Origin: Candidatus Magasanikiibacteriota bacterium
GTDB taxonomy: Bacteria; Patescibacteriota; Patescibacteriia; Magasanikbacterales; UBA922
Direction of reading: 5' to 3'
Length of the DNA stretch: 64,000 nt
Assembly: GCA_035389585.1 (NCBI GenBank)
Contig: DAOOSC010000001.1
Span: forward strand, 6,290-70,289
Shown here: positions 1-64,000 of the stretch, piece by piece
Numbering within the stretch: position 1 is the first letter of the stretch
How the letters are laid out: every line of letters starts with the position of its first letter
Position numbers and translations under genes: made by a program
Notes under the pieces: model-generated
Told to the model about the DNA's origin: nothing
Seen by the model: the letters and a program-made list of their open reading frames with translations, nothing else
Database searches by the model: none

Positions 1-594
1 GTCTTTGTTTGGCTTATGGGAATTATGTACACGACAAAATTATTGGATGGGCTCGATGGTCTATCTGGTGGAATTGTTTTTATTGGTGCCTTGTTTATTG
101 GTTTCTTCTCTTTGCAGGATAAATGGTCGGATCCGGTTTCGGCCTCGTTGGCTTTTGTTTTCGCGGGTGTTCTACTTGGTTTTCTCTTGTTCAATTGGCC
201 ACCAGCAAAAGTATTTTTGGGTGAAGGTGGAAGTTTGTTGATCGGTTTCATCCTCGCGATTTTGTCGATATTATCTGGCAGTAAAATCGCTATCACCCTA
301 CTGACTCTCGGTGTGCCGGCGCTCGATGTCCTGCGAGTGATCGTGTTGCGCTTGCGTCGGGGTAAATCAATTCATGCAGGCGGTAAAGAGCATTTACATC
401 ATCGTTTGTTGGCTTTGGGTCTCGGGCCGAAGCGAGTAATTGTGCTCATGTATTCCATATCGATTGTGCTCGGTCTCGTGGCGGTATCAGTGCAGAGCCG
501 TGCGAAATTGATTACTTTTGTTGGACTTTGTTTATTAATGCTTCTTCTCGTTTTGGCCTATGATCGAGGAGGGGATCATGTGAAGAAAATATGA
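1..594 (+). CDS. Glycosyltransferase family 4 phospho-sugar transferase (MraY/WecA/TagO family), C-terminal fragment. The ORF is open from base 1, so the 5' end is truncated by the window edge.
   Basis: DGLDGL(S/A)GG motif, multiple TM helices, and a C-terminal 'KEHLHHRLL' block typical of WecA/MraY-type polyprenyl-phosphate sugar-1-phosphate transferases. Confidence 0.7.
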   Translation, partial: VFVWLMGIMYTTKLLDGLDGLSGGIVFIGALFIGFFSLQDKWSDPVSASLAFVFAGVLLGFLLFNWPPAKVFLGEGGSLLIGFILAILSILSGSKIAITLLTLGVPALDVLRVIVLRLRRGKSIHAGGKEHLHHRLLALGLGPKRVIVLMYSISIVLGLVAVSVQSRAKLITFVGLCLLMLLLVLAYDRGGDHVKKI

Positions 595-1058
595 AACAAA
601 TAAAATTTAAAAAATGGCAGTTAATATTTTTTGCAATTTTTGCGATGGCATTTCTAGGATTGAAATTGTGGCAACTGCGTTGGCCGACAGCGACAATTGA
701 GCTCGGGGAGAATCGCATGCAAGTGCAAGTCGCTCGGACGGTCTATCACCAATATCGCGGATTGGGTAAGCGGGATACGCTCGCGCCGTATGATGGTTTA
801 TTATTTCTGTATGGTGAAAAAGCGCGCCATGGTATAGTGATGCGGGAGATGCGCTTTCCGATTGATATTGTCTGGCTTTCTGATGGGGTAGTGGTAGATA
901 TTGCTCCCGATGTGCAGGCTGAGCCCGGGGTAGCAGAATCTCTGCTCACTGTATATCGACCGAGATTGCCAGCCAATTTGGTGCTCGAAGTGTCGGCTGG
1001 GTGGTGCACTGAACATGGGGTGAAAATTGGATCAATCTTGAAATTACTGGAAGATTGA
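591..1058 (+). CDS. DUF192 (COG1430) family protein
   Basis: N-terminal TM/signal segment followed by a 'PIDIVWLSDGVVVDI' block characteristic of DUF192. The ATG overlaps the upstream stop. Confidence 0.55.
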   Translation: MKQIKFKKWQLIFFAIFAMAFLGLKLWQLRWPTATIELGENRMQVQVARTVYHQYRGLGKRDTLAPYDGLLFLYGEKARHGIVMREMRFPIDIVWLSDGVVVDIAPDVQAEPGVAESLLTVYRPRLPANLVLEVSAGWCTEHGVKIGSILKLLED

Positions 1059-1115
1059 TATTTTATTCATAAAAATGGCTAGGAATAGCGGTTTTATGGC
1101 TGTGGATTTGGGGGC

Positions 1116-1144
1116 TTGACTTTATTTCGGTCTGGTGTTATCAT
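1116..1144 (+). promoter_or_regulatory. Sigma70-like promoter (TTGACT-N17-TATCAT) upstream of rplU
   Basis: Hexamers read directly, with 17-nt spacing, about 37 nt upstream of the rplU ATG. Confidence 0.45.
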
Positions 1145-1180
1145 ATAGCAACATGAAGTTCTAATTTTAGGAAAAATATT

Positions 1181-1492
1181 ATGTTTGCAGTCATTGAAAC
1201 CGGTGGTAAGCAGTATTTAGTGCGAACCGGTGATACCGTAAAAATCGAAAAAATAAAAACACAACCGGGACAAGAAGTGGTATTTGACAAAGTTCTTCTC
1301 ACAGCTGAAGAAGACGGTACCAATGTCAAGATCGGTACGCCTTATCTCTCTGGCGCTACGGTCACCGCTCTCGTCGAGGAAGTGGGCAAAAACAAAAAAA
1401 TTCGCGTTGTGAAGTACAAGCGAAAAGTCCGCTATAAGAGAGTTATCGGACACAGACAACCGTTCTCAAAAATAAAAATCAAAAGTCTCTAA
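1181..1492 (+). CDS. rplU: 50S ribosomal protein L21
   Basis: The N-terminus 'MFAVIETGGKQY.V..GD' is canonical L21. Length is 103 aa. Confidence 0.9.
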   Translation: MFAVIETGGKQYLVRTGDTVKIEKIKTQPGQEVVFDKVLLTAEEDGTNVKIGTPYLSGATVTALVEEVGKNKKIRVVKYKRKVRYKRVIGHRQPFSKIKIKSL

Positions 1493-1498
1493 AAATAA

Positions 1499-1532
1499 TC
1501 CCGCCCTTCATGAAGGCGGGGTTATTTTTTGT
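1499..1532. terminator. Bidirectional rho-independent terminator between rplU (+) and recR (-)
   Basis: A 10-bp GC-rich stem (cccgcccttc / gaaggcgggg) is flanked by an A-run upstream and a T-run downstream. Confidence 0.7.
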
Positions 1533-1542
1533 GAAAATTTTT

Positions 1543-2136
1543 CTATCTTCTATTTTTCAAAGCGCTGATTAGGGTCATCTCATCGGCATATCTAATATCC
1601 GAACCCATCGGTAATCCGCGCGCTAGACGGGTAATACGTAGATCTGGACGCTGGGTTTTGGCTGATTTCGCGATGTACATGGCGGTCATTTCACCGCTCA
1701 TATCGGGGTTGAGAGAGAGGATGATTTCCTTTATCTTTGGGTCTTGGATTCGTTTCAGAAGTTCGCGGATTTTTATTTTTTTCTCCGGTTCAATTTCATC
1801 TGGTCGGAGTGTGCCGCGCAAAATATGGTACAGACCAGAAAAAGCGTGGGTATTTTCGATCACGTGAGCGTCTTGGGGTTCGGCCACAATACAGATCGTG
1901 GATTGATCACGATTTTTGTTCACACAGAGACGGCAAGGTGTTCGGTCAGAGAAATTACAGCAAATTTCACAACTCTTCACACCACCGACGAGACTTGTGA
2001 GCGCGGACGCTAATTCGCCGGCTTCTTTTTTGCCGGATTTGAGAATATGGAAAACATAACGTTCGGCCGTCCGAGCACCAACTGAGGGAAGTTTTTCGAA
2101 AGCGTCAATCAGTTTTTGAATCGGCAGCGCGTACAT
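1543..2136 (-). CDS. recR: Recombination protein RecR
   Basis: N-terminal HhH (LPSVGARTAERY) and a C4 zinc finger (CEICCN..CRLC) followed by a Toprim region. Confidence 0.9.
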   Translation of the reverse strand: MYALPIQKLIDAFEKLPSVGARTAERYVFHILKSGKKEAGELASALTSLVGGVKSCEICCNFSDRTPCRLCVNKNRDQSTICIVAEPQDAHVIENTHAFSGLYHILRGTLRPDEIEPEKKIKIRELLKRIQDPKIKEIILSLNPDMSGEMTAMYIAKSAKTQRPDLRITRLARGLPMGSDIRYADEMTLISALKNRR

Positions 2137-2139
2137 AGA

Positions 2140-2445
2140 TTATGAGTTTATACCAGGGATATTCGGCATTCCACCCATATCACGCATTTTTGTGGCCATG
2201 ATTTTTTGGATTTTTTTCAGGGCTTCACCATGTGCATCGCGAATGCCAGCTTCGAGTTTTTCTTTTTTATCAGGAGTGAGGAGTTCAGGATCAATATTGA
2301 TATTCGCAATTCCCAAATTCCCGTCCATGGTCAATTTAATTTTTCCTCCGAGTGCTTCGGCGGTGATATTTTCTTCGGCGAGGGCGGATTGGATTTTCTT
2401 GGCTTGATCGCGGAGATCTTTGAACTGTTTTAGTTTGGCGAACAT
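2140..2445 (-). CDS. ybaB: Nucleoid-associated protein YbaB/EbfC family
   Basis: About 100 aa with an 'MFAKLKQFKDLRDQAKKIQ' start and a C-terminal GMP(N)IPG tail typical of YbaB. It lies immediately upstream of recR, as in many bacteria. Confidence 0.8.
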   Translation of the reverse strand: MFAKLKQFKDLRDQAKKIQSALAEENITAEALGGKIKLTMDGNLGIANINIDPELLTPDKKEKLEAGIRDAHGEALKKIQKIMATKMRDMGGMPNIPGINS

Positions 2446-2470
2446 AGAATAAACTTAAATATAATAAATT

Positions 2471-3925
2471 TTAGAAAGTAGGCATGCCAGATGGGGCGGA
2501 CGGATTCGAATTAGGTCTCGGGGTTGGTGGTGGAATATGGGCTGGTTCAGAGAATTGTGTTTCCAGATTTCGGAAACTGGATTTCTCGGCATCGAAGAAT
2601 AGGTTGACTTGGCCTGTCGGACCATTACGATGTTTCGCGACATGAATTTCAGCCAAGTTCAATTCGTCGGGTGGGATGTCTTCGACGCGGTAATTGCGAT
2701 CAGAGGCTTTGCGATAAATAAATAAAACTACATCGGCATCCTGTTCGATTGACCCTGAGTCACGCAAGTGAGCCAATTTCGGAATAGCTGGCTTGTTTTG
2801 TTCGACTGCACGTGATAACTGGGAGAGGGCGAGTACTGGTACATTGAGTTCGCGCGCAAGACCTTTCAGTCCGCGACTTATTTCGGCGACTTCTTGGACA
2901 CGGTTGTCGGTATAGCCACTGCCTGATGTGTCCATGAGTTGTAAATAGTCGATGATAATCATACCGAGGCCGTGTTCAGCTTGGAGACGGCGGGCTTTGG
3001 TACGGATTTGCATGACGGAGCTATTCGCGGAATCATCGATGAAGATCGGGGCTTCGGCGAGCATACCCATCGCATGTCCGATTCGAGGGAAATCGGTCGA
3101 ATCAGGTTTGTCGGATAAATTACCTGTACGCATTTTCCACAAATCTACCCCGGCCTCAGCACAGAGTAGGCGATCGACGAGCTGTTCTTTGCTCATTTCG
3201 AGAGAGAACATGCCGACAGGTACTTTCGCACGTACGGCCGCATTGCGAGCGATATCGAGGGCGAGAGAGGTTTTACCCACAGACGGGCGGGCGGCGAGAA
3301 TAATCAAATCAGATTTTTGGAGGCCGGCGAGGAGATTGTCTAATTTTTTGAAACCAGTTGGAATACCACGCAATTTGCCTTTTTCACGATGTAATTCATC
3401 AATACGTTCGAAAGCGTCATTCAACACCGCACGAATTGGTGTGAATGTCTGTTTCATGTGTTTTTGGGTGATACCGTAGAGGTGTTGCTGGGCTTGATCG
3501 AGAACTACATCTACATTGTCTGATTCGGAACGATAACCAAGTTCGGAAATTTCGCTGGCGGCACTGATGAGTCGGCGGAGTGTCGCTTTGCGACGTATGA
3601 TTTTCGCATATTGTACGACGTGCGCTGAAGTCGGCACGACATTGGATAGACCGACGAGGAAAGCGCGCCCACCGATCCTCTCGAGAATTTGTTTCTCTTC
3701 GAGGCGGTTGGCGATTGTGAGCACGTCGATCGGGTCGCTATTGGTGTAGGCTTCGACAATTATGGCAAATATTTCCGCATGAGCGCGTTTGTAGAAATCT
3801 TCTGCGTCCAAAATGTCGGCAATTTTCAGCATTGCTTCCCGATCAATCAAAACACAGCCGAGGAGAGACATTTCGGCTTCCAAATTGTGTGGTGGGATCT
3901 TTTCGAGTGAAGTAATATCTGGCAT
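2471..3925 (-). CDS. dnaB: Replicative DNA helicase DnaB
   Basis: The N-terminal DnaB domain (PPHNLEAE.SLLG) and a RecA-like domain with Walker A 'ARPSVGKTSLAL' and Walker B 'IIIDYLQLM'. A C-terminal Pro/Ser-rich tail of about 40 aa is unusual. Confidence 0.9.
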   Translation of the reverse strand: MPDITSLEKIPPHNLEAEMSLLGCVLIDREAMLKIADILDAEDFYKRAHAEIFAIIVEAYTNSDPIDVLTIANRLEEKQILERIGGRAFLVGLSNVVPTSAHVVQYAKIIRRKATLRRLISAASEISELGYRSESDNVDVVLDQAQQHLYGITQKHMKQTFTPIRAVLNDAFERIDELHREKGKLRGIPTGFKKLDNLLAGLQKSDLIILAARPSVGKTSLALDIARNAAVRAKVPVGMFSLEMSKEQLVDRLLCAEAGVDLWKMRTGNLSDKPDSTDFPRIGHAMGMLAEAPIFIDDSANSSVMQIRTKARRLQAEHGLGMIIIDYLQLMDTSGSGYTDNRVQEVAEISRGLKGLARELNVPVLALSQLSRAVEQNKPAIPKLAHLRDSGSIEQDADVVLFIYRKASDRNYRVEDIPPDELNLAEIHVAKHRNGPTGQVNLFFDAEKSSFRNLETQFSEPAHIPPPTPRPNSNPSAPSGMPTF

Positions 3926-4045
3926 ATATGTAGTAGCGGTATATTACCCGATTTTGCTGTTTCGTGCAACCTCGGGAGGGGGATGAATTGTGGGTGGTTT
4001 TTGGGTGGGTAATTTAGACAGAAAACTGGGCTAGCCTTGAAAAAC

Positions 4046-4074
4046 CCTCCATAAAAAAGTATAATGCTCACATA
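4046..4074 (+). promoter_or_regulatory. Sigma70-like promoter (TTGAAA-N17-TATAAT)
   Basis: Consensus hexamers read directly, about 30 nt upstream of the 4105 ATG. Confidence 0.5.
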
Positions 4075-4104
4075 TCAAAAAGGCTTTGCCTAGTTTTTCT
4101 CATT

Positions 4105-5049
4105 ATGAACAATTTTCCGATAATTTGCGTTGACTGCGGAGCGGGGCTAAATCTCACCGAAACTTCATTTTCTTGTCCAGCTTGCGGGCGAGTGTATTTG
4201 ACAGTGGACGGCATCGCTATTATGCACCCGACCAATCTCGATGAATTGGCGCGCGAGGAGGCGGAGTATCATGATCATTCGCCAGAAGCCTCTGATGCTC
4301 ATCGACTTGATTATCCGCGTAATGAATATTTTCACGCGCGGATTGCAGAGGCTATATATGCGGGGGTGCCACAGGAGGAGATTTTGCTTGAAATTGGTGC
4401 GGGCGAAGGGTATGATGCACGTCGTCTCGTGAATAATTATCGTTTGGTCCTGACGGATGTGTCGCCAGGTGCTCTGAAACGCATCGGAGAAAATTTGCAA
4501 CATGAAAATATACTTGGATTAATTGCGGCGACTGGGGATCGTTTGCCGTTTGTGAATAATTCTTTTGCGGGTGTGTATATGGCGGCCACTTGGCATCATT
4601 TCACGGATGCGGAGTTGGCTTTTGGAGAATTTATGCGTGTTTTGCGTCCGGGCGGGCGACTCGTGATTGGTGTCGAGCCGAATGCTTTTTGGTTTCGACT
4701 GGTGAAAAAATTTCGCCGTTTACTCTGTCGTGCCACTCATGCTGATCCGGGTGAAGGTTCGCGTGCTGATGCAGAAATGGAGGGTTTTTCTCATTCGTAT
4801 TTACGTTCTCTGCGATCACGATCTGATGTTCGTAGTGTGAAAATTTATCCGATGTGGTTTCTGACAGGTTTTTGGCATTATGGCCTCGAGTTTATTCATC
4901 GCGTCCTGAAACGTAAAACTCGCGTGAACATTCCCAAATTTCTGGATTGGCCATTCCTCGCGGTTGATCAGATTTTATTCTGCATCCCGTTTTTTAATAG
5001 ATTGTGTTGGCATTGGGGAGTGGTGGTGGAGAAAAATATAAAATTATGA
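4105..5049 (+). CDS. Class I SAM-dependent methyltransferase with an N-terminal zinc-ribbon
   Basis: N-terminal CxxC...CxxC. 'LEIGAGEG' is SAM motif I, and '...LRPGGRLVIGVEPN' is a Methyltransf_11-like motif. Confidence 0.7.
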   Translation: MNNFPIICVDCGAGLNLTETSFSCPACGRVYLTVDGIAIMHPTNLDELAREEAEYHDHSPEASDAHRLDYPRNEYFHARIAEAIYAGVPQEEILLEIGAGEGYDARRLVNNYRLVLTDVSPGALKRIGENLQHENILGLIAATGDRLPFVNNSFAGVYMAATWHHFTDAELAFGEFMRVLRPGGRLVIGVEPNAFWFRLVKKFRRLLCRATHADPGEGSRADAEMEGFSHSYLRSLRSRSDVRSVKIYPMWFLTGFWHYGLEFIHRVLKRKTRVNIPKFLDWPFLAVDQILFCIPFFNRLCWHWGVVVEKNIKL

Positions 5050-6236
5050 AAATCGCCATAATAAACAACATTTATCCGCCTGAACAGCGTGGTGGAGCGG
5101 AAGTGGTGGTGAAGGGGATTGTCGATATGCTTTCGGATGCGGGGCATTCGGTCGTTGTGATTGCGGGGACATCGGGTGAAGAGAGGATTCAAGATGAAGG
5201 ACGGGTGCGGATTTATCGTCTCCGTCCGCGCAATATATATTTCTACACGGATGCGAAAAATCACAACGCTCTCGTGCGGTTGGTTTGGAATTTCTATGGT
5301 ATGTTCAATTATCCGCTCGCGCGTCGGGTGCGTCGGATTCTCGAAAAAGAAAAACCAGATGTAGTACATACCCACAATTTGATTGGTTTGAGCTTCCTCA
5401 TTCCGGCACAAATTCGCGCTCTCGGTCTCGCCCATGTGCATACGGTTCATGATGTCCAGCTCGTCGAGCCGAGCGCAATTATTATCAAAAGTTTCGAAAA
5501 TACTTGGCGCTATCGTGGCCTCCCGACACGAATTTATTCGGCGATTTTGCGCTATCTTATGGGTTCGCCAAATGTAGTAATTTCACCATCCAAATTTTTG
5601 CGTTCGTTCTATTCCGCGCGTGGATTTTTTCGAAAATCACAATTTGAAATGTTGCGCAACCCGATTACCTTGAAAGCAATGTGGCGTGGACGAAAACCAG
5701 ATACAAATGTTTTCCGTTTCCTTTATCTCGGACAAGTAGAAGAACACAAAGGTATTATGACCTTGATCGAAGCTTTTCGAATTTTGTCAGGTGAGGTGTC
5801 TTCGGGAGTTGAATTGATCGTGGTCGGAGCGGGTTCACTCGAAGAGCGGGCGCGTCAAATGGCGAATAGTTTGAATATCAAATTTCTCGGATACAAAAAA
5901 CGTGATGAGCTCGCGGATATTTTCTCGACTGTGGATGTGACAGTCGTGCCGTCTTTGTGTTATGAAAATTCTCCGACTGTAATTTTCGAAAGTCGTTTGT
6001 CGGGCGTACCGATTATTGCGAGCGATATTGAAGGCGTGGCAGAATTGATTGAAAATGATGATAGTGGCTGGTTGTTCAAAGCAGGCGATGCAGTAGATTT
6101 GGCCGTCAAAATGCGCACGGTTTTTTCTTTGCGTGAAACATTGCATCGAAAACGCATCGTGCCTCCAGCGCCGAGTTCAAATAACGACTTTCATATCAAT
6201 TTGCTTTCTTTTTATCGTTCGGCGGGCAATAAGTGA
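5046..6236 (+). CDS. Glycosyltransferase family 4 (GT-B, RfaB-like)
   Basis: The 'MKIAIINNIYPPEQRGGAEVVV' N-terminus and an E-x7-E region near the C-terminus ('FESRLSGVPIIASDIEG') match GT4. The ATG overlaps the upstream stop (ATGA). Confidence 0.8.
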   Translation: MKIAIINNIYPPEQRGGAEVVVKGIVDMLSDAGHSVVVIAGTSGEERIQDEGRVRIYRLRPRNIYFYTDAKNHNALVRLVWNFYGMFNYPLARRVRRILEKEKPDVVHTHNLIGLSFLIPAQIRALGLAHVHTVHDVQLVEPSAIIIKSFENTWRYRGLPTRIYSAILRYLMGSPNVVISPSKFLRSFYSARGFFRKSQFEMLRNPITLKAMWRGRKPDTNVFRFLYLGQVEEHKGIMTLIEAFRILSGEVSSGVELIVVGAGSLEERARQMANSLNIKFLGYKKRDELADIFSTVDVTVVPSLCYENSPTVIFESRLSGVPIIASDIEGVAELIENDDSGWLFKAGDAVDLAVKMRTVFSLRETLHRKRIVPPAPSSNNDFHINLLSFYRSAGNK

Positions 6237-8130
6237 AGATTTTTATTTCATCATCACCAATGACCACCATATTTGGAGTGGTTTTTTCGACAGCGGTTGA
6301 GATCTTTTCGAAATCCGCCCATTTACGTGATAACGCATAGTAGATTTTCTCAGCACCGGTTTTGGTGTATAAATCATCAATGATTTTCTTGTCGTGCTCG
6401 CCGTAAGTGAATTTCAAATAGGCGTCATAAAGGGGGCTACCAGAAGGCGTGGAATAGTTGAAAACTGGTCGGCCGTCCAGGTCGAAGTATTTTGTGAAGC
6501 CGTATTTCTCGATAGAGGCGGCGGCAGTGATGATGTTGGTGAGCACAATGTAATTATTATTTGGGTTGTCGTCGTGGATGTATTGGGCTGTTTCATAATC
6601 CGCTTTGGTGACATTTTGTCCTGGGAAATAAACCTTTTTGTTGGATTGTGGATATGTGAGATACCAAGAGCAGAAAATAGCGAGAGTGAGGAATATGATT
6701 AATACACGGTCGAATTTTTTTGTAAAAGCGAGAATTTCGGTAAATGTGGCAATAGCAGGTGGAATCAGGAAGAGTGTTGCGATTTGGAGGATACGAATGG
6801 CATAGGAAATTTCTTCGGTGGTAGATAAATCGCGAATAGAGAGAGAGGCGGCGAGTAGGTAGGCGTTGAATGTGAGGATGGTGGCGCAAGCGAGGTAAAT
6901 TCGGGCGGAGCGATTTTTGATTGCTTGCCAGGTGGCGAGGGCAACTAGAATGATATAGACAAGTTTGCGGTATAAATAAATTATGTCGAGATAGAAAGGT
7001 ATAGGATTGTTTCGGAAATAATAAGGGTCAGTAAAAACTTTCAGGAAATTTTTGGCGTTTGTGAAAAAAGGTCTCCATTCAAAAGAGATTCCAGAATTGG
7101 CGATTTTTGACCAGACCAGCATGAATGTCGGAATAGCTATCAATGCGATGAGTACAAAAAGTATTTGAAGAGGTGTTGAGGTTTTCTGGTCGGATCGTCT
7201 CATGAGGAGATATGTGCCGAATAATAAAGCGAATATACCAGGTAATGGGTGGGCGAGCGCAGACAAAACCATGAATGGTAAGACGGTGGCGCGTGGTAGT
7301 TTGTTCGTGAGTATGGCAGGCGAAATCAGAATGAGGGAAAGCAGGAATACATTGGCTAGGTTGTTCGGTGTGGTGAAAATAAAAGTTGCGAGCGGAAGGG
7401 CGAGAATGGCAAAAATGGGAGCAAAAGATTTATATTTCACAAATACTTCGGATTTGTGAAAACCAATAAAGGCCGTGATAGGGATAATAATGGCTGTGAA
7501 AACAGGTGTGAGCCAGATGTCAAAAAATTTCAGAGCAAAGGGTAGGATTTTCGCGAGGCTGACGACAATCGTGTATTGCCCAATATAAAAAGGTGTTTTT
7601 GGGAGAATGAAACCGTTTTCGAGAATGTGTTTCTCAGCGGCGCGGTGGAGGAATGGATCGTAGCCGAAACCGAGACGGTAGATAAAAGAAACGACGGAGT
7701 AAGTAATGAAAAAAGCGAGAATGGCGAAATATGGGCGCGACTCTCCGCGACGATAGATGAGCAAAACGCAAAAAATAAATAGGGAATATAGGGCGTAAGT
7801 GTAGTTCGGTAGGATGAGCCAAGGCGAAGTGAGAATTCCTGTGGTCGTGTGAGTTAGAAAAGTGATGAGTATAGAAATGGAGAGGAGTACGGCCGCGATT
7901 TTGACGGGTAGTTGTTTGGGTGGGTGATTCTCAGTAGGGGTGGTTGTTTCGGGGGAGAACTTTTTCTGAATAAAAAATGTGAACAACGTGGATAGTGTGG
8001 CACTGGCCAACATCGTCCAGGCATTGAGGGAATATAAAAAGTAAGCTGTACAGGCGAAAATAGAGTACAGCGCGAGCCATAATATAGAGATGAAGAATTT
8101 TTTGTGTGGTAGGTGGGTGGTCATAGCCAT
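6196..8130 (-). CDS. Large polytopic membrane protein with at least 12 predicted TM helices and a C-terminal soluble domain; possibly a GT-C-fold or YfhO-like glycosyltransferase
   Basis: An N-terminal hydrophobic region of about 450 aa, a 'GFGYDPFLH' loop motif, and a C-terminal region of about 150 aa that looks extracytoplasmic. It lies next to glycosyltransferases, but I did not recognise a specific family. Confidence 0.5.
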   Translation of the reverse strand: MAMTTHLPHKKFFISILWLALYSIFACTAYFLYSLNAWTMLASATLSTLFTFFIQKKFSPETTTPTENHPPKQLPVKIAAVLLSISILITFLTHTTTGILTSPWLILPNYTYALYSLFIFCVLLIYRRGESRPYFAILAFFITYSVVSFIYRLGFGYDPFLHRAAEKHILENGFILPKTPFYIGQYTIVVSLAKILPFALKFFDIWLTPVFTAIIIPITAFIGFHKSEVFVKYKSFAPIFAILALPLATFIFTTPNNLANVFLLSLILISPAILTNKLPRATVLPFMVLSALAHPLPGIFALLFGTYLLMRRSDQKTSTPLQILFVLIALIAIPTFMLVWSKIANSGISFEWRPFFTNAKNFLKVFTDPYYFRNNPIPFYLDIIYLYRKLVYIILVALATWQAIKNRSARIYLACATILTFNAYLLAASLSIRDLSTTEEISYAIRILQIATLFLIPPAIATFTEILAFTKKFDRVLIIFLTLAIFCSWYLTYPQSNKKVYFPGQNVTKADYETAQYIHDDNPNNNYIVLTNIITAAASIEKYGFTKYFDLDGRPVFNYSTPSGSPLYDAYLKFTYGEHDKKIIDDLYTKTGAEKIYYALSRKWADFEKISTAVEKTTPNMVVIGDDEIKIFTYCPPNDKKKAN

Positions 8131-8280
8131 TGCGATACTCGGGAACGGGTGGTATAATTAGGGTATATTTATTGGCTCAATTATAGTCAATTTTGCGAAA
8201 ATATGCAAAACAGATATTTTTTTGTATAAAAATTATCCAGATTTGCTTGTTCATTGTTTGGTGAGTTAAATGTCATCTGT

Positions 8281-10551
8281 ATGGCTGTAATCATGGGTTT
8301 TTTAGCACAATTCACTTGGTTTTATCGGGTGATTTCCGCTGAATTGGGCGGATTGATTTTACTTACGGTTCGATTATTGATGAATGGACCGGATTGGATC
8401 GGAGTGATTGGTTTCGGGATATTTGTTTTCGCAAATGCTTGTGTCTGGCGTCGAGTGGTGAGCGGTATTTGGCGGGAGAGATTGACAGAGCGGTTTTCGC
8501 TTGTCTATGGGATTATTTTGGAATTATTTGTTTTGAGTTCATTTTATGCGGTGTTTATTTTGAATGGACATTTATATCGCGGGGCGATTTTTGGCGGGTT
8601 TGTTTTCGCGGGAGCGATCGCTCATTTTTTCTATGAGAGATTGCGGGGGACATATTTACGTGGTCGTGGCAATGGTTGGGGTGATGAGAAATTTTCGCAC
8701 GATGCGGAAACCCCCTGGAGTCTATTTGGGAGAAATTCAATTTGGTTGGTCTTGTTTGTGTTATTGTGGGGGGTGGGTTTGTATTTTTTGACGCGCACGG
8801 TCGGGACGGATTCATATCAGACTCCTTGGCAATTAATTAGCCGGTATTATCTGCCGATTTTTTTTGGATTGACTCTTGTGGTCGGGATTATTTTGGTTTC
8901 CAAATTTCCGACTTCGATTGTAATATTTTATCTCATCGCACAGTCATTGCTCATGCATTGGTATCTGCCAGCGACACATGTATTACCTTGGGGTGGGGAT
9001 GTTTGGCGCCATGTCGCGGCTGAGAATCGATATTTACGCGGTGACTATGTTTTGCCGGTCTTGTTCGGGCCGGATGCTAAATGGGGAGAATCGGTAGGAA
9101 TCGATTTGCCAGAAACGATTTTGATTCCGCACAAATTCGCCTATGCTCAGTTTTGGGGGGTGGGAGTAGCTTTTTCAGATACTCTCGGGATTAGCCCGAT
9201 TGTTTTCAATAAATATTTCATGCCGATTTTGTGGCCGTTTGTTTTCACGCTTTTATTATACCGATTGGGGTTGGTCATATTTGGTCGTAGGCGGGCGGCA
9301 CTCCTGCTCGCGGCCGGAGGGGTGACACTTTTTTCTTTTCAGGCCAATGGGGGTTTCACTTTACCAAATCCATTCGCATTTTTGTTCTATCTCACAGCAT
9401 TGATTACACATTTTGCGTATTTGCGCGATCGTGAGGTGCAGACACGTCGAGCGATTTGGTTGTTTTCGCTCAGTATGATTTTGGTGTATCCGCTCTATGC
9501 GCTCATATACTGGATGGGTTTATTGGTAGCATTTGTTTTGCAGAAAATTTCGATAATAAGGAATGTTTGGAAATATGGTTTGGTGGTGGCAGGGGTGATG
9601 ACTTTTGGGGTTTGTCTGGTGCCTATGATTGATTTATTTTCCGGACTTTCGCGTTTTCCGTCGTGGATTGAACTCGGGAATGGGATGAAACAGGCAGGGG
9701 CGATTTTTTCCGGATGGTTGATGAGTCGTGGTATTATGAACTATGACATCGAAGGTGGAAATATCTTATTCAATCAGCCACCGCTTTATGCGTACGTAGC
9801 AAATTATTTTTCTGTTTTGCGAATCGTTTTGCCGGCAGTGCTGGTTTTATTTTGGAGTACTGCCGTGATTGGTTTTTGGCGGGCATGGCGGAGTCGCGAT
9901 CTCGTCGCGCGGATGATTTGCTGGCTCGTGGTGACAGCGGTTGGTGGTTATTTGACGGGCTTCTTTGTCCTTCAGGGGGATAGATTATTTGCACGACGAT
10001 TGGATTTATTGTTTGCATTTACGACAGCAGTCTTGTTTCTTTTTGGGGCGTATTATTTGTTTAATTTGCTGTGGCGCAAATTTTTGCATAAGTTTCCCAG
10101 GTTTGTAATTTCGATTGGTGTGATTATTGTGATTGTGGGATGGGCACTCTGCACTGTATTCACATATGGTATGGGACCGGATATGAGAGTGGCGGCGACG
10201 GCGGATGTAGAATTTGCGAATCAAATCGTTGCTGATCGAAAAATCAGTGAAAGGGATTGTGTTCTCGCTGATACCTGGCCACTGCTCGTGCTCGAGGGCG
10301 TATCGGGGCGCGATATTGTTGGCGGCGGTTTTCCGATGGAATATAATTATGGACAAAAAGAGCGGGTGGCATTGTATTTTGAAATTACCACCAATCCGAC
10401 CACGACCACGATATTGATGGCACAGAAATTGACTGGAGCAGAGAATTGCCGAATGTATTTGCCGCGCAACTCGCAAAGTTTTTCTAGTAGTACTATTGAT
10501 AGTTTATTGGGAAAGAAGTCACTTGTTATTGGGGATAATTTGCTTTATTAG
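8281..10551 (+). CDS. Large polytopic membrane protein of about 757 aa and more than 14 TM helices, possibly a GT-C-like glycosyltransferase. It is divergent from the 6196..8130 gene.
   Basis: The long ORF is highly hydrophobic with a C-terminal soluble tail of about 100 aa. The ORF-track start at 8254 is TTG, and the first in-frame ATG is 8281. Confidence 0.5.
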   Translation: MAVIMGFLAQFTWFYRVISAELGGLILLTVRLLMNGPDWIGVIGFGIFVFANACVWRRVVSGIWRERLTERFSLVYGIILELFVLSSFYAVFILNGHLYRGAIFGGFVFAGAIAHFFYERLRGTYLRGRGNGWGDEKFSHDAETPWSLFGRNSIWLVLFVLLWGVGLYFLTRTVGTDSYQTPWQLISRYYLPIFFGLTLVVGIILVSKFPTSIVIFYLIAQSLLMHWYLPATHVLPWGGDVWRHVAAENRYLRGDYVLPVLFGPDAKWGESVGIDLPETILIPHKFAYAQFWGVGVAFSDTLGISPIVFNKYFMPILWPFVFTLLLYRLGLVIFGRRRAALLLAAGGVTLFSFQANGGFTLPNPFAFLFYLTALITHFAYLRDREVQTRRAIWLFSLSMILVYPLYALIYWMGLLVAFVLQKISIIRNVWKYGLVVAGVMTFGVCLVPMIDLFSGLSRFPSWIELGNGMKQAGAIFSGWLMSRGIMNYDIEGGNILFNQPPLYAYVANYFSVLRIVLPAVLVLFWSTAVIGFWRAWRSRDLVARMICWLVVTAVGGYLTGFFVLQGDRLFARRLDLLFAFTTAVLFLFGAYYLFNLLWRKFLHKFPRFVISIGVIIVIVGWALCTVFTYGMGPDMRVAATADVEFANQIVADRKISERDCVLADTWPLLVLEGVSGRDIVGGGFPMEYNYGQKERVALYFEITTNPTTTTILMAQKLTGAENCRMYLPRNSQSFSSSTIDSLLGKKSLVIGDNLLY

Positions 10552-10561
10552 TTTCGTCGAT

Positions 10562-10589
10562 TTGACAATTATTTCGGTTTTGGTATAAT
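10562..10589 (+). promoter_or_regulatory. Near-consensus sigma70 promoter (TTGACA-N16-TATAAT)
   Basis: Read directly. The ATG of an 18-codon sORF lies about 10 nt after the -10 hexamer, so the transcript may be leaderless. Confidence 0.5.
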
Positions 10590-10598
10590 CAACATATT

Positions 10599-10655
10599 AT
10601 GAATAACAGTTTTGCGAAACAATTGAAGAAGGGTAAGAAGAGCTTTTTGACCTGA
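10599..10655 (+). CDS. Candidate 18-aa leader peptide or sORF (MNNSFAKQLKKGKKSFLT)
   Basis: It lies immediately downstream of a consensus promoter, upstream of the terminator hairpin(s) and before the GNAT gene. It is Lys-rich, and it is speculative. Confidence 0.25.
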   Translation: MNNSFAKQLKKGKKSFLT

Positions 10656-10675
10656 AGAAGTTATTTTGTCATTAT

Positions 10676-10712
10676 TCAAAAGAGCTTTTTCAGATGAAAG
10701 AGCTCTTTTTTG
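10676..10712 (+). terminator. Rho-independent terminator or attenuator hairpin (AAAGAGCT...AGCTCTTT plus T6)
   Basis: An 8-bp stem followed by TTTTTTG. An additional upstream copy of 'aagagcttttt' at about 10637 could form alternative pairings. Confidence 0.55.
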
Positions 10713-10769
10713 TTTCAGACAAAAGTTTGTTCATTACAAAACGCATTTATTAAACCAAAGGAGAGAACG

Positions 10770-11690
10770 ATGTTGAATTCCAGTATTGGTCTCATTGGCA
10801 TGCCTTATTTCGATGAGAAAAATGACCGCACAAAGGCGTTTTACACCACACCATTGAACAGGGAGGGGGAGATAAAGGAGGTGTTGGATCGTTTTTTGGT
10901 AGTGGCACGGGGCACTCGTCTCAGTGTGCGTCTGCTCGCGCGAAATATCCCCGATGCGATTCTGATGGAGATCGTATGTTCGCGTGCGGAAGTGGTGTTG
11001 GTCTGCGAAGCGATCTTGCCTGTGAATGGTTCAGGCTTGAAGATCGTGTATTATGGATGGAACCATGATTCTCGACGGACCAATCTCGGTCGGCAGAGTT
11101 CGGAAAATGATTTGTTGGGAAATGTGAGGTCGCGCCAGTGTCCGCATTTCCACGATTATTCGGATTTCACGGTGGAATTTTCTGTAGGGAGAGAGGATTG
11201 GTCTCAGACGGATGTTTCGAGGTTGCTCGAAATTTATCAGCGTACGTTCTCTGGCTATCTCATTGATTTTACGGTGGAGACGGTGCGGACAATGCTCGAA
11301 ACCAATTGGGTATCGCTCATTCGTTGTCGCGAGAGGGGGGAAATCGTCTCGGTCGCGATGGGGGAATTGGTGGAAATAAATGCAGGAGGTATTGTATTGT
11401 CGCTGTCGGAATTGTCAGAAGTAGCAACTCACCCTGATTTTCAACGTCGTGGCTTGGCTCATTTGGCTTTCAGTCGTTTGCGAGATGAGTTAGTTAGGGC
11501 GGGCGTGAAGGTGGTTTTCAGCGAAACACGGGCGGTGAGCTATGGGATGATGGCGGTGGCGCATGATGCTGGTTTCGAAGTGCGTGGTCTGCTCGAACAG
11601 CATTGTGTCATCTCGTCGCCATTCAGTGATTCTGATCAAGATGGGGCGTATGGCGATCTCGTCATATTTGCTCTGCCGTCGCGGGCATAG
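10770..11690 (+). CDS. Two-domain protein with an N-terminal region of unknown function and a C-terminal GNAT N-acetyltransferase
   Basis: The C-terminus 'HPDFQRRGLAHLAFSRL' is the GNAT acetyl-CoA binding motif A (Q/RxxGxA). An RBS 'AAGGAGAG' lies 5 nt before the ATG at 10770. Confidence 0.7.
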   Translation: MLNSSIGLIGMPYFDEKNDRTKAFYTTPLNREGEIKEVLDRFLVVARGTRLSVRLLARNIPDAILMEIVCSRAEVVLVCEAILPVNGSGLKIVYYGWNHDSRRTNLGRQSSENDLLGNVRSRQCPHFHDYSDFTVEFSVGREDWSQTDVSRLLEIYQRTFSGYLIDFTVETVRTMLETNWVSLIRCRERGEIVSVAMGELVEINAGGIVLSLSELSEVATHPDFQRRGLAHLAFSRLRDELVRAGVKVVFSETRAVSYGMMAVAHDAGFEVRGLLEQHCVISSPFSDSDQDGAYGDLVIFALPSRA

Positions 11691-11770
11691 AGTCTGTCGA
11701 GGGGAAAGCGTTTTTTACGTAAGTACCCTCCAATTTAATCGTTTAATTATTTGTTTATTTAATTTGCTAT

Positions 11771-12496
11771 ATGGAAAAAACACATATTGAGGCTAGGAAT
11801 AAAATAGTGGTGGATGCTTTGAGGCAGAATCGCGCAATGATTGGCCCGGTTTTGAAGTTTGATTTTTCGCGTGAAAAATTTCAAGTTTTTGATTTGACGC
11901 GAAGCAATGGAGAATTGTTGGCGATTGATCTAAATAATGAAAAGCAGTTTATAAATTATATTTTCGAAACAATGGCGCGAAACCAGTGTCGTGTCGGAGT
12001 GGGTCGCTATGATGAAGATCGTGTGATCTATGAACGGAGCGGTCTATTTGCCAATCCGAAAGAAGCTCGGTCACTGCACCTCGGGATTGATTTGTGGGTT
12101 TCGGCTGGTGAGCCGGTCTTCGCACCGCTTCCTGGTACGGTGCATAGTTTTCAAGATAATACCCATTTTGGCGATTACGGGCCGACAATTATTTTGGCAC
12201 ATAATATATTTGGGGTGCGGTTTTTTACTCTCTATGGTCATCTGAGTCGGGAATCGTTGAATGGTTTGTTCGTAGGGAAAGAAATTGCGAAAGGTGAACG
12301 AATAGCGACAGTAGGCGAGTATGCGGTCAATGGTAATTGGCCGTCGCATCTGCACTTCGAGATTATTACTGATATGTTGGGCAAGCGAGGTGATTTCCCG
12401 GGGGTAGCGAAAATTCAGGAGCGGGATTTGTATTTATCTCTCTGTCCGGATCCGAATCTGATTTTAGGTATTCCGGGTTTGGATCATGGTGTATAG
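11771..12496 (+). CDS. Peptidase M23 (LytM-type) family protein
   Basis: 'HLGIDL' (HxxxD) and 'SHLHFE' (HxH) are the M23 zinc-site motifs. Confidence 0.8.
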   Translation: MEKTHIEARNKIVVDALRQNRAMIGPVLKFDFSREKFQVFDLTRSNGELLAIDLNNEKQFINYIFETMARNQCRVGVGRYDEDRVIYERSGLFANPKEARSLHLGIDLWVSAGEPVFAPLPGTVHSFQDNTHFGDYGPTIILAHNIFGVRFFTLYGHLSRESLNGLFVGKEIAKGERIATVGEYAVNGNWPSHLHFEIITDMLGKRGDFPGVAKIQERDLYLSLCPDPNLILGIPGLDHGV

Positions 12497-12600
12497 GAAG
12501 TTTGTTTGCTTTTTTGGATTGTGATATAATTTAAACAACATAATTACTGCGAATAAAAACGACAGTATTTGTATTATTTAGAATAAATTAATTAAAAAAT

Positions 12601-13005
12601 ATGCCGGATTGCATTTTTTGTAAAATTGTCAAAGGAGAAATTCCATCTCACAAAGTATATGAAGACGACAATGCTTTGGCTTTTCTGGATATTTTCCCCC
12701 ACGCCAAAGGTCATACGGTCGTAATTCCGAAAAAACATTTTGTCACGCCATTTGATATGACAGCGGATGAATTTATGTTAATTTCGAAGGCAGTGCAATC
12801 GGCGATGATGAGGTTGCAGGAGAAATTATCACCGGCCGGTTTCAACGTCGGTTGGAATCAGGGCGATATCGGTGGCCAAGTGGTGAAACACTTGCATATT
12901 CATATTTTTCCGCGCTATGAGAATGATGGGGGTACCTCCGTACATGCGATTGTGAAAAATCCCGGCGATCAGACACCGGCGGAATTAGCCAAACTATTTG
13001 TTTAA
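12601..13005 (+). CDS. HIT (histidine triad) family nucleotide hydrolase
   Basis: 'CIFCKI' at the N-terminus and the 'HLHIHIFPR' histidine triad. Confidence 0.85.
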   Translation: MPDCIFCKIVKGEIPSHKVYEDDNALAFLDIFPHAKGHTVVIPKKHFVTPFDMTADEFMLISKAVQSAMMRLQEKLSPAGFNVGWNQGDIGGQVVKHLHIHIFPRYENDGGTSVHAIVKNPGDQTPAELAKLFV

Positions 13006-13006
13006 T

Positions 13007-13555
13007 ATGGGTTATTTCAAAAAATTAGAGGAACAGATCTATTTCGAATCTTTTCACATGGTGGGCAAGCGAGATTTGCTGGAAGACAAGAGTGGGAACA
13101 AATTTAATTATTTTTATGGTATTGCGCCGGGTGGGGCTTTGGTAATTCCAGTTTTATCGGATGGTCGGATTGCGCTTGTGTATCAATATCGTTATTTACA
13201 GGATAAAAAAGGCTATGAATTTCCACGCGGGGCAATCAATCCGGGTGAGTCTCCGAATGATGCGGCGAAACGTGAATTAGAGGAGGAGACGGGTTGTATG
13301 GCTTCGGATTTGATCAAAGTCGGCACATTCGTTCCTTCTCCGCCGAGTATGAAGGATATAATGCATGTGTTCGTGGCTGAGGCGGATCATACGGGCAGTC
13401 AGAAATTAGATTTTAATGAATACATGGAAGTGGTGTTTCGTCGGCCGGACGAAATTGACGAGATGGTTCGTCGGGGCGAAATTTGGGACGGAGTGACGCT
13501 TGCGGCTTGGGCAATGGCGCATCATCAGTTTTTACATAAAGATAAATTGGCTTAA
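13007..13555 (+). CDS. NUDIX hydrolase
   Basis: The Nudix box 'GAINPGESPNDAAKRELEEETG'. The ORF-track start is TTG 12998, and the first ATG is 13007. Confidence 0.8.
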   Translation: MGYFKKLEEQIYFESFHMVGKRDLLEDKSGNKFNYFYGIAPGGALVIPVLSDGRIALVYQYRYLQDKKGYEFPRGAINPGESPNDAAKRELEEETGCMASDLIKVGTFVPSPPSMKDIMHVFVAEADHTGSQKLDFNEYMEVVFRRPDEIDEMVRRGEIWDGVTLAAWAMAHHQFLHKDKLA

Positions 13556-13559
13556 TCAT

Positions 13560-14870
13560 ATGGATAGAGAACAAATGGGGCAAAGGGCAAATGATTTTTT
13601 ACAGGCGAGCGCCGTGGCAATGGGGGTGGTCGGTCTCGGGGTGGCGGCAGAAAATGCGGTTGCTAGTCAGGAGAAGAGGGAAATCGAACCAAAGTCGGTT
13701 GTGCATAAAATATCTGAGAGTGGAGATGTTTTGGCACAGCCAATGAAAAATGGGGCGGATTTATTTGTGCCGACAGAAAATCCAAGTGACAGAAAACCGA
13801 CGGTGTTGAATTCGACTGTTGTGGTCGAAACAAAAACGGCGCCGGTACCCGAGGTCGTGGTAGATGCAAGTCCGGTTTCGCGCGATTCGCAAGTGAAAAC
13901 AGTACCAAAACCAGATGTTGCGCCCCCGCAAAAATTATCAGTTGTCGAAAGTTCTGGGGACAGTTCGGCGGATTTGTTGAAAAATTTTTCGCTCGAAAAA
14001 AGTTTGCGTCGAGATCCGTATTTAGGCCAATTTCTCCAATCTTGGCAAAAGAAAAACTATCGTTCATATTCAGGCGAGCGTCGAACATTTTCGACTGATA
14101 CGAATAAAGCTTATGCAGATTTTTATAGAGATCGACAGTTGAAAATTTGGATGGGAATTTTCAATAATCCGCCAGAGACAGCGGATGTACAAATGAAGAA
14201 ATATTTTCACCGTTTGATTGAGAGTAAAACTTGTCGCGATAAGGTGCATGAAGCCGTGATCGCCAGTTCGACTGAATTTGGTGTACCAATGGATATTATT
14301 TATGGGATGATTGGGGCGGAATCAGGTGGCGACACAGAAAAAATTTCTAGTGCCAAAGCGGTCGGCGTCATGCAAGTGAAGCATGATACGGCCTATGCTG
14401 AGATGGTCAGAATTACAGATATTCCGAAGTATCAGGAAATGTTTGGCAAGTCTGAACGGTGGAAAAAAATGAATGTGGGAAATACCAAAGACAATATTGC
14501 AATCGGCACTGCTTATTTGCGTTATTTGTATGAACAGTACCATGATTGGAATTTTGCTTTGATGGCGTATAATTCGGGCCCAGGTCATTTCGAGAAAGAT
14601 ATGGTGCGCATGTATAATAAATCAGTGACCGATAAATTTTCGGTGGATCGAGAAAGAGGGGGTAAATTAAATGTTGAAAAACCAAAGACGGTGGTCTATG
14701 ATGTCGTTCGAAAAGATTTTGGGAGATTTTTGCGTGAGCAGTGTCCGTCTTTTGCGGCGGTTTTGAATAGATCGAACGGGGGAGAGCAGTTGAATACTAA
14801 TTATGTTTTCAAGGTATTGGTGTTGTCGCCAACCACCAAATTGGCCGTTGAAGAGGGTAGAGTAAAATAA
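13560..14870 (+). CDS. Lytic transglycosylase (SLT domain) protein with an N-terminal membrane anchor and a low-complexity linker
   Basis: The SLT signature 'AESGG...VGVMQV...AYNSGPG', an N-terminal hydrophobic segment, and a Pro/Val/Ser-rich linker. Confidence 0.75.
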   Translation: MDREQMGQRANDFLQASAVAMGVVGLGVAAENAVASQEKREIEPKSVVHKISESGDVLAQPMKNGADLFVPTENPSDRKPTVLNSTVVVETKTAPVPEVVVDASPVSRDSQVKTVPKPDVAPPQKLSVVESSGDSSADLLKNFSLEKSLRRDPYLGQFLQSWQKKNYRSYSGERRTFSTDTNKAYADFYRDRQLKIWMGIFNNPPETADVQMKKYFHRLIESKTCRDKVHEAVIASSTEFGVPMDIIYGMIGAESGGDTEKISSAKAVGVMQVKHDTAYAEMVRITDIPKYQEMFGKSERWKKMNVGNTKDNIAIGTAYLRYLYEQYHDWNFALMAYNSGPGHFEKDMVRMYNKSVTDKFSVDRERGGKLNVEKPKTVVYDVVRKDFGRFLREQCPSFAAVLNRSNGGEQLNTNYVFKVLVLSPTTKLAVEEGRVK

Positions 14871-14876
14871 TTTTTT

Positions 14877-15932
14877 ATGAAAAAATTAAATTGGGATCGT
14901 TTGATTAAAAAATTTGACAGTCGAAATATGTATGGCTCGCTCGCGGGCTTCGTCGATCAGATTCGAGCGGTGCGTCATCTCGGTAAAGCGTTTATGTTGC
15001 CAGAAAACTATCGTTCACCTAGAAATGTAATTGTTTGTGGTATGGGTGGATCGGTGCTCGCAGCCGATGTGATTCGGGGTGTGTTTGATTTGCAATGTCC
15101 GATTGAAATTGTTCGGGATTATATTTTACCGGATTATGTGGGGCCAGATACTTTGGTAATTGCTTCAAGTTATTCGGGTAGTACAGAAGAGACGCTCTCG
15201 GCGGCGGCCGAAGCGCATGAGCGGAAAGCAAATGTCGTCATGCTCTCGGCTGGAGGGAGATTGGTCGAATGGGCACGAGAGAAGAAAATTCCGGCGTTGG
15301 TATTCGATCCGAAAGAAAATCCTTGTGGTTCGCCACGTATGGGTCTCGGGTATTCTATAATTGGTCAAATAATTATTCTTGCTAAAGCACAGGTAATCGA
15401 TATTACCGACGGAGAATTGGACGAAGTCGAGCAGTCGGTAATCACGATGGGGAAACGATGTACTTCGGTCGGTGTGTCAAATTCCGCGCGGGCGGTGGCG
15501 GTGGAATTCATGAGTCGAGAGTGGTGGTTTGTGGGGGCGCGACATCTCGCCGGTTCAGCCCATGTCGCCGCTAACCAAACTAACGAAAATGCGAAGAGAT
15601 TTGGTGGTTATTTTCTTTTGCCGGAATTGAATCATCATTTGATCGAGGGATTATTTTTACCGAAAACCAATCAACGCAATTTAGGTTTTGTATTTTTGGA
15701 TTCGGAGAATTATCCAGAGAAAATCAAGTTGCGTGTCGCACTTACACAGAAGATTCTCAAAAAAAATAAAATAAAATTTGCAGTTTGTAAAATTCCGCGT
15801 GCTGGGGATCTATCAGAGGCGCTGGCCGCGATTGTTTGGAGTGGATATCTATCATTTTATTCCGCTTTGGTAGCAGGATTTGACCCGACGGCGATTCCGT
15901 ATGTGGATTTTCTGAAGAAGAACTTGCGCTGA
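14877..15932 (+). CDS. Bifunctional phosphoglucose/phosphomannose isomerase (SIS domain, archaeal-type PGI/PMI)
   Basis: The SIS motif 'VCGMGGSVLAADV' and overall PGI/PMI-family architecture of about 350 aa. Confidence 0.7.
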   Translation: MKKLNWDRLIKKFDSRNMYGSLAGFVDQIRAVRHLGKAFMLPENYRSPRNVIVCGMGGSVLAADVIRGVFDLQCPIEIVRDYILPDYVGPDTLVIASSYSGSTEETLSAAAEAHERKANVVMLSAGGRLVEWAREKKIPALVFDPKENPCGSPRMGLGYSIIGQIIILAKAQVIDITDGELDEVEQSVITMGKRCTSVGVSNSARAVAVEFMSREWWFVGARHLAGSAHVAANQTNENAKRFGGYFLLPELNHHLIEGLFLPKTNQRNLGFVFLDSENYPEKIKLRVALTQKILKKNKIKFAVCKIPRAGDLSEALAAIVWSGYLSFYSALVAGFDPTAIPYVDFLKKNLR

Positions 15933-16001
15933 AATCTGGTCGATTCACTACTTTACATAGGGGTAAAATTGTGATATGATAGCGCTGTATTTGAGAAACT
16001 T

Positions 16002-17078
16002 ATGAAAATATTGGTTTGTGGCGGGGCCGGCTTCATCGGGTCCAATTTCATTCACTATATCCTCGAGAACTATCCGCATGATGAGGTGGTGAATTATGAT
16101 AAACTGACATATGCTGGCAATGAAGACAATTTGCGCGGTATTGAAGAAAACATTGAACTGAAATCACGCTACACTTTCATTCGCGGTGATATTTGTGATT
16201 ATAAACTATTATCGGAAGTCGTGGAGAAGTATCAGATTGATCATATTATCAATTTCGCGGCCGAGACGCATGTAGATCGCTCGATTTTTGGCGATTGTAC
16301 GGAATTTGTGATGGCGAATACTTTCGGTGTTTTGACAATTTTGAATATTTGTCGTCGTTTTCCGATTGCGAAATTTGTAAACGTGTCAACTGATGAGGTG
16401 TACGGAACATTGCAATTGGATTCTACTGAGAGGTTCACCGAATCGACCCCAATTTGCCCTAATATGCCGTATGCGGCGGCGAAAGCCGGAGGAGACATGC
16501 TCTGCCATTCGTATTTCGTCACCCATCGCATACCGGTGGTAGTCACGCATTGCTCCAATAACTATGGACCATTTCAGTATCCGGAAAAATTGATTCCATC
16601 TTCAGTGTTTCGTCTTTTGAAAAATAAACCGATCCTCATGCATGGCAACGGGAAAAATGTGCGTGATTGGATTCATGTGACGGATCATTGTCGGGCACTG
16701 GATTTAATGTTGCGAGCGGGTATTCCAGGTGAGGTGTATAACGTAGGTGTGGATAATGAGAGGAATAATTTGGAAATCGCCAAAATGATTTTGCGTATCA
16801 TGGGTAAGCCTGAGACGATGATTGAATTCGTCGAAGATCGCCCGGGTAATGACTTGCGCTACGCGATCGATGCTCAGAAAATCATGTCACTCGGATGGAA
16901 ACCGGAGTTTACACGTGATCAGTTTGAAGTCGGAATGTCTGAGACTATTAATTGGTATTTGACGCACACTGATTGGGTGCAGAAATTGTGGGAAAAACAT
17001 GATGACGCTTACAAGATCAATCATGCCCCGACACGTGAGGCACGAGAAAAAGAACAGCAAGCAAAGAAGGATATATAA
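16002..17078 (+). CDS. rfbB: dTDP-glucose 4,6-dehydratase
   Basis: The Rossmann motif 'ILVCGGAGFIGSNF', the catalytic 'YAAAKA', and 'TDEVYG' are SDR-extended RmlB hallmarks. Confidence 0.85.
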   Translation: MKILVCGGAGFIGSNFIHYILENYPHDEVVNYDKLTYAGNEDNLRGIEENIELKSRYTFIRGDICDYKLLSEVVEKYQIDHIINFAAETHVDRSIFGDCTEFVMANTFGVLTILNICRRFPIAKFVNVSTDEVYGTLQLDSTERFTESTPICPNMPYAAAKAGGDMLCHSYFVTHRIPVVVTHCSNNYGPFQYPEKLIPSSVFRLLKNKPILMHGNGKNVRDWIHVTDHCRALDLMLRAGIPGEVYNVGVDNERNNLEIAKMILRIMGKPETMIEFVEDRPGNDLRYAIDAQKIMSLGWKPEFTRDQFEVGMSETINWYLTHTDWVQKLWEKHDDAYKINHAPTREAREKEQQAKKDI

Positions 17079-17079
17079 T

Positions 17080-17487
17080 ATGGAATTAGTATTCAAAAAA
17101 TTGAATTTAAAAATTGTTAAAAATGAGCGAGCGATATATTCATTTGCCGAATTAAATGAATTTATTGATTTTGAGGTGAGACGAATCTATTTTTTACAAG
17201 ATTTTCACGCGGATACTGGACAGCATTGTCATAAAATTGAAAAAGAATTGTTCATCATGCAGTGCGGTACTTGTACGGCGATAATTGACCGAGGAAACGG
17301 AAAAGAAGAAATACTCATATCTGGTCCCGGTGATGCGATTTATGTGGGCGCTTATGTGTGGCATGGGTTCAAAGATATTTCTCCAGATGCTGTTCTCATG
17401 GCGCTTTCCTCGACCAATTATAATCCAGATCGGAGTGATTATGTGGAGGATTATGACGCATATAGAGAGATGATTACCAAATTATGA
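17080..17487 (+). CDS. WxcM/FdtA-like cupin, likely a dTDP-4-keto-6-deoxyhexose 3,4-ketoisomerase
   Basis: A cupin of about 135 aa with 'GQHCHK' (cf. RGxHAH) and a C-terminal 'SDYVEDYDAY' region resembling FdtA/QdtA. The start codon is 1 nt after the rfbB stop. Confidence 0.6.
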   Translation: MELVFKKLNLKIVKNERAIYSFAELNEFIDFEVRRIYFLQDFHADTGQHCHKIEKELFIMQCGTCTAIIDRGNGKEEILISGPGDAIYVGAYVWHGFKDISPDAVLMALSSTNYNPDRSDYVEDYDAYREMITKL

Positions 17488-18833
17488 TTCTTGATCGGGG
17501 TCAACCGGGGAGCTTCGAGCCACCACGTGAGAGCGGTAGGGTGCCTTTTTTTGGCAATCTCGATGTTCGCGATCGGTCGACGGAGTTAGACGAAGAAAGT
17601 GATTCGAATAAAATATTAGAAAATTTTTCTGATTTACGAGTGGTCGAAAATATGGTAGTTCAGAAAGGTTCGGACGGGGAGTATCTCGGGGTATTATCGC
17701 GATCTTTTGACAAATTATTGCGGGCCTCTGCTGGAAAAGAAATTGGAGAACTAAATGCTGACGACATGCGCATGCTCGTAGATAATGGTTTGCCACCGCT
17801 ATTTTTTTCGGAATTAGCGGGTGTATATTTTCATCAGAAAAATGATTTTGGTAATCGTATTGCAGGCATGCTCGTGGATGAGAATGGTTTCGGATCGAAT
17901 GTGGCGCTCGCTAACGGTTTGAATTGTCTCGCTTCATTCCAAAGTCGGCGCAAGCAACACGATGTGAGCCGTGAACTCAATCGACATGGTCTAGAAATTA
18001 TCAAGGAAGAAAATTCTCCAGAAGCGATGTGGCAGAGAATGAAAATTGAGCATGGTTTGGTCGACGCTCGGTCGCGTGGTGTTTTGCACGCTGACATGGT
18101 AGGCAAATTTGAAGACTTGCTTCGCAGGCGTGTTGAATTAGGTGATAATAATCATATCGGGCGGACAGAATTGGAAATTGCGCGTCTGTGTTTGGAATTA
18201 GGTGATTTCGGAAAAGCTCTACATTTTGTCGAACGGGCTCTAGCGAGTGCCACAAGTGTTCGTTATGCGAATCTTATTGTCGATACAGAACTTTTGGAAG
18301 TGAAAATTAGACGCGCGATGGGGGATTATCGCGGTTCGAGGAATTACTTTTTGAAAGCAGACGAATCGGGGCGTGATCTGGGTCCAGTGCGTGAGCCAGA
18401 AATTGAGGAAGCGGGGGAAGATTTAGAAAAGTATAAGGCGTCGGTTTTTTGTGCCGTACAGTTTCCAAACGGAAAATATTTAACTTCGATTAGTGAAGAT
18501 GGCACTGCAAACCCTGTTTTGGTTGAATTAGCAAATACCAAAAACGTCGAAGGTGGAATTCGTGAAGGATTAGAAAAACTACTCAATAGTTTACGTGATA
18601 TGTCAGGTCTAAAAGGGGAAGAAGGGGTGAGTATCTCGGTGAGGAACACGCGTTTGAAGTTTCAATACAAAGAAAATGTCGGTACCGAGGAAGCTCCGCA
18701 TCGAAATATTGGCTATGGGGTATTTTTGCCTGAAACAAGCCAAATCACCGAACTCTGTCGGGTACTTGACAAAAATTCAATTTTAGGTTATGGTATCACT
18801 GATTCTTGGTCGGAAAGTCCGGTGAAAGAGTGA
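17484..18833 (+). CDS. Hypothetical protein of 449 aa with no domain recognised
   Basis: A long clean ORF with host-like codon usage, whose start overlaps the fdtA-like stop (ATGA). The central region may be helical and repeat-like. It is inserted between dTDP-sugar genes. Confidence 0.55.
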   Translation: MILDRGQPGSFEPPRESGRVPFFGNLDVRDRSTELDEESDSNKILENFSDLRVVENMVVQKGSDGEYLGVLSRSFDKLLRASAGKEIGELNADDMRMLVDNGLPPLFFSELAGVYFHQKNDFGNRIAGMLVDENGFGSNVALANGLNCLASFQSRRKQHDVSRELNRHGLEIIKEENSPEAMWQRMKIEHGLVDARSRGVLHADMVGKFEDLLRRRVELGDNNHIGRTELEIARLCLELGDFGKALHFVERALASATSVRYANLIVDTELLEVKIRRAMGDYRGSRNYFLKADESGRDLGPVREPEIEEAGEDLEKYKASVFCAVQFPNGKYLTSISEDGTANPVLVELANTKNVEGGIREGLEKLLNSLRDMSGLKGEEGVSISVRNTRLKFQYKENVGTEEAPHRNIGYGVFLPETSQITELCRVLDKNSILGYGITDSWSESPVKE

Positions 18834-19011
18834 TATTTTACATAAATTACAAAAATGCTGGCAAATAGCTTGTCATTATTTTTGTGCCGACAATATCGAG
18901 ACGGTCTCGGCGTTGCCGGACACCATATTTCTGTGTCTGCGTAAGCGGAAGTGAAACAGGGATGTGGACGGACAATCTTTCCAACCCTAATTGGTGGGTA
19001 GGAGGATCGAG

Positions 19012-19752
19012 ATGGGATTGACTTTGAGAGAAATTCTGGCCCTCGAAGGCCAGACCAAGGCCGATGGTTTGAAGGATGCCCTTATCAAATTGGAGGGCCA
19101 CCCCTACAGCTCTGCGTTCGCGGGTGTGGTTGTCATCTACAAGGCCGCAGCTATGCTCCGACGCCTTGAGGAAGGGTACAACGTGGCGGAGGAGTCTATA
19201 AGACTCTTTGATGCGTTCATTGAGGTGATGAATCAGATGATCATTGATCTCGGATTCGTCGACCCAGAAGACAACCCTGACGACGAGACGCCACCTCCTG
19301 TGGAGACTCGGGAGCATGTCATCGCCGCACTTTTGAGTCATAACGTCGCCTCGGCCAACGCGGCAGTGAATGCCGATGACCCTGAGATGCAACGCGAGTG
19401 CAATCTCTGGTCGCTCAATATGTTGAATGGAGTTCCTGAGGATCAGCGTGACGATGACTGGCATGTCGTGTACGAGAAAGTCTGTGCTGGTCTTTACGAA
19501 GCGGGCCACATCGATTGGGACGAAGAAGGCTACAACGACCTTCTCCGCTCGATGACGGAACGTCATTCGAAGGATGCGGCGGGTCGCGCGGCTTTCCTGG
19601 CTCGCAAGTACATGGATGCGAGTCGGATCGATGAGGCCGTCGAAGTGCTTGCGCCTGTCGAAAAAGATGATGATTGGTCGGCTCCGAACCAGAAGGAAGC
19701 GGCCATGAAGCTTCTGGCCACCATTCGTGGCATCATCGCATCAGGCGCCTAG
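19012..19752 (+). CDS. Hypothetical acidic protein of 246 aa with atypical, GC-richer composition
   Basis: A GGAGGA RBS lies 5 nt upstream. Codon usage favours AAG/ATC/TTC/GAC, unlike the flanking genes that favour AAA/ATT/TTT/GAT. The opposite strand carries an overlapping 239-aa ORF, which I judge to be a spurious mirror. Confidence 0.55.
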   Translation: MGLTLREILALEGQTKADGLKDALIKLEGHPYSSAFAGVVVIYKAAAMLRRLEEGYNVAEESIRLFDAFIEVMNQMIIDLGFVDPEDNPDDETPPPVETREHVIAALLSHNVASANAAVNADDPEMQRECNLWSLNMLNGVPEDQRDDDWHVVYEKVCAGLYEAGHIDWDEEGYNDLLRSMTERHSKDAAGRAAFLARKYMDASRIDEAVEVLAPVEKDDDWSAPNQKEAAMKLLATIRGIIASGA

Positions 19753-19801
19753 CCAATTCATCTTGTGCATTTTCGTTCTTAGTGCTGATAAAGCGCTCGA
19801 A

Positions 19802-19836
19802 CCTCACACAGAACATTGTGTGGGGTATTTTATTTC
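19802..19836 (+). terminator. Rho-independent terminator
   Basis: Stem cctcacaca / tgtgtgggg with a 6-nt loop, followed by a T-rich tract. Confidence 0.6.
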
Positions 19837-19891
19837 AGGAAAGGTAACTTCACTTGTCAATTCTGATTTTTTGTGTTAAAGTATTCATAAT

Positions 19892-20767
19892 ATGAACATC
19901 AATAAAGCCCTAATTATTGGGGCGGCGGGAACACTCGGCACAGCCCTACAAACCGCGTTCAAAGGGAAAAAAATACCTTTTGTTGCCTGGGACAAGGCTG
20001 ATGGTGATATTTTAGACATGGAAGGCTATATTGCGAAAGTCCGTAATTTGCGACCGGATGTGATTTTTAATTGTGCGGCGATTAATAATGTGAACGGGAT
20101 TGAGACGGACGATAAAATGCTCACTTTAGCAAATATGATCAATGGTGAATTTCCCGGTAAACTGGGAATTCTTGCGGATGAGATTGGCGCGACATTAGTT
20201 CACTATTCATCGGACTATATTTTTCAGGGAGACAAAAATTCGCCATATTCTGAAACAGACATTGGCAATCCAATTTCGAAATACGGTGCAACAAAATTGC
20301 TCGGCGAAAATAGTTTATTAAAAACGGGAAAGAAATTCTATATTATCCGTTTATCACGGCTTTTTGGCGCGCGCGGAACCGGACCAGAATCGAAATTAAG
20401 TTTTGTCGATCTCATGCTTGATTTGGTGGAAAATAAAGGGAAGACGGAGTTAAATGTGGTGAATGATGAAATTGCATCACCTACCTACGCTCCCGATCTG
20501 GCTGGTCTGAGTATTGATATTGTGATGAAGGAATTACCTTACGGTACTTATCATGGCACAAATTCAGGCGAATGCAGTTGGTATCAATTTGCGGTCGGAA
20601 TTTTTAAATTAAAAGGTATTGATGTTAAGATTAATCCTGTCAAAGGCGAGTTTTTTCCTCGACCGGCACTACCGCCGCCATATTCAGTGTTGGCAAACAA
20701 TAAGTTACCGCACCAGCGAACATGGCAGGAAGCACTTGCGGAATATCTGAAGGATGAAGACAAATAA
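19892..20767 (+). CDS. rfbD: dTDP-4-dehydrorhamnose reductase
   Basis: The 'ALIIGAAGTLG' Rossmann motif, catalytic 'YGATK', and a length of about 290 aa typical of RmlD. Confidence 0.8.
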   Translation: MNINKALIIGAAGTLGTALQTAFKGKKIPFVAWDKADGDILDMEGYIAKVRNLRPDVIFNCAAINNVNGIETDDKMLTLANMINGEFPGKLGILADEIGATLVHYSSDYIFQGDKNSPYSETDIGNPISKYGATKLLGENSLLKTGKKFYIIRLSRLFGARGTGPESKLSFVDLMLDLVENKGKTELNVVNDEIASPTYAPDLAGLSIDIVMKELPYGTYHGTNSGECSWYQFAVGIFKLKGIDVKINPVKGEFFPRPALPPPYSVLANNKLPHQRTWQEALAEYLKDEDK

Positions 20768-20768
20768 T

Positions 20769-21659
20769 ATGAATTTATCCGTCATTATCGTCACGTACAA
20801 CACACTCACACACCAAAGTGATCTATTTCGTAGTTGTCTGCGCTCAATTTCTGACGGAGCAGATGGAATATCATTTGAAATTATTGTAGCCGATAACGGT
20901 TCGACTGATGATACTGTTGCCATGCTAAAGCGCGAGTTCTCAAATGTAAAAATTATTGAGAATGGCGCAAATTTAGGTTTTGGGCGTGCAAATAATATTG
21001 GTGCAAAAGAAGCGAGTGGTGATTATTTGCTTTTTTTGAATCCGGACAATATTGTCCAATCCGGCTCTCTGAAATATTTAGTCGATTGGATGCAGACACA
21101 TATGGATGTTGGTATCGTTGGACCGAAAATGATTGACCAGAACGGAAGTCTAAATAAAGATGCGACACCGCGTCGTTTCCCTGGATCGCTTGATCAGGTT
21201 GCGATTCTGCTGAAACTTTCTCACATGTTCCCCAAATTATTGTCTTCTTACATGTATGAAGATCGTGATTTCAATCAATCGGGTGAAGTGGATTCGGTGC
21301 GTGGGGCATTTATTTTCATGCGGCGTGAATTGTACACCAAAATGGGCTTTGCTTTCGATCCACGCTATTTTCTCTGGTTCGAAGATGTGGACACTTGTCG
21401 CGAGTGCTGGCGTCATGGGTATAAAGTAATGTATCTCACCGATGTTGCCTGTATTGATCACGTAAGCCAAACATTCAAAAAAATTGGTAATGTGTGGAAA
21501 CAGAAAAAATTTACCGAAAGTATGGTGGCTTATTTTCGCAAATGGCATTCAGTTCCGGCATGGTTATTGATTTTTCTGCTTCGTCCTATTGCCGTCGGGA
21601 TGGTAATTTTTCATGAATCAATTATGAACATTTTTCATCGCGAAAAAACTAAAATATAA
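20769..21659 (+). CDS. Glycosyltransferase family 2
   Basis: 'LSVIIVTYN', 'VADNGSTD' and 'NLGFGRANN' are GT2 GT-A signatures. An alternative start is at 20754. Confidence 0.85.
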   Translation: MNLSVIIVTYNTLTHQSDLFRSCLRSISDGADGISFEIIVADNGSTDDTVAMLKREFSNVKIIENGANLGFGRANNIGAKEASGDYLLFLNPDNIVQSGSLKYLVDWMQTHMDVGIVGPKMIDQNGSLNKDATPRRFPGSLDQVAILLKLSHMFPKLLSSYMYEDRDFNQSGEVDSVRGAFIFMRRELYTKMGFAFDPRYFLWFEDVDTCRECWRHGYKVMYLTDVACIDHVSQTFKKIGNVWKQKKFTESMVAYFRKWHSVPAWLLIFLLRPIAVGMVIFHESIMNIFHREKTKI

Positions 21660-21661
21660 AT

Positions 21662-22759
21662 ATGGCGACATTGTCTCTAAATACAATTTATCATCACGAG
21701 AAGGAATTGAAGTATTTGCCATTTTTGATCGAATCTCTAAAAAGACAAACCTTTCAGGATTTTGAAGTCAAGATTTTGAACAATGGTCTATCGACAGAGA
21801 TGTTTTCGAAGGTCGAGAACGCTTATCGCACACTTGGTGTCAATGTGGAAGTTGTGCAATCACCGACGAATATTGGATTTGCCGGTGGGCAGAATTTGCT
21901 TTTCAAAAAAACCAGCGCCGCCTATGTCTTGATGTTGAATAGCGATATGTATCTCATGCCAAATGTTTTACAGAATTGTGTAGATTTTTTGGAGAGGCAT
22001 AGAGAGGTTTTTGGTGTTTCAGTACGTTTGATGCGTTGGGATTTCGCGATCGTAGAGGCGGCGATGGCGGTGGGGTCAATTTCAGAACGGGCTGGTCTAG
22101 GTTTCACGAACTTTGTGGACGCGATCGGTATCAGACTCTTACGCAATCGACGCGCTGTCGAATGGCTCACGCGTGAAGAGTGGGTGGGGGATTCCGCCAA
22201 TCCGCATGTGGCGAAACTGTTTCAGCAGACCATGGTGGAAGTGTTCGGGGTGTCGGGGGCTATGCCGGTATTTCGTACGAGTGCTTTACAGAATGTGCTC
22301 TTGCCAGGCGGAGATATTCTCGATCCGACTTATCATAGCTATAAAGAAGATTTGGACATTGCTTACCGTCTCCGTAACGCTGGCTATACTTCCTATGTAT
22401 TGCTCGACACGGTGACATACCATGATCGCACGGCCGCTGGCCCGCGCGGACTTTCGGATTGGTCGGCCGCCCAGAATAAACAGTATCAGACGGATTATGT
22501 GCGGTATCATTCATACAAGAACCATTTGCGAACTTTATATAAAAACGAGTATTGGCAGAATTTTTTGATTGATTTCCCGTTCATATTTTGGTATGAGTTG
22601 AAAAAGTTTGGGTATTTCCTGTTCACAAATCCGGGAATGATAATTCGGGCCTGGTATGAAATTTTGAAGAACGGTAAATACACGTATGCGGCACGGCAGG
22701 CTATAAAAGCATCGCGCAAAACGCATTGGCGTGGTCTGAGGAGATGGTTTTATGTTTGA
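21662..22759 (+). CDS. Glycosyltransferase family 2 (rhamnosyltransferase-like)
   Basis: 'NIGFAGGQN' and 'MLNSDMY' are GT-A motifs. Confidence 0.75.
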   Translation: MATLSLNTIYHHEKELKYLPFLIESLKRQTFQDFEVKILNNGLSTEMFSKVENAYRTLGVNVEVVQSPTNIGFAGGQNLLFKKTSAAYVLMLNSDMYLMPNVLQNCVDFLERHREVFGVSVRLMRWDFAIVEAAMAVGSISERAGLGFTNFVDAIGIRLLRNRRAVEWLTREEWVGDSANPHVAKLFQQTMVEVFGVSGAMPVFRTSALQNVLLPGGDILDPTYHSYKEDLDIAYRLRNAGYTSYVLLDTVTYHDRTAAGPRGLSDWSAAQNKQYQTDYVRYHSYKNHLRTLYKNEYWQNFLIDFPFIFWYELKKFGYFLFTNPGMIIRAWYEILKNGKYTYAARQAIKASRKTHWRGLRRWFYV

Positions 22760-23579
22760 TATTTGCATCACCCTCGTCAACACAAAGGAAAAAAAAGAAA
22801 TTCAGACCGCGCTCGAAACTCTCGCGGTAGATTCGGTTAATTCGGGTTTGAATTGGCAGGTGGCAGTCGTGGATAACGCATCTGGCGATGGACTCGAGAC
22901 GGAGTTGAAAGCAAAATTTCCCAATGCTGTCTATATTCAACAAAACAAGAATCTCGGATTTGGCGCTTCTCACAACAAAGCGCTGTCCGCGGTTGAGGCT
23001 AAGTATTATTTTGTTTTGAATCCAGATACGGAATTTATGCTAGGGCAGAATTTCTTACGTCGCCTATATGATTTCATGGAAGCAAATTCGCATGTGGGTA
23101 TGGCCGGACCAAAGATTATTTATCCTGATGGTTCACTGCAATATTCTTGTTGGCGCTTTCCGACATTTCTCCAACCAATTTTTAGTCGCACGAAGTGGGG
23201 GAGAGTGGGTAAAGGGAAAATTATTGCCGATTGTTTTCTCATGAAGGATTTCGATCATGCATCGACCAAACCGGTAGATGCGATTATGGGTTCGGCGATG
23301 TTTGTGCGTCGTGAAGCGTACTTGGCGGTAGGAGGATTTGACGATCTGTTTTGGATGTATTTCGAAGACATGGATTGGTGCAAGCGAATGTGGGAGAAAA
23401 ACTGGGCGGTATATTTCGTGCACGATGTGGTGTTGAAACACGCGCACGGACGGGCTTCCGCCAAAGTGCCGGGTGTCGTGATGGCACTCATAAAAAACAA
23501 ATACGCCCGTGTTCATTTGGTTAGCTGGCTCAAGTATTTTTGGAAATGGCGTGGCAATCATAAATATTACGCAAATTAA
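22752..23579 (+). CDS. Glycosyltransferase family 2
   Basis: 'VVDNASGDG', 'NLGFGASHN' and 'VLNPDTEF' are GT2 motifs. Confidence 0.85.
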   Translation: MFDICITLVNTKEKKEIQTALETLAVDSVNSGLNWQVAVVDNASGDGLETELKAKFPNAVYIQQNKNLGFGASHNKALSAVEAKYYFVLNPDTEFMLGQNFLRRLYDFMEANSHVGMAGPKIIYPDGSLQYSCWRFPTFLQPIFSRTKWGRVGKGKIIADCFLMKDFDHASTKPVDAIMGSAMFVRREAYLAVGGFDDLFWMYFEDMDWCKRMWEKNWAVYFVHDVVLKHAHGRASAKVPGVVMALIKNKYARVHLVSWLKYFWKWRGNHKYYAN

Positions 23580-23580
23580 T

Positions 23581-24678
23581 ATGAAGAAAGTTGTCATAAT
23601 GTATCTATTGTGGTCGAATGAGCCAATGCGGTATCTCACTGATGCGATTCGGGGTGTTGCCGCTCAGTCATACCCGCGCGAGGGTTTGGAATTTTTGATT
23701 GTGTATAATTCGCATAAACCAGATGAACCTTCGGCCGTGCCGTATATCCGGTCAGAAATAGAAAAGAATTCCGCGCACTTGCCACACACGACAATTATTG
23801 AAAATGATAAGAATCTCGGTTTTTCCGGTGGAAATAATTTCGGAATGCGTTGGGCGGTGGAACATGGTTTCGATTATGTATTTTTGCATAATGGCGATGG
23901 TTATCTCGGAGAGAATTGCGTCAAGGCGCTGGTCGAAGTGATGGACGCCGATCCGAAGATTGGTGCGGCACAATCTCTAGTTTTGCTCCATCCCGCTGTG
24001 GACAGCATCAATTCGGCTGGTAATTGTCTGCATTTTCTCGGTTTTGGATATTGTGATTTCTACAAAAAGAAAAAAAATGAAGTAGTACTTCCGGCTGTGA
24101 AGGATGTGGCCTACGCATCCGGCGCCGCGATTATGATGCGGACTGATTTATTACAGAAATTTGGCTATTGGGACGAAGATTATTTCATGTATCATGAGGA
24201 TACTGATTATTCGTTGCGTTTGTTCACAGCGGGCTATCGCAATGTCATGGTGAAAGCTTCCGAATTTTTTCATAAATATGAATTTTCCAAATCAATTTCA
24301 AAATATTTTTGGATGGAACGAAATCGTTATGCGATCCTGCTTTTGTTTTTTTCTTGCCCGACTTTGATACTCATTCTACCGATGTTTATTGTCATGGAGA
24401 TTGCTCTGTGGTTTTTCGCTTGGCGAGGCGGTTGGGTGGGGGAGAAGTGGAAGGTGTATAAGTATTGGCTGAAGTGGGGGTCGTGGAAGTTCTGGTTAGT
24501 GAAGAGGAGAAAATTGATGGCGGATCGAGTTACTTCGGATCGCAAATTATTGCGTGCGATGGTGGCGGTAATTAAATTTCAAGAAGCGGCGATTGAAAAT
24601 CCCGTGCTGAAATATATTGGCAATCCGGTAATGTTCGTATATTATTGGTTATTGTCACGCGTGGTTGTGTGGTGGTAG
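23581..24678 (+). CDS. Glycosyltransferase family 2 with a C-terminal membrane segment
   Basis: 'NLGFSGGNN' and 'LHNGDGY' are GT2 motifs, and there are C-terminal TM helices. The in-frame ATG lies 1 nt after the upstream stop. Confidence 0.8.
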   Translation: MKKVVIMYLLWSNEPMRYLTDAIRGVAAQSYPREGLEFLIVYNSHKPDEPSAVPYIRSEIEKNSAHLPHTTIIENDKNLGFSGGNNFGMRWAVEHGFDYVFLHNGDGYLGENCVKALVEVMDADPKIGAAQSLVLLHPAVDSINSAGNCLHFLGFGYCDFYKKKKNEVVLPAVKDVAYASGAAIMMRTDLLQKFGYWDEDYFMYHEDTDYSLRLFTAGYRNVMVKASEFFHKYEFSKSISKYFWMERNRYAILLLFFSCPTLILILPMFIVMEIALWFFAWRGGWVGEKWKVYKYWLKWGSWKFWLVKRRKLMADRVTSDRKLLRAMVAVIKFQEAAIENPVLKYIGNPVMFVYYWLLSRVVVWW

Positions 24679-24686
24679 GATAGAAC

Positions 24687-24720
24687 AAAAAACAGACCGA
24701 CAATCTCGGTCTGTTTTTTG
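24687..24720. terminator. Bidirectional rho-independent terminator
   Basis: A6, then stem cagaccga / tcggtctg, then T6. It sits between the convergent genes. Confidence 0.7.
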
Positions 24721-24737
24721 TTTTAGGAGTTTGGCTG

Positions 24738-25151
24738 TTAGGCAGTACCTTTTAGAGCTTTTTGCATATCATTCACGATCACTACATCTGCCCCCACAAG
24801 CGGTGTTTTGTAGACGATTTTATTATAGAAATCATCCAAAGTCATTATCTCATCTCTGTGCTCTGCAATTTTTTCGCTGAAATCAATAGATTCTTTGTGA
24901 TAGGGGTAAAGGGTTTTGTTCAGGAAGTCTCCCCATTCTTGTGGGGTTTTGGGCCGTTTGGCGATTTCAAGTGTCACGGTGTCGAGTTTTTTTATTTTTG
25001 AATCATCGTAAAATATTTTTTTATTAGGATCACCGCCGCTGATTTCAATATCTTCTTGGTTTTTGCGTCGTTTGCCTTGGTCTTCGTTGTACTCTTTTCG
25101 TGGGCTAATAGTCGCCCCGTCGAATTGGGTGCTCCGGGCTGTCTCATTCAT
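24738..25151 (-). CDS. Hypothetical protein of 137 aa
   Basis: A clean ORF with a charged N-terminal half and no recognisable domain. Confidence 0.45.
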   Translation of the reverse strand: MNETARSTQFDGATISPRKEYNEDQGKRRKNQEDIEISGGDPNKKIFYDDSKIKKLDTVTLEIAKRPKTPQEWGDFLNKTLYPYHKESIDFSEKIAEHRDEIMTLDDFYNKIVYKTPLVGADVVIVNDMQKALKGTA

Positions 25152-25234
25152 ATGGATGTTTTTATTAAGTTAAATTAATTGGCTTTGTTTTATTATATTT
25201 AATTTTGAGTGGAAGCGCAAGTTGACAATTTTGT

Positions 25235-26560
25235 CTAATACTTCAACTGGTAGATATCAATTTTTTCACCGACTTTTCCGAGAAAATATAGAAGACGTTT
25301 TTCAGCATTTGCGCCAGCTTCAGAGACATTATTCGCGGGAATAAGTTCTTGGGTGACATAGTATCCAGGGTTGAAAGCAAAAATACCTTTCGGAGTGGTA
25401 ATGAGGAGGACGCCGTATTTGTCGAGTGGGCGAGCAGAAATAATTTTTTCTCCAGTTCGATTGAGAATTGTCGCCGAACCGTCGGTATATATCGACCATA
25501 ATTCCCAATCAGTCCAAATTAGCCATTCTCGGGTATGGGTGTTGAAATAATATCCGACTGCGGAAGAAATGGTATGGATTTCGGGTTCGCCACCAGTAAA
25601 TTTAATGATGGTAATACCTCCCTCTGTTTCGATAATTGCGCGTTTTTCATCAATGTCAATTATTGAGATTGGTTTATTCGGTAGAGAGTAAGCGCGAGGT
25701 TGATTCGGGTTTTGCTGGACGAGGATTTTGTCATCGTCGGCAGTCCATAGTTGGCCTTTGGTGTCCACGAACCAGGCTGTGGCGGTCGTGGTCGCGATGT
25801 CTGTTAAGCCGATTTTTGTCAGTATGCGGACTTTGTCTCCGGCGCGGACAAGAATTTCTGGCGCGCTTGAAGAATGTCCCCAAATGTATTGAGTGTTTTC
25901 ATCAAAAGTTTCAGTTCGGACAGATACAGGAGTTTCAGCAGAGAGAATACTCAGACTATTTTTGTTTTTGAGTAGGATAAAATCGGTGTAAGGTGACCAT
26001 GAAAAATCCAACGATTCTCCAGTTTTTATTTCCCGTAAAATTTGCTCTTCACCGTTGCGGGTGTTAGTCAGGATTAGGCTCGTTTTTTCTAGGTTAGCTG
26101 AATTGGGGGATTGGATGGAGAGAAAATAATTTCCGGTAGGTGAAACTTTCATTTCTCGTATTTTGATATCTTTCGTATAGTATTTTTCTGATAGAGTGTT
26201 GGCGTAAAGAAAAATATTTTTTATATAGGTAGTTTGTTGGCTTTGGACAATTATATCTTTTTCGAATGGGTGGTAGTTTGATTTGCGAATGGATATGTGG
26301 TATGAACCGGGCGCAACATTGGGGATACGTAGGGGGGATTTCTGGCCAATCAATTTATCGTTAATATAAAAATCAGCATCGTTTGGGGTGGCATCGAGGC
26401 TAATCACGCCAGTACGTTCAATTTTGCCATTTCCTAAATTATAGCGATAGCCGGCGGTGTAGGAGAGAATAATTGGAGCAGTAATGAAAAACAGTATAAA
26501 AACACTAGTCATGATGATTCGTCGGACGGTTTTGGAAAGTTTTGAATCAGGGAAAGCCAT
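25235..26560 (-). CDS. PEGA domain-containing membrane-anchored protein
   Basis: An N-terminal TM anchor, a PEGA-like block 'ISLDATPNDADFYINDKLIGQKSPLRIPNVAPGSYHISIRKSNYHPFEKDI', and a large C-terminal, probably beta-rich, domain. Confidence 0.65.
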   Translation of the reverse strand: MAFPDSKLSKTVRRIIMTSVFILFFITAPIILSYTAGYRYNLGNGKIERTGVISLDATPNDADFYINDKLIGQKSPLRIPNVAPGSYHISIRKSNYHPFEKDIIVQSQQTTYIKNIFLYANTLSEKYYTKDIKIREMKVSPTGNYFLSIQSPNSANLEKTSLILTNTRNGEEQILREIKTGESLDFSWSPYTDFILLKNKNSLSILSAETPVSVRTETFDENTQYIWGHSSSAPEILVRAGDKVRILTKIGLTDIATTTATAWFVDTKGQLWTADDDKILVQQNPNQPRAYSLPNKPISIIDIDEKRAIIETEGGITIIKFTGGEPEIHTISSAVGYYFNTHTREWLIWTDWELWSIYTDGSATILNRTGEKIISARPLDKYGVLLITTPKGIFAFNPGYYVTQELIPANNVSEAGANAEKRLLYFLGKVGEKIDIYQLKY

Positions 26561-26633
26561 ATTTGGGAAGGTTTGATTTATTTCATAATATCAGGTATAA
26601 TCATAGCGTATTTCTCAATAAAAATCAATTAAT

Positions 26634-27944
26634 ATGGCAAAATTCATCATTGAGGGTGGAAGAAAATTAAAAGGTGTTTTACCGGTAAGTTCAGCGAAAA
26701 ACTCGGCAGTTTCTCTACTTTGCGCGGCGCTCATGGTGAAGGGTGAAGTGACCTTGCGAGATGTGCCACGAATCGAAGAAGTGGACAGAATCCTCGAAAT
26801 TTTGGAAAGTCTTGGTGTGGGGATTGCATGGCGTGGCGAGCATACTCTTGTTTTGGATACGAGAGGTGATTTGGAAATGGTGCGGATCAATAAGCATGCT
26901 TGTGAGGTGACACGTTCGTCGATGCTCCTGCTCGGGGCTCTCGCGAAACGTGAGAAGAAATATAGACTATATAAATCCGGCGGTTGTAAATTGGGAGAAA
27001 GAACAGTTCGGCCACATTTGTATGCGCTTGAGAAATTGGGTGTGACGGCACGTTCGCGCGATAAATATTACGAGGTCGTGACAAATAATTTACAGGGCAC
27101 GGAAATTATCATGTATGAATCCGGCGACACACCAACAGAAAATGCGATTATGGCGGCGGTGCTGGCCGAAGGCGAGACGGTGATCAAATTTGCTTCCGCC
27201 AATTATATGGTTCAGGATCTGTGTTTTTTCTTGAATCGGGCAGGCGCGAAAATTGAAGGAATAGGTTCGACTACTTTGCGGATTCGTGGGGTGGCTCAGT
27301 TGAAAAACAAGATTGAATATGCCGTCATGCCGGATCCGATCGTGGCAATGGCATATATTTCGATTGCGATCACGACCGCTTCACCACTCACGATTGCGGG
27401 TTGTCCGATGGAATTTTTGGAATTGGAATTGGAAAAATTGCGGGTAATGGGGCAGAAATTTTCTTTGAAAAATGAAAGACAGAGTAATTCGGGAAAATTT
27501 CGTTTGGCAGATGTCGTGATCGAACCGTCACCACTCTCGGCCTTACCAGACAAAATCTATGGACGTCCTTTTCCAGGATTGAATATTGATAATTTACCGT
27601 TTTTTGTACCGATTTTCACACGGGCGCGCGGGCGTAGTCTGGTGCATGATTGGGTATATGAAAATCGGGCGATCTATTATCTCGAATTACAGAAATTGGG
27701 TGCGAAAATTACTTTACTTGATCCACATCGTGTGTTTGTGGAAGGTCCGACCAAGTTTCGCGCCAATGAGCTCATCTGTCCACCAGCGATTCGTCCAGCG
27801 ATGATTGTGCTCATCGCGATGCTCGCGGCACCGGGGCGTTCGGTCCTCCGCAATCCTTATCCGATTGAACGTGGCTATGAGAAGGTGACTGAAGTTTTGA
27901 GTGCGGTCGGTGCGAAGATTGAGAAAGTGGCGGATATAAATTAA
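26634..27944 (+). CDS. murA: UDP-N-acetylglucosamine 1-carboxyvinyltransferase
   Basis: Canonical MurA N-terminus 'KFIIEGGRKLKGVLPVSSAKNSAVSLLCAAL' and a length of about 436 aa. Confidence 0.9.
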   Translation: MAKFIIEGGRKLKGVLPVSSAKNSAVSLLCAALMVKGEVTLRDVPRIEEVDRILEILESLGVGIAWRGEHTLVLDTRGDLEMVRINKHACEVTRSSMLLLGALAKREKKYRLYKSGGCKLGERTVRPHLYALEKLGVTARSRDKYYEVVTNNLQGTEIIMYESGDTPTENAIMAAVLAEGETVIKFASANYMVQDLCFFLNRAGAKIEGIGSTTLRIRGVAQLKNKIEYAVMPDPIVAMAYISIAITTASPLTIAGCPMEFLELELEKLRVMGQKFSLKNERQSNSGKFRLADVVIEPSPLSALPDKIYGRPFPGLNIDNLPFFVPIFTRARGRSLVHDWVYENRAIYYLELQKLGAKITLLDPHRVFVEGPTKFRANELICPPAIRPAMIVLIAMLAAPGRSVLRNPYPIERGYEKVTEVLSAVGAKIEKVADIN

Positions 27945-27970
27945 GCAAATTATTTTTTAACTTTTTGTTT

Positions 27971-28390
27971 ATGGCACATGTTTGTTCGGCAACTTTGGTG
28001 CGGTGTATGGATTTTCGCCTCACTCGTGATATTCATGATTGGCTGGCCTCGAAGAATCTCGTCAATGACTGTGATATTATTTCTGTCGCTGGGATTGCGA
28101 AAGCGATTGCAGATGATCCGGATTCCGCGGACGCGCAATTTGTTTTGAAGCAAATTGCATTATCAAAAAAATTGCATGATACCAAAATTATTTATCTCAT
28201 GCACCATACGGATTGTGGGGCGTATGGCGGGCATTCAGCTTTTTCGGATCTCGTGACCGAGAAAACCAAATATAGGGAAGATATGCAGAAAGCAAAAGGG
28301 GTGATCGAGGGTTTGGTCTCGGGTGTGGAGGTAAAATTTGCGATTGCTGATATTTTGGATAACGGTCGAGTGGAGATAAAAGAAGTTTAG
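27971..28390 (+). CDS. Small beta-class carbonic-anhydrase-like protein of 140 aa
   Basis: The 'CMDFR' (CxDxR) and 'HHTDCGA' (HxxCG) motifs are spaced about 66 aa apart, as for beta-CA zinc ligands. The protein is much shorter than typical beta-CAs. Confidence 0.55.
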   Translation: MAHVCSATLVRCMDFRLTRDIHDWLASKNLVNDCDIISVAGIAKAIADDPDSADAQFVLKQIALSKKLHDTKIIYLMHHTDCGAYGGHSAFSDLVTEKTKYREDMQKAKGVIEGLVSGVEVKFAIADILDNGRVEIKEV

Positions 28391-28502
28391 TGGAGTGAGT
28401 AATCAAATAAAGTAAAAATGATCAAAAATACCGTTGGTTGACAAGCGGTATTTTTTGTGCTTAAATATAACCTCCTTGTTTTTTACAATTAGGGAGGCGA
28501 AA

Positions 28503-29558
28503 ATGGGTCAGTGTGAATTGGTGGAGATGTTTTTGGGGTACAATCGGTACTATATGGAGGAGTATCAAAAAGTACGTAATGAAGTATTTTCATTGGAGGA
28601 TAAATTAGGGGTGATTACCGTTGTCACTTCGTGTATTGATGGCCGAGTGAAGATGGCCAAGGTCTTCAAAACAATGGTCGAATTTCTGCATGAAATGACT
28701 TCGCCGGGCGGAATATATTCTCTCGGGGTGCGTTCGGTCGGTGATCATATCCGTCATGCTGTTGAGTATGCGGAAGGTCGCGGTCTCGGTACGCTCCTCA
28801 TTGGTACAGCGCATGAGTCTGGGAGACACAGAGATCATGGTTGTGCCGCTATGAATAACGACATCAAAAAAGCGCTTGCTGGCGTGGAAATTTTTCATCG
28901 GCAAGTCAAGCGAGCCTTCCCTCAGGTAGATTGCATCAGAATGTGTCTCGATACCGACGATGATTCGGTGGGGGTGCTTGATCCATCAGGGAATGTGGCC
29001 ATCAGAGTACAGGGAAGATCGCATGTCGGTCAAGAAGATAAAGATTTTTTGGAGCCACTTCAAAAAATCTCCACTGTTGATAGTTCGCGTACTTTGGATG
29101 ATGGCTCAATCCGGGCTCTCGCATATTTACTCGGCAATGCGGTGGAGAGACAAGAAGAATTGTTTGTCTGGCCTAAACCAGAACGACGTTTGTTCCACTG
29201 TGAGAGAGATATTTGTTTTGGCGATGGGCACAAATGGTATTCTCCGGATAATCTGACATTTCATGTTGGGGAGTGGTCATTGAATCCGGCTGATGACTTA
29301 TTGGTCGGGTTGAATCTGGTTGCACGCAATATTATCGAGGGGAAAATTAATATGGATGGCGGATTGTTTGTAGCCAGTAAAGGTTACCGTAAGGAACGTT
29401 ATCGGCATTTGGCAGTTATTGAGGCTTTGGAGTATCTCCGCTTCGGTATGGATGTGATGCGAAAACATAAATATTCTGATATTTTGACACGACATTTCGT
29501 GCCGATTGCGGTAGTGGTAGATATGAATACAATGGAGGCGAGCTTGGTGATTACTTGA
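28503..29558 (+). CDS. Hypothetical protein of 351 aa with an N-terminal beta-CA-like domain carrying a variant metal motif, plus a 230-aa C-terminal extension
   Basis: 'SCIDGR' (CxDxR) and 'DHGCAA' lie about 70 aa apart, mirroring the upstream paralog. An RBS AGGGAGG precedes the ATG at 28503. I did not recognise the C-terminal region. Confidence 0.5.
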   Translation: MGQCELVEMFLGYNRYYMEEYQKVRNEVFSLEDKLGVITVVTSCIDGRVKMAKVFKTMVEFLHEMTSPGGIYSLGVRSVGDHIRHAVEYAEGRGLGTLLIGTAHESGRHRDHGCAAMNNDIKKALAGVEIFHRQVKRAFPQVDCIRMCLDTDDDSVGVLDPSGNVAIRVQGRSHVGQEDKDFLEPLQKISTVDSSRTLDDGSIRALAYLLGNAVERQEELFVWPKPERRLFHCERDICFGDGHKWYSPDNLTFHVGEWSLNPADDLLVGLNLVARNIIEGKINMDGGLFVASKGYRKERYRHLAVIEALEYLRFGMDVMRKHKYSDILTRHFVPIAVVVDMNTMEASLVIT

Positions 29559-29650
29559 TCTTTTGAGTTTTGAACCTTAGTTCTTTTGGGGTGGTTTCGA
29601 CCACTCCTTTTTTTATTGCATTTATTTGGGAAAAATGTCATAATACAGGC

Positions 29651-30184
29651 ATGCGCGCAATTAGGCGCGGTATTATATTTTTTATGGAGAACATTTCATT
29701 TGCGGGGATAGCTAGCATGGCTGGCGGTTTTGTGTTTTTTTTGGTTGCGGCGTCTATTTGGACAGCTGTTTGGAAAGGTCTCGCTCTCTGGCGAGCGGCT
29801 CGTCTGAAGAGTGTTGGTTGGTTTGTGGCCTTGCTTTTCATCAATACAATGGGAATTCTCGAAATTATCTACATTCTCGCGGTTGCGAAGAAAATGAAAG
29901 GTCCGGAACTGCGTGACGGGAAGTTGCGTTTTTCCGAGGAGGAAGCCAAAGCTATCGGGGAGTTTCTCGGAATCAAATGGGATAAATACAACGTAGCGCA
30001 GTTTCATCGTGGCATGAATGTAGAACTCGAGCATGGTTCAGAGAATTCACTCACAGATGTGACGGGGGATGATGCTGTGTTGACCGGTAAAATTGCATTA
30101 GCCCATCTCAACGAATTTGCGGATTATTATGATCGTCTCGATCGAATGGAAGAAGATGCACACGCTTTTTGGGATAAGAAATAA
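29651..30184 (+). CDS. Hypothetical membrane protein with two N-terminal TM helices and a conserved-looking C-terminal domain carrying an 'ELEHG' motif
   Basis: A TTGCAT-N17-TCATAAT promoter-like element ends about 6 nt before the ATG, so the transcript may be leaderless. No family was assigned. Confidence 0.45.
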   Translation: MRAIRRGIIFFMENISFAGIASMAGGFVFFLVAASIWTAVWKGLALWRAARLKSVGWFVALLFINTMGILEIIYILAVAKKMKGPELRDGKLRFSEEEAKAIGEFLGIKWDKYNVAQFHRGMNVELEHGSENSLTDVTGDDAVLTGKIALAHLNEFADYYDRLDRMEEDAHAFWDKK

Positions 30185-30209
30185 TTGATAGTAAAATATA
30201 AATAAAATT

Positions 30210-30494
30210 ATGGCACTTTTCTTTGTCGGTATCATTGAGATGATAATCGTCAGTGTTTGGACAAAAGTCGTCACGGATTCCAAAATCATTGCGAGTGGGG
30301 TCGTCACCATCATTAATATTCTTATTTGGTATTATGTGCTTGAAAAAGTAGTGAGCGATATTGGTAATTGGAAATTGGTAGTATTATACGCTTTTGGTTG
30401 CGCGCTTGGGACGATGATGACAACAGCGTATTATAAGTACCAGGAAAAGAAAGCACCACCTAAAAAAGAAAACGTCAGCAAGTTGGTTGGTTAG
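30210..30494 (+). CDS. Small membrane protein of 94 aa
   Basis: Two or three hydrophobic helices and a Lys/Pro-rich C-terminus. Confidence 0.45.
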   Translation: MALFFVGIIEMIIVSVWTKVVTDSKIIASGVVTIINILIWYYVLEKVVSDIGNWKLVVLYAFGCALGTMMTTAYYKYQEKKAPPKKENVSKLVG

Positions 30495-30543
30495 AGCAAT
30501 CAATAGTTTGCTCGAATTAGGCATTAGGCTATTTTGAAATGTT

Positions 30544-33423
30544 ATGAATGAGTTGAACCAGGCACAAAAAACTGCGGTGGAATACACATCGGGTCCGCTT
30601 CTCATCGTAGCGGGAGCGGGGACAGGTAAGACCAAAGTAATTACTGAAAAAATTGCTTATATTATTGAATCCAGCCTAGCCAAGCCGGATGAGATTTTGG
30701 CGCTCGCGTTCAACGACAAAGCGGCTGGGGAAATTTCCGATCGAGTAGAAAATATTTTAGAGGGGGGATTTGTGGATTTGTGGGTGCACACTTTTCATGC
30801 TTTTTGTACACGCATTCTCGAGAAATATGGTCTCGAAATTGGTCTCCCGAATAAATTCAAAACTCTCACCGCGACAGATACTTGGATGCTCATGCGTGAG
30901 AATTTAGATCGATTCGATTTCGACTATTATCGTCCGCTCGGCAATCCGGCCAAGCATTTGCACGCTCTCCTCAAACATTTCTCCGCTTGCAAAGATGAGC
31001 TGATTACGCCGGAAGAATATTTAGCATATGCGGAATCAATCAAACTCGATACGGGGGATGTGAATGTCATAGAAAAAGAGCGAATAATAGAACTCGCCAA
31101 AGCTTATCAGACTTACAATCAAATTTTACTGGAGCATAATTATTTGGATTTTTCGGATTTAATTTTCTATACCGTAAAATTATTTGAAAAACGACCAAAT
31201 ATTCTCGCGGTACTTTGTCGCAAATTCAAATATGTCCTGGTGGACGAATTTCAGGATGTGAATTGGTCACAGTATAAACTGGCCAAAATGCTTACTCAAA
31301 GCGCTCAATTCACAGTTGTTGGTGATGACGATCAATCGATTTATGCTTTCCGCGGCGCTTCGGTGTCAAATATTTTGCGTTTCAAGACAGATTTTGCGAA
31401 TGCGCGCGAGGTCGTGCTCACAGAAAACTATCGCTCAGGGCAAGATATTCTCGATTTGGCTTATCGGGTGGTGAAAAACAATGATCCAGATCGATTGGAG
31501 TGTAGACTTGGGCTCACGAAAGAACTTAGGGCCGTGGGTGGCGAGAAGGGGGAAGTGAAATTGCGAGCTCATGACAATGGCCACAATGAAATTCGCGGGA
31601 TTGCCGAAAAAATTGCCGAATTACGTGCAAATCAGCCGGATTTATCTTGGAATGATTTTGCAGTGCTTGTGCGTAGCAATGCCCATATTGACGAAATTGC
31701 CAATACTTTCGATCGGCTTGGTGTTCCATATGAAGTCATGTCGGCGCGTGGTCTATATCGTCAACCAGTCGTACTCGATGCGATGTCGTATCTGCGAGCA
31801 GTCCAGAGTTATCACGAAAATGATGCCATTTACCGCCTCCTCAATTTGGCTATTTTTGGAATTTCCGATAATGATATTCGTCTTCTCACCACTCACGCGG
31901 ATCGTAAAAGTATTTCCTTGTTCGAAGCGGTGAAAATCGCGGCGACAATCGGAGTTTCGGTTGAGGGGATTTCGGGTACGGAGAGATTAATTGCGGAAAT
32001 AGATTTCGGCATGCAATCCGCCAGACGCGAGAAACCGACAATCATATTATTCAAATTTTTTGAAAGAAGCGGTTATCTCAAATGGCTGACCGAAGCGGAA
32101 GTGCGAGGTGATAGCGAGGCGATGCGTCAGATTTTCGAATTGCGCCAGTTTTTTAATTTTTTGGACAATTTCGAAAAACAAGCAGTAGTGCCGACACTTG
32201 ATTCATTCATGAAGTATTTCGCGTTGGTGCTCGATTCTGGAGATCTGGGGGAGAAGTATCGTCCGGAAGACACTCCCGATTCGGTCAATTTAATGACTGT
32301 ACACAATTCAAAGGGTTTGGAATTCAAATATGTTTTTGTACCAGCTTTGATCGAGGGTAAATTTCCATCGCGCAATCACGGTGGAGAAATCGATGTTCCT
32401 GTCGCCCTGATAAAAGAATCTCTACCAGAAGGAGATGGTCACTACGAAGAAGAACGGCGGCTTTTCTATGTAGCCACGACTCGTGCGAAGAGTGGTCTGT
32501 ATTTGTCTTATGCGGAATATTATGATGGTCGGAAGCAGAAATGCAAACCGAGTCGTTTCCTAAGCGAGGCTGGACTCGAAGCGGGAACTATGGTAGAAGA
32601 CGTTTCCAAATTTGATAAAATTGCCGATAGAAAACCACAGGCGATTGACAGCAAATTGCCATTGCCAGACAAATTTTCTATTTCACAAATTAAAGTCTAT
32701 TTGACTTGTCCTTATCAGTACAAATTAGACACGATTTTGCGTATTCAAAAAGCGCGTGGTGGGGCGATGAGTTTTGGTACCTCGATTCATAACACGCTTT
32801 ACAAATTCTATTCGCGGGTGATTGAATTAAACGAGGTTCGGGGTGGAGAAGTTATTGTCCCCAGTCTCGAAGAGTTTTTGAAATTTTATGAAGAATCGTG
32901 GATAGAAGATTGGTACGAAAGTCACGACCAGAGAGAGAAATATTTTCGTGAAGGTCGACGTATTCTGAAAAAATTCTATGAGGATAATACGAATCGGTGG
33001 ACAGTGCCGGTTGCGCTCGAAGTACCATTTTCCATGAAAATGGGTGGGCACGTCGTCCATGGTAGGATTGATCGGATTGATTGTTCGCCCGAGGGTAAAT
33101 TAGAGATTATCGATTATAAGACTGGTAAGACAAAGGAAAAAATAGAGAGTGATGATCGAGATCAGCTCCTCATCTATCAGCTCGCGGCCGAGAATTTACC
33201 TCAGTTATCGCGTCTCGGACCGGTAGAACATCTCACTTATCTGTATTTGACCGACAACACTCCACTGCGCTTCATTGGTAAAGAAAAAGATTTGGAGAAA
33301 TTTACGGAGAAGATTGTTTCGGCGATTGATCGGATTATGATGAGAGATTTCACACCTAGTCCGGACAAACGCAGTTGCGCATTTTGTGACTTTAAAAATA
33401 TTTGTGAATACCGTTTGGCTTAA
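30544..33423 (+). CDS. UvrD/PcrA-family ATP-dependent DNA helicase fused to a C-terminal PD-(D/E)XK nuclease domain with a Cys cluster (AddA/AddB-like)
   Basis: Walker A 'AGAGTGKT', UvrD motifs (VDEFQD, GDDDQSIYAFRGA), a C-terminal 'IDYKTGK' nuclease motif, and a terminal 'C..C.FC' cluster. Confidence 0.85.
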   Translation: MNELNQAQKTAVEYTSGPLLIVAGAGTGKTKVITEKIAYIIESSLAKPDEILALAFNDKAAGEISDRVENILEGGFVDLWVHTFHAFCTRILEKYGLEIGLPNKFKTLTATDTWMLMRENLDRFDFDYYRPLGNPAKHLHALLKHFSACKDELITPEEYLAYAESIKLDTGDVNVIEKERIIELAKAYQTYNQILLEHNYLDFSDLIFYTVKLFEKRPNILAVLCRKFKYVLVDEFQDVNWSQYKLAKMLTQSAQFTVVGDDDQSIYAFRGASVSNILRFKTDFANAREVVLTENYRSGQDILDLAYRVVKNNDPDRLECRLGLTKELRAVGGEKGEVKLRAHDNGHNEIRGIAEKIAELRANQPDLSWNDFAVLVRSNAHIDEIANTFDRLGVPYEVMSARGLYRQPVVLDAMSYLRAVQSYHENDAIYRLLNLAIFGISDNDIRLLTTHADRKSISLFEAVKIAATIGVSVEGISGTERLIAEIDFGMQSARREKPTIILFKFFERSGYLKWLTEAEVRGDSEAMRQIFELRQFFNFLDNFEKQAVVPTLDSFMKYFALVLDSGDLGEKYRPEDTPDSVNLMTVHNSKGLEFKYVFVPALIEGKFPSRNHGGEIDVPVALIKESLPEGDGHYEEERRLFYVATTRAKSGLYLSYAEYYDGRKQKCKPSRFLSEAGLEAGTMVEDVSKFDKIADRKPQAIDSKLPLPDKFSISQIKVYLTCPYQYKLDTILRIQKARGGAMSFGTSIHNTLYKFYSRVIELNEVRGGEVIVPSLEEFLKFYEESWIEDWYESHDQREKYFREGRRILKKFYEDNTNRWTVPVALEVPFSMKMGGHVVHGRIDRIDCSPEGKLEIIDYKTGKTKEKIESDDRDQLLIYQLAAENLPQLSRLGPVEHLTYLYLTDNTPLRFIGKEKDLEKFTEKIVSAIDRIMMRDFTPSPDKRSCAFCDFKNICEYRLA

Positions 33424-33429
33424 ATTTAT

Positions 33430-33741
33430 ATGACCATACCATCAACCTTATCATCGATTGGCGATACATTGAAAAATAAATTTGGTAATCAAGCGGGTGT
33501 TGCGAAAGGCGTGGAGGCCGCGCAGATCATCGAGGTTGCTCAGAAAATCATGGATAAAATTTTTTCTCCTGAATTGGCGGCGCTCATGAAACCGCTCTTC
33601 ATGAAAAACCGCACATTGACAATTTCGTGTAGCAGTTCCGCGGTGGCGCAGGAATTACGCCTTCATCAGAACGAAGTGGTAGAGCTCATGAACAAGGAGA
33701 TTGGTCGCAATGAAATTGACCGGGTGCGATATTTGTGTTAA
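33430..33741 (+). CDS. DUF721/DciA-like protein
   Basis: About 100 aa with a 'RTLTISCSSSAVAQELRL' core resembling the DUF721 (DciA) consensus. Confidence 0.5.
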   Translation: MTIPSTLSSIGDTLKNKFGNQAGVAKGVEAAQIIEVAQKIMDKIFSPELAALMKPLFMKNRTLTISCSSSAVAQELRLHQNEVVELMNKEIGRNEIDRVRYLC

Positions 33742-33806
33742 TCGGTAGCGTATCTTGCCAAAAATTGGTAAAAAGGCTACAATAGTTAGGCTAAAATTTC
33801 GTCTTT

Positions 33807-34190
33807 ATGAGCTTACGCCAATATCTCACAATCATGCTAATGTCTGCCGTTTTATGTTGGGTGGCATTCGCTATGGTCATCATTAATATTGATCCTTTCC
33901 AGGATGTTGGGGTTGGTTTTGCCTTTTTTTATGCCAGCCTGTTTTTTTCCTTATTAGGGACTTTTTCTTTATTTTCTTTCTGGGCGAGATGTTTCTCGCA
34001 ACGATCTAGATCAATTTTTCATTTGGTGCGAGCGAGCTTTCGTGATTCATTTATCATTTCCGCGGGAGTTTTAATTTTTCTGTTTTTAGCGAGTCGCGGG
34101 TTTTTGAATTGGATGACCGGCGGAATTCTTTTCGCGATTATGATTGTTTTCTCTATTTATATGTATTTATTGAATCGTTCGACTAATTAA
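33807..34190 (+). CDS. Hypothetical membrane protein of 127 aa with four TM helices
   Basis: A hydrophobic ORF with an upstream promoter-like TTGCCA-N17-TACAAT. Confidence 0.45.
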   Translation: MSLRQYLTIMLMSAVLCWVAFAMVIINIDPFQDVGVGFAFFYASLFFSLLGTFSLFSFWARCFSQRSRSIFHLVRASFRDSFIISAGVLIFLFLASRGFLNWMTGGILFAIMIVFSIYMYLLNRSTN

Positions 34191-34196
34191 AATATT

Positions 34197-35432
34197 ATGA
34201 AACAATCGAAACTTTTCACTACAACTGCCAAAAATGTTCCTAAAGATGAAGTGAGCCTGAACTCTGCTTTTCTTTTGCGGGCTGGTTATATTGATAAATT
34301 AGCCGCGGGGATTTATACATATTTGCCACTCGGTCTGCGGGTTTTGAATAACATAAAAAATATTATTCGTGAAGAGATGAACGCGATTGGCGCGCTCGAA
34401 ATCCTCATGCCGGCATTACAGCCAAAAGAAAATTGGGTGACGACAGGACGTTGGGACGATCTCGATGTGCTTTTCAAATTGAAGGGGGCGGGGGATAAAG
34501 ATTTCGCTCTGGGAGCGACTCATGAGGAAGTGGTGACGCCATTATTACGCAATTTCGTGAATTCATATAAGGATTTGCCGGTGGCGGTGTACCAGATTCA
34601 GGACAAATTTCGCAATGAAACGCGAGCGAAATCAGGGCTTCTTCGCGGTCGAGAATTTTTGATGAAAGATCTGTATAGCTTCCACGCGACCGTCGAAGAT
34701 CTCGACGCTTATTACGAGACCGTGATTGGGGCATATAATAAAATTTTCACACGCCTTGGGCTAGCCGCGATGGTAGTCGAGTCTTCGGGGGGGACTTTCA
34801 GCAAATTCAGTCATGAATTTCAAGTATTTATTGAGAATGGCGAGGATGATGTCTATGCCTGTGTTTGTGGTCGTCATCAGAACAGTGAGTTGGTGCCCGA
34901 TGGAAGTTTGAAATGCCCATATTGTGGCGCCGAGAGGGAGGTGCGTAAAGCAACTGAGGTAGGGAATATCTTCAAATTGATGACGAAATATTCAGGAGCT
35001 TTTGAAAATAAGTTCACTAATCAGGATGGTGTGCAAGAGACGGTGTTGATGGGTTGTTATGGAATCGGACCGTCGCGGGTCATGGGGACGATCGTCGAAG
35101 TGTCACACGATGATGCTGGGATTATTTGGCCAGAAGCGGTGGCACCATACAAATTTCATTTGATTTCGCTCGCGAAGACTCCGGAGGAAGAGGAGCAAAT
35201 CGAGAAAATTTATCAAACTCTCGGTGCCAAAATGACTCTCTACGATGATCGTTCCGACGCTCGGGCGGGGGAGAAATTTGCAGACGCCGATTTGCTTGGT
35301 TTGCCATGGCGAATTGTCGCGAGTAGTCGGACGCTTGCTGATGGGGCGATTGAATTGCGCCATCGAATTGACGGTACGACAGAATTATTGAAATTGGCGG
35401 ATTTTTATACTCGTTTCGAAGTGAAAAGATAA
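34197..35432 (+). CDS. proS: Proline--tRNA ligase, a short form lacking the editing insertion
   Basis: Class II aaRS motifs, and N-terminal 'KLFTTTAKNVPKDEVSLNSAFLLRAGYI' typical of ProRS. A CxxC...CxxC insert is present. Confidence 0.8.
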   Translation: MKQSKLFTTTAKNVPKDEVSLNSAFLLRAGYIDKLAAGIYTYLPLGLRVLNNIKNIIREEMNAIGALEILMPALQPKENWVTTGRWDDLDVLFKLKGAGDKDFALGATHEEVVTPLLRNFVNSYKDLPVAVYQIQDKFRNETRAKSGLLRGREFLMKDLYSFHATVEDLDAYYETVIGAYNKIFTRLGLAAMVVESSGGTFSKFSHEFQVFIENGEDDVYACVCGRHQNSELVPDGSLKCPYCGAEREVRKATEVGNIFKLMTKYSGAFENKFTNQDGVQETVLMGCYGIGPSRVMGTIVEVSHDDAGIIWPEAVAPYKFHLISLAKTPEEEEQIEKIYQTLGAKMTLYDDRSDARAGEKFADADLLGLPWRIVASSRTLADGAIELRHRIDGTTELLKLADFYTRFEVKR

Positions 35433-35438
35433 TTTGTT

Positions 35439-36491
35439 ATGTTTGATGCGCTTTATCGAAAATTCAGCCAAGATCTGGGGATTGATCTCGGCACCGCTAA
35501 TACGCTCGTCTATGTCCATGACAAAGGTATTGTGGTCAATGAGCCGTCATTTGTGGCAATCAATACAAAGACGGAGCAGATTTTGGCGGTTGGAAATGAG
35601 GCGAAAAATATGTTGGGGAAAACACCAGCGTATATTGTGATCAGTCGGCCGCTCTCGAATGGGATTATTTCTGATTATGAAGTGACGGAGAGGATGCTCA
35701 AATATTTCATCGACAAAGTGCATGAAGGCAGTTTTTCGCTGTTTGCGCGACCGAAGGTTGTGATCTGTACACCGCTCGAAGTGACGGAGGTAGAGATCAA
35801 GGCGGTCGAAGATGCTGTCCTCGCGGCAGGAGCGCGTGAAGTCCATATCGTCCAAGAGCCAATGGCAGCCGCGATCGGAGCGCGTATGCCAATTCAGGAT
35901 CCGGTCGGAAATATGATCGTCGATATTGGTGGAGGAACTTCTGAGGTGGCGGTGATTTCACTCGGTGGTGTCGTCACTTGGAAATCGACCAATGTTGCGG
36001 GAGATGAATTTAATCGTAATATAATTCAGTACGCACGCGAAGTGTTCAATATGTTCATCGGCGAGTCACATGCCGAACAGATAAAAATAAAGATTGGTTC
36101 AGCGATGGAGATGGGGGAGAAAATGGAATTTCCAATGCGCGGTCGTGATGTGATGACTGGTCTCCCAAAAGAAATCATGATCAGCGATGCGCAAATACGC
36201 GAGGCGCTCGGTCGGTCGATCAATACAATCGTCGAACTCATAAAAATGACTCTCGAAACCACCCCGCCAGAACTTACAGCGGATATTCATGAACGGGGAA
36301 TGCTTTTGACCGGCGGAGGAGCTCTGTTGCGTGGTATTGATAAGGTGATTTCACGCGCGGCGGAAATTCCAGTCAGAATTGCAGATGATCCATTGACGGC
36401 AGTGGTGCGGGGTACTGGCATATTGCTTGAAGATTCGGTCTTGCTGGCTGGGGTTGGGTTACCATCAGCTCGTGATGTTAAGAAAAAATAG
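35439..36491 (+). CDS. mreB: Rod shape-determining protein MreB
   Basis: Actin-fold motifs 'IDLGTANT' and 'VDIGGGTSEVAV'. Confidence 0.9.
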   Translation: MFDALYRKFSQDLGIDLGTANTLVYVHDKGIVVNEPSFVAINTKTEQILAVGNEAKNMLGKTPAYIVISRPLSNGIISDYEVTERMLKYFIDKVHEGSFSLFARPKVVICTPLEVTEVEIKAVEDAVLAAGAREVHIVQEPMAAAIGARMPIQDPVGNMIVDIGGGTSEVAVISLGGVVTWKSTNVAGDEFNRNIIQYAREVFNMFIGESHAEQIKIKIGSAMEMGEKMEFPMRGRDVMTGLPKEIMISDAQIREALGRSINTIVELIKMTLETTPPELTADIHERGMLLTGGGALLRGIDKVISRAAEIPVRIADDPLTAVVRGTGILLEDSVLLAGVGLPSARDVKKK

Positions 36492-36494
36492 AAT

Positions 36495-37304
36495 ATGTCG
36501 GGGAACAAACTAAAAACTTATTTAGGCGTTTCGGGCGTCGTTGGTTTGGTAATTGTCCTGCATTTTGTAGGGGCTTTGAAATTTATTGAGAACTCTCTGC
36601 GTGGATTGGTTGCGCCAGTGTCACAAGAATTATACGGGATCAGTGTCAAAACAGGAGGAGAGGACGAAGTGTTCAAATCGATTGAAGATCTAAGATCGGC
36701 GTATATTGAAGTGGTGGCGGAAAAAAGTCGATTGCTTGTCGAGGTGGCCGAATTAGATCAATTGCGAGTAGAAAATAACATGTTGCGTCAGTCCTTAGGA
36801 TTTTTTACCTCAACGACTTTTCAGAGTGTCGGGGCAAATGTAATTGGGAAAAATCTGGATCCGGTCGGTTCGACTGTAGTTATTAATCGTGGTAATAATG
36901 ACGGGGTTGTTGTCGGTAATCCGGTCGTGACGGAAAATGGTGTTTTCATCGGTAAGATCGCTCGTGTCGAGGATCGACAGGCGGTCGTGCGTCTCGTGAA
37001 TGATAATCAAAGCCGTGTGGCCGCGACCGTTGTGAGTCGAGATAGAAGCATTGGGATTGTCGAGGGTGGTTATGGTATTAGTATCCGATTGAATTTTATT
37101 CCACAGAATGAGATCATTTCAGTGGGTGATGTTGTCGTGACATCTGGTCTCGAGGCGGGGATACCACGTGGTCTCGCAATCGGACGTGTTGAGGCGGTAG
37201 AAAAAGAATCTTATCAACCGTTCCAACAAGCCGTGCTTACCCCTCTCGTCAGTTTGGACAAATTATCTCTGGTGTCAGTCATCAATAAAATTGAGTATCG
37301 TTAA
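36495..37304 (+). CDS. mreC: Rod shape-determining protein MreC
   Basis: An N-terminal TM segment, a coiled coil, and a beta-rich domain. It lies immediately downstream of mreB. Confidence 0.75.
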   Translation: MSGNKLKTYLGVSGVVGLVIVLHFVGALKFIENSLRGLVAPVSQELYGISVKTGGEDEVFKSIEDLRSAYIEVVAEKSRLLVEVAELDQLRVENNMLRQSLGFFTSTTFQSVGANVIGKNLDPVGSTVVINRGNNDGVVVGNPVVTENGVFIGKIARVEDRQAVVRLVNDNQSRVAATVVSRDRSIGIVEGGYGISIRLNFIPQNEIISVGDVVVTSGLEAGIPRGLAIGRVEAVEKESYQPFQQAVLTPLVSLDKLSLVSVINKIEYR

Positions 37305-37314
37305 TTTGGAGCCT

Positions 37315-37851
37315 ATGCGTGAAATATTCAAGCTGTTTGCGGTGATTTTTGGTTTAATTGTTATGGTGTGTGGACAACTTCTGACGACATATTTGTCGCC
37401 ACGACCTTTTGATAATTTTAATGTGATTTTTTTTATTTTGATTTTGTATTTGATTTTTCGAGAGAGCGGTTTGGTGGTCTATCTCTCTTTGGCAGCACAT
37501 TTCACTGTTGAATTATACACGATCACGCCCTTTGGAATTGTTCTGTATGCAAGTACGATTTCCTTTTTGGTGGGTTATTGGCTCTACCGTTCGGTATTCA
37601 CCAACAAATCTTGGTATTCGGCGATTATTTTGAGTTTTATGATGGTGGGTTTTTTTCGTTTGTTATATCTGGTCATGGTTTGGGTCGGTGGTTATGCTTC
37701 GGTTGGTACCACACAACTCATGCTGGGTTCTTTTGCGTATGAGGCAATATTCACTTCATGTGCGGTCGGTCTCGTTGTATTTGTGAGCAGTCGGTTGTCA
37801 TTCCGTCTCAGTCCATCGGTGTTGAATAAACGGTTATTTCGTCCGAAATAG
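37315..37851 (+). CDS. mreD: MreD-like membrane protein
   Basis: A polytopic membrane protein of about 178 aa sitting between mreC and PBP2. The assignment rests on position and hydrophobicity. Confidence 0.55.
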   Translation: MREIFKLFAVIFGLIVMVCGQLLTTYLSPRPFDNFNVIFFILILYLIFRESGLVVYLSLAAHFTVELYTITPFGIVLYASTISFLVGYWLYRSVFTNKSWYSAIILSFMMVGFFRLLYLVMVWVGGYASVGTTQLMLGSFAYEAIFTSCAVGLVVFVSSRLSFRLSPSVLNKRLFRPK

Positions 37852-37852
37852 T

Positions 37853-39856
37853 ATGAGCAGTGATCATAAACAATCAATTTTTGGTATTGATGGTAGTGGT
37901 GGGGTTGGTATTCGGATTAAGAATGTTGCGCATGAAGATTGGGTGACAGAGTCGATGTATTTCGAATCACCAGATACGAGGCAAACATGTATTCAGGGGA
38001 GTTACCATCACATCAATTCGAGTTTCACTGAACGAAAATATAAAATTTTCGGTCTTTTTGTTTTGGTAGTCCTTGGATTAATATTTTTACGAGTGGCTTA
38101 CATACAAATTGGACAAGGAGCTGACTATCGAGCCGCCGCTGAGCATAATCGAGAGCGTTCTTTGCCGATCGTGGCGGAACGAGGTTTAATCTACGATCGG
38201 AACGGGATTGCTCTCACCAAAAATATTCCGAATTTTTCCTTGGCGATTATTCCTCAAGATTTACCAAAGAAAGCGGTGGAGAGAGAAAAAATTGTTTTAC
38301 GTCTCGCGGAGTTGACGATGCGGCCAGAAGGAGAAATTCGTGATTTGCTCGACGAGTATGGTTCGTACAGTTATGAATCGATTACCATTCGAGAAAATTT
38401 GGAATATGATCAAGCTCTCGCGATGATTATCGAAGCGGGTGATTTGCCTGGCATATACATCCAGCGGGGTAGTAAAAGGCTGTATGAGACGGATTTGAAT
38501 AATAGGAATTGGGATGGGGTCGCGAGTACTTCGGTATTTTCGCTTTCGCATATTTTGGGTTATGAAGGAAAGTTGAATCGGGATGAATTGAATAATTTAT
38601 ATGAAAAAGGTTATTTGCCAAATGATCAAATTGGAAAAATGGGTGTGGAGGATAGTTATGAAAAATACCTTCGCGGTGTTTATGGTAAGAAAAGAATTGA
38701 GGTCAATGCGGCGGGCAAAGAACAGTCGATATTGAGTGAAGAGGCGCCAGTGCCCGGTAGTCATATCAAGCTCGCGATCGATGCGCGTTATCAGGCCGAG
38801 CTCGAGAGTTTGCTCTCATCTTATTTGAAGAAGTTTAATAAGACTCGTGGTTCGGCTGTAGTACTCGACCCGAATAATGGACAGGTGCTTGCTCTCGTGA
38901 GTTTGCCAACTTTTGACAATAATGAATTTTCGGGCGGCATTAGTCAAGAAAATTATACAAAATATACTGAAAACAGCGATAAGCCCTTGTTCAATCGGGT
39001 GATTGGAGGAAATTATCCATCTGGCTCGACAATCAAACCCGCAATTGCGGCGGCCGCGTTGAATGAGGGGGTGATCACCGCGAAGACGGCATTTTTGAGT
39101 ACGGGCGGATTACGAATTGGTCAGTGGTTTTTCCCTGATTGGCAGGCGGGTGGACATGGGCTCACCGATGTGCGGCGCTCGCTCGCTTGGTCGGTCAACA
39201 CCTTCTATTATTATATCGGTGGCGGTTATGATAAATTTGTCGGACTCGGGGTGGATCGAATTGTGCAGTATCTCGCGAAGTTTGGTTTCGCGGAGAAGAC
39301 AGGCATAGACCTCGGTGGTGAGACAAATGGATTTCTGCCAAGTCGAGATTGGAAACAGGCGGTTCGAAATGAAAAATGGTATATTGGCGATACCTATAAC
39401 CTATCTATTGGTCAGGGTGACGTACTCGCGACCCCACTCCAGATCGCGCTCATGACTGCTAGTGTTGTGAACGGTGGGACCTTGTATGAACCACATGTGG
39501 TCAAAGCGATTGTCGATCCAGTGACAAAGAGAGAGATGCCGATTGTGAGTGTTGTGCGCCGGGTAGATTTTGTGAATCCGGCATATCTCAACATCGTGAA
39601 ACTCGGGATGCAGGATTGTGTGAAATATGGATCCTGCCGAGCACTCGCGTCTCTACCAGTATCGGCGGGAGGCAAGACAGGGACGGCGCAGTGGAATAGT
39701 AATAAAGCGAATCATGCATGGTTCACGGCTTTTGCGCCAGCCGAGAAGCCGCAAATCGTCCTCGCAGTGATGATCGAGGAAGGCGAGGAAGGAAGTCGAA
39801 CGGCTGTGCCAGTCGCACGTGATTTCCTCGCTTGGTGGGCGCGGGTGAGAAATTAG
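37853..39856 (+). CDS. mrdA: Penicillin-binding protein 2 (class B PBP transpeptidase)
   Basis: 'SGSTIKP' (SxxK), 'SVN' and 'KTGTA' are transpeptidase motifs. There is also an N-terminal TM segment and a dimerisation domain. Confidence 0.85.
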   Translation: MSSDHKQSIFGIDGSGGVGIRIKNVAHEDWVTESMYFESPDTRQTCIQGSYHHINSSFTERKYKIFGLFVLVVLGLIFLRVAYIQIGQGADYRAAAEHNRERSLPIVAERGLIYDRNGIALTKNIPNFSLAIIPQDLPKKAVEREKIVLRLAELTMRPEGEIRDLLDEYGSYSYESITIRENLEYDQALAMIIEAGDLPGIYIQRGSKRLYETDLNNRNWDGVASTSVFSLSHILGYEGKLNRDELNNLYEKGYLPNDQIGKMGVEDSYEKYLRGVYGKKRIEVNAAGKEQSILSEEAPVPGSHIKLAIDARYQAELESLLSSYLKKFNKTRGSAVVLDPNNGQVLALVSLPTFDNNEFSGGISQENYTKYTENSDKPLFNRVIGGNYPSGSTIKPAIAAAALNEGVITAKTAFLSTGGLRIGQWFFPDWQAGGHGLTDVRRSLAWSVNTFYYYIGGGYDKFVGLGVDRIVQYLAKFGFAEKTGIDLGGETNGFLPSRDWKQAVRNEKWYIGDTYNLSIGQGDVLATPLQIALMTASVVNGGTLYEPHVVKAIVDPVTKREMPIVSVVRRVDFVNPAYLNIVKLGMQDCVKYGSCRALASLPVSAGGKTGTAQWNSNKANHAWFTAFAPAEKPQIVLAVMIEEGEEGSRTAVPVARDFLAWWARVRN

Positions 39857-39976
39857 TTCAATCAGGTTTGAAGTGTGGACAAATAATTTGACCACACTTT
39901 CACTTTGATTTATACTTGGTACATACATATCCGCTGATGCGGTTATATTTTTTTAACGAGTAATAGAAGTAAAAAT

Positions 39977-40447
39977 ATGGAAGATAGAACTCAATATATT
40001 TCTCCGGAAAAAGCCGATGAACTGAAAGCAGAAAAGAAAGATTTGAAAGAAAATAAAATTCCCGGATTGGCCAAAAGAATCGATGAGGCGAGACAAATGG
40101 GGGATCTCTCTGAAAATGCTGAGTATCATGCCGCGCGTGAAGACTTGGCTTGGACACAAAGTCGTGTGAAAGAGATCGATTCAATCCTCGAACGTAGTAC
40201 CGTGCTCGGCGTACGGAAGAGTACAGGTAATGTGACTCTCGGTTCGATCGTCACTGTGAAGGTGCTCGCTACGAAAAAGGAGCGTGAATACACTATTGTC
40301 GGTGCACAGGAGGCGGATCCAGCCGCAGGAAAAATTAGTAATGAATCACCACTTGGTAGTGCTTTTTTCGGTAAATCGAAGGGGGATGTGGTGAGTGTGA
40401 ATTTACCGGCGGGAGTGCAGGAGTATGAGATTGTGAGGGTGAAGTAG
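39977..40447 (+). CDS. greA: Transcription elongation factor GreA
   Basis: 'GDLSENAEYHAAREDLAW' is the coiled-coil acidic-tip motif. Length is 156 aa. Confidence 0.9.
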   Translation: MEDRTQYISPEKADELKAEKKDLKENKIPGLAKRIDEARQMGDLSENAEYHAAREDLAWTQSRVKEIDSILERSTVLGVRKSTGNVTLGSIVTVKVLATKKEREYTIVGAQEADPAAGKISNESPLGSAFFGKSKGDVVSVNLPAGVQEYEIVRVK

Positions 40448-40464
40448 TAAAGTGCTGGATTATT

Positions 40465-40499
40465 TTTTAATAAAAAAGGAACAGCTTCGTCTGTTCCTG
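40465..40499 (-). terminator. Rho-independent terminator for the minus-strand gene, possibly bidirectional
   Basis: Stem ggaacag / ctgttcc followed on the minus strand by TTTTTTATT. Confidence 0.65.
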
Positions 40500-40505
40500 T
40501 GGGGT

Positions 40506-40838
40506 CTATGGGCGCGTTCCATTTGCCGCCTTTTTTTGTATCTTGGCGTATCGATTGACCGTGAATTCATACATGATGAGGATTTGTCCGATGTGGATCA
40601 TTTGGGCTTCATGGACAGGGATACCTTTTTCATATAATTTTGGTGCGAGAGCCTTTGAGATTTTATTCCTTGATATCGCTCTTTGTCGCTCATCTGGTCG
40701 GTAGCCGTGCCGGACGATGAGACCGTCGATCTGGCAAAGGATCGGCCCTTGTTCAGTCTCACCTTCGTGAATGACGAAAGTGATACTGGGTTTTCCCCCC
40801 TTGTCAGTGGTCTCTTGAATTTGAACGTACATTTCCAT
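40506..40838 (-). CDS. Hypothetical protein of 110 aa
   Basis: A clean ORF that ends 6 nt before a strong terminator. No domain was recognised. Confidence 0.5.
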   Translation of the reverse strand: MEMYVQIQETTDKGGKPSITFVIHEGETEQGPILCQIDGLIVRHGYRPDERQRAISRNKISKALAPKLYEKGIPVHEAQMIHIGQILIMYEFTVNRYAKIQKKAANGTRP

Positions 40839-40937
40839 TTGAAAACCTCCGAATTTAGTTAATTACAATATAGCGGAAAATTGCACATTTGTCAACGTTG
40901 GCATATACTATATAAGCTAAAGCTTAATTAAAAAAAT

Positions 40938-41333
40938 ATGGAGACATATAACTGGTACTCGAATCTGATCAAACCGAATTGGGCGCCGCCATCTTGGCTG
41001 TTTGGCCCGGTTTGGACATTTTTGTATATTTTGATAGCTGTTTCTTTCGGAAAAGTATTTTTGATGGTTTGGAACAGGCAAATCACCTTCATGGTCGCTC
41101 TACCGTTTATCCTCAATTTGATTTTTAATTTTGTTTTTACGCCGATCCAATTCGGTTTGAAAAATAATTTTCTCGCGGCGGCCGATATTTTACTTGTTTT
41201 CGGAACACTCATTTGGGCGATGGTGAGTATTTATCCGCACGCGCGTTGGATCGTTTATATCCAAATTCCATATTTACTTTGGGTGTCTTTTGCGACAGTT
41301 TTGCAACTGACGATCACTTTTCTAAATCGATAG
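40938..41333 (+). CDS. TspO/MBR family tryptophan-rich sensory protein
   Basis: 'WYSNLIKPNWAPPSWLFGPVWTFLY' matches the TspO signature. The protein has five TM helices and is 131 aa long. Confidence 0.8.
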   Translation: METYNWYSNLIKPNWAPPSWLFGPVWTFLYILIAVSFGKVFLMVWNRQITFMVALPFILNLIFNFVFTPIQFGLKNNFLAAADILLVFGTLIWAMVSIYPHARWIVYIQIPYLLWVSFATVLQLTITFLNR

Positions 41334-41378
41334 CACTAGCGTCATTGCATTTTTGTCAATCATTTGATATACTTAAAA

Positions 41379-41412
41379 CACTAATTTCTCGCGTAAAATG
41401 AAGCTTTATTTT
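41379..41412 (+). terminator. Hairpin followed by a T-rich tract between tspO and lysS. It may be a terminator or a leader structure.
   Basis: A 9-bp perfect stem gcgtaaaat / attttacgc with an 8-nt loop, then 'aaattttgctgtttt'. It lies 20 nt before the lysS ATG. Confidence 0.4.
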
Positions 41413-41431
41413 ACGCAAATTTTGCTGTTTT

Positions 41432-42934
41432 ATGTCAAATATTATCGAGGACAATCTCAACGTAAATGATGAGCGTGAAGTACGGTTGAAAAAATTGACT
41501 GATTTGCAGGCGATGGGAATAAACCCATACCCAGCTCGGGTGGGTCGCGAGTGTATGATCGAGACCGCCTTGAAATCGGCTGTAGGCGAGAAATTGCGTG
41601 TTGCGGGGAGAATTTTCATCAAGAGAGAAATGGGTAAGTTGACTTTTGCACATATGGCCGATAGTACCGGTCGAATTCAGCTTGCTTTCAAACAAGATGA
41701 TCTCGGTGCGGATAATTACAAATTGTTTTGTAAAAAAATTGATGCAGGGGATATTCTCGAAGTAGTAGGTGAGAGGTTCGAAACACATAAAGGCGAAGCG
41801 TCGATCCTTGTGAAAGAATGGCGTCTGCTCTCGAAGAGTTTGTTGCCATTGCCGGACAAATTTCATGGTTTGCAGGATGATGAAATTCGCTATCGCAAAC
41901 GTCATCTGGATTTTCTCGTGAATGAGGAAGCGCGTCAAAAAATGATGATTCGTTCGAAGTTGATTGCGCATTTACGTCATTTTCTCGAGAATCAGGGTTT
42001 TCTCGAGGTTGAGACACCTTATCTCGAAGTGGTTGCTTCCGGGGCGATGGCGGAGACTTTTGATACTCATTTCAATACCTATGATCTCGATGTGCATTTG
42101 CGTATTTGTGCCGGAGAATTATGGCAGAAACGTCTGCTTGTGGGTGGTTTCGAGAAAACATTCGAATTAGGTCGAGTATTTCGTAATGAGGGTGTGGATC
42201 GGCAACATAATCCGGAGTTCACCATGCTCGAGTACTACTGGGCATACGCAGATTTCGAAGATAATATGCGTATGCATGAAGAGATGATTCCGGCGATAGT
42301 ACGAACGACGCTTGGTACGACTACAATTACGATTGATGATCAAGAAATTGATTTTTCCGGGCCTTTCCCACGACATAATTTTCATGATTTGGTTTTAGAG
42401 CATTCCGGTATTGAAATTAATGACTACGAAGATTTTGCTTCTCTGGCGAAAGTCGCTCAATCCAAAAAAATTGATTGTGGTGGTATTACGGAGAGGGGTA
42501 AATTGATTGATGCGATTTTCAAACAAACGGTTCGTCCAAAAATCATTCAGCCGACTTTTGTATTGAACTATCCGGTAGAATTGAAACCTTTGGCAAAAAA
42601 AGCAGATGATCCGCGTTATACGGAAATGTTCCAGTTAATTGTGAATGGTTTTGAATTGTCAAATTCATACACAGAGCTCAATGATCCGATCGATCAGAAA
42701 GAACGTTTCGTCGTGCAATCGCAGAATAAGGTAGAAGGTGACAAAGAAGCAATGAACTACGACGCGGACTATATTGATGCGCTCGAACAAGGTATGCCAC
42801 CAGCGACTGGGACGGGCATCGGTATCGATCGATTCGTCGCTCTGCTCACTGGTTCGCATACTTTGCGTGAAGTGATCGCTTTTCCGATCATGAAACCAAT
42901 TATTGAATCAGAATTGTCCTCTTCGGAGGAATAA
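41432..42934 (+). CDS. lysS: Lysine--tRNA ligase (class II)
   Basis: An OB-fold N-domain and class II motifs ('FRNEG', 'GIGIDR'). Confidence 0.9.
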   Translation: MSNIIEDNLNVNDEREVRLKKLTDLQAMGINPYPARVGRECMIETALKSAVGEKLRVAGRIFIKREMGKLTFAHMADSTGRIQLAFKQDDLGADNYKLFCKKIDAGDILEVVGERFETHKGEASILVKEWRLLSKSLLPLPDKFHGLQDDEIRYRKRHLDFLVNEEARQKMMIRSKLIAHLRHFLENQGFLEVETPYLEVVASGAMAETFDTHFNTYDLDVHLRICAGELWQKRLLVGGFEKTFELGRVFRNEGVDRQHNPEFTMLEYYWAYADFEDNMRMHEEMIPAIVRTTLGTTTITIDDQEIDFSGPFPRHNFHDLVLEHSGIEINDYEDFASLAKVAQSKKIDCGGITERGKLIDAIFKQTVRPKIIQPTFVLNYPVELKPLAKKADDPRYTEMFQLIVNGFELSNSYTELNDPIDQKERFVVQSQNKVEGDKEAMNYDADYIDALEQGMPPATGTGIGIDRFVALLTGSHTLREVIAFPIMKPIIESELSSSEE

Positions 42935-42938
42935 GAAT

Positions 42939-43361
42939 ATGTCAAAAATAGTGATGGTATTCGGGACTTTCGATATCGTTCATCTCGGACATTTGCACAT
43001 GTTCAATGAGGCGCGAGGTTATGGGGATGAGTGTGTGGCGGTCGTAGCTCGTGACGTGAATGTGGAGAAAATTCGTGGTCAAGCGCCGTATAATGACGAA
43101 AATGCACGAGCAGAATTCCTCCGTTCAATTCGAGCGGTGGATCGGGTGGTGCTAGGTTCAATTGATAATCCGTATGCGGTCGTTGTGGAAGTGAAGCCGG
43201 ATATAATTGCGTTGGGTTATGATCAGAAAATATACGTGGATAAGTTGGCGGAAGCGTTGGTGAATTTCGGATTATCAACAGAGATTGTTCGGTTGAGGCC
43301 ATTTAGTCCAGATAAATATAAAACTACAGTTATAAAAAATTATTGTCAAAAACACATTTAA
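42939..43361 (+). CDS. Cytidylyltransferase-like nucleotidyltransferase, possibly a RibL-type FAD synthetase or an NMN adenylyltransferase-like enzyme
   Basis: The 'GTFDIVHLGHLHMF' (H/T)xGH motif. Length is about 140 aa. Confidence 0.65.
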   Translation: MSKIVMVFGTFDIVHLGHLHMFNEARGYGDECVAVVARDVNVEKIRGQAPYNDENARAEFLRSIRAVDRVVLGSIDNPYAVVVEVKPDIIALGYDQKIYVDKLAEALVNFGLSTEIVRLRPFSPDKYKTTVIKNYCQKHI

Positions 43362-43365
43362 TAAT

Positions 43366-44610
43366 ATGTTGGACATCAAATATATTCGCGAAAACGTGGC
43401 TGAAGTGAAAAAAAATTGTAGCGCGCGTCGTTTGCAGGTAAATGTGGATCGTTTGCTCGAATTGGACACCGTGCGTCGAGAGAAGATTCAAAAAATTGAT
43501 GAATTGCGCGCGGGGCGCAATCGGGGTTCGAAAGGTAAGCCGACGGATGAAGAAATTGCGGCAATGCGTCAGGTGGGGGATGAAATCAGGCGGCTCGAGG
43601 ATGAATTAGAATTGGTAGAGACTGAATACACAAATATTCTATTACTAATTCCGAATCGTACTCACCCCGAATCTCCGGTTGGTGGCGAAGAAGATTTTCG
43701 AGTGGTTGAGACGCATTTAGATCCGCCGAAATTTGATTTCGAAGCGAAAGATCATGAGACACTTCTGACGAATTTGGGTTTGCTGGATTTCGAGCGCGGA
43801 GCAAAAGTTTCTGGCGCCAAATTTTATTTTGTGAAAGACGATTTGGTGCGTTTGAATATAGCTCTCATCAATTATGGTTTGGATATAATTACCAAGTACG
43901 GTTTCAAAATTTTGGAAACACCCGATCTCGCGAAAAATGAGGTTCTTCTCGGTGCTGGTTTCAATCCGCGTGGTGAAGAAGCAAATATTTATGAGGTAGA
44001 AAAACATAACATGTCTCTCGTTGGGACGGCAGAAATTACCACTCTCGGTTTTCATGCCAATGAGATTTTGGACTTGAGTGATGGACCGATCAAATATGCC
44101 TCACTTTCGCATTGTTTTCGCACCGAAGCTGGCGCTTATGGACGGACAAGCAAAGGGTTGTATCGAGTGCATCAATTTTCCAAATTAGAAATGTTTGTGT
44201 TTTGTAAACCGGAGGAAAGCGAGAAATTACATGCGGAAATTTTGGAAATTGAAAAAGAAATTTTGAATGGTCTCGAAGTGCCTTATCGGATTATCGATAT
44301 TGCGAGTGCGGATCTCGGAGCGCCAGCTTATCGTAAATATGACGGCGAAGCGTGGATGACGATGAAAAATGATTATGGCGAAGTGACTAGTACAAGTAAT
44401 TGCTTGGACTTTCAAGCGCGTCGCCTCAATATCAAATATCGAAATGAAAACAATCAAACGGATTTCGTGCACACCTTGAACGGTACAGGCATTGTCACTA
44501 GTCGTTTTCCGATTATTTTGGCAGAGAATTTCCAACAGGCTGATGGTACGATTGCAATTCCTAAAGTTTTGCAGAAGTATATGGGGAAGAAGTTTATTGG
44601 TCGTGATTAA
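43366..44610 (+). CDS. serS: Serine--tRNA ligase
   Basis: An N-terminal coiled-coil arm and class II core motifs ('FRTEAG', 'GTG'). Confidence 0.9.
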   Translation: MLDIKYIRENVAEVKKNCSARRLQVNVDRLLELDTVRREKIQKIDELRAGRNRGSKGKPTDEEIAAMRQVGDEIRRLEDELELVETEYTNILLLIPNRTHPESPVGGEEDFRVVETHLDPPKFDFEAKDHETLLTNLGLLDFERGAKVSGAKFYFVKDDLVRLNIALINYGLDIITKYGFKILETPDLAKNEVLLGAGFNPRGEEANIYEVEKHNMSLVGTAEITTLGFHANEILDLSDGPIKYASLSHCFRTEAGAYGRTSKGLYRVHQFSKLEMFVFCKPEESEKLHAEILEIEKEILNGLEVPYRIIDIASADLGAPAYRKYDGEAWMTMKNDYGEVTSTSNCLDFQARRLNIKYRNENNQTDFVHTLNGTGIVTSRFPIILAENFQQADGTIAIPKVLQKYMGKKFIGRD

Positions 44611-44621
44611 AAATCTCCAGT

Positions 44622-46214
44622 ATGTCATATGCGTGGTTGGTGAAAATATTGTGGCTGGCTTCGGCTTTTTTTGACTACGCCGAGTTCACCTATTTGTGGC
44701 AGAAAGGGGATTATGGAGTGCGCAAGATCAGGCAATTTCTCCTCTCACATGAAGGACGGGTTTTTTGGACGCAGTATCATATTTTATGGCGGTCATTTTT
44801 CGGATTAGCCCTATTCGTTTCGCCCCTCAATAACGTTTCGGCTGTTTGGTATATTTTGACGGTAATTTTTGTAGCGGATTTGATATATAATTTGTATCGA
44901 GTCGCAAGTCGGCATTTCGAATGGCCGAGGATTACCCTGAAAAGCTTGGTGACAATTTTCCTCTGTCTTCTGTTCGAGGGCGGCGTTTGTATGTATTTAC
45001 ACGATTGGACATTTCTTTTTTTGTTTATTGCCTTGCGCTTTTTTATTTTGGGGGGAGTTATTACGGCATTGAAATTGCCGACTCGTTTGTTGAAGTCATA
45101 TGTGGTTGGACGGGCGACGCGAAAATTGATGAATTATAAAAATCTCCTTGTGATCGGGGTTGTCGGCAGTTATGGAAAATCCACTGTGAAGGAATTTTTG
45201 CGATCGATTTTGGCGGATAAATTCAAGGTGGTGGCGGTGCCAAGTAAGATCCGCACAGACATCGCTGTCGCACGTTATATTCTCGCCAATGATCTGACGG
45301 ACGCCCAGATTTTGGTGGTTGAAATGTCGGGGGCGCGACCAGGGTATGTGTCGGCATTGGCTCGGATGACTCGACCGCAGATTGGAATTTTGACTGGTGT
45401 GAATGCTCAGCATATTTCGTATTTTGGCAGTTTAGAAAAAATTGTTAAAGATAAATATAATCTTTTTAAATTTGTGCCGGAGAATGGCCTCGCGGTCATT
45501 AATGCGGATAAGAATTTTTGTCCGAAATGTTTGGCAGAGGTACATTGTCCAATTTACACTTATGGCGTAGATGATGAAAACAAACCTCAATTTTTGATTG
45601 ATGACATCAAACACGGAATTGATAGTATTACTTTTCGGGCGATTGTGGATGGTGAGAGAGTTGAATATCGGGCGCCGGTGAGCGGTGAGCATAATGCTTT
45701 GAATATTGCCGCAGGTTGTGCGGTTGGTCGTCATTTGGGGATGACGCAAATAGAAGTTACTGAGGCGATCGGGCGGCTTCATTTACCGGAAGGGGTGCAT
45801 GATAAGTATGTTCTCGGTGATACGATTATTATTGATGATTCGGAAAATTCAAATTATGAAGGTTTCAAGTCGGCTCTGTTTGTTCTAGGTTCATATTCGT
45901 CGGAATATCATAAAATTGTTATTACGCGTGGTATGACAGAGTTGGGTGAACACTCCGAGAAAATACACCATAATATTGGTGAGGAGATTTCTTTCGTGGC
46001 GGATGAATTAGTAGTCACTTCACGGGATTTTTTCGAAGTAATTCGCGATGGAGTAGGGAACCGTTTCAATACGACCACCGCTCTCATCGAAACAGAAAAA
46101 GATTTGTTAAGTTATTTGAAATCTGTTAGTGGTGGTAAGGCGGTAATTTTGATTGAAAATAGTATTTCTTGGAGAATAAAAAACTACTATCGCAACACTT
46201 TTAAGAGGATCTAA
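44622..46214 (+). CDS. murF: MurF-like Mur ligase with an N-terminal membrane domain of about 160 aa
   Basis: Five or six TM helices, then 'LLVIGVVGSYGKSTVKE' (the Mur ligase P-loop), then a C-terminal Mur ligase domain. Confidence 0.75.
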   Translation: MSYAWLVKILWLASAFFDYAEFTYLWQKGDYGVRKIRQFLLSHEGRVFWTQYHILWRSFFGLALFVSPLNNVSAVWYILTVIFVADLIYNLYRVASRHFEWPRITLKSLVTIFLCLLFEGGVCMYLHDWTFLFLFIALRFFILGGVITALKLPTRLLKSYVVGRATRKLMNYKNLLVIGVVGSYGKSTVKEFLRSILADKFKVVAVPSKIRTDIAVARYILANDLTDAQILVVEMSGARPGYVSALARMTRPQIGILTGVNAQHISYFGSLEKIVKDKYNLFKFVPENGLAVINADKNFCPKCLAEVHCPIYTYGVDDENKPQFLIDDIKHGIDSITFRAIVDGERVEYRAPVSGEHNALNIAAGCAVGRHLGMTQIEVTEAIGRLHLPEGVHDKYVLGDTIIIDDSENSNYEGFKSALFVLGSYSSEYHKIVITRGMTELGEHSEKIHHNIGEEISFVADELVVTSRDFFEVIRDGVGNRFNTTTALIETEKDLLSYLKSVSGGKAVILIENSISWRIKNYYRNTFKRI

Positions 46215-47270
46215 ATGAAATTCAATCGAATTGGTAGAAAAATTAACAACACTGCTCAGTCTATTGTTCGGTCTATGAATCAGGACGGTGGCGTGGTGAA
46301 ACGTGATTATGCTGAACGGGTGAGAAAAAATAATCCAATGTTTGTTTCTCGCCCCCAAAAAAATCTCGGTCTGTATGTCAAACTATTTTTGGCCGTTGGT
46401 TTATTTTTGGCGACGGTTATAATTATGTTGGCGCATCCGTTCTTTCGGATCAAGCAGATCGTCGTATCAGGCACGAATCGGGTGGACAATGCCGAAGTTG
46501 TGAAGACCCTCGAAGGGATATTAGATGGACGTTGTCTGGTTATTTTTTCCAATCGGAATTATTTTTTGACGGACGTGGTCGAGATCAGAGAAATTTTACG
46601 CTCACGTTTTCCGATTGCGGAAATTGTCGTCAAAAAAACTTTTCCAGGTAAGGTGGATGTGGAATTGAAGGAAAAAATTACGCGGATTATTTTTGATAAC
46701 GGGAAAAGATATGCGTTTCTGAATGAATCGGGGCAGGTACTCGAGGTGATCCGGAGTGTGGGGGAGGACGAGTGGAAGGAAGTTCCTGGTGGAGTCGATG
46801 GGCCAGCGGTCTCGTCCACTGTGAGTGCTATTATCTCTACCAGTTCGATACTCCTAAATGAGCATTTTTCGAAATATCACGTGCCAAGTGTTGGTGATAT
46901 CAGAAAACTAGCTGGGGACTATCCAATATTGTACGACGCCAGAACCAATACTGTAAATTTCGTTTCGTCGTCCCCAACGTTGGAGAAGGGGGAAACAGTC
47001 GTGGAGGATTACTTGGTGAAAAGAGTCATCGAGTGGTATGGTGGATTGATAAAAGTAATCGGAGAAAATAAAATTGATTATTTTGTAATTCAAAATGATG
47101 TGGGTTTTGGTGAAGTGCGATTACGAGATGGAAGTTATATCAAATTAAATTTAATTGTGGATCGTCCGAGCGCAATTGAGGCGATTGATTTACTTTTGCA
47201 TGAAAAAATTAAAGGAGGGAAGTTCGAGTATCTAGATGTACGTTATCCAGGACGAGTATATTGGAAATGA
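46215..47270 (+). CDS. ftsQ: FtsQ/DivIB-like cell division protein (POTRA domain)
   Basis: A single TM segment, then a POTRA-like 'IKQIVVSGTNRV...' block. It lies downstream of murF. Confidence 0.65.
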   Translation: MKFNRIGRKINNTAQSIVRSMNQDGGVVKRDYAERVRKNNPMFVSRPQKNLGLYVKLFLAVGLFLATVIIMLAHPFFRIKQIVVSGTNRVDNAEVVKTLEGILDGRCLVIFSNRNYFLTDVVEIREILRSRFPIAEIVVKKTFPGKVDVELKEKITRIIFDNGKRYAFLNESGQVLEVIRSVGEDEWKEVPGGVDGPAVSSTVSAIISTSSILLNEHFSKYHVPSVGDIRKLAGDYPILYDARTNTVNFVSSSPTLEKGETVVEDYLVKRVIEWYGGLIKVIGENKIDYFVIQNDVGFGEVRLRDGSYIKLNLIVDRPSAIEAIDLLLHEKIKGGKFEYLDVRYPGRVYWK

Positions 47271-47521
47271 GTTTAGAGGTAGGGAGGTGGGAGGATATCC
47301 AGTCCAGTGAAGCCTTGGCTGGATTGAGGTATATAAGAGGCGTCGTTTAATGAAACTTATGCGACGCCACAGAATATGGCTTCATAAACCCAAGGTATAG
47401 AGTGTCGTCTTTTTGTTTAAATTTTCAGGACGAAGAAAATAGGATGGTTGTTATGAGGCTTCCCTTGCTTAGGTATTTGTTTTATGAGCCACTTATTGTG
47501 CTGGTATTCACCTGTTTAATG

Positions 47522-47655
47522 TCAAAGTTCAAATTACAAATTTCAAATAAATGCCAAAACTAAAAGTTCAAATACCCGCAAAGATTGTAAATGGATATTT
47601 GATATTTTGATTTTGGCATTTGACATTGATTTGTTATTTGTAATTTGAACTTTGA
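47522..47655. repeat. Long imperfect palindrome with 20-bp perfect outer arms and 11-bp inner arms
   Basis: tcaaagttcaaattacaaat at 47522-47541 pairs with atttgtaatttgaactttga at 47636-47655. Nested inside, aaatgccaaaa at 47549-47559 pairs with ttttggcattt at 47611-47621. Confidence 0.6.
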
Positions 47656-47771
47656 GGTTAGTCAAAACGCACTCGACCTAACCTTTCTCTATTCTCCATC
47701 TCACCCACCGCTCTCTTCTCTACCTAATAAAATATTGTGCGACACCTAAATAAAAGAGGCGACTATTTATT

Positions 47772-49019
47772 TTAGTTTGGAAGGTAAGCGAGAGGATTCA
47801 CTGGGATGCCATTTTTGCGACATTCGAAGTGGAGGTGAGGGCCGGTGACGAATGGTCCAGCTCCAACTGTGCCCGGTGTTCCTCCAGAGGCGCCGATTAT
47901 ATCCCCTATCGTCACAAATTGATCTTCTTTCACATAAATACTGCTCAAATGTCCATAGACAGTTGACAATCCCCCACTATGCACGATCATGACATAACTA
48001 TAACATGAAGCGAGTGAACAGGTTTTCGCGCGGGCGATATATCCAGAACCAGCGGCTTTGACTGGGGTGCCTTGTCCAGCGCGGACATCAATGCCATTGT
48101 GCTCAAAAACGTTTCTATAGGGGTAGTCTGGGTCGTGGAAAAATGACGTGACAACACGGCTCGGTACCGGCCAATTAAATACACCACCGCTTTCCATTTC
48201 GGCATTAATTTTTTTCTGTGATTCGAGTTTTTTTCGTACTTCTTGTTCAATGGATTCAATTTCACCTTCGATTGCCTGATACTGGCTTTTTTGATTAGCG
48301 AGGAGGGTTTTGTATTTGAGTTCGGAAGATTGAGTTTGGGCGAGAAGATTTCCTTTGAGAAAACCTTGTTCTTCGAGTTTCTTTTTTTTCAATGCAAGTT
48401 CTTCGCTGGTTTTTTTGTAGGCAGTTTCTCGCTCTGTGGCAATGTTTTTCTTTTCGTCCAATTCTGATTTAGAAATTTTAATACCTCTTACATTGGTGCC
48501 GAGATTTCTTTCAATATTTTCTAGGTATTGGATACGATTGTAGAAATCAGAGAAATTGTCGTAAGTGGCGGCAATTTGAATATAATTTCGGTTTTCTTGA
48601 AGATAGATTGTTCGGATCAGTTCGGCGAGCATTTTTTGTTGTTTCGCGATGCTAGCTTCTTTGTCCTGGATTGACAGATCGAGAGCGGAAATTTCGAGCT
48701 GAATTGATGAGAGTTGAGTCTCGGTAGCTTCGATATCAAACTCGACCTGACGTGTTTGGTTGTCTAAAATTGAAATTTGATTAGAGAGTGAGACAGCTTC
48801 TTTACGTTTAGCATCGATTTTTTGTTTGAATTCTTCAATGCTTTTTTCGAGTTGTTTGATCTTGTCTCGTTTTTCGGTAATTTTCTGGTTCAAGGTGTCA
48901 ATTTCAGCAGAGTTCCCCCCTACACCGCTATTCGTTAGCGCAACTGATTTGGAGGGAAAAGAAAAGACTGATCCGAAAATGGCCAGGAAAAATATAGTAA
49001 TTAAATACCGGTATTTCAT
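47772..49019 (-). CDS. Peptidase M23 protein with an N-terminal coiled-coil (EnvC-like architecture but catalytically intact)
   Basis: A signal/TM segment, about 250 aa of heptad-rich coiled coil, and C-terminal M23 with 'HNGIDV' and 'PHLHFE'. Confidence 0.8.
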   Translation of the reverse strand: MKYRYLITIFFLAIFGSVFSFPSKSVALTNSGVGGNSAEIDTLNQKITEKRDKIKQLEKSIEEFKQKIDAKRKEAVSLSNQISILDNQTRQVEFDIEATETQLSSIQLEISALDLSIQDKEASIAKQQKMLAELIRTIYLQENRNYIQIAATYDNFSDFYNRIQYLENIERNLGTNVRGIKISKSELDEKKNIATERETAYKKTSEELALKKKKLEEQGFLKGNLLAQTQSSELKYKTLLANQKSQYQAIEGEIESIEQEVRKKLESQKKINAEMESGGVFNWPVPSRVVTSFFHDPDYPYRNVFEHNGIDVRAGQGTPVKAAGSGYIARAKTCSLASCYSYVMIVHSGGLSTVYGHLSSIYVKEDQFVTIGDIIGASGGTPGTVGAGPFVTGPHLHFECRKNGIPVNPLAYLPN

Positions 49020-49058
49020 AATACTGGTATTATATCACATGATTTGTTTTTCAGAAAA

Positions 49059-50546
49059 TTAAGCAGATAACTTCGTGATAGCTTTTTTCAAGCGAGCCAA
49101 AGTTTTCTCTGATCCCAGGACAGCCATGATTTCAAACGACCCTGGAGATTTCTCGAGGCCGGAGAGCGCGACTCGAAGCGGCCAGAGTATATCCCCATTA
49201 GTCAGTCCGTTGTCCGCGATCCATTTTTTAGTTTCCGTCTCCAAAATTTCTTTTTTCCACTCGCCTTTCCACTCCGACAAAAATCCCTGGATCAATTCCA
49301 AATTTTTCAAAGCATCTGTCCGATTTGATTTCTTCCAAACTAAAATTTCCGGGGGATAATCGGTCGGTTCGCTAATCAAATACCCAACGGCCGTTGTAAT
49401 TTCATCGAGCCGCGCGACTCTTTCTTTTTCGAGAGATAGCGCAGGAATTATTTCCGATAATTTTTTTTTATCAACTTCGTTTGGCACGAGTCCCGCTTTG
49501 GCCAAATACGGCCAACAAGCGAGTGCAAACGACTCCGCTGACATTAGTTTGATATATTGTTTATTGTACCAGTCTAGTTTTTCCAAATTGAACACTGCCC
49601 CTTTTTTTGCCGTCTTCTCGATTGAATAATCCTGAATCAATTCCGCGAGCGAGTACATTTCCTTTTCTCCGCCAGGATTCCAACCTAAAAAGGCGACAAA
49701 ATTTATAAGCGCCTCCGGCAAATAGCCCTTTTTACGATAATCATCAACCGATACATCACCCTGTCGTTTGGATAATTTGGAACCATCTGTATTTAACAAA
49801 AGTGGTAGGTGAGCAAATGCAGGGATTTCCCAACCAAAATATTTATATAATTGCACGTGCTTTGGTGTCGAAGACAACCATTCTTCGCCGCGAATAATGT
49901 GCGTAATTTCCATGAAATGATCATCCACGACCACAGCGAGATGATATGTCGGGAAACCATCAGACTTCAAAATCACCTGATCATCAATCAATTCATTTTT
50001 GAACACCACTTCTCCGCGAATCAAATCATTAATTTTTGTTTCGCCCGTTCGTGGCATTTTCATGCGTACGACAAATTTTTCTCCCGCCTTGATTCGAGCC
50101 TCAGCTTCTTCGCGTGTCACATTTCGACAATTTCCATCATAACCAGTCGGCTGTTTATTCAATTCTTGTAATTTTCGCACTTCATCCAATCTCTCAGCCG
50201 AACAAAAACAATAATACGCGTGATCATTGGCAATTAATTCGTCAACGTATTTTTTGTAAATTGGTAAACGTAGTGACTGGGTGTACGGACCATTTTCACC
50301 TGCTTCAGACGGTTCACCATCCGCGCCTCGGACGACTCCTTCGTCTGGCACGACACCTGCCCAGTATAATGATTTCAAAATATTTGCAACTCCATCATCT
50401 ACAAAACGCGCGCGATCAGTATCTTCAATACGTAAAATAAAATGACCAGATTTTTTTTTGGCTAATAAATACGCATAAAGAGCGGTGCGTAAACTACCGA
50501 TATGTAAATACCCCGTTGGTGATGGCGCGAATCTAGTTTTAATCAT
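49059..50546 (-). CDS. gltX: Glutamate--tRNA ligase
   Basis: The 'RFAPSPTGYLHIGS' HIGH motif and the 'KLSKR' KMSKS motif. The start was chosen at the internal ATG preceding the HIGH region. Confidence 0.85.
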   Translation of the reverse strand: MIKTRFAPSPTGYLHIGSLRTALYAYLLAKKKSGHFILRIEDTDRARFVDDGVANILKSLYWAGVVPDEGVVRGADGEPSEAGENGPYTQSLRLPIYKKYVDELIANDHAYYCFCSAERLDEVRKLQELNKQPTGYDGNCRNVTREEAEARIKAGEKFVVRMKMPRTGETKINDLIRGEVVFKNELIDDQVILKSDGFPTYHLAVVVDDHFMEITHIIRGEEWLSSTPKHVQLYKYFGWEIPAFAHLPLLLNTDGSKLSKRQGDVSVDDYRKKGYLPEALINFVAFLGWNPGGEKEMYSLAELIQDYSIEKTAKKGAVFNLEKLDWYNKQYIKLMSAESFALACWPYLAKAGLVPNEVDKKKLSEIIPALSLEKERVARLDEITTAVGYLISEPTDYPPEILVWKKSNRTDALKNLELIQGFLSEWKGEWKKEILETETKKWIADNGLTNGDILWPLRVALSGLEKSPGSFEIMAVLGSEKTLARLKKAITKLSA

Positions 50547-51285
50547 AGTGTTTGAAAAAATATTTGAAATTCTGTAATGTAAATACGACTGTGGCGCGAT
50601 ATATCCGTCCAATTCGTTTCGGTTCACAAATCAAACGCCATAGCCATTCTAGCCCAATTTTGCGTAAAAAGCAAGGCGCACGGCGCTGTACACCAGCGAT
50701 CATGTCGATCGATCCGCCGACCCCCATCATGATGCGAACACTCGGGAAATCTTTCTTGTGTTTCATAATCCATTTTTCTTGCTTGCCATGACCAAAAGCG
50801 ACAAATACTATTTCCGGCGCCGTCATAATTATCTGATTGATTGATTCTTCATCGACTGATTCATCAGTAATCTTTCCCGACTGATCGAAATGCGGACCGA
50901 TATTTGTGCCAGAAATAATTATTCGTGGATACTTTTCTTTAATCTTCGCAACCGCTGTGCCCAAAGTTTTCTGATTCCCCGTACCGAGCAAAAATATTTT
51001 CGATGATTTTTCATTTGCAATTTCTAGAATATCCCTCATGAGTTCAACGCCTGGATAACGTGGTAAATGACCTCGTGTCAGTATAGTAATACCAGAACCA
51101 TCCGCGACATTCAGGTCAGAACTATTTAATACGTGTGCGAATTCCCCATCTTTGCGTGCCAATACAATCATCTCCGGATTAGGTGTGAAAATCGTTCGAA
51201 CTTTATTACCATTCAAAAAATCACGCACCTGTGAAAGCACCTCTGTCGGTAGTTTGTTTGTAATTTCAATTTGACTGAATTTCAT
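50539..51285 (-). CDS. WecB/TagA/CpsF family glycosyltransferase (GT26)
   Basis: The C-terminal 'EWLWRL..EPKR' motif and overall length of about 250 aa. An alternative upstream start is at 51330. Confidence 0.75.
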   Translation of the reverse strand: MKFSQIEITNKLPTEVLSQVRDFLNGNKVRTIFTPNPEMIVLARKDGEFAHVLNSSDLNVADGSGITILTRGHLPRYPGVELMRDILEIANEKSSKIFLLGTGNQKTLGTAVAKIKEKYPRIIISGTNIGPHFDQSGKITDESVDEESINQIIMTAPEIVFVAFGHGKQEKWIMKHKKDFPSVRIMMGVGGSIDMIAGVQRRAPCFLRKIGLEWLWRLICEPKRIGRIYRATVVFTLQNFKYFFKHYD

Positions 51286-51291
51286 GGATAC

Positions 51292-51320
51292 TTGACAAAT
51301 AAGGAAAGCTTTGCTATGAT
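51292..51320 (+). promoter_or_regulatory. Sigma70-like promoter (TTGACA-N17-TATGAT)
   Basis: Read directly. It overlaps the divergent GT26 start region. Confidence 0.45.
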
Positions 51321-51380
51321 GTTTAGTCATTATGACCGCATCTCATGAGGGGTGCGAACTGTTCTTTTGGAGGTATTTTC

Positions 51381-51758
51381 ATGGAATCGATGCCGTTCGT
51401 TTTCGTGGCTCATGAAGGTGGACCTACTCAGCACGCACCCAATCGCCTATCCGTTGCGGAAGGCGTAGCAAAATTGGTAAATGCTGTACTGCCCTCGCGA
51501 GATGTCCTGCCACGATCTGCTGTGTTATTGATCGAATTAGAAGGAAATGTCCGTGGCCGTGAAGATACAGTCACCGTGCTCACTCTGGAAATCCTCAGGA
51601 TGGTCCAGAGTATCCTCAGCGGATTAAGAATCAAACACAACGATGTGAAAGAAATCTGCAATTTTGAGAGTTTGCATACCTACGATTTGGTGGGCAGACC
51701 ATATGCAATCTCCGGTCTGCGAGTCTCCCTCAGTATAGACCCATCTAATAGAGGGTAA
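51381..51758 (+). CDS. Hypothetical protein of 125 aa
   Basis: A GGAGG RBS 7 nt upstream, a promoter upstream and a terminator downstream. No domain was recognised. Confidence 0.5.
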   Translation: MESMPFVFVAHEGGPTQHAPNRLSVAEGVAKLVNAVLPSRDVLPRSAVLLIELEGNVRGREDTVTVLTLEILRMVQSILSGLRIKHNDVKEICNFESLHTYDLVGRPYAISGLRVSLSIDPSNRG

Positions 51759-51797
51759 ACACACCCGCAACTAGAGCAAAAGACCAACAGACATCCT

Positions 51798-51823
51798 ATC
51801 ACCCTCCGGGGTGATATTTTTTA
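51798..51823 (+). terminator. Rho-independent terminator
   Basis: Stem atcaccc / gggtgat with a 4-nt loop, followed by ATTTTTTA. Confidence 0.65.
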
Positions 51824-51870
51824 CCCCAAAAATTTAAAGACACTAATTTTCCCTCATATTCTACCACAAT

Positions 51871-51898
51871 TTGACAATTTTGTGAAGCGTGTTATACT
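51871..51898 (+). promoter_or_regulatory. Sigma70-like promoter (TTGACA-N16-TATACT) for clpB
   Basis: Read directly, about 65 nt upstream of the clpB ATG. Confidence 0.5.
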
Positions 51899-51900
51899 AA

Positions 51901-51926
51901 TTATCACTCCCCCGCCCCGAGTGACA
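51901..51926. promoter_or_regulatory. CIRCE-like inverted repeat (ttatCACTC-N9-GAGTGacag), a candidate heat-shock operator
   Basis: A CACTC-N9-GAGTG core immediately downstream of the -10. Compare the CIRCE consensus TTAGCACTC-N9-GAGTGCTAA. Confidence 0.4.
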
Positions 51927-51962
51927 GGTGGAGCAATAATATACCCTAAAAATAGCCAATAT

Positions 51963-54593
51963 ATGAGTACAAATAACTTTACCAAAAAAACCCAAGAGGC
52001 GCTCGAAAATGCGGCGCAACTCGCCCACAGTCACCACCTCCCCCAAGTGGAGCCGCCCCACATTTTCGCTGCAATCGTAAATGACGATGGCGGTGTAGTC
52101 TCGGCCGTGCTCCAAAAATTGAATATCGATATCAATAGTGTGCGTAAATTCGCCATGTCTCTCGTCACTGGCATGCCTCGTGCCGACGGTCCGATTCCGA
52201 TGCTGAATATGCACCAAATCATGCTCGGGCAAAATGCGATGAACATTCTGAATCTGGCAGGTGTCGAAGCTCAAAAAATGGGAGATGAATATATGAGTGT
52301 AGAGCACCTACTGCTCGCATTTTTAGTTAATAAAAATCCCGTCAGTGAGTATCTCATAAAACTCGGTGCCTCATATGACGAGACTTTGAAAGTCCTCGCC
52401 ACGGTCCGCGGTACCCAAAAAGTTGATTCACCTGAACCAGAAAGTAAATACCAAGCGCTAAAAAAGTACGGAAAAAATCTGACGGACCTCGCAAAAAAAG
52501 AAAAACTCGATCCCGTCATCGGTCGTGACGAAGAAATTCGTCGTGTCATGCAAGTCCTCTCGCGCCGTACAAAAAACAACCCAGTCCTTATCGGCGAACC
52601 AGGTGTCGGTAAGACGGCGATTGCCGAAGGTTTGGCACAACGAATCGTCAATGGCGATGTTCCGGAAAGTATTCGCGATAAAGAAGTCATTTCACTCGAC
52701 GTCGGTGCACTCGTCGCTGGGACGAAATTTCGTGGCGAGTTTGAAGATCGTTTCAAAGCGGTTTTGAAAGAAGTGATTGATTCTGCGGGTAAAATTATTC
52801 TCTTCATTGACGAATTACACTCCATCGTCGGCGCTGGCGGATCCGAAGGCGCAATTGATGCGAGCAATATGTTGAAACCGGCGCTCGCCCGCGGTGAATT
52901 ACATACTATCGGGGCGACCACACTGAAAGAATACCAGAAATATATCGAAAAAGACGCCGCTTTCGAAAGACGTTTTCAACCCGTCCTCGTGAAAGAACCA
53001 TCTACCGAAGACACGGTTGCGATTTTACGTGGTATCAAAGAAAAATATGAAATTCATCACGGTGTCCGAATCACTGATGCCGCGATTGTCGCCGCCGCTA
53101 ATTTGTCCAGTCGATATATCACCGACCGTTTTTTGCCGGACAAAGCGATTGATTTGATTGATGAAGCGACTTCGGCTTTGCGCATGCAAATTGATTCGAT
53201 GCCAGAGGACCTCGATATCATGAAACGCAAAATGATGAAAATTGAAATCGAATTGCGTGCTCTAAAAAAAGAAACTGATAAAGATGCCCAGGATCGGGCG
53301 ACGAAACTGAAAGAAGAATTGGCAAATTTGAAAGAAAAAAGTTCTGGACTCGAAATTCAATGGCGCAATCAAAAAGAAATTATTACCAGTATTCGTGAAC
53401 ACAAAAAAGAAATCGATAAATTGCGTCAACAAGCCGATATCGAAGAACGTCGTGGTGATTTACAAAAAGTCGCCGAGATTCGTTATGGTAAAATTCCGAC
53501 CATGGAAGAAGCCATCCGCGGAGACGAAAATCATCTCGCCGAATTACGCAAAGAGCGGGCGATTTTGAAAGAAGAGATTACCGAGACTGACATCGCAGCC
53601 GTAGTGGCGCGCTGGACCGGCATTCCCCTATCCAAAATGCTCCAAGATGAAGTGAAGAAATTAGCGTACATGGAAAGTGATTTGAAAAAACGCGTCATCG
53701 GCCAAGAAGAAGCCATTACCGCCATTTCAAATGCGATTCGTCGTTCACGGGCTGGTATATCCGAAGAAAAACGCCCAATCGGCTCGTTTATCTTCATGGG
53801 GCCGACTGGTGTCGGTAAGACTGAACTCGCGAAAGCCTTGGCGGAATTTCTTTTCAATGATGAAAATTCTCTCGTTCGAGTAGACATGAGTGAATACATG
53901 GAGAAACATGCCGCGAGCAAAATGATTGGTTCCCCTCCTGGCTATGTCGGCTTCGACGAAGGTGGCCAGCTCACCGAGATTATTCGCCGTCGTCCATATT
54001 CGGTAATTCTATTTGATGAAATCGAAAAAGCGCATCCTGATATTTTCAATATGATGCTCCAAATTTTGGATGACGGTCATCTGACTGATGCAAAGGGTCG
54101 CAAAGTAAATTTCAAAAACACTGTCATAATCATGACGAGTAATATCGGTTCGGAATACATGATGGAACTAGACAAACGTGGCGACCTCGGCTTTGGTGAT
54201 AGTGCGAAATCAGAAAAGAAGGAAGATAAAATGAAAACCCGTATCATGGACGCACTACGTGAACGCTTTCGTCCAGAATTTTTGAATCGCATCGATGAAA
54301 TTATCACATTCCACCCATTGAATGAAAAACAAATTCGCACCATTGTCGATTTACAAATCGCTCATGTCGCGAAACGTCTCGAAGTACGCCACATCACTCT
54401 CCGCATTTCAGAAAAGGCAAAGGATTGGCTCGCGAAAAAGGGCTATGATCCGAACCTGGGGGCACGCCCGTTGAAACGTGTCATTCAGACCGCGGTGATG
54501 GATAAGCTGGCTATGGCCATAATTGAAGAAAAAATAATCGATGGTGCTGTTGTAAAAGTGGAGATAGTGAAAGGTGAAATTGAAATAAAATAG
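51963..54593 (+). CDS. clpB: Chaperone ClpB (Hsp100, two AAA+ modules with a middle coiled-coil)
   Basis: The Clp_N repeats, two Walker A motifs ('GEPGVGKT' and 'GPTGVGKT'), and a long M-domain coiled coil. Confidence 0.9.
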
Positions 54594-55292
54594 AAAACAG
54601 TTTAATTAAAAAAGATGGTAATCCCCTCTTTTTTAATTATCCACACAGACTCTTTGACGATGTCTGTATTTGGGTGTATCATTAATTCCAATCACGACGA
54701 CGGGTGTCGCCCAGCAATCAGAGGTCTCACCTCGAAGCTGAAATAAGCCTGTTTCGTGGTTTGTTCCTGTTTCCGGTAGAGGTAGAATAAGCGGAGCGAA
54801 TAGTCCGAGGCCTGAGCGCTCAGCTCCTCGGCGCAATGTCCGCGAAAAACCTCTCGATACCAATGAATGGTGTCGGTATGTGGGTCAGTAGTGCGTGCCC
54901 CTGCATACGCCAATGTTCCGGAGTGGCTGATGATGGCACTAAAATCAGCGTTTGGTCAATGACCAGACCAAAGGAAGGTGGCTTTTGGGTCATGTACAAG
55001 ACACAGTTAGACTGGTGAGTACACAGAAGTCGCGGTGCTGTTCGTGGTTCTATTTCATGGGGGGGGGAAAGTCATGGGGTACTTTTCCCAACGCTTGGCT
55101 AGTTAGCTCATTGTTTAACAACCCCAAGATTGTCCATATCGATGGAAAGGCACTTGTTTCAGGAGTTTTAGTGCTGGAATCCGAGATTGTCGATGTGGAT
55201 AGTCACTCTCTCTAAGGACCGGGTAGTAATACCGGTCCTGTTTTTTTATTAGAACTGTCAATAGCGATGGATTTGTGTTATACTATACTTCT
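54594..55292 (+). other. GC-richer region of about 700 bp lacking a convincing CDS. It contains a DnaA-box-like TTATCCACA at 54644-54652 and a G9 homopolymer at 55059-55067, and ends in a strong + strand terminator.
   Basis: Only short overlapping ORFs in multiple frames, a composition unlike the neighbours, and a terminator at 55217-55250. Confidence 0.4.
55217..55250 (+). terminator. Rho-independent terminator
   Basis: Stem ggaccgg / ccggtcc with a 9-nt loop, followed by TGTTTTTTT. Confidence 0.7.
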
Positions 55293-57563
55293 ATGAATAA
55301 ATCTTCCAATTTGGCCAAACTCGGCTTAAATATATTTTTTTTAGCATCACTTTTGGCGATACCACTCTCTCCTGTTTTCGCTTTTGACCCTACTCACATA
55401 CTGTCCGACGAAGAAATGCAAAATTGGCAATGCATGTCGAAATCCGACGTACAGAATTTTTTGGATTTTCAAGGTGGGAAGATTGCTTCGATGAAGATCG
55501 ATGATGGGGCCGGCAAAAAAAGGCCGATTTCAAGTATTATTTATGACACGGCGAAGAAATATCAAATCAATCCGAAATACATTCTCGTCACTCTCCAGAA
55601 AGAACAAAGTCTCCTCACCGCCAAAAATCCGACACAGAAACAGTTAGATTGGGCGGCCGGTTATGCGATTTGTGATAGTTGTAGTATGGACGATCCAGCT
55701 CTGCAGTCCCACAAAGGGCTATTCAACCAAATTGACAGCGCCGCCGGCCTCATGCGTTGGTATTATGACAATGTCACTACAAAACCTTGGATCAAGCGTC
55801 CACAGTTCGAATATACTATCGATAGCACTTTGGTTAGGCCGAAATCATACGCGACCGCTTTCCTATACACCTACACGCCACATATTCAGGGCAATCAAAA
55901 CTTTTGGACTCTGTGGCAGAAATGGTTCGAACAGACTTATCCGGGTGGAACATTACTCCGGAGTACCGCGAGTGATGTTGTTTATTTAATTCAAAACGGC
56001 AAAAAACGCCCCATCACTACTCCAGGTGTGCTTTCTTCGCGTTTCGATCCGAAGTCGGTAATTATCGTGGCAGAATCAGAATTGGGGAGGTATGATGTAG
56101 GGCCAGAAGTGAAATTCCCCAATTATTCTATTTTGAAAAATGGTGAGCAATATTATTTGTTGGATTATGATAATTTGCGTCCGTTCGCGAATGCGGAAGT
56201 GGTGCGCCAAATTGGCTATAACCCAGAAGAAATTATCGAAGTGGCTCCCGCTGATATTCGTGGATATGAGATTGGTGAGACGATAAATTTGGAAACCACC
56301 GATCCGACGGGGCGAATGGTTAAATTTGCCAGTGGAAAAATTTATTTGGTGAAAAACGGCACACTCTTCCCTGTACCACATTCCATAATTGCTACCAAAA
56401 GTTTTCCAGATTTGAAAATTGAAAAAGCCAACCAAGCTGATTTCGTCAGCTATCCCATCGGCGATGAAGTACTTCTGCCTGATGGTACACTATTCTCTCT
56501 CCGGGGGGACAAAAATGTCTATGTGGTGGATAATGGCGCGAAACGTTTGATTCCAGATGAGATGACATTCAAAAATCTCGGTTATAAATTTTCGAGTGTG
56601 ATCACTGTGCCGGCTGTGGTCGCTAATATGCACCGAAAGGGTTTACCGATGTCAGCCGCTCGCCTCGCAATGGTTTCGAAGTCAGCTGGTTCTGTGGAAG
56701 TGGGATTGGCCGCAGAAAAAAGTAATGTGACTACTCTGAAAATTGAAGAAGGGAAAATGGCATCAGTGCCAAAAAATAAAATTGTTTATGAAGGAGAAAA
56801 GAAAGTCACCTTGAAGACTGATACTTATTTGGTGGCGGATTATTCCACAGGTGCAATTCTCGCGGCGAAAAATATCGATGTCGTTCGTCCACTAGCTTCT
56901 CTCACCAAAATAATGGCAGCGAAAGTAATGTTCGATAACGCTCTGGATTTGGATGGGGTGACAACTTATGATGTGGGGAAAATGAGATCTGCTCACAAAG
57001 ATTTGCGTATTGTCGCGGGTGAAAAAATTGTCAACAAAGATTTGATGGATTCATTTCTGGTCTCGTCTCTGAATAGTGCTGGTCCGATGCTGGTTTCGTC
57101 TGTCAGCGAAAACGAGAAAATGTTTGTTCAAAAAATGAACGATGCGGCTATGAATCTGGGCCTCTCTAATACTAAATTTACCGATTCTTATGGGTATGAT
57201 CTTGGAAATTTGGCAACGGCGCGTGAATATTTACCGATTTTTTTGGCTGGTGTGAATGAACAGAAAATTTTTGAATATTTGAGCAAAACGGATTATTCAT
57301 TTGAAGAATTGCTTGATTTAGACGGTAGCCCAACACATTTTGACGATAATACAAACCTGTTGCTCAAAAAAAGTAATTTACCATATAAAATCTTGGCCAG
57401 TAAGACCGGCTATCTAAATGAGTCGGGAGCAAATTTGGCGATGCTCATTGAGAGACCAAAAGATGGCAAAAGGTTCGTCTTGATCACAATGGGTAATCCA
57501 GATTACAAAAACCGCTTTAACGATCCGGATTTATTGGCCCGCTTTACAATTGCCAATTTTTGA
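55293..57563 (+). CDS. Secreted protein with a large N-terminal domain and a C-terminal D-alanyl-D-alanine carboxypeptidase (peptidase S11, PBP5-like) domain
   Basis: A signal peptide, an 'ASLTKIMAA' SxxK motif, and an 'SGN' region. An extended -10 (TGtTATACT) lies upstream. Confidence 0.7.
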   Translation: MNKSSNLAKLGLNIFFLASLLAIPLSPVFAFDPTHILSDEEMQNWQCMSKSDVQNFLDFQGGKIASMKIDDGAGKKRPISSIIYDTAKKYQINPKYILVTLQKEQSLLTAKNPTQKQLDWAAGYAICDSCSMDDPALQSHKGLFNQIDSAAGLMRWYYDNVTTKPWIKRPQFEYTIDSTLVRPKSYATAFLYTYTPHIQGNQNFWTLWQKWFEQTYPGGTLLRSTASDVVYLIQNGKKRPITTPGVLSSRFDPKSVIIVAESELGRYDVGPEVKFPNYSILKNGEQYYLLDYDNLRPFANAEVVRQIGYNPEEIIEVAPADIRGYEIGETINLETTDPTGRMVKFASGKIYLVKNGTLFPVPHSIIATKSFPDLKIEKANQADFVSYPIGDEVLLPDGTLFSLRGDKNVYVVDNGAKRLIPDEMTFKNLGYKFSSVITVPAVVANMHRKGLPMSAARLAMVSKSAGSVEVGLAAEKSNVTTLKIEEGKMASVPKNKIVYEGEKKVTLKTDTYLVADYSTGAILAAKNIDVVRPLASLTKIMAAKVMFDNALDLDGVTTYDVGKMRSAHKDLRIVAGEKIVNKDLMDSFLVSSLNSAGPMLVSSVSENEKMFVQKMNDAAMNLGLSNTKFTDSYGYDLGNLATAREYLPIFLAGVNEQKIFEYLSKTDYSFEELLDLDGSPTHFDDNTNLLLKKSNLPYKILASKTGYLNESGANLAMLIERPKDGKRFVLITMGNPDYKNRFNDPDLLARFTIANF

Positions 57564-57596
57564 GGCAAAATACCTATATAACTAATTGTTAATTGT

Positions 57597-58391
57597 ATGT
57601 CTCTAGCCTTCGCCGCCATTACTCCTCACCCACCGATTTGTCTGCCCAGTATCGGTGGAAACGACCTAGTAAAAGTTCAAGCGACTCGGACCGCTCTCGC
57701 CCGTCTCGAGCAGGATCTCTACATTGAGAAGCCTGATATTATTGTGGTAATTTCACCACATGGAGGGATATTTCGTGATGTTTTTACTTTGAATGGTTAT
57801 ACTGAATTTACCGCAGATTTTACGGAATTTGGCGACATGGTGACGACCCACAAATGGGCGGGGGCGACAAATTTTGCTTCAATTTTTTATAATCATAATA
57901 GTGCTAAAGAAGTACCCATGCAACTTATTGCCGATCCAAAACTTGATCATGGGGCCGCTATTCCACTCATGTTTCTGACAGATCATTTGCAGGCAGTGAA
58001 GATCTTGCCGGTTGGGTATAGTGAATTGTCACCACTTGCCCATCTCGCTTTTGGGGAAGCCCTGAAAGATATGATCATGGAGAGTGACGCACGAGTGGCT
58101 GTGATTGCCTCTGGCGATTTATCTCATGCGCTCACGAGCGATTCACCGGCTGGTTTCAATGCGGCTGGAGCGGAATTTGACCAGCAGTTAATTAAAATGC
58201 TTGAGACGAGAAATACGGTTGGAATTGCACAGATGAACCAAGAACTGGTGAAAAATGCGGCGGAGTGTGGCTATCGTTCCATTTTGATACTTTTGGGCGT
58301 TTTGAAGAATATGAATTATTCGTTTGAGAATTATGCTTACGAGGCGCCATTTGGTGTGGGGTATTTGACAGGAAATTTTGTTTTAAATTGA
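57597..58391 (+). CDS. Class III extradiol dioxygenase family protein (LigB/YgiD-like)
   Basis: The 'HPPI', 'SPHG' and 'SGDLSHAL' blocks align with the metal-binding His residues of the LigB family. Confidence 0.6.
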   Translation: MSLAFAAITPHPPICLPSIGGNDLVKVQATRTALARLEQDLYIEKPDIIVVISPHGGIFRDVFTLNGYTEFTADFTEFGDMVTTHKWAGATNFASIFYNHNSAKEVPMQLIADPKLDHGAAIPLMFLTDHLQAVKILPVGYSELSPLAHLAFGEALKDMIMESDARVAVIASGDLSHALTSDSPAGFNAAGAEFDQQLIKMLETRNTVGIAQMNQELVKNAAECGYRSILILLGVLKNMNYSFENYAYEAPFGVGYLTGNFVLN

Positions 58392-60313
58392 AAACCATTG
58401 TGATCGCAGAAGTCACCCTGCTTCGGCGCATGGTGCGGCGTCTTGATTTTTTTGATTACGCTGTGCCGGCAGAAATGGAGTCGGGAATTCAGGTGGGAGT
58501 AGTAGTGAAAGTGCCTTTTCGCAAAAGCATTGAGTTTGGTATTATTAAAGGAGTTTCCACTGAACCTGCCCGTCCAAATTTGAAACCAATTGGAGAAATA
58601 CTTGGTCCTCAACCGATTTTTGAGAAGGATCAATTAGAGGTTATGATTGGTTTGGCTCATTTCTATGGAGTCTCTTTATCAAACATTTTGAACCTCGCTC
58701 TCCCTACCCTCGGGATCAGGCGTCTCACAGCGCTCACGCGTCGCCAGAAAGTGGTGGTAGAAAAAAATAATTTAGAAAAAGAATTCGAAGCTCCTTTGGA
58801 ATATTTTTTATATAAAAATGAAAAAGAGCGATTGAATTATTTTGTTGACAAGTGCGGATCATGTCGAAAGGCTATTATTCTCCTGCCACAAGTCGTTGGA
58901 GTTAACCCCCTCGTCGAGGAATTGACTGAAAAACTATCACACCACACCATCATCCCCTATCACTCCGATTTGACCGAAAAACAGCGGGCGGAAAACTATT
59001 TTTCATTTCTCGAAAATCCCAAAGCTGTGCTCGTGGGCACGAGGATTGCGGCATTCGCGCCACTGATTGGAGCGGATCGTATTTTCATCGATCGCGAGCA
59101 GGACGATGATCACAAAAGTTGGGACGCGGCACCACGATTTGACGCGCGTTTCGTGATGCGAATTTTCGCTTTGCGCAGTCATGTTCCACTCTCATTCATG
59201 AGTTTTTCCCCTTCAGCGGATTCATATTTCCGTGTTCACAAAGGATTTGTCTCAGGTTCAATCGAACCGTCGCCGATCAACCGGGCTACTTGTGTTGATA
59301 TTTCATCAGAAAGTCGTTTTGGAAATTTGGATCTACTTTCGACCAACACTTTCACCCGCATGCAAAAATGTTTGGAAAAAAACACCGATGTTTTGGTTTT
59401 TGTTAATCAAAAAGGTGTAGCGAGTGGTATGTATTGTCGTAATTGTGGCCACGATCTGATTTGTCCGAAATGTAAAATAAATTATGCGGTCGGGCGTGAG
59501 AACAACCTCAACTACTTGGCATGCCGACGCTGTCTCGGTCATGAGAAAATGCCGAGCACTTGCCCGAACTGTCATTCTGACAAATTAAGTACACGCGGTG
59601 CGGGGGTAGATAAAATTGGTGAAGCAGTAATTAATTGGGTGGAGAAAAAACAATTGAAAAACAAAGTGGAAATTATTTCGGCGGATGATGGTGTGAACAA
59701 AAATAAAAAGAACGAAAAGAGTTTTGATGATTCAGTGGCGCGAATTTTTGTTGGCACAGAAGCAATGTTATCACGCCCAATTTGGGGCAAAGCTGGTCTC
59801 GCGGTAATTTCCAGTTTTGATCGAATGCGTAATTCCCCAGACTATCTCGCCGATGAGAGGGCTTGGCAATTGATTACTCATGCTCATTATCTACTGCCCG
59901 AGACAGGCGAGGTCATCATTGAAGCGCGTGAACCAAAACACTATATTTTGCGCTCTCTCATCGAGCCGCATCGTTTCTACCGCTTGAACCTCAACATGCG
60001 CCAAACCGCTACTTTCCCTCCCTATACTCTCCTCGTCAAATATATGGTCGGAAACAGCGACCCACTGAAGGCCGAGAAATCTGCCAAACAAGCCGTGGTT
60101 GAGCTGAAATTGGCATTGACAAAAAACAATGTTTCTGCTAGTATTTCAGGTCCGACCGAGTCTATACCGAAGGTTCGAAATGGCCAGTATTATTACGTAA
60201 TTTTAGCCAAATTTAAGCCAGACATCGCTTTTGATGCGGTGGCCGCGATTCATCGTGCTCTCGACCCCGAGATCAAAATTGACCCAAATCCGATGAGTCT
60301 GTATAATCCTTAG
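58388..60313 (+). CDS. priA: Primosomal protein N' (PriA) homolog with degenerate ATPase motifs
   Basis: The N-terminal 3'-DNA-binding domain ('AEVTL...YAVP'), the characteristic Cys-rich region (CRNC...CPKC...CRRC...CPNC), and a helicase-core alignment. 'YKNEKERLNY' replaces Walker A and 'DREQDD' replaces DEEH. The ORF-track start codon is TTG. Confidence 0.7.
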   Translation: MKTIVIAEVTLLRRMVRRLDFFDYAVPAEMESGIQVGVVVKVPFRKSIEFGIIKGVSTEPARPNLKPIGEILGPQPIFEKDQLEVMIGLAHFYGVSLSNILNLALPTLGIRRLTALTRRQKVVVEKNNLEKEFEAPLEYFLYKNEKERLNYFVDKCGSCRKAIILLPQVVGVNPLVEELTEKLSHHTIIPYHSDLTEKQRAENYFSFLENPKAVLVGTRIAAFAPLIGADRIFIDREQDDDHKSWDAAPRFDARFVMRIFALRSHVPLSFMSFSPSADSYFRVHKGFVSGSIEPSPINRATCVDISSESRFGNLDLLSTNTFTRMQKCLEKNTDVLVFVNQKGVASGMYCRNCGHDLICPKCKINYAVGRENNLNYLACRRCLGHEKMPSTCPNCHSDKLSTRGAGVDKIGEAVINWVEKKQLKNKVEIISADDGVNKNKKNEKSFDDSVARIFVGTEAMLSRPIWGKAGLAVISSFDRMRNSPDYLADERAWQLITHAHYLLPETGEVIIEAREPKHYILRSLIEPHRFYRLNLNMRQTATFPPYTLLVKYMVGNSDPLKAEKSAKQAVVELKLALTKNNVSASISGPTESIPKVRNGQYYYVILAKFKPDIAFDAVAAIHRALDPEIKIDPNPMSLYNP

Positions 60314-60320
60314 TATAAAT

Positions 60321-60812
60321 ATGTTAAAAATAGTCACTCTCCCCGATCCTCGATTGCGCACCAAATCAGTGCCTCTCGACCCGGAGAAATTAAAAACCGA
60401 CGAATACAAAAAAATCATTGCCGAAATGACTGATTTGATGTACAAGTCAGATGGTGTGGGCATTGCTGCGCCACAAATTGGTATCAACAAAAGATTTTGC
60501 ATCATTGGTAAATTAGGCATTGAAAAAGATAAAAAATCTGGAGTGAAGGTCGCTGATCTCGTCCTCATCAATCCGACCTGGACCAAAATTTCCCGAAAGA
60601 AAAATTCTGAAGTAGAAGGTTGCTTATCGGTGCCACACACTTTCGGTACAGTTAGCCGATTGTCGGAAATCCGCGTCCACGCGTTCGATTTGGATGGCCG
60701 ACCGCTTGAATTTATCGCTCATGGATATTTCGCGCGCGTCATCCAACACGAAGTTGACCATTTGGACGGAATTTTATTTATTGATCGGGCGACGGGTGTG
60801 TATAATGATTAA
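60321..60812 (+). CDS. def: Peptide deformylase
   Basis: The 'GIAAPQIG', 'EGCLSVP' and 'HEVDHLDG' motifs. Confidence 0.9.
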   Translation: MLKIVTLPDPRLRTKSVPLDPEKLKTDEYKKIIAEMTDLMYKSDGVGIAAPQIGINKRFCIIGKLGIEKDKKSGVKVADLVLINPTWTKISRKKNSEVEGCLSVPHTFGTVSRLSEIRVHAFDLDGRPLEFIAHGYFARVIQHEVDHLDGILFIDRATGVYND

Positions 60813-60814
60813 TT

Positions 60815-61744
60815 ATGAACAAAACCCCCATAATATTTTTTGGTTCACATAATTTCGCTGCGCGGATTTTGCAAACTCTGATTGATTCAGATAATTTTGA
60901 AATAAAACTCGTCATCACCCAGCCTGACCGACCAGTCGGACGAAAAAAAATACTCGAATCAACTCCCGTGAAAGTTTTGGCAAATGCTAATTTTCTGCAA
61001 GTGATCGATCCCGAGAGTCTGCGTAAAACAAAAATTGAATTGCCTGATGCTGAAGTCGCGATTTGTGCTCAATACGGTCTCATCATTCCTCAATATGTCC
61101 TCGATGCGCCACAGCGCGGGATTATAAATGTCCACACTTCCCTATTACCGAAATATCGTGGCGCCTCACCTATTCAGAGCGCTCTCATGAACGGTGAAAC
61201 GCAAACTGGCGTCACAATCATGCTCATGAACGCCGGACTCGATACAGGGCCGATTTTGAAACAAAAGACCGTTGCAATTGAACCGAACGACACATACCTC
61301 ACACTCGAGAAGAAATTAGTTGAAGCAGGATCGAAATTAATTATCCCGACGACTTTGGAATACCTCGCGGACACAATCAAGCCAATCCCTCAAAGTGACA
61401 CTGAAATGACAACATGTCGTGAACTGACCCGCGATGATGGGCGAATTAATTGGCAGACCATGAGGGCTACCCAAATATTCAATCTCTGGCGCGGTCTAAC
61501 ACCATGGCCGGGTGTTTGGACAACTTGGCAGGGAAAGCGCCTGAAACTGCTTGAAATTGCGCCTACAACACATGCAGGTATAATTGCTGGACAGATCCTC
61601 ATCGAAAATGACCGAGTTTTCGTAGGTGCGATGAACGAATCCTGTATTGAACTCCAAACAATTCAACTCGAAGGAAAAAATGCCACTTCTGCTCGTGATT
61701 TTATTCGCGGTGCAAGAGATTTTAATGGCTCTAAACTCAAATAA
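60815..61744 (+). CDS. fmt: Methionyl-tRNA formyltransferase
   Basis: The 'INVHTSLLPKYRGASPIQ' formyltransferase motif and the def-fmt gene order. Confidence 0.9.
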   Translation: MNKTPIIFFGSHNFAARILQTLIDSDNFEIKLVITQPDRPVGRKKILESTPVKVLANANFLQVIDPESLRKTKIELPDAEVAICAQYGLIIPQYVLDAPQRGIINVHTSLLPKYRGASPIQSALMNGETQTGVTIMLMNAGLDTGPILKQKTVAIEPNDTYLTLEKKLVEAGSKLIIPTTLEYLADTIKPIPQSDTEMTTCRELTRDDGRINWQTMRATQIFNLWRGLTPWPGVWTTWQGKRLKLLEIAPTTHAGIIAGQILIENDRVFVGAMNESCIELQTIQLEGKNATSARDFIRGARDFNGSKLK

Positions 61745-61747
61745 TTT

Positions 61748-63220
61748 ATGCATCGCAAACTTGGGCCGGCCATTATCACTTTTGTTGCCGTTTATATTTT
61801 GGCACGCGTTTTATCATACCTCACCTACGGATCCATCGTACTGACAAGTATTATTTCGGCTGTCGTTGCGATTTACTTTGTTTACATATATTTCCGCGAA
61901 CCCCGTCTCGTCCTGCCTTTTATTATTGGCGAGTGGCTACTTGGTGGCAATGGCGGTCTCTTCCAATTCTTCGGACTCTCTCTACGCACCCTACTCATCG
62001 TCATGTTTATTTTTCTCTGGCTTATCGATTTCACGAATCAACGCAAATTTTGGAGTTCAATTTTACCTCAGCCTTGGCTCAACCGAATTCTCGCAACACT
62101 CGGTATATTTATTATTTTTAGTACAGTACGCGGACTGTTTTTGGGAAATTCCCCGGTCGACGTCATGCACGACCTCATTCCGTTCACATACTTGATAGTA
62201 CTATTTCCTCTGATATATTTTTGGCACGAATTCGAAAGCGAACAAGCATTCGGCTATATTGTCGCCCTCGTCTATGCCTACATTGTCGGTACCGCTCTCA
62301 CTTCCCTTTTCACACTATTTGCTTTCTCTTACGGCGGTGCGCTGATTCATGGGGACTATTACTTATGGTTCAGAAATATTTTGGCAGGAAAAGTCACCGC
62401 TCTCTCGAATGGTTTCTATCGTGTCATCGAACCAGCTCAGATGTGGCTCGTCCCGATTGTCGCCGTTCTCGTCGCCCTCGTCGGCAAAAACAGGTCGAAA
62501 TTTTCCACCTGGTTTGTATTAATGATGGCATTTATTCCCCTCGCAATTAATTTATCCCGCACATACTACATTGCGATATTTTTTGCTACTCTCACCCTAA
62601 TCATATTTAGCGGTGAATGGAAAAAATGTTTTGTCGGTGCACTGAAGAGCGCTGTCTTGTTTCTCGTTGTTCTGTTTGTCATTGCGATTTCGGCGACTGG
62701 TGCACGATCATTCGGAGTTGATTTACTACTCTCTCGCGTCGCTGGTGATGCTGATGGTGGTTCAGCAGAATTGTCCGTACTTTCACGTGAATTGCGCCTG
62801 CCGATTATATTTGAAAAAATTTCACTCCACCCAATTGCTGGTAACGGCATCGGCTCTCGTCTCGATGTTTACGATCCAGTCACTGAGACAAATGTTTCCA
62901 CATCCCAATATGATTGGGGTTATCTCGAAATGATTTCCGAATTAGGGATAATCGGGACAATCCTGCTTTGTGGTTTGTGGTTTTATACCGCCATCCGCTC
63001 TGCTTCACAAGCCCGAAAAGAAAATCACCCATCCGAAAGAATTTTCAAATGGGGTATTTTTGCTGGTGTAATTGGATTGTGTATTGCTAATATCTTCGCA
63101 CCGATCATGTATCACGCCATGGGAATAATTTTCTTGATTGTCGTTCTGATTCTCATTTCCGAAAAACTTTCTCTCATTCGTCGCATTGGAGTTTCTTTCG
63201 AAGCCCTAGCGCAAGACTAA
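61748..63220 (+). CDS. Polytopic membrane protein, O-antigen ligase/polymerase-like (Wzy_C-like)
   Basis: About 12 TM helices and a periplasmic loop with 'HPIAGNGIGS', reminiscent of the O-antigen ligase domain. The assignment is tentative. Confidence 0.5.
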   Translation: MHRKLGPAIITFVAVYILARVLSYLTYGSIVLTSIISAVVAIYFVYIYFREPRLVLPFIIGEWLLGGNGGLFQFFGLSLRTLLIVMFIFLWLIDFTNQRKFWSSILPQPWLNRILATLGIFIIFSTVRGLFLGNSPVDVMHDLIPFTYLIVLFPLIYFWHEFESEQAFGYIVALVYAYIVGTALTSLFTLFAFSYGGALIHGDYYLWFRNILAGKVTALSNGFYRVIEPAQMWLVPIVAVLVALVGKNRSKFSTWFVLMMAFIPLAINLSRTYYIAIFFATLTLIIFSGEWKKCFVGALKSAVLFLVVLFVIAISATGARSFGVDLLLSRVAGDADGGSAELSVLSRELRLPIIFEKISLHPIAGNGIGSRLDVYDPVTETNVSTSQYDWGYLEMISELGIIGTILLCGLWFYTAIRSASQARKENHPSERIFKWGIFAGVIGLCIANIFAPIMYHAMGIIFLIVVLILISEKLSLIRRIGVSFEALAQD

Positions 63221-63925
63221 TCCGTGTTTTTTGGCGATCACACGACGCGCTTCCTCGTACTTCTTCACACGCTCACGCCACATCGGTAAAAATTTGAACG
63301 GCCACTTGTATGAAAAACTCGGCATCCAGCGACTAATCACGCCGGTATCTTCGAGTGCATAGAGAACTTCGGGGACATGAACGCCGACCGCGCCTTTCTC
63401 TGTGAACATGAGCCAGAGATCCCAATCTTGAAACTTTTTGATTGTCGTATCCCAGCGTATTTCGAGACGAAGCAGTGATTCACGACGAATAAGTGCCGAA
63501 GAATGGATATAGTTTCGTTCGCGCAATGCTTGTGCATCGAACTTTCGTGCCTGCATCAGGTGTTTTCCGAATTTGTAATCTGGATAGGCAAAATCGGCAT
63601 TGCTTTTTTCGATTGCCTGAATGAGACGTTCGATCATCGTTGGTTCGGCCATGAGATCCGCATCCCAAAATATTACATATTTTCCAGTACTTCGATCAAA
63701 CCCTCGATTACGCGCCACAGGACCACCCGCATGCACTTGTTTTTCATAATTGATATTCAGTTGTCCCCTGAATTCAGTTACTACTCCGGCGACATCTTCC
63801 GGACAATCATCGCTCACTACAAATACTTCCAGATCTTTCATTGTTTGAGCGAGCAGTGTTCGCAGACTTTTTCGTAAAACATCGGCACGGTCTCGGACAG
63901 GAATGATAATACTAACTAAAGGCAT
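63206..63925 (-). CDS. Glycosyltransferase family 2
   Basis: The 'VSIIIPVRDR' GT-A start and a DxD region ('VSDDCPED'). Confidence 0.8.
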   Translation of the reverse strand: MPLVSIIIPVRDRADVLRKSLRTLLAQTMKDLEVFVVSDDCPEDVAGVVTEFRGQLNINYEKQVHAGGPVARNRGFDRSTGKYVIFWDADLMAEPTMIERLIQAIEKSNADFAYPDYKFGKHLMQARKFDAQALRERNYIHSSALIRRESLLRLEIRWDTTIKKFQDWDLWLMFTEKGAVGVHVPEVLYALEDTGVISRWMPSFSYKWPFKFLPMWRERVKKYEEARRVIAKKHGLVLR

Positions 63926-64000
63926 ACTAGGAAAGATATTTTATGATTTTTTTGAGTTGAACTTGCCAATTAAATTCCTTGAATAATCTTTCGCGAGCAT

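Follow-up and report, generated by a model that had tools for sequence, protein, structure and literature searches.

We report that a stretch of DNA between the clpB gene and a Peptidase_S11 gene of Candidatus Magasanikbacteria is non-coding for protein, and that it is likely to be the gene for a new, narrowly distributed structured non-coding RNA (ncRNA) of about 559 nt, encoded on the + strand and represented by two distinct members. The window, as we call the whole 64,000-nt stretch of DNA that was analysed and to which positions refer unless stated otherwise, belongs to a metagenome contig (ENA ERZ761564, NODE_327) from a Candidatus Magasanikbacteria bacterium in the Candidate Phyla Radiation; outside the species the closest relatives of its ClpB are 74–77% identical and are named Candidatus Magasanikbacteria, and TGA is the stop codon in 10 of the window's 38 long ORFs, which points to the standard genetic code. 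The original gene caller predicted no genes between clpB and the Peptidase_S11 gene. No other part of the 64 kb runs as far without an ORF of at least 110 aa as this gap (54594-55274), and none of the window's other gaps is as GC-rich (GC 0.467 here, vs. 0.20–0.43 in the others). The core of the gap (54690-55219; GC 0.504) reaches the 97th percentile of 530-nt windows, and the ORFs found in the gap are all short, overlapping on either strand in frames that conflict. In AT-leaning genomes, structured ncRNAs are overrepresented in intergenic regions that are long and rich in GC (PMC6429828, PMC8632094). A preliminary description, made from the letters of the sequence, had singled out this region as a GC-richer, ORF-poor stretch following clpB and, as a whole, it mostly holds: composition and lack of long ORFs are as it said, the G9 tract it reported at 55059-55067 is the longest run of G or C in 64 kb (the next being a G7), and the strong + strand terminator it proposed is present. 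The DnaA boxes were partly misplaced in it, as the near-match does lie at 55194-55202 but the perfect box is found at 54637-54645 and not at 54644-54652, a shift of 7 nt. The features of the locus are collected in the table.

Features of the clpB–Peptidase_S11 region of the window and, for the helices, their counterparts in the homologous contig L015
Feature	Position in window	Position in L015	Strand	Description
clpB	51963-54593		+	left neighbour of the stretch
AT-rich inverted repeat TAATTAAAAAAGATGG / CCCTCTTTTTTAATTA	54603-54639		none	right after the clpB stop codon; 16-nt arms, 94% complementary
Perfect DnaA box TTATCCACA	54637-54645		+	8 nt upstream of the -35 hexamer
Sigma-70-type promoter-like site TTGACG-17-TATCAT	54654-54682		+	sequence match
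Predicted ncRNA transcript, ~559 nt	54689-55247		+	z of folding near -3 on +, with less or no signal on -; homologous to L015
5' domain, 66 nt	54693-54758		+	P1 CACGA-C-GACGGG (54693-54704) pairs with CCUGUU-UCGUG (54748-54758); bulged C kept; apical hairpin
P1	54693-54704/54748-54758	1125-1136/1180-1190		11–12 pairs: 4 both-side, 1 one-side changes
Single strand UUCCUGUUU	54764-54772		+	identical in both species; 5 nt past P1
Variable central hairpins (predicted)	54773-55058		+	e.g., 54778-54854, 54855-54875, 54876-54908, 54926-54949, 54950-54968
H-type pseudoknot	55064-55126		+	stems S1 and S2; loop 3 of 31 nt
S1	55064-55072/55081-55089	1421-1426/1434-1439		6 comparable pairs: 2 both-side, 2 one-side changes
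S2	55075-55080/55121-55126	1428-1433/1471-1476		6 comparable pairs: 4 both-side, 0 one-side changes
Long 3' hairpin	55128-55204		+	16-bp basal helix, then 3-bp and 6-bp inner helices, 15-nt loop with CAGGAG
16-bp helix	55128-55143/55189-55204	1478-1493/1537-1552		16 pairs: 4 both-side, 3 one-side changes
Intrinsic terminator, stem AGGACCGG / CCGGUCCU	55215-55247		+	8-bp GC-rich stem 55215-55222/55232-55239, 9-nt loop, G, U7 at 55241-55247
Peptidase_S11 promoter CTGTCA-18-TATACT and ATG	55255-55295		+	separate promoter; gene nearly leaderless; same layout in L006
Peptidase_S11 gene, 756 aa	ATG 55293		+	right neighbour of the stretch

The second member of the family was found by a search with the last 170 residues of ClpB, which identified a 1645-nt Logan contig (L015) whose C-terminal ClpB fragment (P0138) is 85% identical to that of the window. 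This contig carries, in order, clpB, an orphan gene of 202 aa with its own promoter, an ORF-poor stretch of ~490 nt, an A-run/hairpin/T-run, the box TTATCCACA, 8 nt and TTGACA, at which point the contig ends; the ORF-poor stretch has a folding z of -6.5 and finishes with a long hairpin and U7. An nhmmer search aligned 54653-54766 of the window with 1075-1209 of L015. In addition, single-sequence covariance models built from the window matched L015 both for the 5' domain (24.8 bits; E-values of 3.5e-4 in 65 kb and 2.3e-3 in 424 kb) and for the 3' hairpin (25.0 bits, 3.8e-6, at 1468-1560), the homologous region as a whole being 1118-1565, downstream of clpB. Only 17 of 39 four-fold degenerate clpB sites are identical between the window and L015, which is near saturation, so that unconstrained DNA would be almost unalignable between these two species. 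Based on these matches, the element of the window and that of the second species are homologous by sequence.

The homology extends to the predicted fold, in which a conserved 5' domain is followed by variable hairpins, a pseudoknot and a long 3' hairpin. Four helices (P1, S1, S2 and the 16-bp helix) contain 39 comparable pairs between the two species, of which 14 have changed on both sides, six on one side, and none is broken; the alignments behind these counts were partly fitted to structure. When we slid the 3' partners by 1–3 columns as a control, overall pairing dropped to 17–64%: P1 went from 97% paired to 28–38%, the 16-bp helix from 100% to 17–46%, and the pseudoknot, with three countable both-side changes, from 100% to 36–64%. 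A shuffle control on the two rows cannot decide the matter with two sequences only, as 31–62 of 500 shuffles reached the observed values, and the same number of sequences makes a formal covariation statistic impossible. Spacing is kept along with pairing. The distance from the conserved CAC to GUG of P1 is 60 nt in both species, and the pseudoknot has one topology in both, with all S1 and S2 pairs standard, one or two bases in loop 1, the 5' strand of S2 directly abutting the 3' strand of S1, 31 nt in loop 3, and a single spacer nucleotide ahead of the 16-bp helix. A covariance model of S1 together with the 3' hairpin aligned the S1 of L015 poorly and its score went down to 21.5 bits, so S1 rests on direct reading. 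A further pairing that we considered, between UUCCUG and the loop CAGGAG in the window, was dropped, there being no clear counterpart in L015.

As to strand, the 3' hairpin has a folding z of -3.08 on + and +0.38 on -, and the 16-bp helix of the window includes five G-U pairs; folding on the + strand only and the use of G-U pairs indicate a + strand RNA and argue that selection acted on RNA and not on DNA. The region 54640-55255 as a whole folds with a z of -3.1 on +, and the 5' domain with -3.10; the value for 54986-55127 is non-significant (-0.82), and for the 5' domain of L015 the minus strand gives a still better fold. Taken together, the compensatory changes demonstrate at the sequence level that four helices are conserved, with + as the strand of the RNA. 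The central region is longer in the window than in L015, and its ~290 nt are without demonstrable conservation or covariation (z of -3.63 for 54855-54985 and -1.9 for 54773-54860); because both a global MAFFT alignment and a structure-aware alignment were unreliable there, we make no claims for it.

Signals that could make this RNA an independent transcript lie at both of its ends. The -10 box TATCAT is separated by exactly 4 nt from the conserved TYCCAAYCAC (TYCCAAYCACRRCGA) in the window and in L015, and although L015 carries 10 inserted nucleotides, usable -35 hexamers are present in both species, the promoter of the homologue reading TTTGCA-18-TATCAT. Transcription would start ~7 nt past the -10 box, at about 54689. 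At the 3' end is the intrinsic terminator, missed by a simple terminator scan because the scan accepts loops of at most 8 nt. With a promoter 5' and an intrinsic terminator 3' on one and the same strand, each as a sequence match, we infer that the ncRNA is transcribed independently from its own promoter. The Peptidase_S11 gene has a separate promoter and is nearly leaderless, so the RNA is not its leader. On the other side, the inverted repeat that follows the clpB stop codon is probably a weak two-way terminator for clpB, and by reading we found a similar A-run/hairpin/T-run ahead of the DnaA box in L015.

Searches beyond these two species suggest a narrow distribution. The window and two further assemblies (L013 and L014), from three samples in all, share 10.7 kb at 100% identity, the G9 included; the element is therefore no assembly artefact, and as these are one strain they carry no information on variation. 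Three relatives (L006-L008) with ClpB proteins 76% identical to that of the window keep the order clpB, S11, Memo, PriA, and in these the clpB–S11 gap of 122 nt consists of a terminator and then a promoter directly before the ATG, leaving ~580 nt extra in the window; other relatives have different genes after clpB. No homolog was identified in the clpB loci of L004-L011 by blastn or nhmmer, nor by covariance model in several of L004-L010 and in L062 and L063, and judging by gene layout alone L064 and L065 have no element beside clpB. A scan of a genome collection with the S11 protein yielded two distant relatives, one of them (L002) without clpB synteny, and the element is in neither. Scanning metagenomes with the pattern CCAAYCAC-N50-70-GTGNNNNNTTCCTGTTT, derived from the two homologs, gave 46 loci, all of them chance matches, with no more than 9 of the 11 P1 pairs possible and no nhmmer hit; this collection does not contain the species of the window. 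Scans of viral collections gave no matches, and blastn found no similar DNA in phage and plasmid collections. From these results the RNA appears to be missing next to clpB in relatives that are more distant, and the family may either be confined to a narrow clade or be sited elsewhere in other genomes.

Known RNA families were equally silent. The Rfam scan that the preliminary description had proposed as a check (Rfam 15, 4227 families, among them RNase P, tmRNA, 6S, SRP, OLE, ROOL, GOLLD, HEARO, raiA, group I/II introns and riboswitches) found no family, with no matches at gathering thresholds in the whole window, only scores of 9–21 bits to eukaryotic, viral and enterobacterial families, far under threshold, when E-values up to 10 were allowed on 54400-55500, and nothing at E-values up to 1 on L015. 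This result points to an uncatalogued family and does not refute an RNA. ARAGORN identified neither a tRNA nor a tmRNA in the window, and in the literature on Patescibacteria, Magasanikbacteria and the Candidate Phyla Radiation we found no large ncRNAs described.

Three readings had been offered for the region at the outset, namely a structured ncRNA, a decayed horizontally acquired gene, and a small phase-variable ORF. The first is now backed by the four helices kept through compensatory changes in a second species and by the promoter-like site and terminator that frame a + strand transcript, and the other two went unsupported. Decay of a protein gene, whether native or gained by horizontal transfer, would account for the consecutive ORFs of 59–87 aa in shifting frames on both strands and for a GC content above that of the neighbours; it is nonetheless very improbable and we reject it, as the search for protein or pseudogene remnants returned no real homolog. 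Pfam gave no matches in the region at family cut-offs, and nine stop-to-stop translations covering all frames had no match at E-values up to 10 among 5.8 billion proteins. With a codon-usage score trained on the 38 long ORFs of the window, the ORFs of the region score -0.08 to -0.25 per codon, the range of off-frame sequence, vs. +0.22 ± 0.14 for real genes; between the window element and its L015 homolog there is no protein-level similarity, the substitutions preserving base pairs and not codons; and a tblastn search with the 202-aa orphan protein of L015, run as a pseudogene check, found no trace of it in the window element. Homologs, codon usage and protein-level conservation were thus all negative for a gene or pseudogene. 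The phase-variable reading, in which slippage in the G9 would switch a small gene at 54952-55215 (or from an ATG, 55056-55215), draws on the position of the window's longest G/C run inside the ORF and on a stop codon that abuts the terminator, but we consider it still more remote and likewise reject it. Neither the TTG nor the ATG was seen by reading to be preceded by a ribosome-binding site, and the codon score of the ORF (-0.13) is like that of off-frame sequence. A full HMMER search with the 90-codon frame that holds it, against 1.84 billion representatives, gave three matches, all tandem-repeat junk with E-values inflated through summed repeats. Both the ORF and the G-run are missing from the L015 homolog: S1 begins with the final four Gs of the G9 (55064-55067), and as L015 has GAGAGG there and no homopolymer, the tract is a chance feature of one purine-rich strand of a stem and not a conserved slippery tract. 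Moreover, it lies ~370 nt downstream of the -10 box, outside the promoter spacer, and its length is the same in the three assemblies from three samples, though all are of one strain.

The remaining alternatives place the function in DNA or in a neighbouring message. A replication origin or other DnaA-dependent DNA element is suggested by the one perfect and one near DnaA box and by the flip of gene orientation from - to + ~3 kb upstream; however, the cumulative GC skew climbs from 0 to 4283 over 1–48 kb with no minimum at the locus, the region is GC-rich with no AT-rich unwinding element seen, and there are two boxes only, the second of which, CTATCCACA on the minus strand, is the 3' strand (TGTGGATAG) of the conserved 16-bp helix. 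Since the L015 counterpart reads CGTGAGTGG, the near box is no DnaA site. Perfect boxes number two on both strands of the 64 kb vs. ~0.5 expected by our own arithmetic, and boxes with at most one mismatch number 30 vs. 16.6 expected over the whole window, without clustering at the locus, which itself has two. Chance can therefore account for the two boxes taken by themselves, but not for the recurrence of TTATCCACA-N8-TTGAC, found once in the window, once in L015 (1620-1641) and nowhere else among 65 loci. We reject the origin, which has hardly any probability left, and regard the perfect box as a possible regulatory site; in L015 the box sits after its copy of the RNA, so that conservation of a link between DnaA and the RNA does not follow. 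An insertion of mobile or selfish DNA, for instance a miniature inverted-repeat element (intact or as a remnant) whose palindromes are kept at the DNA level, would fit the absence of the element from the site of syntenic relatives, its different placement relative to the DnaA-box module in L015, a GC content above the genome average, and weak flanking inverted repeats (I2, 17 nt, 82%; I3, 13 nt, 85%). This is improbable, although less so than the readings rejected above: besides the repeats being weak, no target-site duplication was seen by eye, a second copy was found neither in the window nor in the compared loci, phage and plasmid collections had no match, the right arm of I3 belongs to a conserved RNA helix, and the G-U pairs would be mismatches on the opposite strand, the 3' helix folding on + only. 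The alternative to which we give the most weight, while still thinking it unlikely, is that the folded RNA is a structured 3' extension of the clpB message (in L015, of the message of the 202-aa gene), made by read-through and perhaps stabilising or processing that mRNA. The element lies downstream of clpB on the same strand in both species, the hairpin at 54603-54639 is weak and AT-rich, and the only strong terminator is that at 55215-55247. Set against this are the identical 4-nt distance of TATCAT in both species with usable -35 hexamers, the separately promoted gene that L015 carries between clpB and its RNA, and the relatives that manage with a 122-nt gap.

We therefore return to the independent ncRNA gene as the likely reading, and a mechanism can be proposed for it in conditional terms. 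Transcription would begin near 54689 and end at the hairpin and U7 of 55215-55247, giving an RNA with a conserved 5' domain followed by UUCCUGUUU, fast-evolving central hairpins, and a conserved 3' pseudoknot and hairpin. It is a tentative guess that this RNA is stable and works in trans, as a regulator or as a scaffold for proteins; if so, the conserved unpaired pyrimidine tract UUCCUGUUU, a candidate interaction site, and the exposed loops would make contact with a protein or with mRNAs. Expression of the RNA may be tied to DnaA by the DnaA box beside the -35 hexamer. A bolder proposal is that the window holds the founding member of a class of large structured ncRNAs, new and specific to a Candidate Phyla Radiation lineage, with a 3' domain of pseudoknot and long hairpin that is conserved and, in this genome, a DnaA box flanking the promoter. 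Such an RNA would serve as scaffold of a ribonucleoprotein, as ribozyme, or as global regulator of cell cycle or stress response; in our view this proposal could equally well hold or fail. If true, an RNA gene of 450–560 nt would be a costly item in very small genomes. Candidate Phyla Radiation bacteria have reduced genomes whose regulation is largely unknown, and should the RNA be expressed and more members be found, it would offer a defined, testable RNA in an uncultured lineage. There is also a lesson for annotation, as the features that first caught the eye here, the G9 and the second DnaA box, proved to be ordinary strands of RNA helices.

Few bacterial ncRNAs exceed ~400 nt and have complex conserved folds, and for the large ones that have been solved the answer was a ribozyme, a ribonucleoprotein machine or an unusual assembly. 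The OLE, ROOL, GOLLD, raiA and HEARO classes have hundreds to thousands of members each. The window RNA is like these in being several hundred nucleotides long, non-coding and rich in helices, with a pseudoknot (PMC6429828, PMC8632094, PMC11109978), and it surfaced as a long GC-rich ORF-free gap, the very signal used by the GC-IGR pipeline (PMC6429828, PMC8632094); it differs from them in having no Rfam match and in being found in two species of one candidate phylum. In the GC-IGR ranking, at least five unique representatives make a medium and at least 20 a high candidate, given a good consensus model, and fewer than five a low one; with two unique representatives the window RNA is thus a low-ranking candidate despite its clean compensatory changes (PMC11109978). 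As stable folded RNAs with pseudoknots, RNase P RNA, tmRNA, 6S and SRP RNA also bear comparison, although the 5' and 3' ends of the window RNA are not paired with each other, unlike those of RNase P RNA and tmRNA. The window sequence GGGGAAAGUC is superficially like the RNase P consensus motif GAGGAAAGUCC, but the relative L015 is without it. Finally, in architecture only, since it has no sequence relationship, no embedded peptide gene and no known target or tie to quorum sensing, the window RNA resembles RNAIII of Staphylococcus, which is likewise ~0.5 kb long, has its own promoter and terminator, and forms a chain of hairpins with the ends conserved and the centre variable between species; as in RNAIII, purine-rich ribosome-binding sites could be partners for base pairing with its unpaired, pyrimidine-rich motifs.

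The predicted RNA between clpB and the Peptidase_S11 (S11) gene shares a direct repeat with the S11 promoter, one copy lying in the 5' strand of the 16-bp helix at the base of the RNA's long 3' hairpin and the other at the promoter's -35 region; by a rough estimate the chance of such a repeat is ~0.08, and it could be a vestige of the insertion's origin. The -10 box of this promoter ends 8 nt upstream of the S11 ATG in the window, with no Shine-Dalgarno sequence before the ATG within 55255-55295, and in L006, a syntenic relative, TTATAAT lies 6 nt upstream of the ATG of the S11 orthologue (L006 7745-7765). Judging by these sequences, the Peptidase_S11 gene appears to be nearly leaderless.

Features in the window and in the relatives L015 and L062
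Feature	Position	Detail
Direct repeat TGTCCATATCGATGGA / TGTCAATAGCGATGGA	window 55131-55146 and 55256-55271	14/16 identical
S11 promoter/start region	window 55255-55295	-10 box TATACT at 55279-55284
Inverted repeat TTATCACTC-N9-GAGTGACAG	window 51901-51927	between TTGACA/TATACT promoter and clpB start
ORF-free gap	window 47271-47771	
ORF-free gap	window 1059-1542	
ORF-free gap	window 33424-33806	
ORF-free gap	window 30185-30543	
Orphan 202-aa gene	L015 396-1069	between clpB and RNA homologue
Hairpin/T-run, then TTATCCACA, N8, TTGACA	L015 1575-1645	contig end directly after
Split clpB and gene-free gaps	L062 1-2275, 2276-2977, 4534-5549	

In L015, the Logan contig that carries the RNA homologue, the orphan gene has a near-consensus promoter (TTGACA-17-TACAAT) and no Pfam family on record, and tblastn found no counterpart to it in the window. 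This contig closes with the same module that, in the window, lies upstream of the RNA. Beyond it there may be another copy of the RNA or the S11 gene, and the contig end is possibly an assembly break at a repeat. In a further relative, L062 (JGI 3300038404), clpB is broken into three ORFs, after which come two gaps that contain no genes, one of 702 nt and one of 1016 nt; neither gap was matched by covariance models built from the window's element.

Four other ORF-free gaps in the window (360-500 nt, GC 0.36-0.43) may hold small genes or more RNAs. The whole 64 kb gave no Rfam match at gathering level and no tRNA gene (window 1-64000). GC skew is ~+0.2 at 1-48 kb, near zero at 48-60 kb and negative beyond 60 kb, its cumulative curve reaching a maximum at 59.8 kb; the change across 48000-64000 could reflect the terminus side of a replichore, or a rearranged segment.

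The heat-shock operator CIRCE consists of TTAGCACTC-N9-GAGTGCTAA. As the inverted repeat upstream of clpB is similar to this operator, its sequence suggests that clpB is under HrcA control in this CPR bacterium.

Follow-up and report, generated by a model that had tools for sequence, protein, structure and literature searches.

A PriA ortholog of Candidatus Magasanikbacteria that lacks its ATP-site motifs and may serve as an ATP-independent scaffold for fork recognition and DnaB recruitment

Does the PriA-like protein encoded by an uncultured member of Candidatus Magasanikbacteria (Patescibacteria/CPR) still act as an ATP-driven helicase, or has it become a protein of a different kind? The question is raised by an ORF in a 64-kb stretch of this genome (hereafter the window; all coordinates refer to it, and features lie on the forward strand unless stated otherwise), for which the original prediction had proposed a PriA homolog devoid of Walker A and the DExH box. 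The coding sequence of this putative pseudohelicase (58400..60313) is an exact match to NCBI HOX60435.1, labeled "hypothetical protein," and its hits in Pfam, NCBIfam, and the PDB are to PriA. Translation from the ATG at 58400, as in the NCBI model, gives 637 amino acids (aa), and translation from a TTG at 58388, the alternative start, extends this to 641 aa; residue numbers here follow the 641 aa frame, in which the equivalent of M5 is where the homologs begin.

Our analyses identify this ORF as a full-length PriA ortholog, and the three regions on which its assignment had been based (viz. the 3'-DNA-binding domain, the four-CxxC region, and the C-terminal domain) were all recovered. The 3'-DNA-binding domain (3'BD; 58448..58705, residues 21–106) matches Pfam PF17764 (PriA_3primeBD) above the cut-off (E 1.7e-14), the ORF also matches the E. 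coli 3'BD in isolation (2d7e), and residues Y24, G37, P43, G51, and K66 (E. coli Y18, G29, P35, G44, and K61) are conserved both in canonical PriAs and in the degenerate family described below. The cysteine-rich region (CRR; 59435..59572, residues 350–395), located in the translation, holds four CxxC pairs (C350/C353, C359/C362, C379/C382, and C392/C395), whose eight cysteines show 91–97% conservation in the degenerate family and 100% in canonical PriA. The C-terminal domain (CTD; 60020..60310, residues 545–641) gives a weak match to Pfam PriA_C (E 1.2e-3) and is modeled with high pLDDT; R538, P544, P545, D632, and P635 are likewise conserved in both sets. The best matches of the ORF in a PDB sequence search were to PriA only (4nl4, E 4.7e-37). 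Its AF2 model (pLDDT 91.6, pTM 0.90) contains two RecA-like SF2 lobes arranged as in PriA, of which lobe 2 carries the CRR as an insertion and is followed by the CTD, and the top Foldseek match of this model is the fork-bound E. coli PriA 8fak_H (E 8e-42, TM 0.77); TM values of 0.70–0.77 are obtained with 8fak, 6dcr, 6dgd, and 4nl4, only PriA structures exceed 0.6, and the next fold lies below 0.4.

The domain order and the two-zinc CRR in lobe 2 are shared with the PriA of E. coli and Klebsiella (PDB 4NL4, 6DGD, 8FAK; TIGR00595), from which the ORF differs by its low identity (about 21%) and by the absence of the winged-helix domain and the ATP-binding motifs. Approximately 100 E. coli residues remain unmatched in the alignment here, and the winged-helix domain and the Q motif are replaced by a linker of approximately 30 residues (58706..58795, residues 107–136), in which pLDDT falls to 53–69; Klebsiella residues 119–252 are skipped in HMM alignments to the ORF. 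The E. coli winged-helix domain contributes to parental-duplex binding (PMC10175261), and it is also missing from intact short PriAs of the CPR.

By its sequence, the ORF has lost all of the motifs for ATP binding and hydrolysis. The motifs were compared by alignment with E. coli PriA, and family statistics were drawn from 141 members of the degenerate family and 50 canonical PriAs. The reading of YKNEKERLNY at the position of GxGKT was confirmed by this alignment, in which E. coli GVTGSGKTE stands opposite FLYKNEKER and the remnant YKNEKERL (58811..58834, residues 142–149) occupies G224–T231; no glycine-rich loop is left, and the segment has one residue fewer than its E. coli counterpart. The family consensus at this site is Y-x-x-x-x-E-[HKR] (Y in 111 of the 141 sequences), and the strand-loop-helix geometry of the former P-loop persists in the AF2 model (E137–141, H145–157). 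The replacement of DEEH by DREQ (59090..59101, residues 235–238) also held up; of the family sequences, 77% have the D and 93% have the second E, and the position of the catalytic first E (E. coli E321) is variable, the commonest residue there being D at 30%. The Q-motif glutamine is lost in the ORF, and SAT of motif III reads SFS. In motif V (remnant VGTEAMLSR, 59753..59779, residues 456–464 and flank) the G and T persist in 94 and 99% of the family, respectively, and E. coli Q540, K544, and G545 are lost. In motif VI (remnant THAHYLLPE, 59876..59902, residues 497–505, from the translation) inspection against E. coli found Q580, G583, R584, G586, and R587 all replaced, both arginines included, and a 3-residue deletion is common to approximately 95% of the family. 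Motifs Q, I, II (catalytic Glu), III, V (Q, K, and G), and VI (both Arg) are 96–100% conserved in the 50 canonical PriAs, whereas the same positions in the 141 family members are replaced or variable, with the commonest residue at 61% at most. An intact P-loop hidden by a shifted register or a frameshift is absent: no [AG]xxxxGK[ST], GxGK[ST], or DE[AEIV][HD] occurs in the six frames of 58200–60500, and an independent assembly (Logan SRR32414321, locus L001; 99.4% DNA identity) carries identical motif remnants. We infer that the ATPase activity of this PriA-like protein has probably been lost.

The same degeneration is found among relatives and is not private to one organism. An exhaustive HMMER search identified approximately 140 clusters (50% identity level) of relatives of 600–640 aa, all of which lack these ATP motifs and keep the DNA-contact motifs, the eight cysteines, and the synteny; the source names of two relevant records are Candidatus Magasanikbacteria and "Patescibacteria group." The family was reached by this search only. 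Genome contigs searched with the single protein yielded only a Lachnospiraceae PriA of 24% identity, a scan of metagenome contigs yielded only one distant PriA and a 24-residue fragment, a word-index protein search with the family profile gave canonical PriAs identical to those obtained with the single query and missed the degenerate family, and a search of this type with a lobe-1-only profile returned two fragments only. Motor loss appears to be a family-wide state, more widespread than the single Deinococcus example of the literature would indicate. The family is large, fast-evolving (mean distance of 1.57 within it vs. 1.15 among canonical PriAs from several phyla), and under purifying selection: dN/dS is about 0.14 over 290 codons in comparison with a 65%-identical relative, and within this stretch the string DYLADERAWQLITHAHYLL at the former motif VI is perfectly conserved. 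The ORF differs from locus L001 by 3 nonsynonymous and 0 synonymous changes, which are too few to interpret and lend no further weight to constraint.

The features retained by the family are those that touch DNA, viz. motifs Ia, Ib, and IV and the equivalents of the aromatic-loop residues K328 and R334, and conservation at DNA-contact and zinc positions ranges from 80 to 99%. The equivalent of the aromatic-rich loop, HKSWDAAPRFDARFV (59108..59152, residues 241–255), includes K243 (E. coli K328) and R250 (E. coli R334), conserved at 99 and 96%, respectively; in E. coli, this loop crosslinks to the fork junction (PMC5175346). Family-specific positions with 90–100% conservation include Y142, Q38, R45, H242, D246, and W466. 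At E. coli E254 (Q168, motif Ia), R427 (Q341, motif IV), and Q597/T598 (E512/A513), the query has departed from residues that its family conserves, and this further erosion suggests that DNA binding along the helicase core may be weakened in the query lineage. The conserved 3'BD, motifs Ia, Ib, and IV, aromatic-loop Lys and Arg, CRR, and CTD point to a protein that probably binds ssDNA and fork DNA.

The gene occupies the classic priA-def-fmt position. A LigB/Memo-family gene (57597..58391; Pfam LigB, E 1e-39) lies directly upstream, and peptide deformylase (def; 60321..60812; Pfam PF01327, E 2e-48) directly downstream, followed by methionyl-tRNA formyltransferase (fmt; 60815..61744; Pfam Formyl_trans_N and Formyl_trans_C). 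The LigB/Memo neighbor and the PriA-then-def order are both repeated in loci L001, L004, L005, and L006, the former being found near an intact PriA in L008 as well, and fmt is conserved downstream of PriA in L004–L006 and L008; the LigB/Memo-PriA-def-fmt synteny is common to relatives of only 27–33% identity. The window also contains, as had been anticipated, an intact DnaB replicative helicase (2471..3925, reverse strand; Pfam DnaB and DnaB_C, E 1.8e-99; Walker A at residue 212) and a DciA gene (33430..33741; 103 aa in translation; Pfam PF05258, E 9.4e-13, above the cut-off). The restart protein presumably has DnaB as its client, and the organism is expected to use DciA, a DnaB loading factor of the ancestral type, rather than DnaC. 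In the 64-kb window, which is part of the genome, no second PriA, no PriB, and no DnaT were seen, and Rfam and tRNA scans of the whole window were empty.

The reading that we favor, with a probability of roughly 0.72, is that this gene is an orthologous priA turned pseudohelicase, the product of which would be a scaffold for ATP-independent fork recognition and DnaB recruitment. The combination of lost ATP motifs and conserved DNA-contact parts supports the ATPase-dead DNA-binding or loader scaffold suggested by the original prediction. [quoted passage not shown] DnaB would land on this platform, either by direct contact or jointly with DciA, and no ATP-driven unwinding would take place, so that forks with a duplex lagging arm would need a different helicase or a nuclease. 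The genes for both putative partners are present in the window, and recruitment of DnaB through contact with DnaB or DciA is what we would expect of such a protein.

The concept of an ATPase-dead PriA is not new. The PriA of Deinococcus radiodurans has Walker A and B motifs that are off consensus, proved to have neither ATPase nor helicase activity, and binds ssDNA, fork DNA, and its cognate DnaB directly in a host without PriB and DnaT (Lopper, Boone & Morrow 2015, PMC4504706). The role proposed here, deduced from sequence, would be the same as that of the D. radiodurans protein. The extent of the loss is different: PriAs of Deinococcus-Thermus keep a recognizable P-loop with Lys replaced by Arg in GKT (PMC4504706), whereas in this family the loop is erased, and motifs Q, III, V, and VI and the winged-helix domain are lost as well. 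The origin of the family was probably independent of the Deinococcus PriA. That restart can proceed without a motor is also indicated by the K230R mutant of E. coli (priA300), which is ATPase-dead and still supports PriA-PriB restart (PMC5778457, PMC13594977).

Two further groups of PriAs bear upon the interpretation of these losses. The PriA of Candidatus Torokbacteria (PIZ56789.1, P0176; 665 aa), from the same superphylum, is compact and lacks the winged-helix domain, but, unlike the ORF, it has all of its motifs intact (a GVTGSGKTE-type P-loop, DEEH, SAT, GTQM..KG, and QVxGRxGR) and matches Pfam DEAD, ResIII, and Helicase_C; its neighborhood (LigB/Memo-AMMECR1-priA-fmt) is similar to that of the ORF. 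Actinobacterial proteins annotated as "primosome assembly protein PriA" (PRK14873 group; P0048 and P0053) lack GxGKT and DEEH (WDDGD or WDDAD) and the motif VI arginines, keep the 3'BD and the cysteine-rich region, and appear to be another motor-less PriA lineage. Their lineage is a separate one of high GC content, for which a domain of its own is precomputed in Pfam (PF27106), and the ORF scores at most 122 bits on PRK14873 vs. 250 bits on PRK05580, in view of which the two degenerations look independent.

The most serious alternative, which we nevertheless regard as unlikely, is that the protein derives from PriA and now has a function outside restart, for example as a structure-specific DNA-binding regulator or repair factor, with the dead ATP cleft repurposed as a site for a ligand, a metal, or a partner and restart carried out by something else. 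The clustering of the family-specific residues Y142, E147, H242, W245, and D246 at the old active site and the poor retention of the E. coli PriB-docking and CRR-UP residues (R428, H455; PMC13594977) are in keeping with this alternative, as is a subgroup (18 of the 141 sequences) with four co-occurring histidines at 148, 238, 242, and 244; this histidine cluster, however, is limited to that subgroup and does not occur in the query. A role in restart is favored over it by a priA neighborhood resembling the one around an intact PriA of the CPR, by the window in which no other PriA was seen, and by the conservation of precisely those parts that fork recognition requires, viz. the domain that binds the 3' end, the zinc region, and the motifs in contact with ssDNA.

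It is much less probable that the protein is still an NTPase or translocase that works through a non-canonical site, formed by the Y-x4-E-[HKR], D-x-E-H, and H-K-x-W-D cluster or by a second, weak site such as the possible second nucleotide site mentioned for E. coli PriA (PMC5778457). D235 and E237 are retained in 77 and 93% of the family, respectively, the query has a lysine aligned with E. coli K230, and the former P-loop is still modeled as strand-loop-helix; however, the glycine-rich loop is gone from a segment that is one residue shorter, the K230 equivalent varies in the family among H, K, and R (each about 20–28%), neither the catalytic Glu nor the Gln of the Q motif survives, SAT and the two arginines of motif VI are gone as well, and the single K230R change suffices to kill the E. 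coli enzyme (PMC5778457). Lastly, a decaying pseudogene or an annotation artefact (viz. a drifting ex-helicase, or motifs destroyed by a frameshift or assembly error), to which the "hypothetical protein" label, the TIGR00595 score of 206 vs. 230 bits, and the within-family distance in excess of that of canonical PriAs across several phyla might point, is effectively refuted by an unbroken, full-length ORF that aligns end to end with about 140 clusters, by the same sequence in an independent assembly with a P-loop in no frame, by the dN/dS of 0.14 and pLDDT of 91.6, and by dozens of family positions with 90–100% conservation, some of them family-specific.

If the pseudohelicase reading is correct, this locus would represent a second lineage in which the PriA motor has been lost, more radically than in Deinococcus and with the gene still under selection, and the sequence diversity of this lineage (about 140 clusters at the 50% identity level) is far greater than that of the Deinococcus example. 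It would support what has been concluded from the genetics of E. coli priA300, namely that PriA serves at its core to recognize forks and recruit the helicase and not to unwind DNA, and these compact proteins (about 620 aa, without the winged-helix domain and predicted to be ATPase-dead) may be useful for structures of the contacts between PriA, DnaB, and DciA. A broader and more tentative proposal, which is rather doubtful at present, is that an ATP-independent minimal PriA serves a large part of the CPR, with the old cleft rebuilt as a dock for DnaB and/or DciA through a conserved surface comprising Y142, E147, H242, K243, W245, and D246. If true, PriA, DciA, and DnaB would form a restart module of three proteins, nature would have provided an experiment on the purpose of the PriA motor, and, with the actinobacterial and Deinococcus lineages added, loss of this motor would be recurrent in bacteria without PriB, PriC, and DnaC.

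The ORF scores 206.1 bits on TIGR00595, under the cut-off of 230.35, and it lies far under every cut-off of the PRK05580 equivalog models, on which it scores 250 bits. Orthologs of this kind stay under the TIGR00595 threshold and carry the deposited name "hypothetical protein," so that CPR genomes could be mistaken for PriA-negative in surveys.

The uninterrupted ORF at 58388..60313 (+) encodes a 641 aa PriA-like protein from a TTG codon (this frame gives the residue numbers used here); initiation at the ATG at 58400 yields a 637 aa product identical to NCBI HOX60435.1 ('hypothetical protein PLV72_00315 [Candidatus Magasanikbacteria bacterium]'), and since the starts of its relatives correspond to Met5, 58400 is the likelier start. 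In Pfam, the PriA 3'-DNA-binding domain (3'BD) is recognized at residues 21-106 (E 1.7e-14) and the PriA_C and Helicase_C signals are sub-threshold, while the top NCBIfam matches are PriA models throughout, each under its cut-off (TIGR00595, 206 bits vs. 230). Sequence matches in the PDB are confined to PriA (4nl4, E 4.7e-37 with the single sequence; E 9e-94 with a profile of the degenerate family to which the protein belongs). An AlphaFold2 model based on a 61-sequence family alignment has a mean pLDDT of 91.6 and a pTM of 0.90, and its confidence drops only across the linker at 107-136 and in a loop near 437-439 that is rich in acidic residues and lysine. Its top Foldseek match in the PDB is fork-bound E. 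coli PriA (8fak_H, E 8e-42, TM 0.77); the remaining PriA entries give TM 0.60-0.71 and the next fold, Mfd, TM <0.4. Fold, domain order, the zinc site and the locus all identify the protein as a PriA; it falls short of the catalytic motifs and scores of the PriA family.

The protein was aligned with E. coli PriA (from NC_000913.3) and with canonical and degenerate homologs. Motif I, GVTGSGKTE in E. coli, reads (FL)YKNEKERL (58811-58834, +); motif II, DEEH, reads DREQ (59090-59101, +); and motif VI, TQVAGRAGR, reads THAHYLLPE with 3 residues deleted (59876-59902, +). Motifs Ia, III, IV and V (viz. VPEI, GSATP, NRRG, and GTQMLAKG) are replaced by LPQV, MSFSP, NQKG, and GTEAMLSR, respectively. The LxxEQxxA element preceding motif I is missing, and the winged-helix domain is wholly absent, ~30 residues linking the 3'BD to lobe 1 strand β1. 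All four CxxC pairs are intact. The original prediction, that YKNEKERLNY and DREQ occupy the GxGKT and DEEH positions of a protein retaining the 3'BD and the four-CxxC region, is borne out in each of these respects. It had also named a P-loop hidden by a shifted register or a frameshift as the finding that would overturn it; no P-loop-like or DExH-like pattern occurs in the six frames of 58200-60500, and L001, a Logan assembly made independently and 99.4% identical at the DNA level across 5.8 kb, codes for identical motif remnants, so that the observation of motif loss stands. Between the two assemblies (58400-60313 vs. L001 3328-5241) 3 codons of the gene differ, all nonsynonymously (S184P, G312E, V407I), and 34 mismatches lie in the 3.9 kb flanking it, numbers too small to interpret.

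A word-indexed protein search with the PriA-like protein returned one close relative, followed by canonical PriAs at ≤27% identity. An exhaustive HMMER search of 1.84 billion representatives identified 12,653 proteins at E ≤ 1e-3, the best 150 of which are mostly ~585-660 aa and align end to end at 25-34% identity. In a joint alignment of the full-length proteins among these 150, all except four (P0176, an intact Candidatus Torokbacteria PriA, P0187, P0196, and P0197) are devoid of the P-loop, of the arginines of motif VI and of the KG of motif V. Judged from these alignments, loss of the motor motifs is a trait of the family and not a private accident.

We compared 50 canonical with 141 degenerate PriAs column by column (E. 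coli numbering unless residues of the PriA-like protein are named). Positions that are 96-100% conserved in the canonical set and replaced or variable in the degenerate set (commonest residue ≤61%) are Q203, G224, T226-T231, E321, A357, T358, Q540, K544, G545, Q580, G583, R584, G586, and R587. Both sets retain Y18, G29, P35, G44, and K61 of the 3'BD; P253 and E254 of motif Ia and G302-T303-R304 and P310 of motif Ib; D320 and E322; K328 and R334 of the aromatic-rich loop, which in E. coli PriA crosslinks to the fork junction (PMC5175346); N426, R427, and G429 of motif IV and all eight cysteines; G538, T539, D560, E572, Q597, and T598; and R625, P631, P632, D726, and P729 of the C-terminal domain (CTD). 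In short, residues predicted to touch nucleotide are gone and those predicted to touch DNA or zinc are kept. Conserved in the degenerate family only are Y142 of the PriA-like protein, in place of the first P-loop glycine (111/141), and its Q38, R45, H242, D246, W466, and P484. At the former ATP site, 18 of the 141 carry His at all four of positions 148, 238, 242, and 244 (Y...EH / D[YF]EH / HKHWDQ), possibly a site for a metal or a partner in this one subgroup; in another, these positions are occupied by K, G or A, H or Y, and S (DDEGN / YKSWDM), and in the PriA-like protein by R, Q, H, and S.

A neighbour-joining tree, a method sensitive to long branches and applied here to a sample chosen by similarity to the PriA-like protein, places the 141 degenerate sequences in a single clade with no canonical members. 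How the family is distributed among taxa is judged from synteny and two names, viz. Magasanikbacteria (the source of the window, within the Patescibacteria/CPR) and, for one cluster, that of its member HLD31930.1, 'Patescibacteria group bacterium'. The gene lies between a LigB/Memo-family gene (57597-58391) and def (60321-60812), which is followed by fmt (60815-61744), and the order ClpB-PBP-LigB/Memo-priA-def-fmt(-Wzy) recurs at three related loci (L004, L005 [GCA_023246655.1], and L006) whose PriA-like proteins are only 27-33% identical. The intact-motif short PriA of Candidatus Torokbacteria has a similar neighbourhood (LigB/Memo-AMMECR1-priA-fmt). This shared neighbourhood, with the 64 kb of its own genome covered, points to the degenerate protein being the priA ortholog and to loss of its motor inside the CPR; the winged-helix domain is already missing from intact short CPR PriAs. 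A LigB/Memo-family gene lies directly upstream of the PriA-like gene in the window and at the three related loci, and near the intact priA of Candidatus Torokbacteria. There, AMMECR1 and a radical-SAM gene complete the AmmeMemoRadiSam trio upstream of priA; in the window it is the only member of the trio adjoining the PriA-like gene. A pseudogene reading is rejected, since against a 65%-identical partial relative (L007) the Nei-Gojobori dN/dS is 0.14 over 290 codons (dS near saturation) and the stretch spanning former motif VI, DYLADERAWQLITHAHYLL, is identical in both proteins.

PriA pseudohelicases are an established class in Deinococcus-Thermus, which a 2017 review singles out as the only departure from helicase conservation (PMC5778457), and we found no description of the degenerate family in the full-text literature on PriA with Patescibacteria, CPR, Saccharibacteria or Parcubacteria. 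As far as sequence can show, the PriA-like protein matches this class. However, the Deinococcus-Thermus P-loop carries a Lys to Arg change, whereas the degenerate family has its P-loop erased and lacks, in addition, motifs Q, III, V, and VI and the winged-helix domain. The two also appear to differ in origin, the Deinococcus lineage being known here from its literature description and not from a tree, because the PriA-like protein is nearest to PRK05580-type PriA models and intact PriAs occur in sister CPR lineages. Motifs I, II, and VI are likewise missing in alignment from two actinobacterial PriAs (P0048 and P0053; WDDGD / WDDAD; precomputed Pfam domain PF27106), and Walker A, DEEH and the motif VI arginines from two taxonomically unplaced homolog matches, P0017 (722 aa, high-GC, winged-helix domain kept, WGDEEARV / DDEQ) and P0050 (594 aa). 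In view of these four proteins, loss of the PriA motor looks recurrent and seems to have occurred on several occasions.

E. coli PriA K230R (priA300) is devoid of ATPase, helicase and translocase activity, yet is nearly wild-type and supports the PriA-PriB pathway; the PriA-PriC pathway and forks bearing a duplex lagging arm do require the motor (PMC5778457, PMC13594977). [quoted passage not shown] D. radiodurans PriA, from a genome without priB or dnaT, lacks ATPase and helicase activity; it binds ssDNA and forks, and makes direct contact with its DnaB (PMC4504706). Since the retained and lost positions fit this template, we consider it probable (roughly 70%) that the PriA-like protein is a scaffold that would recognize forks independently of ATP and then deliver the template of the lagging strand to DnaB, perhaps together with DciA; the predicted presence of an intact DnaB (2471-3925, -) and a DciA-like gene (33430-33741, +; PF05258, E 9e-13) in the window proved correct. 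Forks with a duplex lagging arm would be left to another helicase or nuclease, and the rebuilt cleft (Y142, E147, H242, W245, and D246) may have gained a structural or docking role. The lineage of the PriA-like protein is more eroded than the family at some DNA-side positions (Q168, Q341, and E512/A513), which is mild evidence that the core has not kept its whole grip on ssDNA. A 959 aa fusion of a UvrD/Rep-type SF1 helicase and a C-terminal PD-(D/E)XK (AddB/Cas4-like) nuclease (30544-33423, +) ends 7 bases before dciA; as a neighbour of the DnaB loader, this helicase is a candidate for providing the unwinding of which a dead PriA is incapable.

Elsewhere in the window, an imperfect AT-rich hairpin of ~145 nt (47517-47660; 58-nt arms, 78% complementary; RNA MFE -59 kcal/mol, z = -8.4 vs. 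shuffles) lies between convergent genes at 46215-47270 (+) and 47772-49019 (-); its Rfam matches on both strands are only sub-threshold plant/animal miRNA precursors, and it may act as a terminator in both directions or represent a small palindromic element. Two intergenic gaps, 54593-55275 (~680 bp) and 40447-40938 (~490 bp), contain neither an ORF nor a tRNA, give no credible match in Rfam and are unusual against the otherwise tight gene packing. Over the first ~48 kb the GC skew has strongly positive values (0.13-0.36), and beyond that it is near zero or slightly negative, a change that coincides with the shift from nearly all + strand genes to mixed orientation at ~47.7-51.3 kb.
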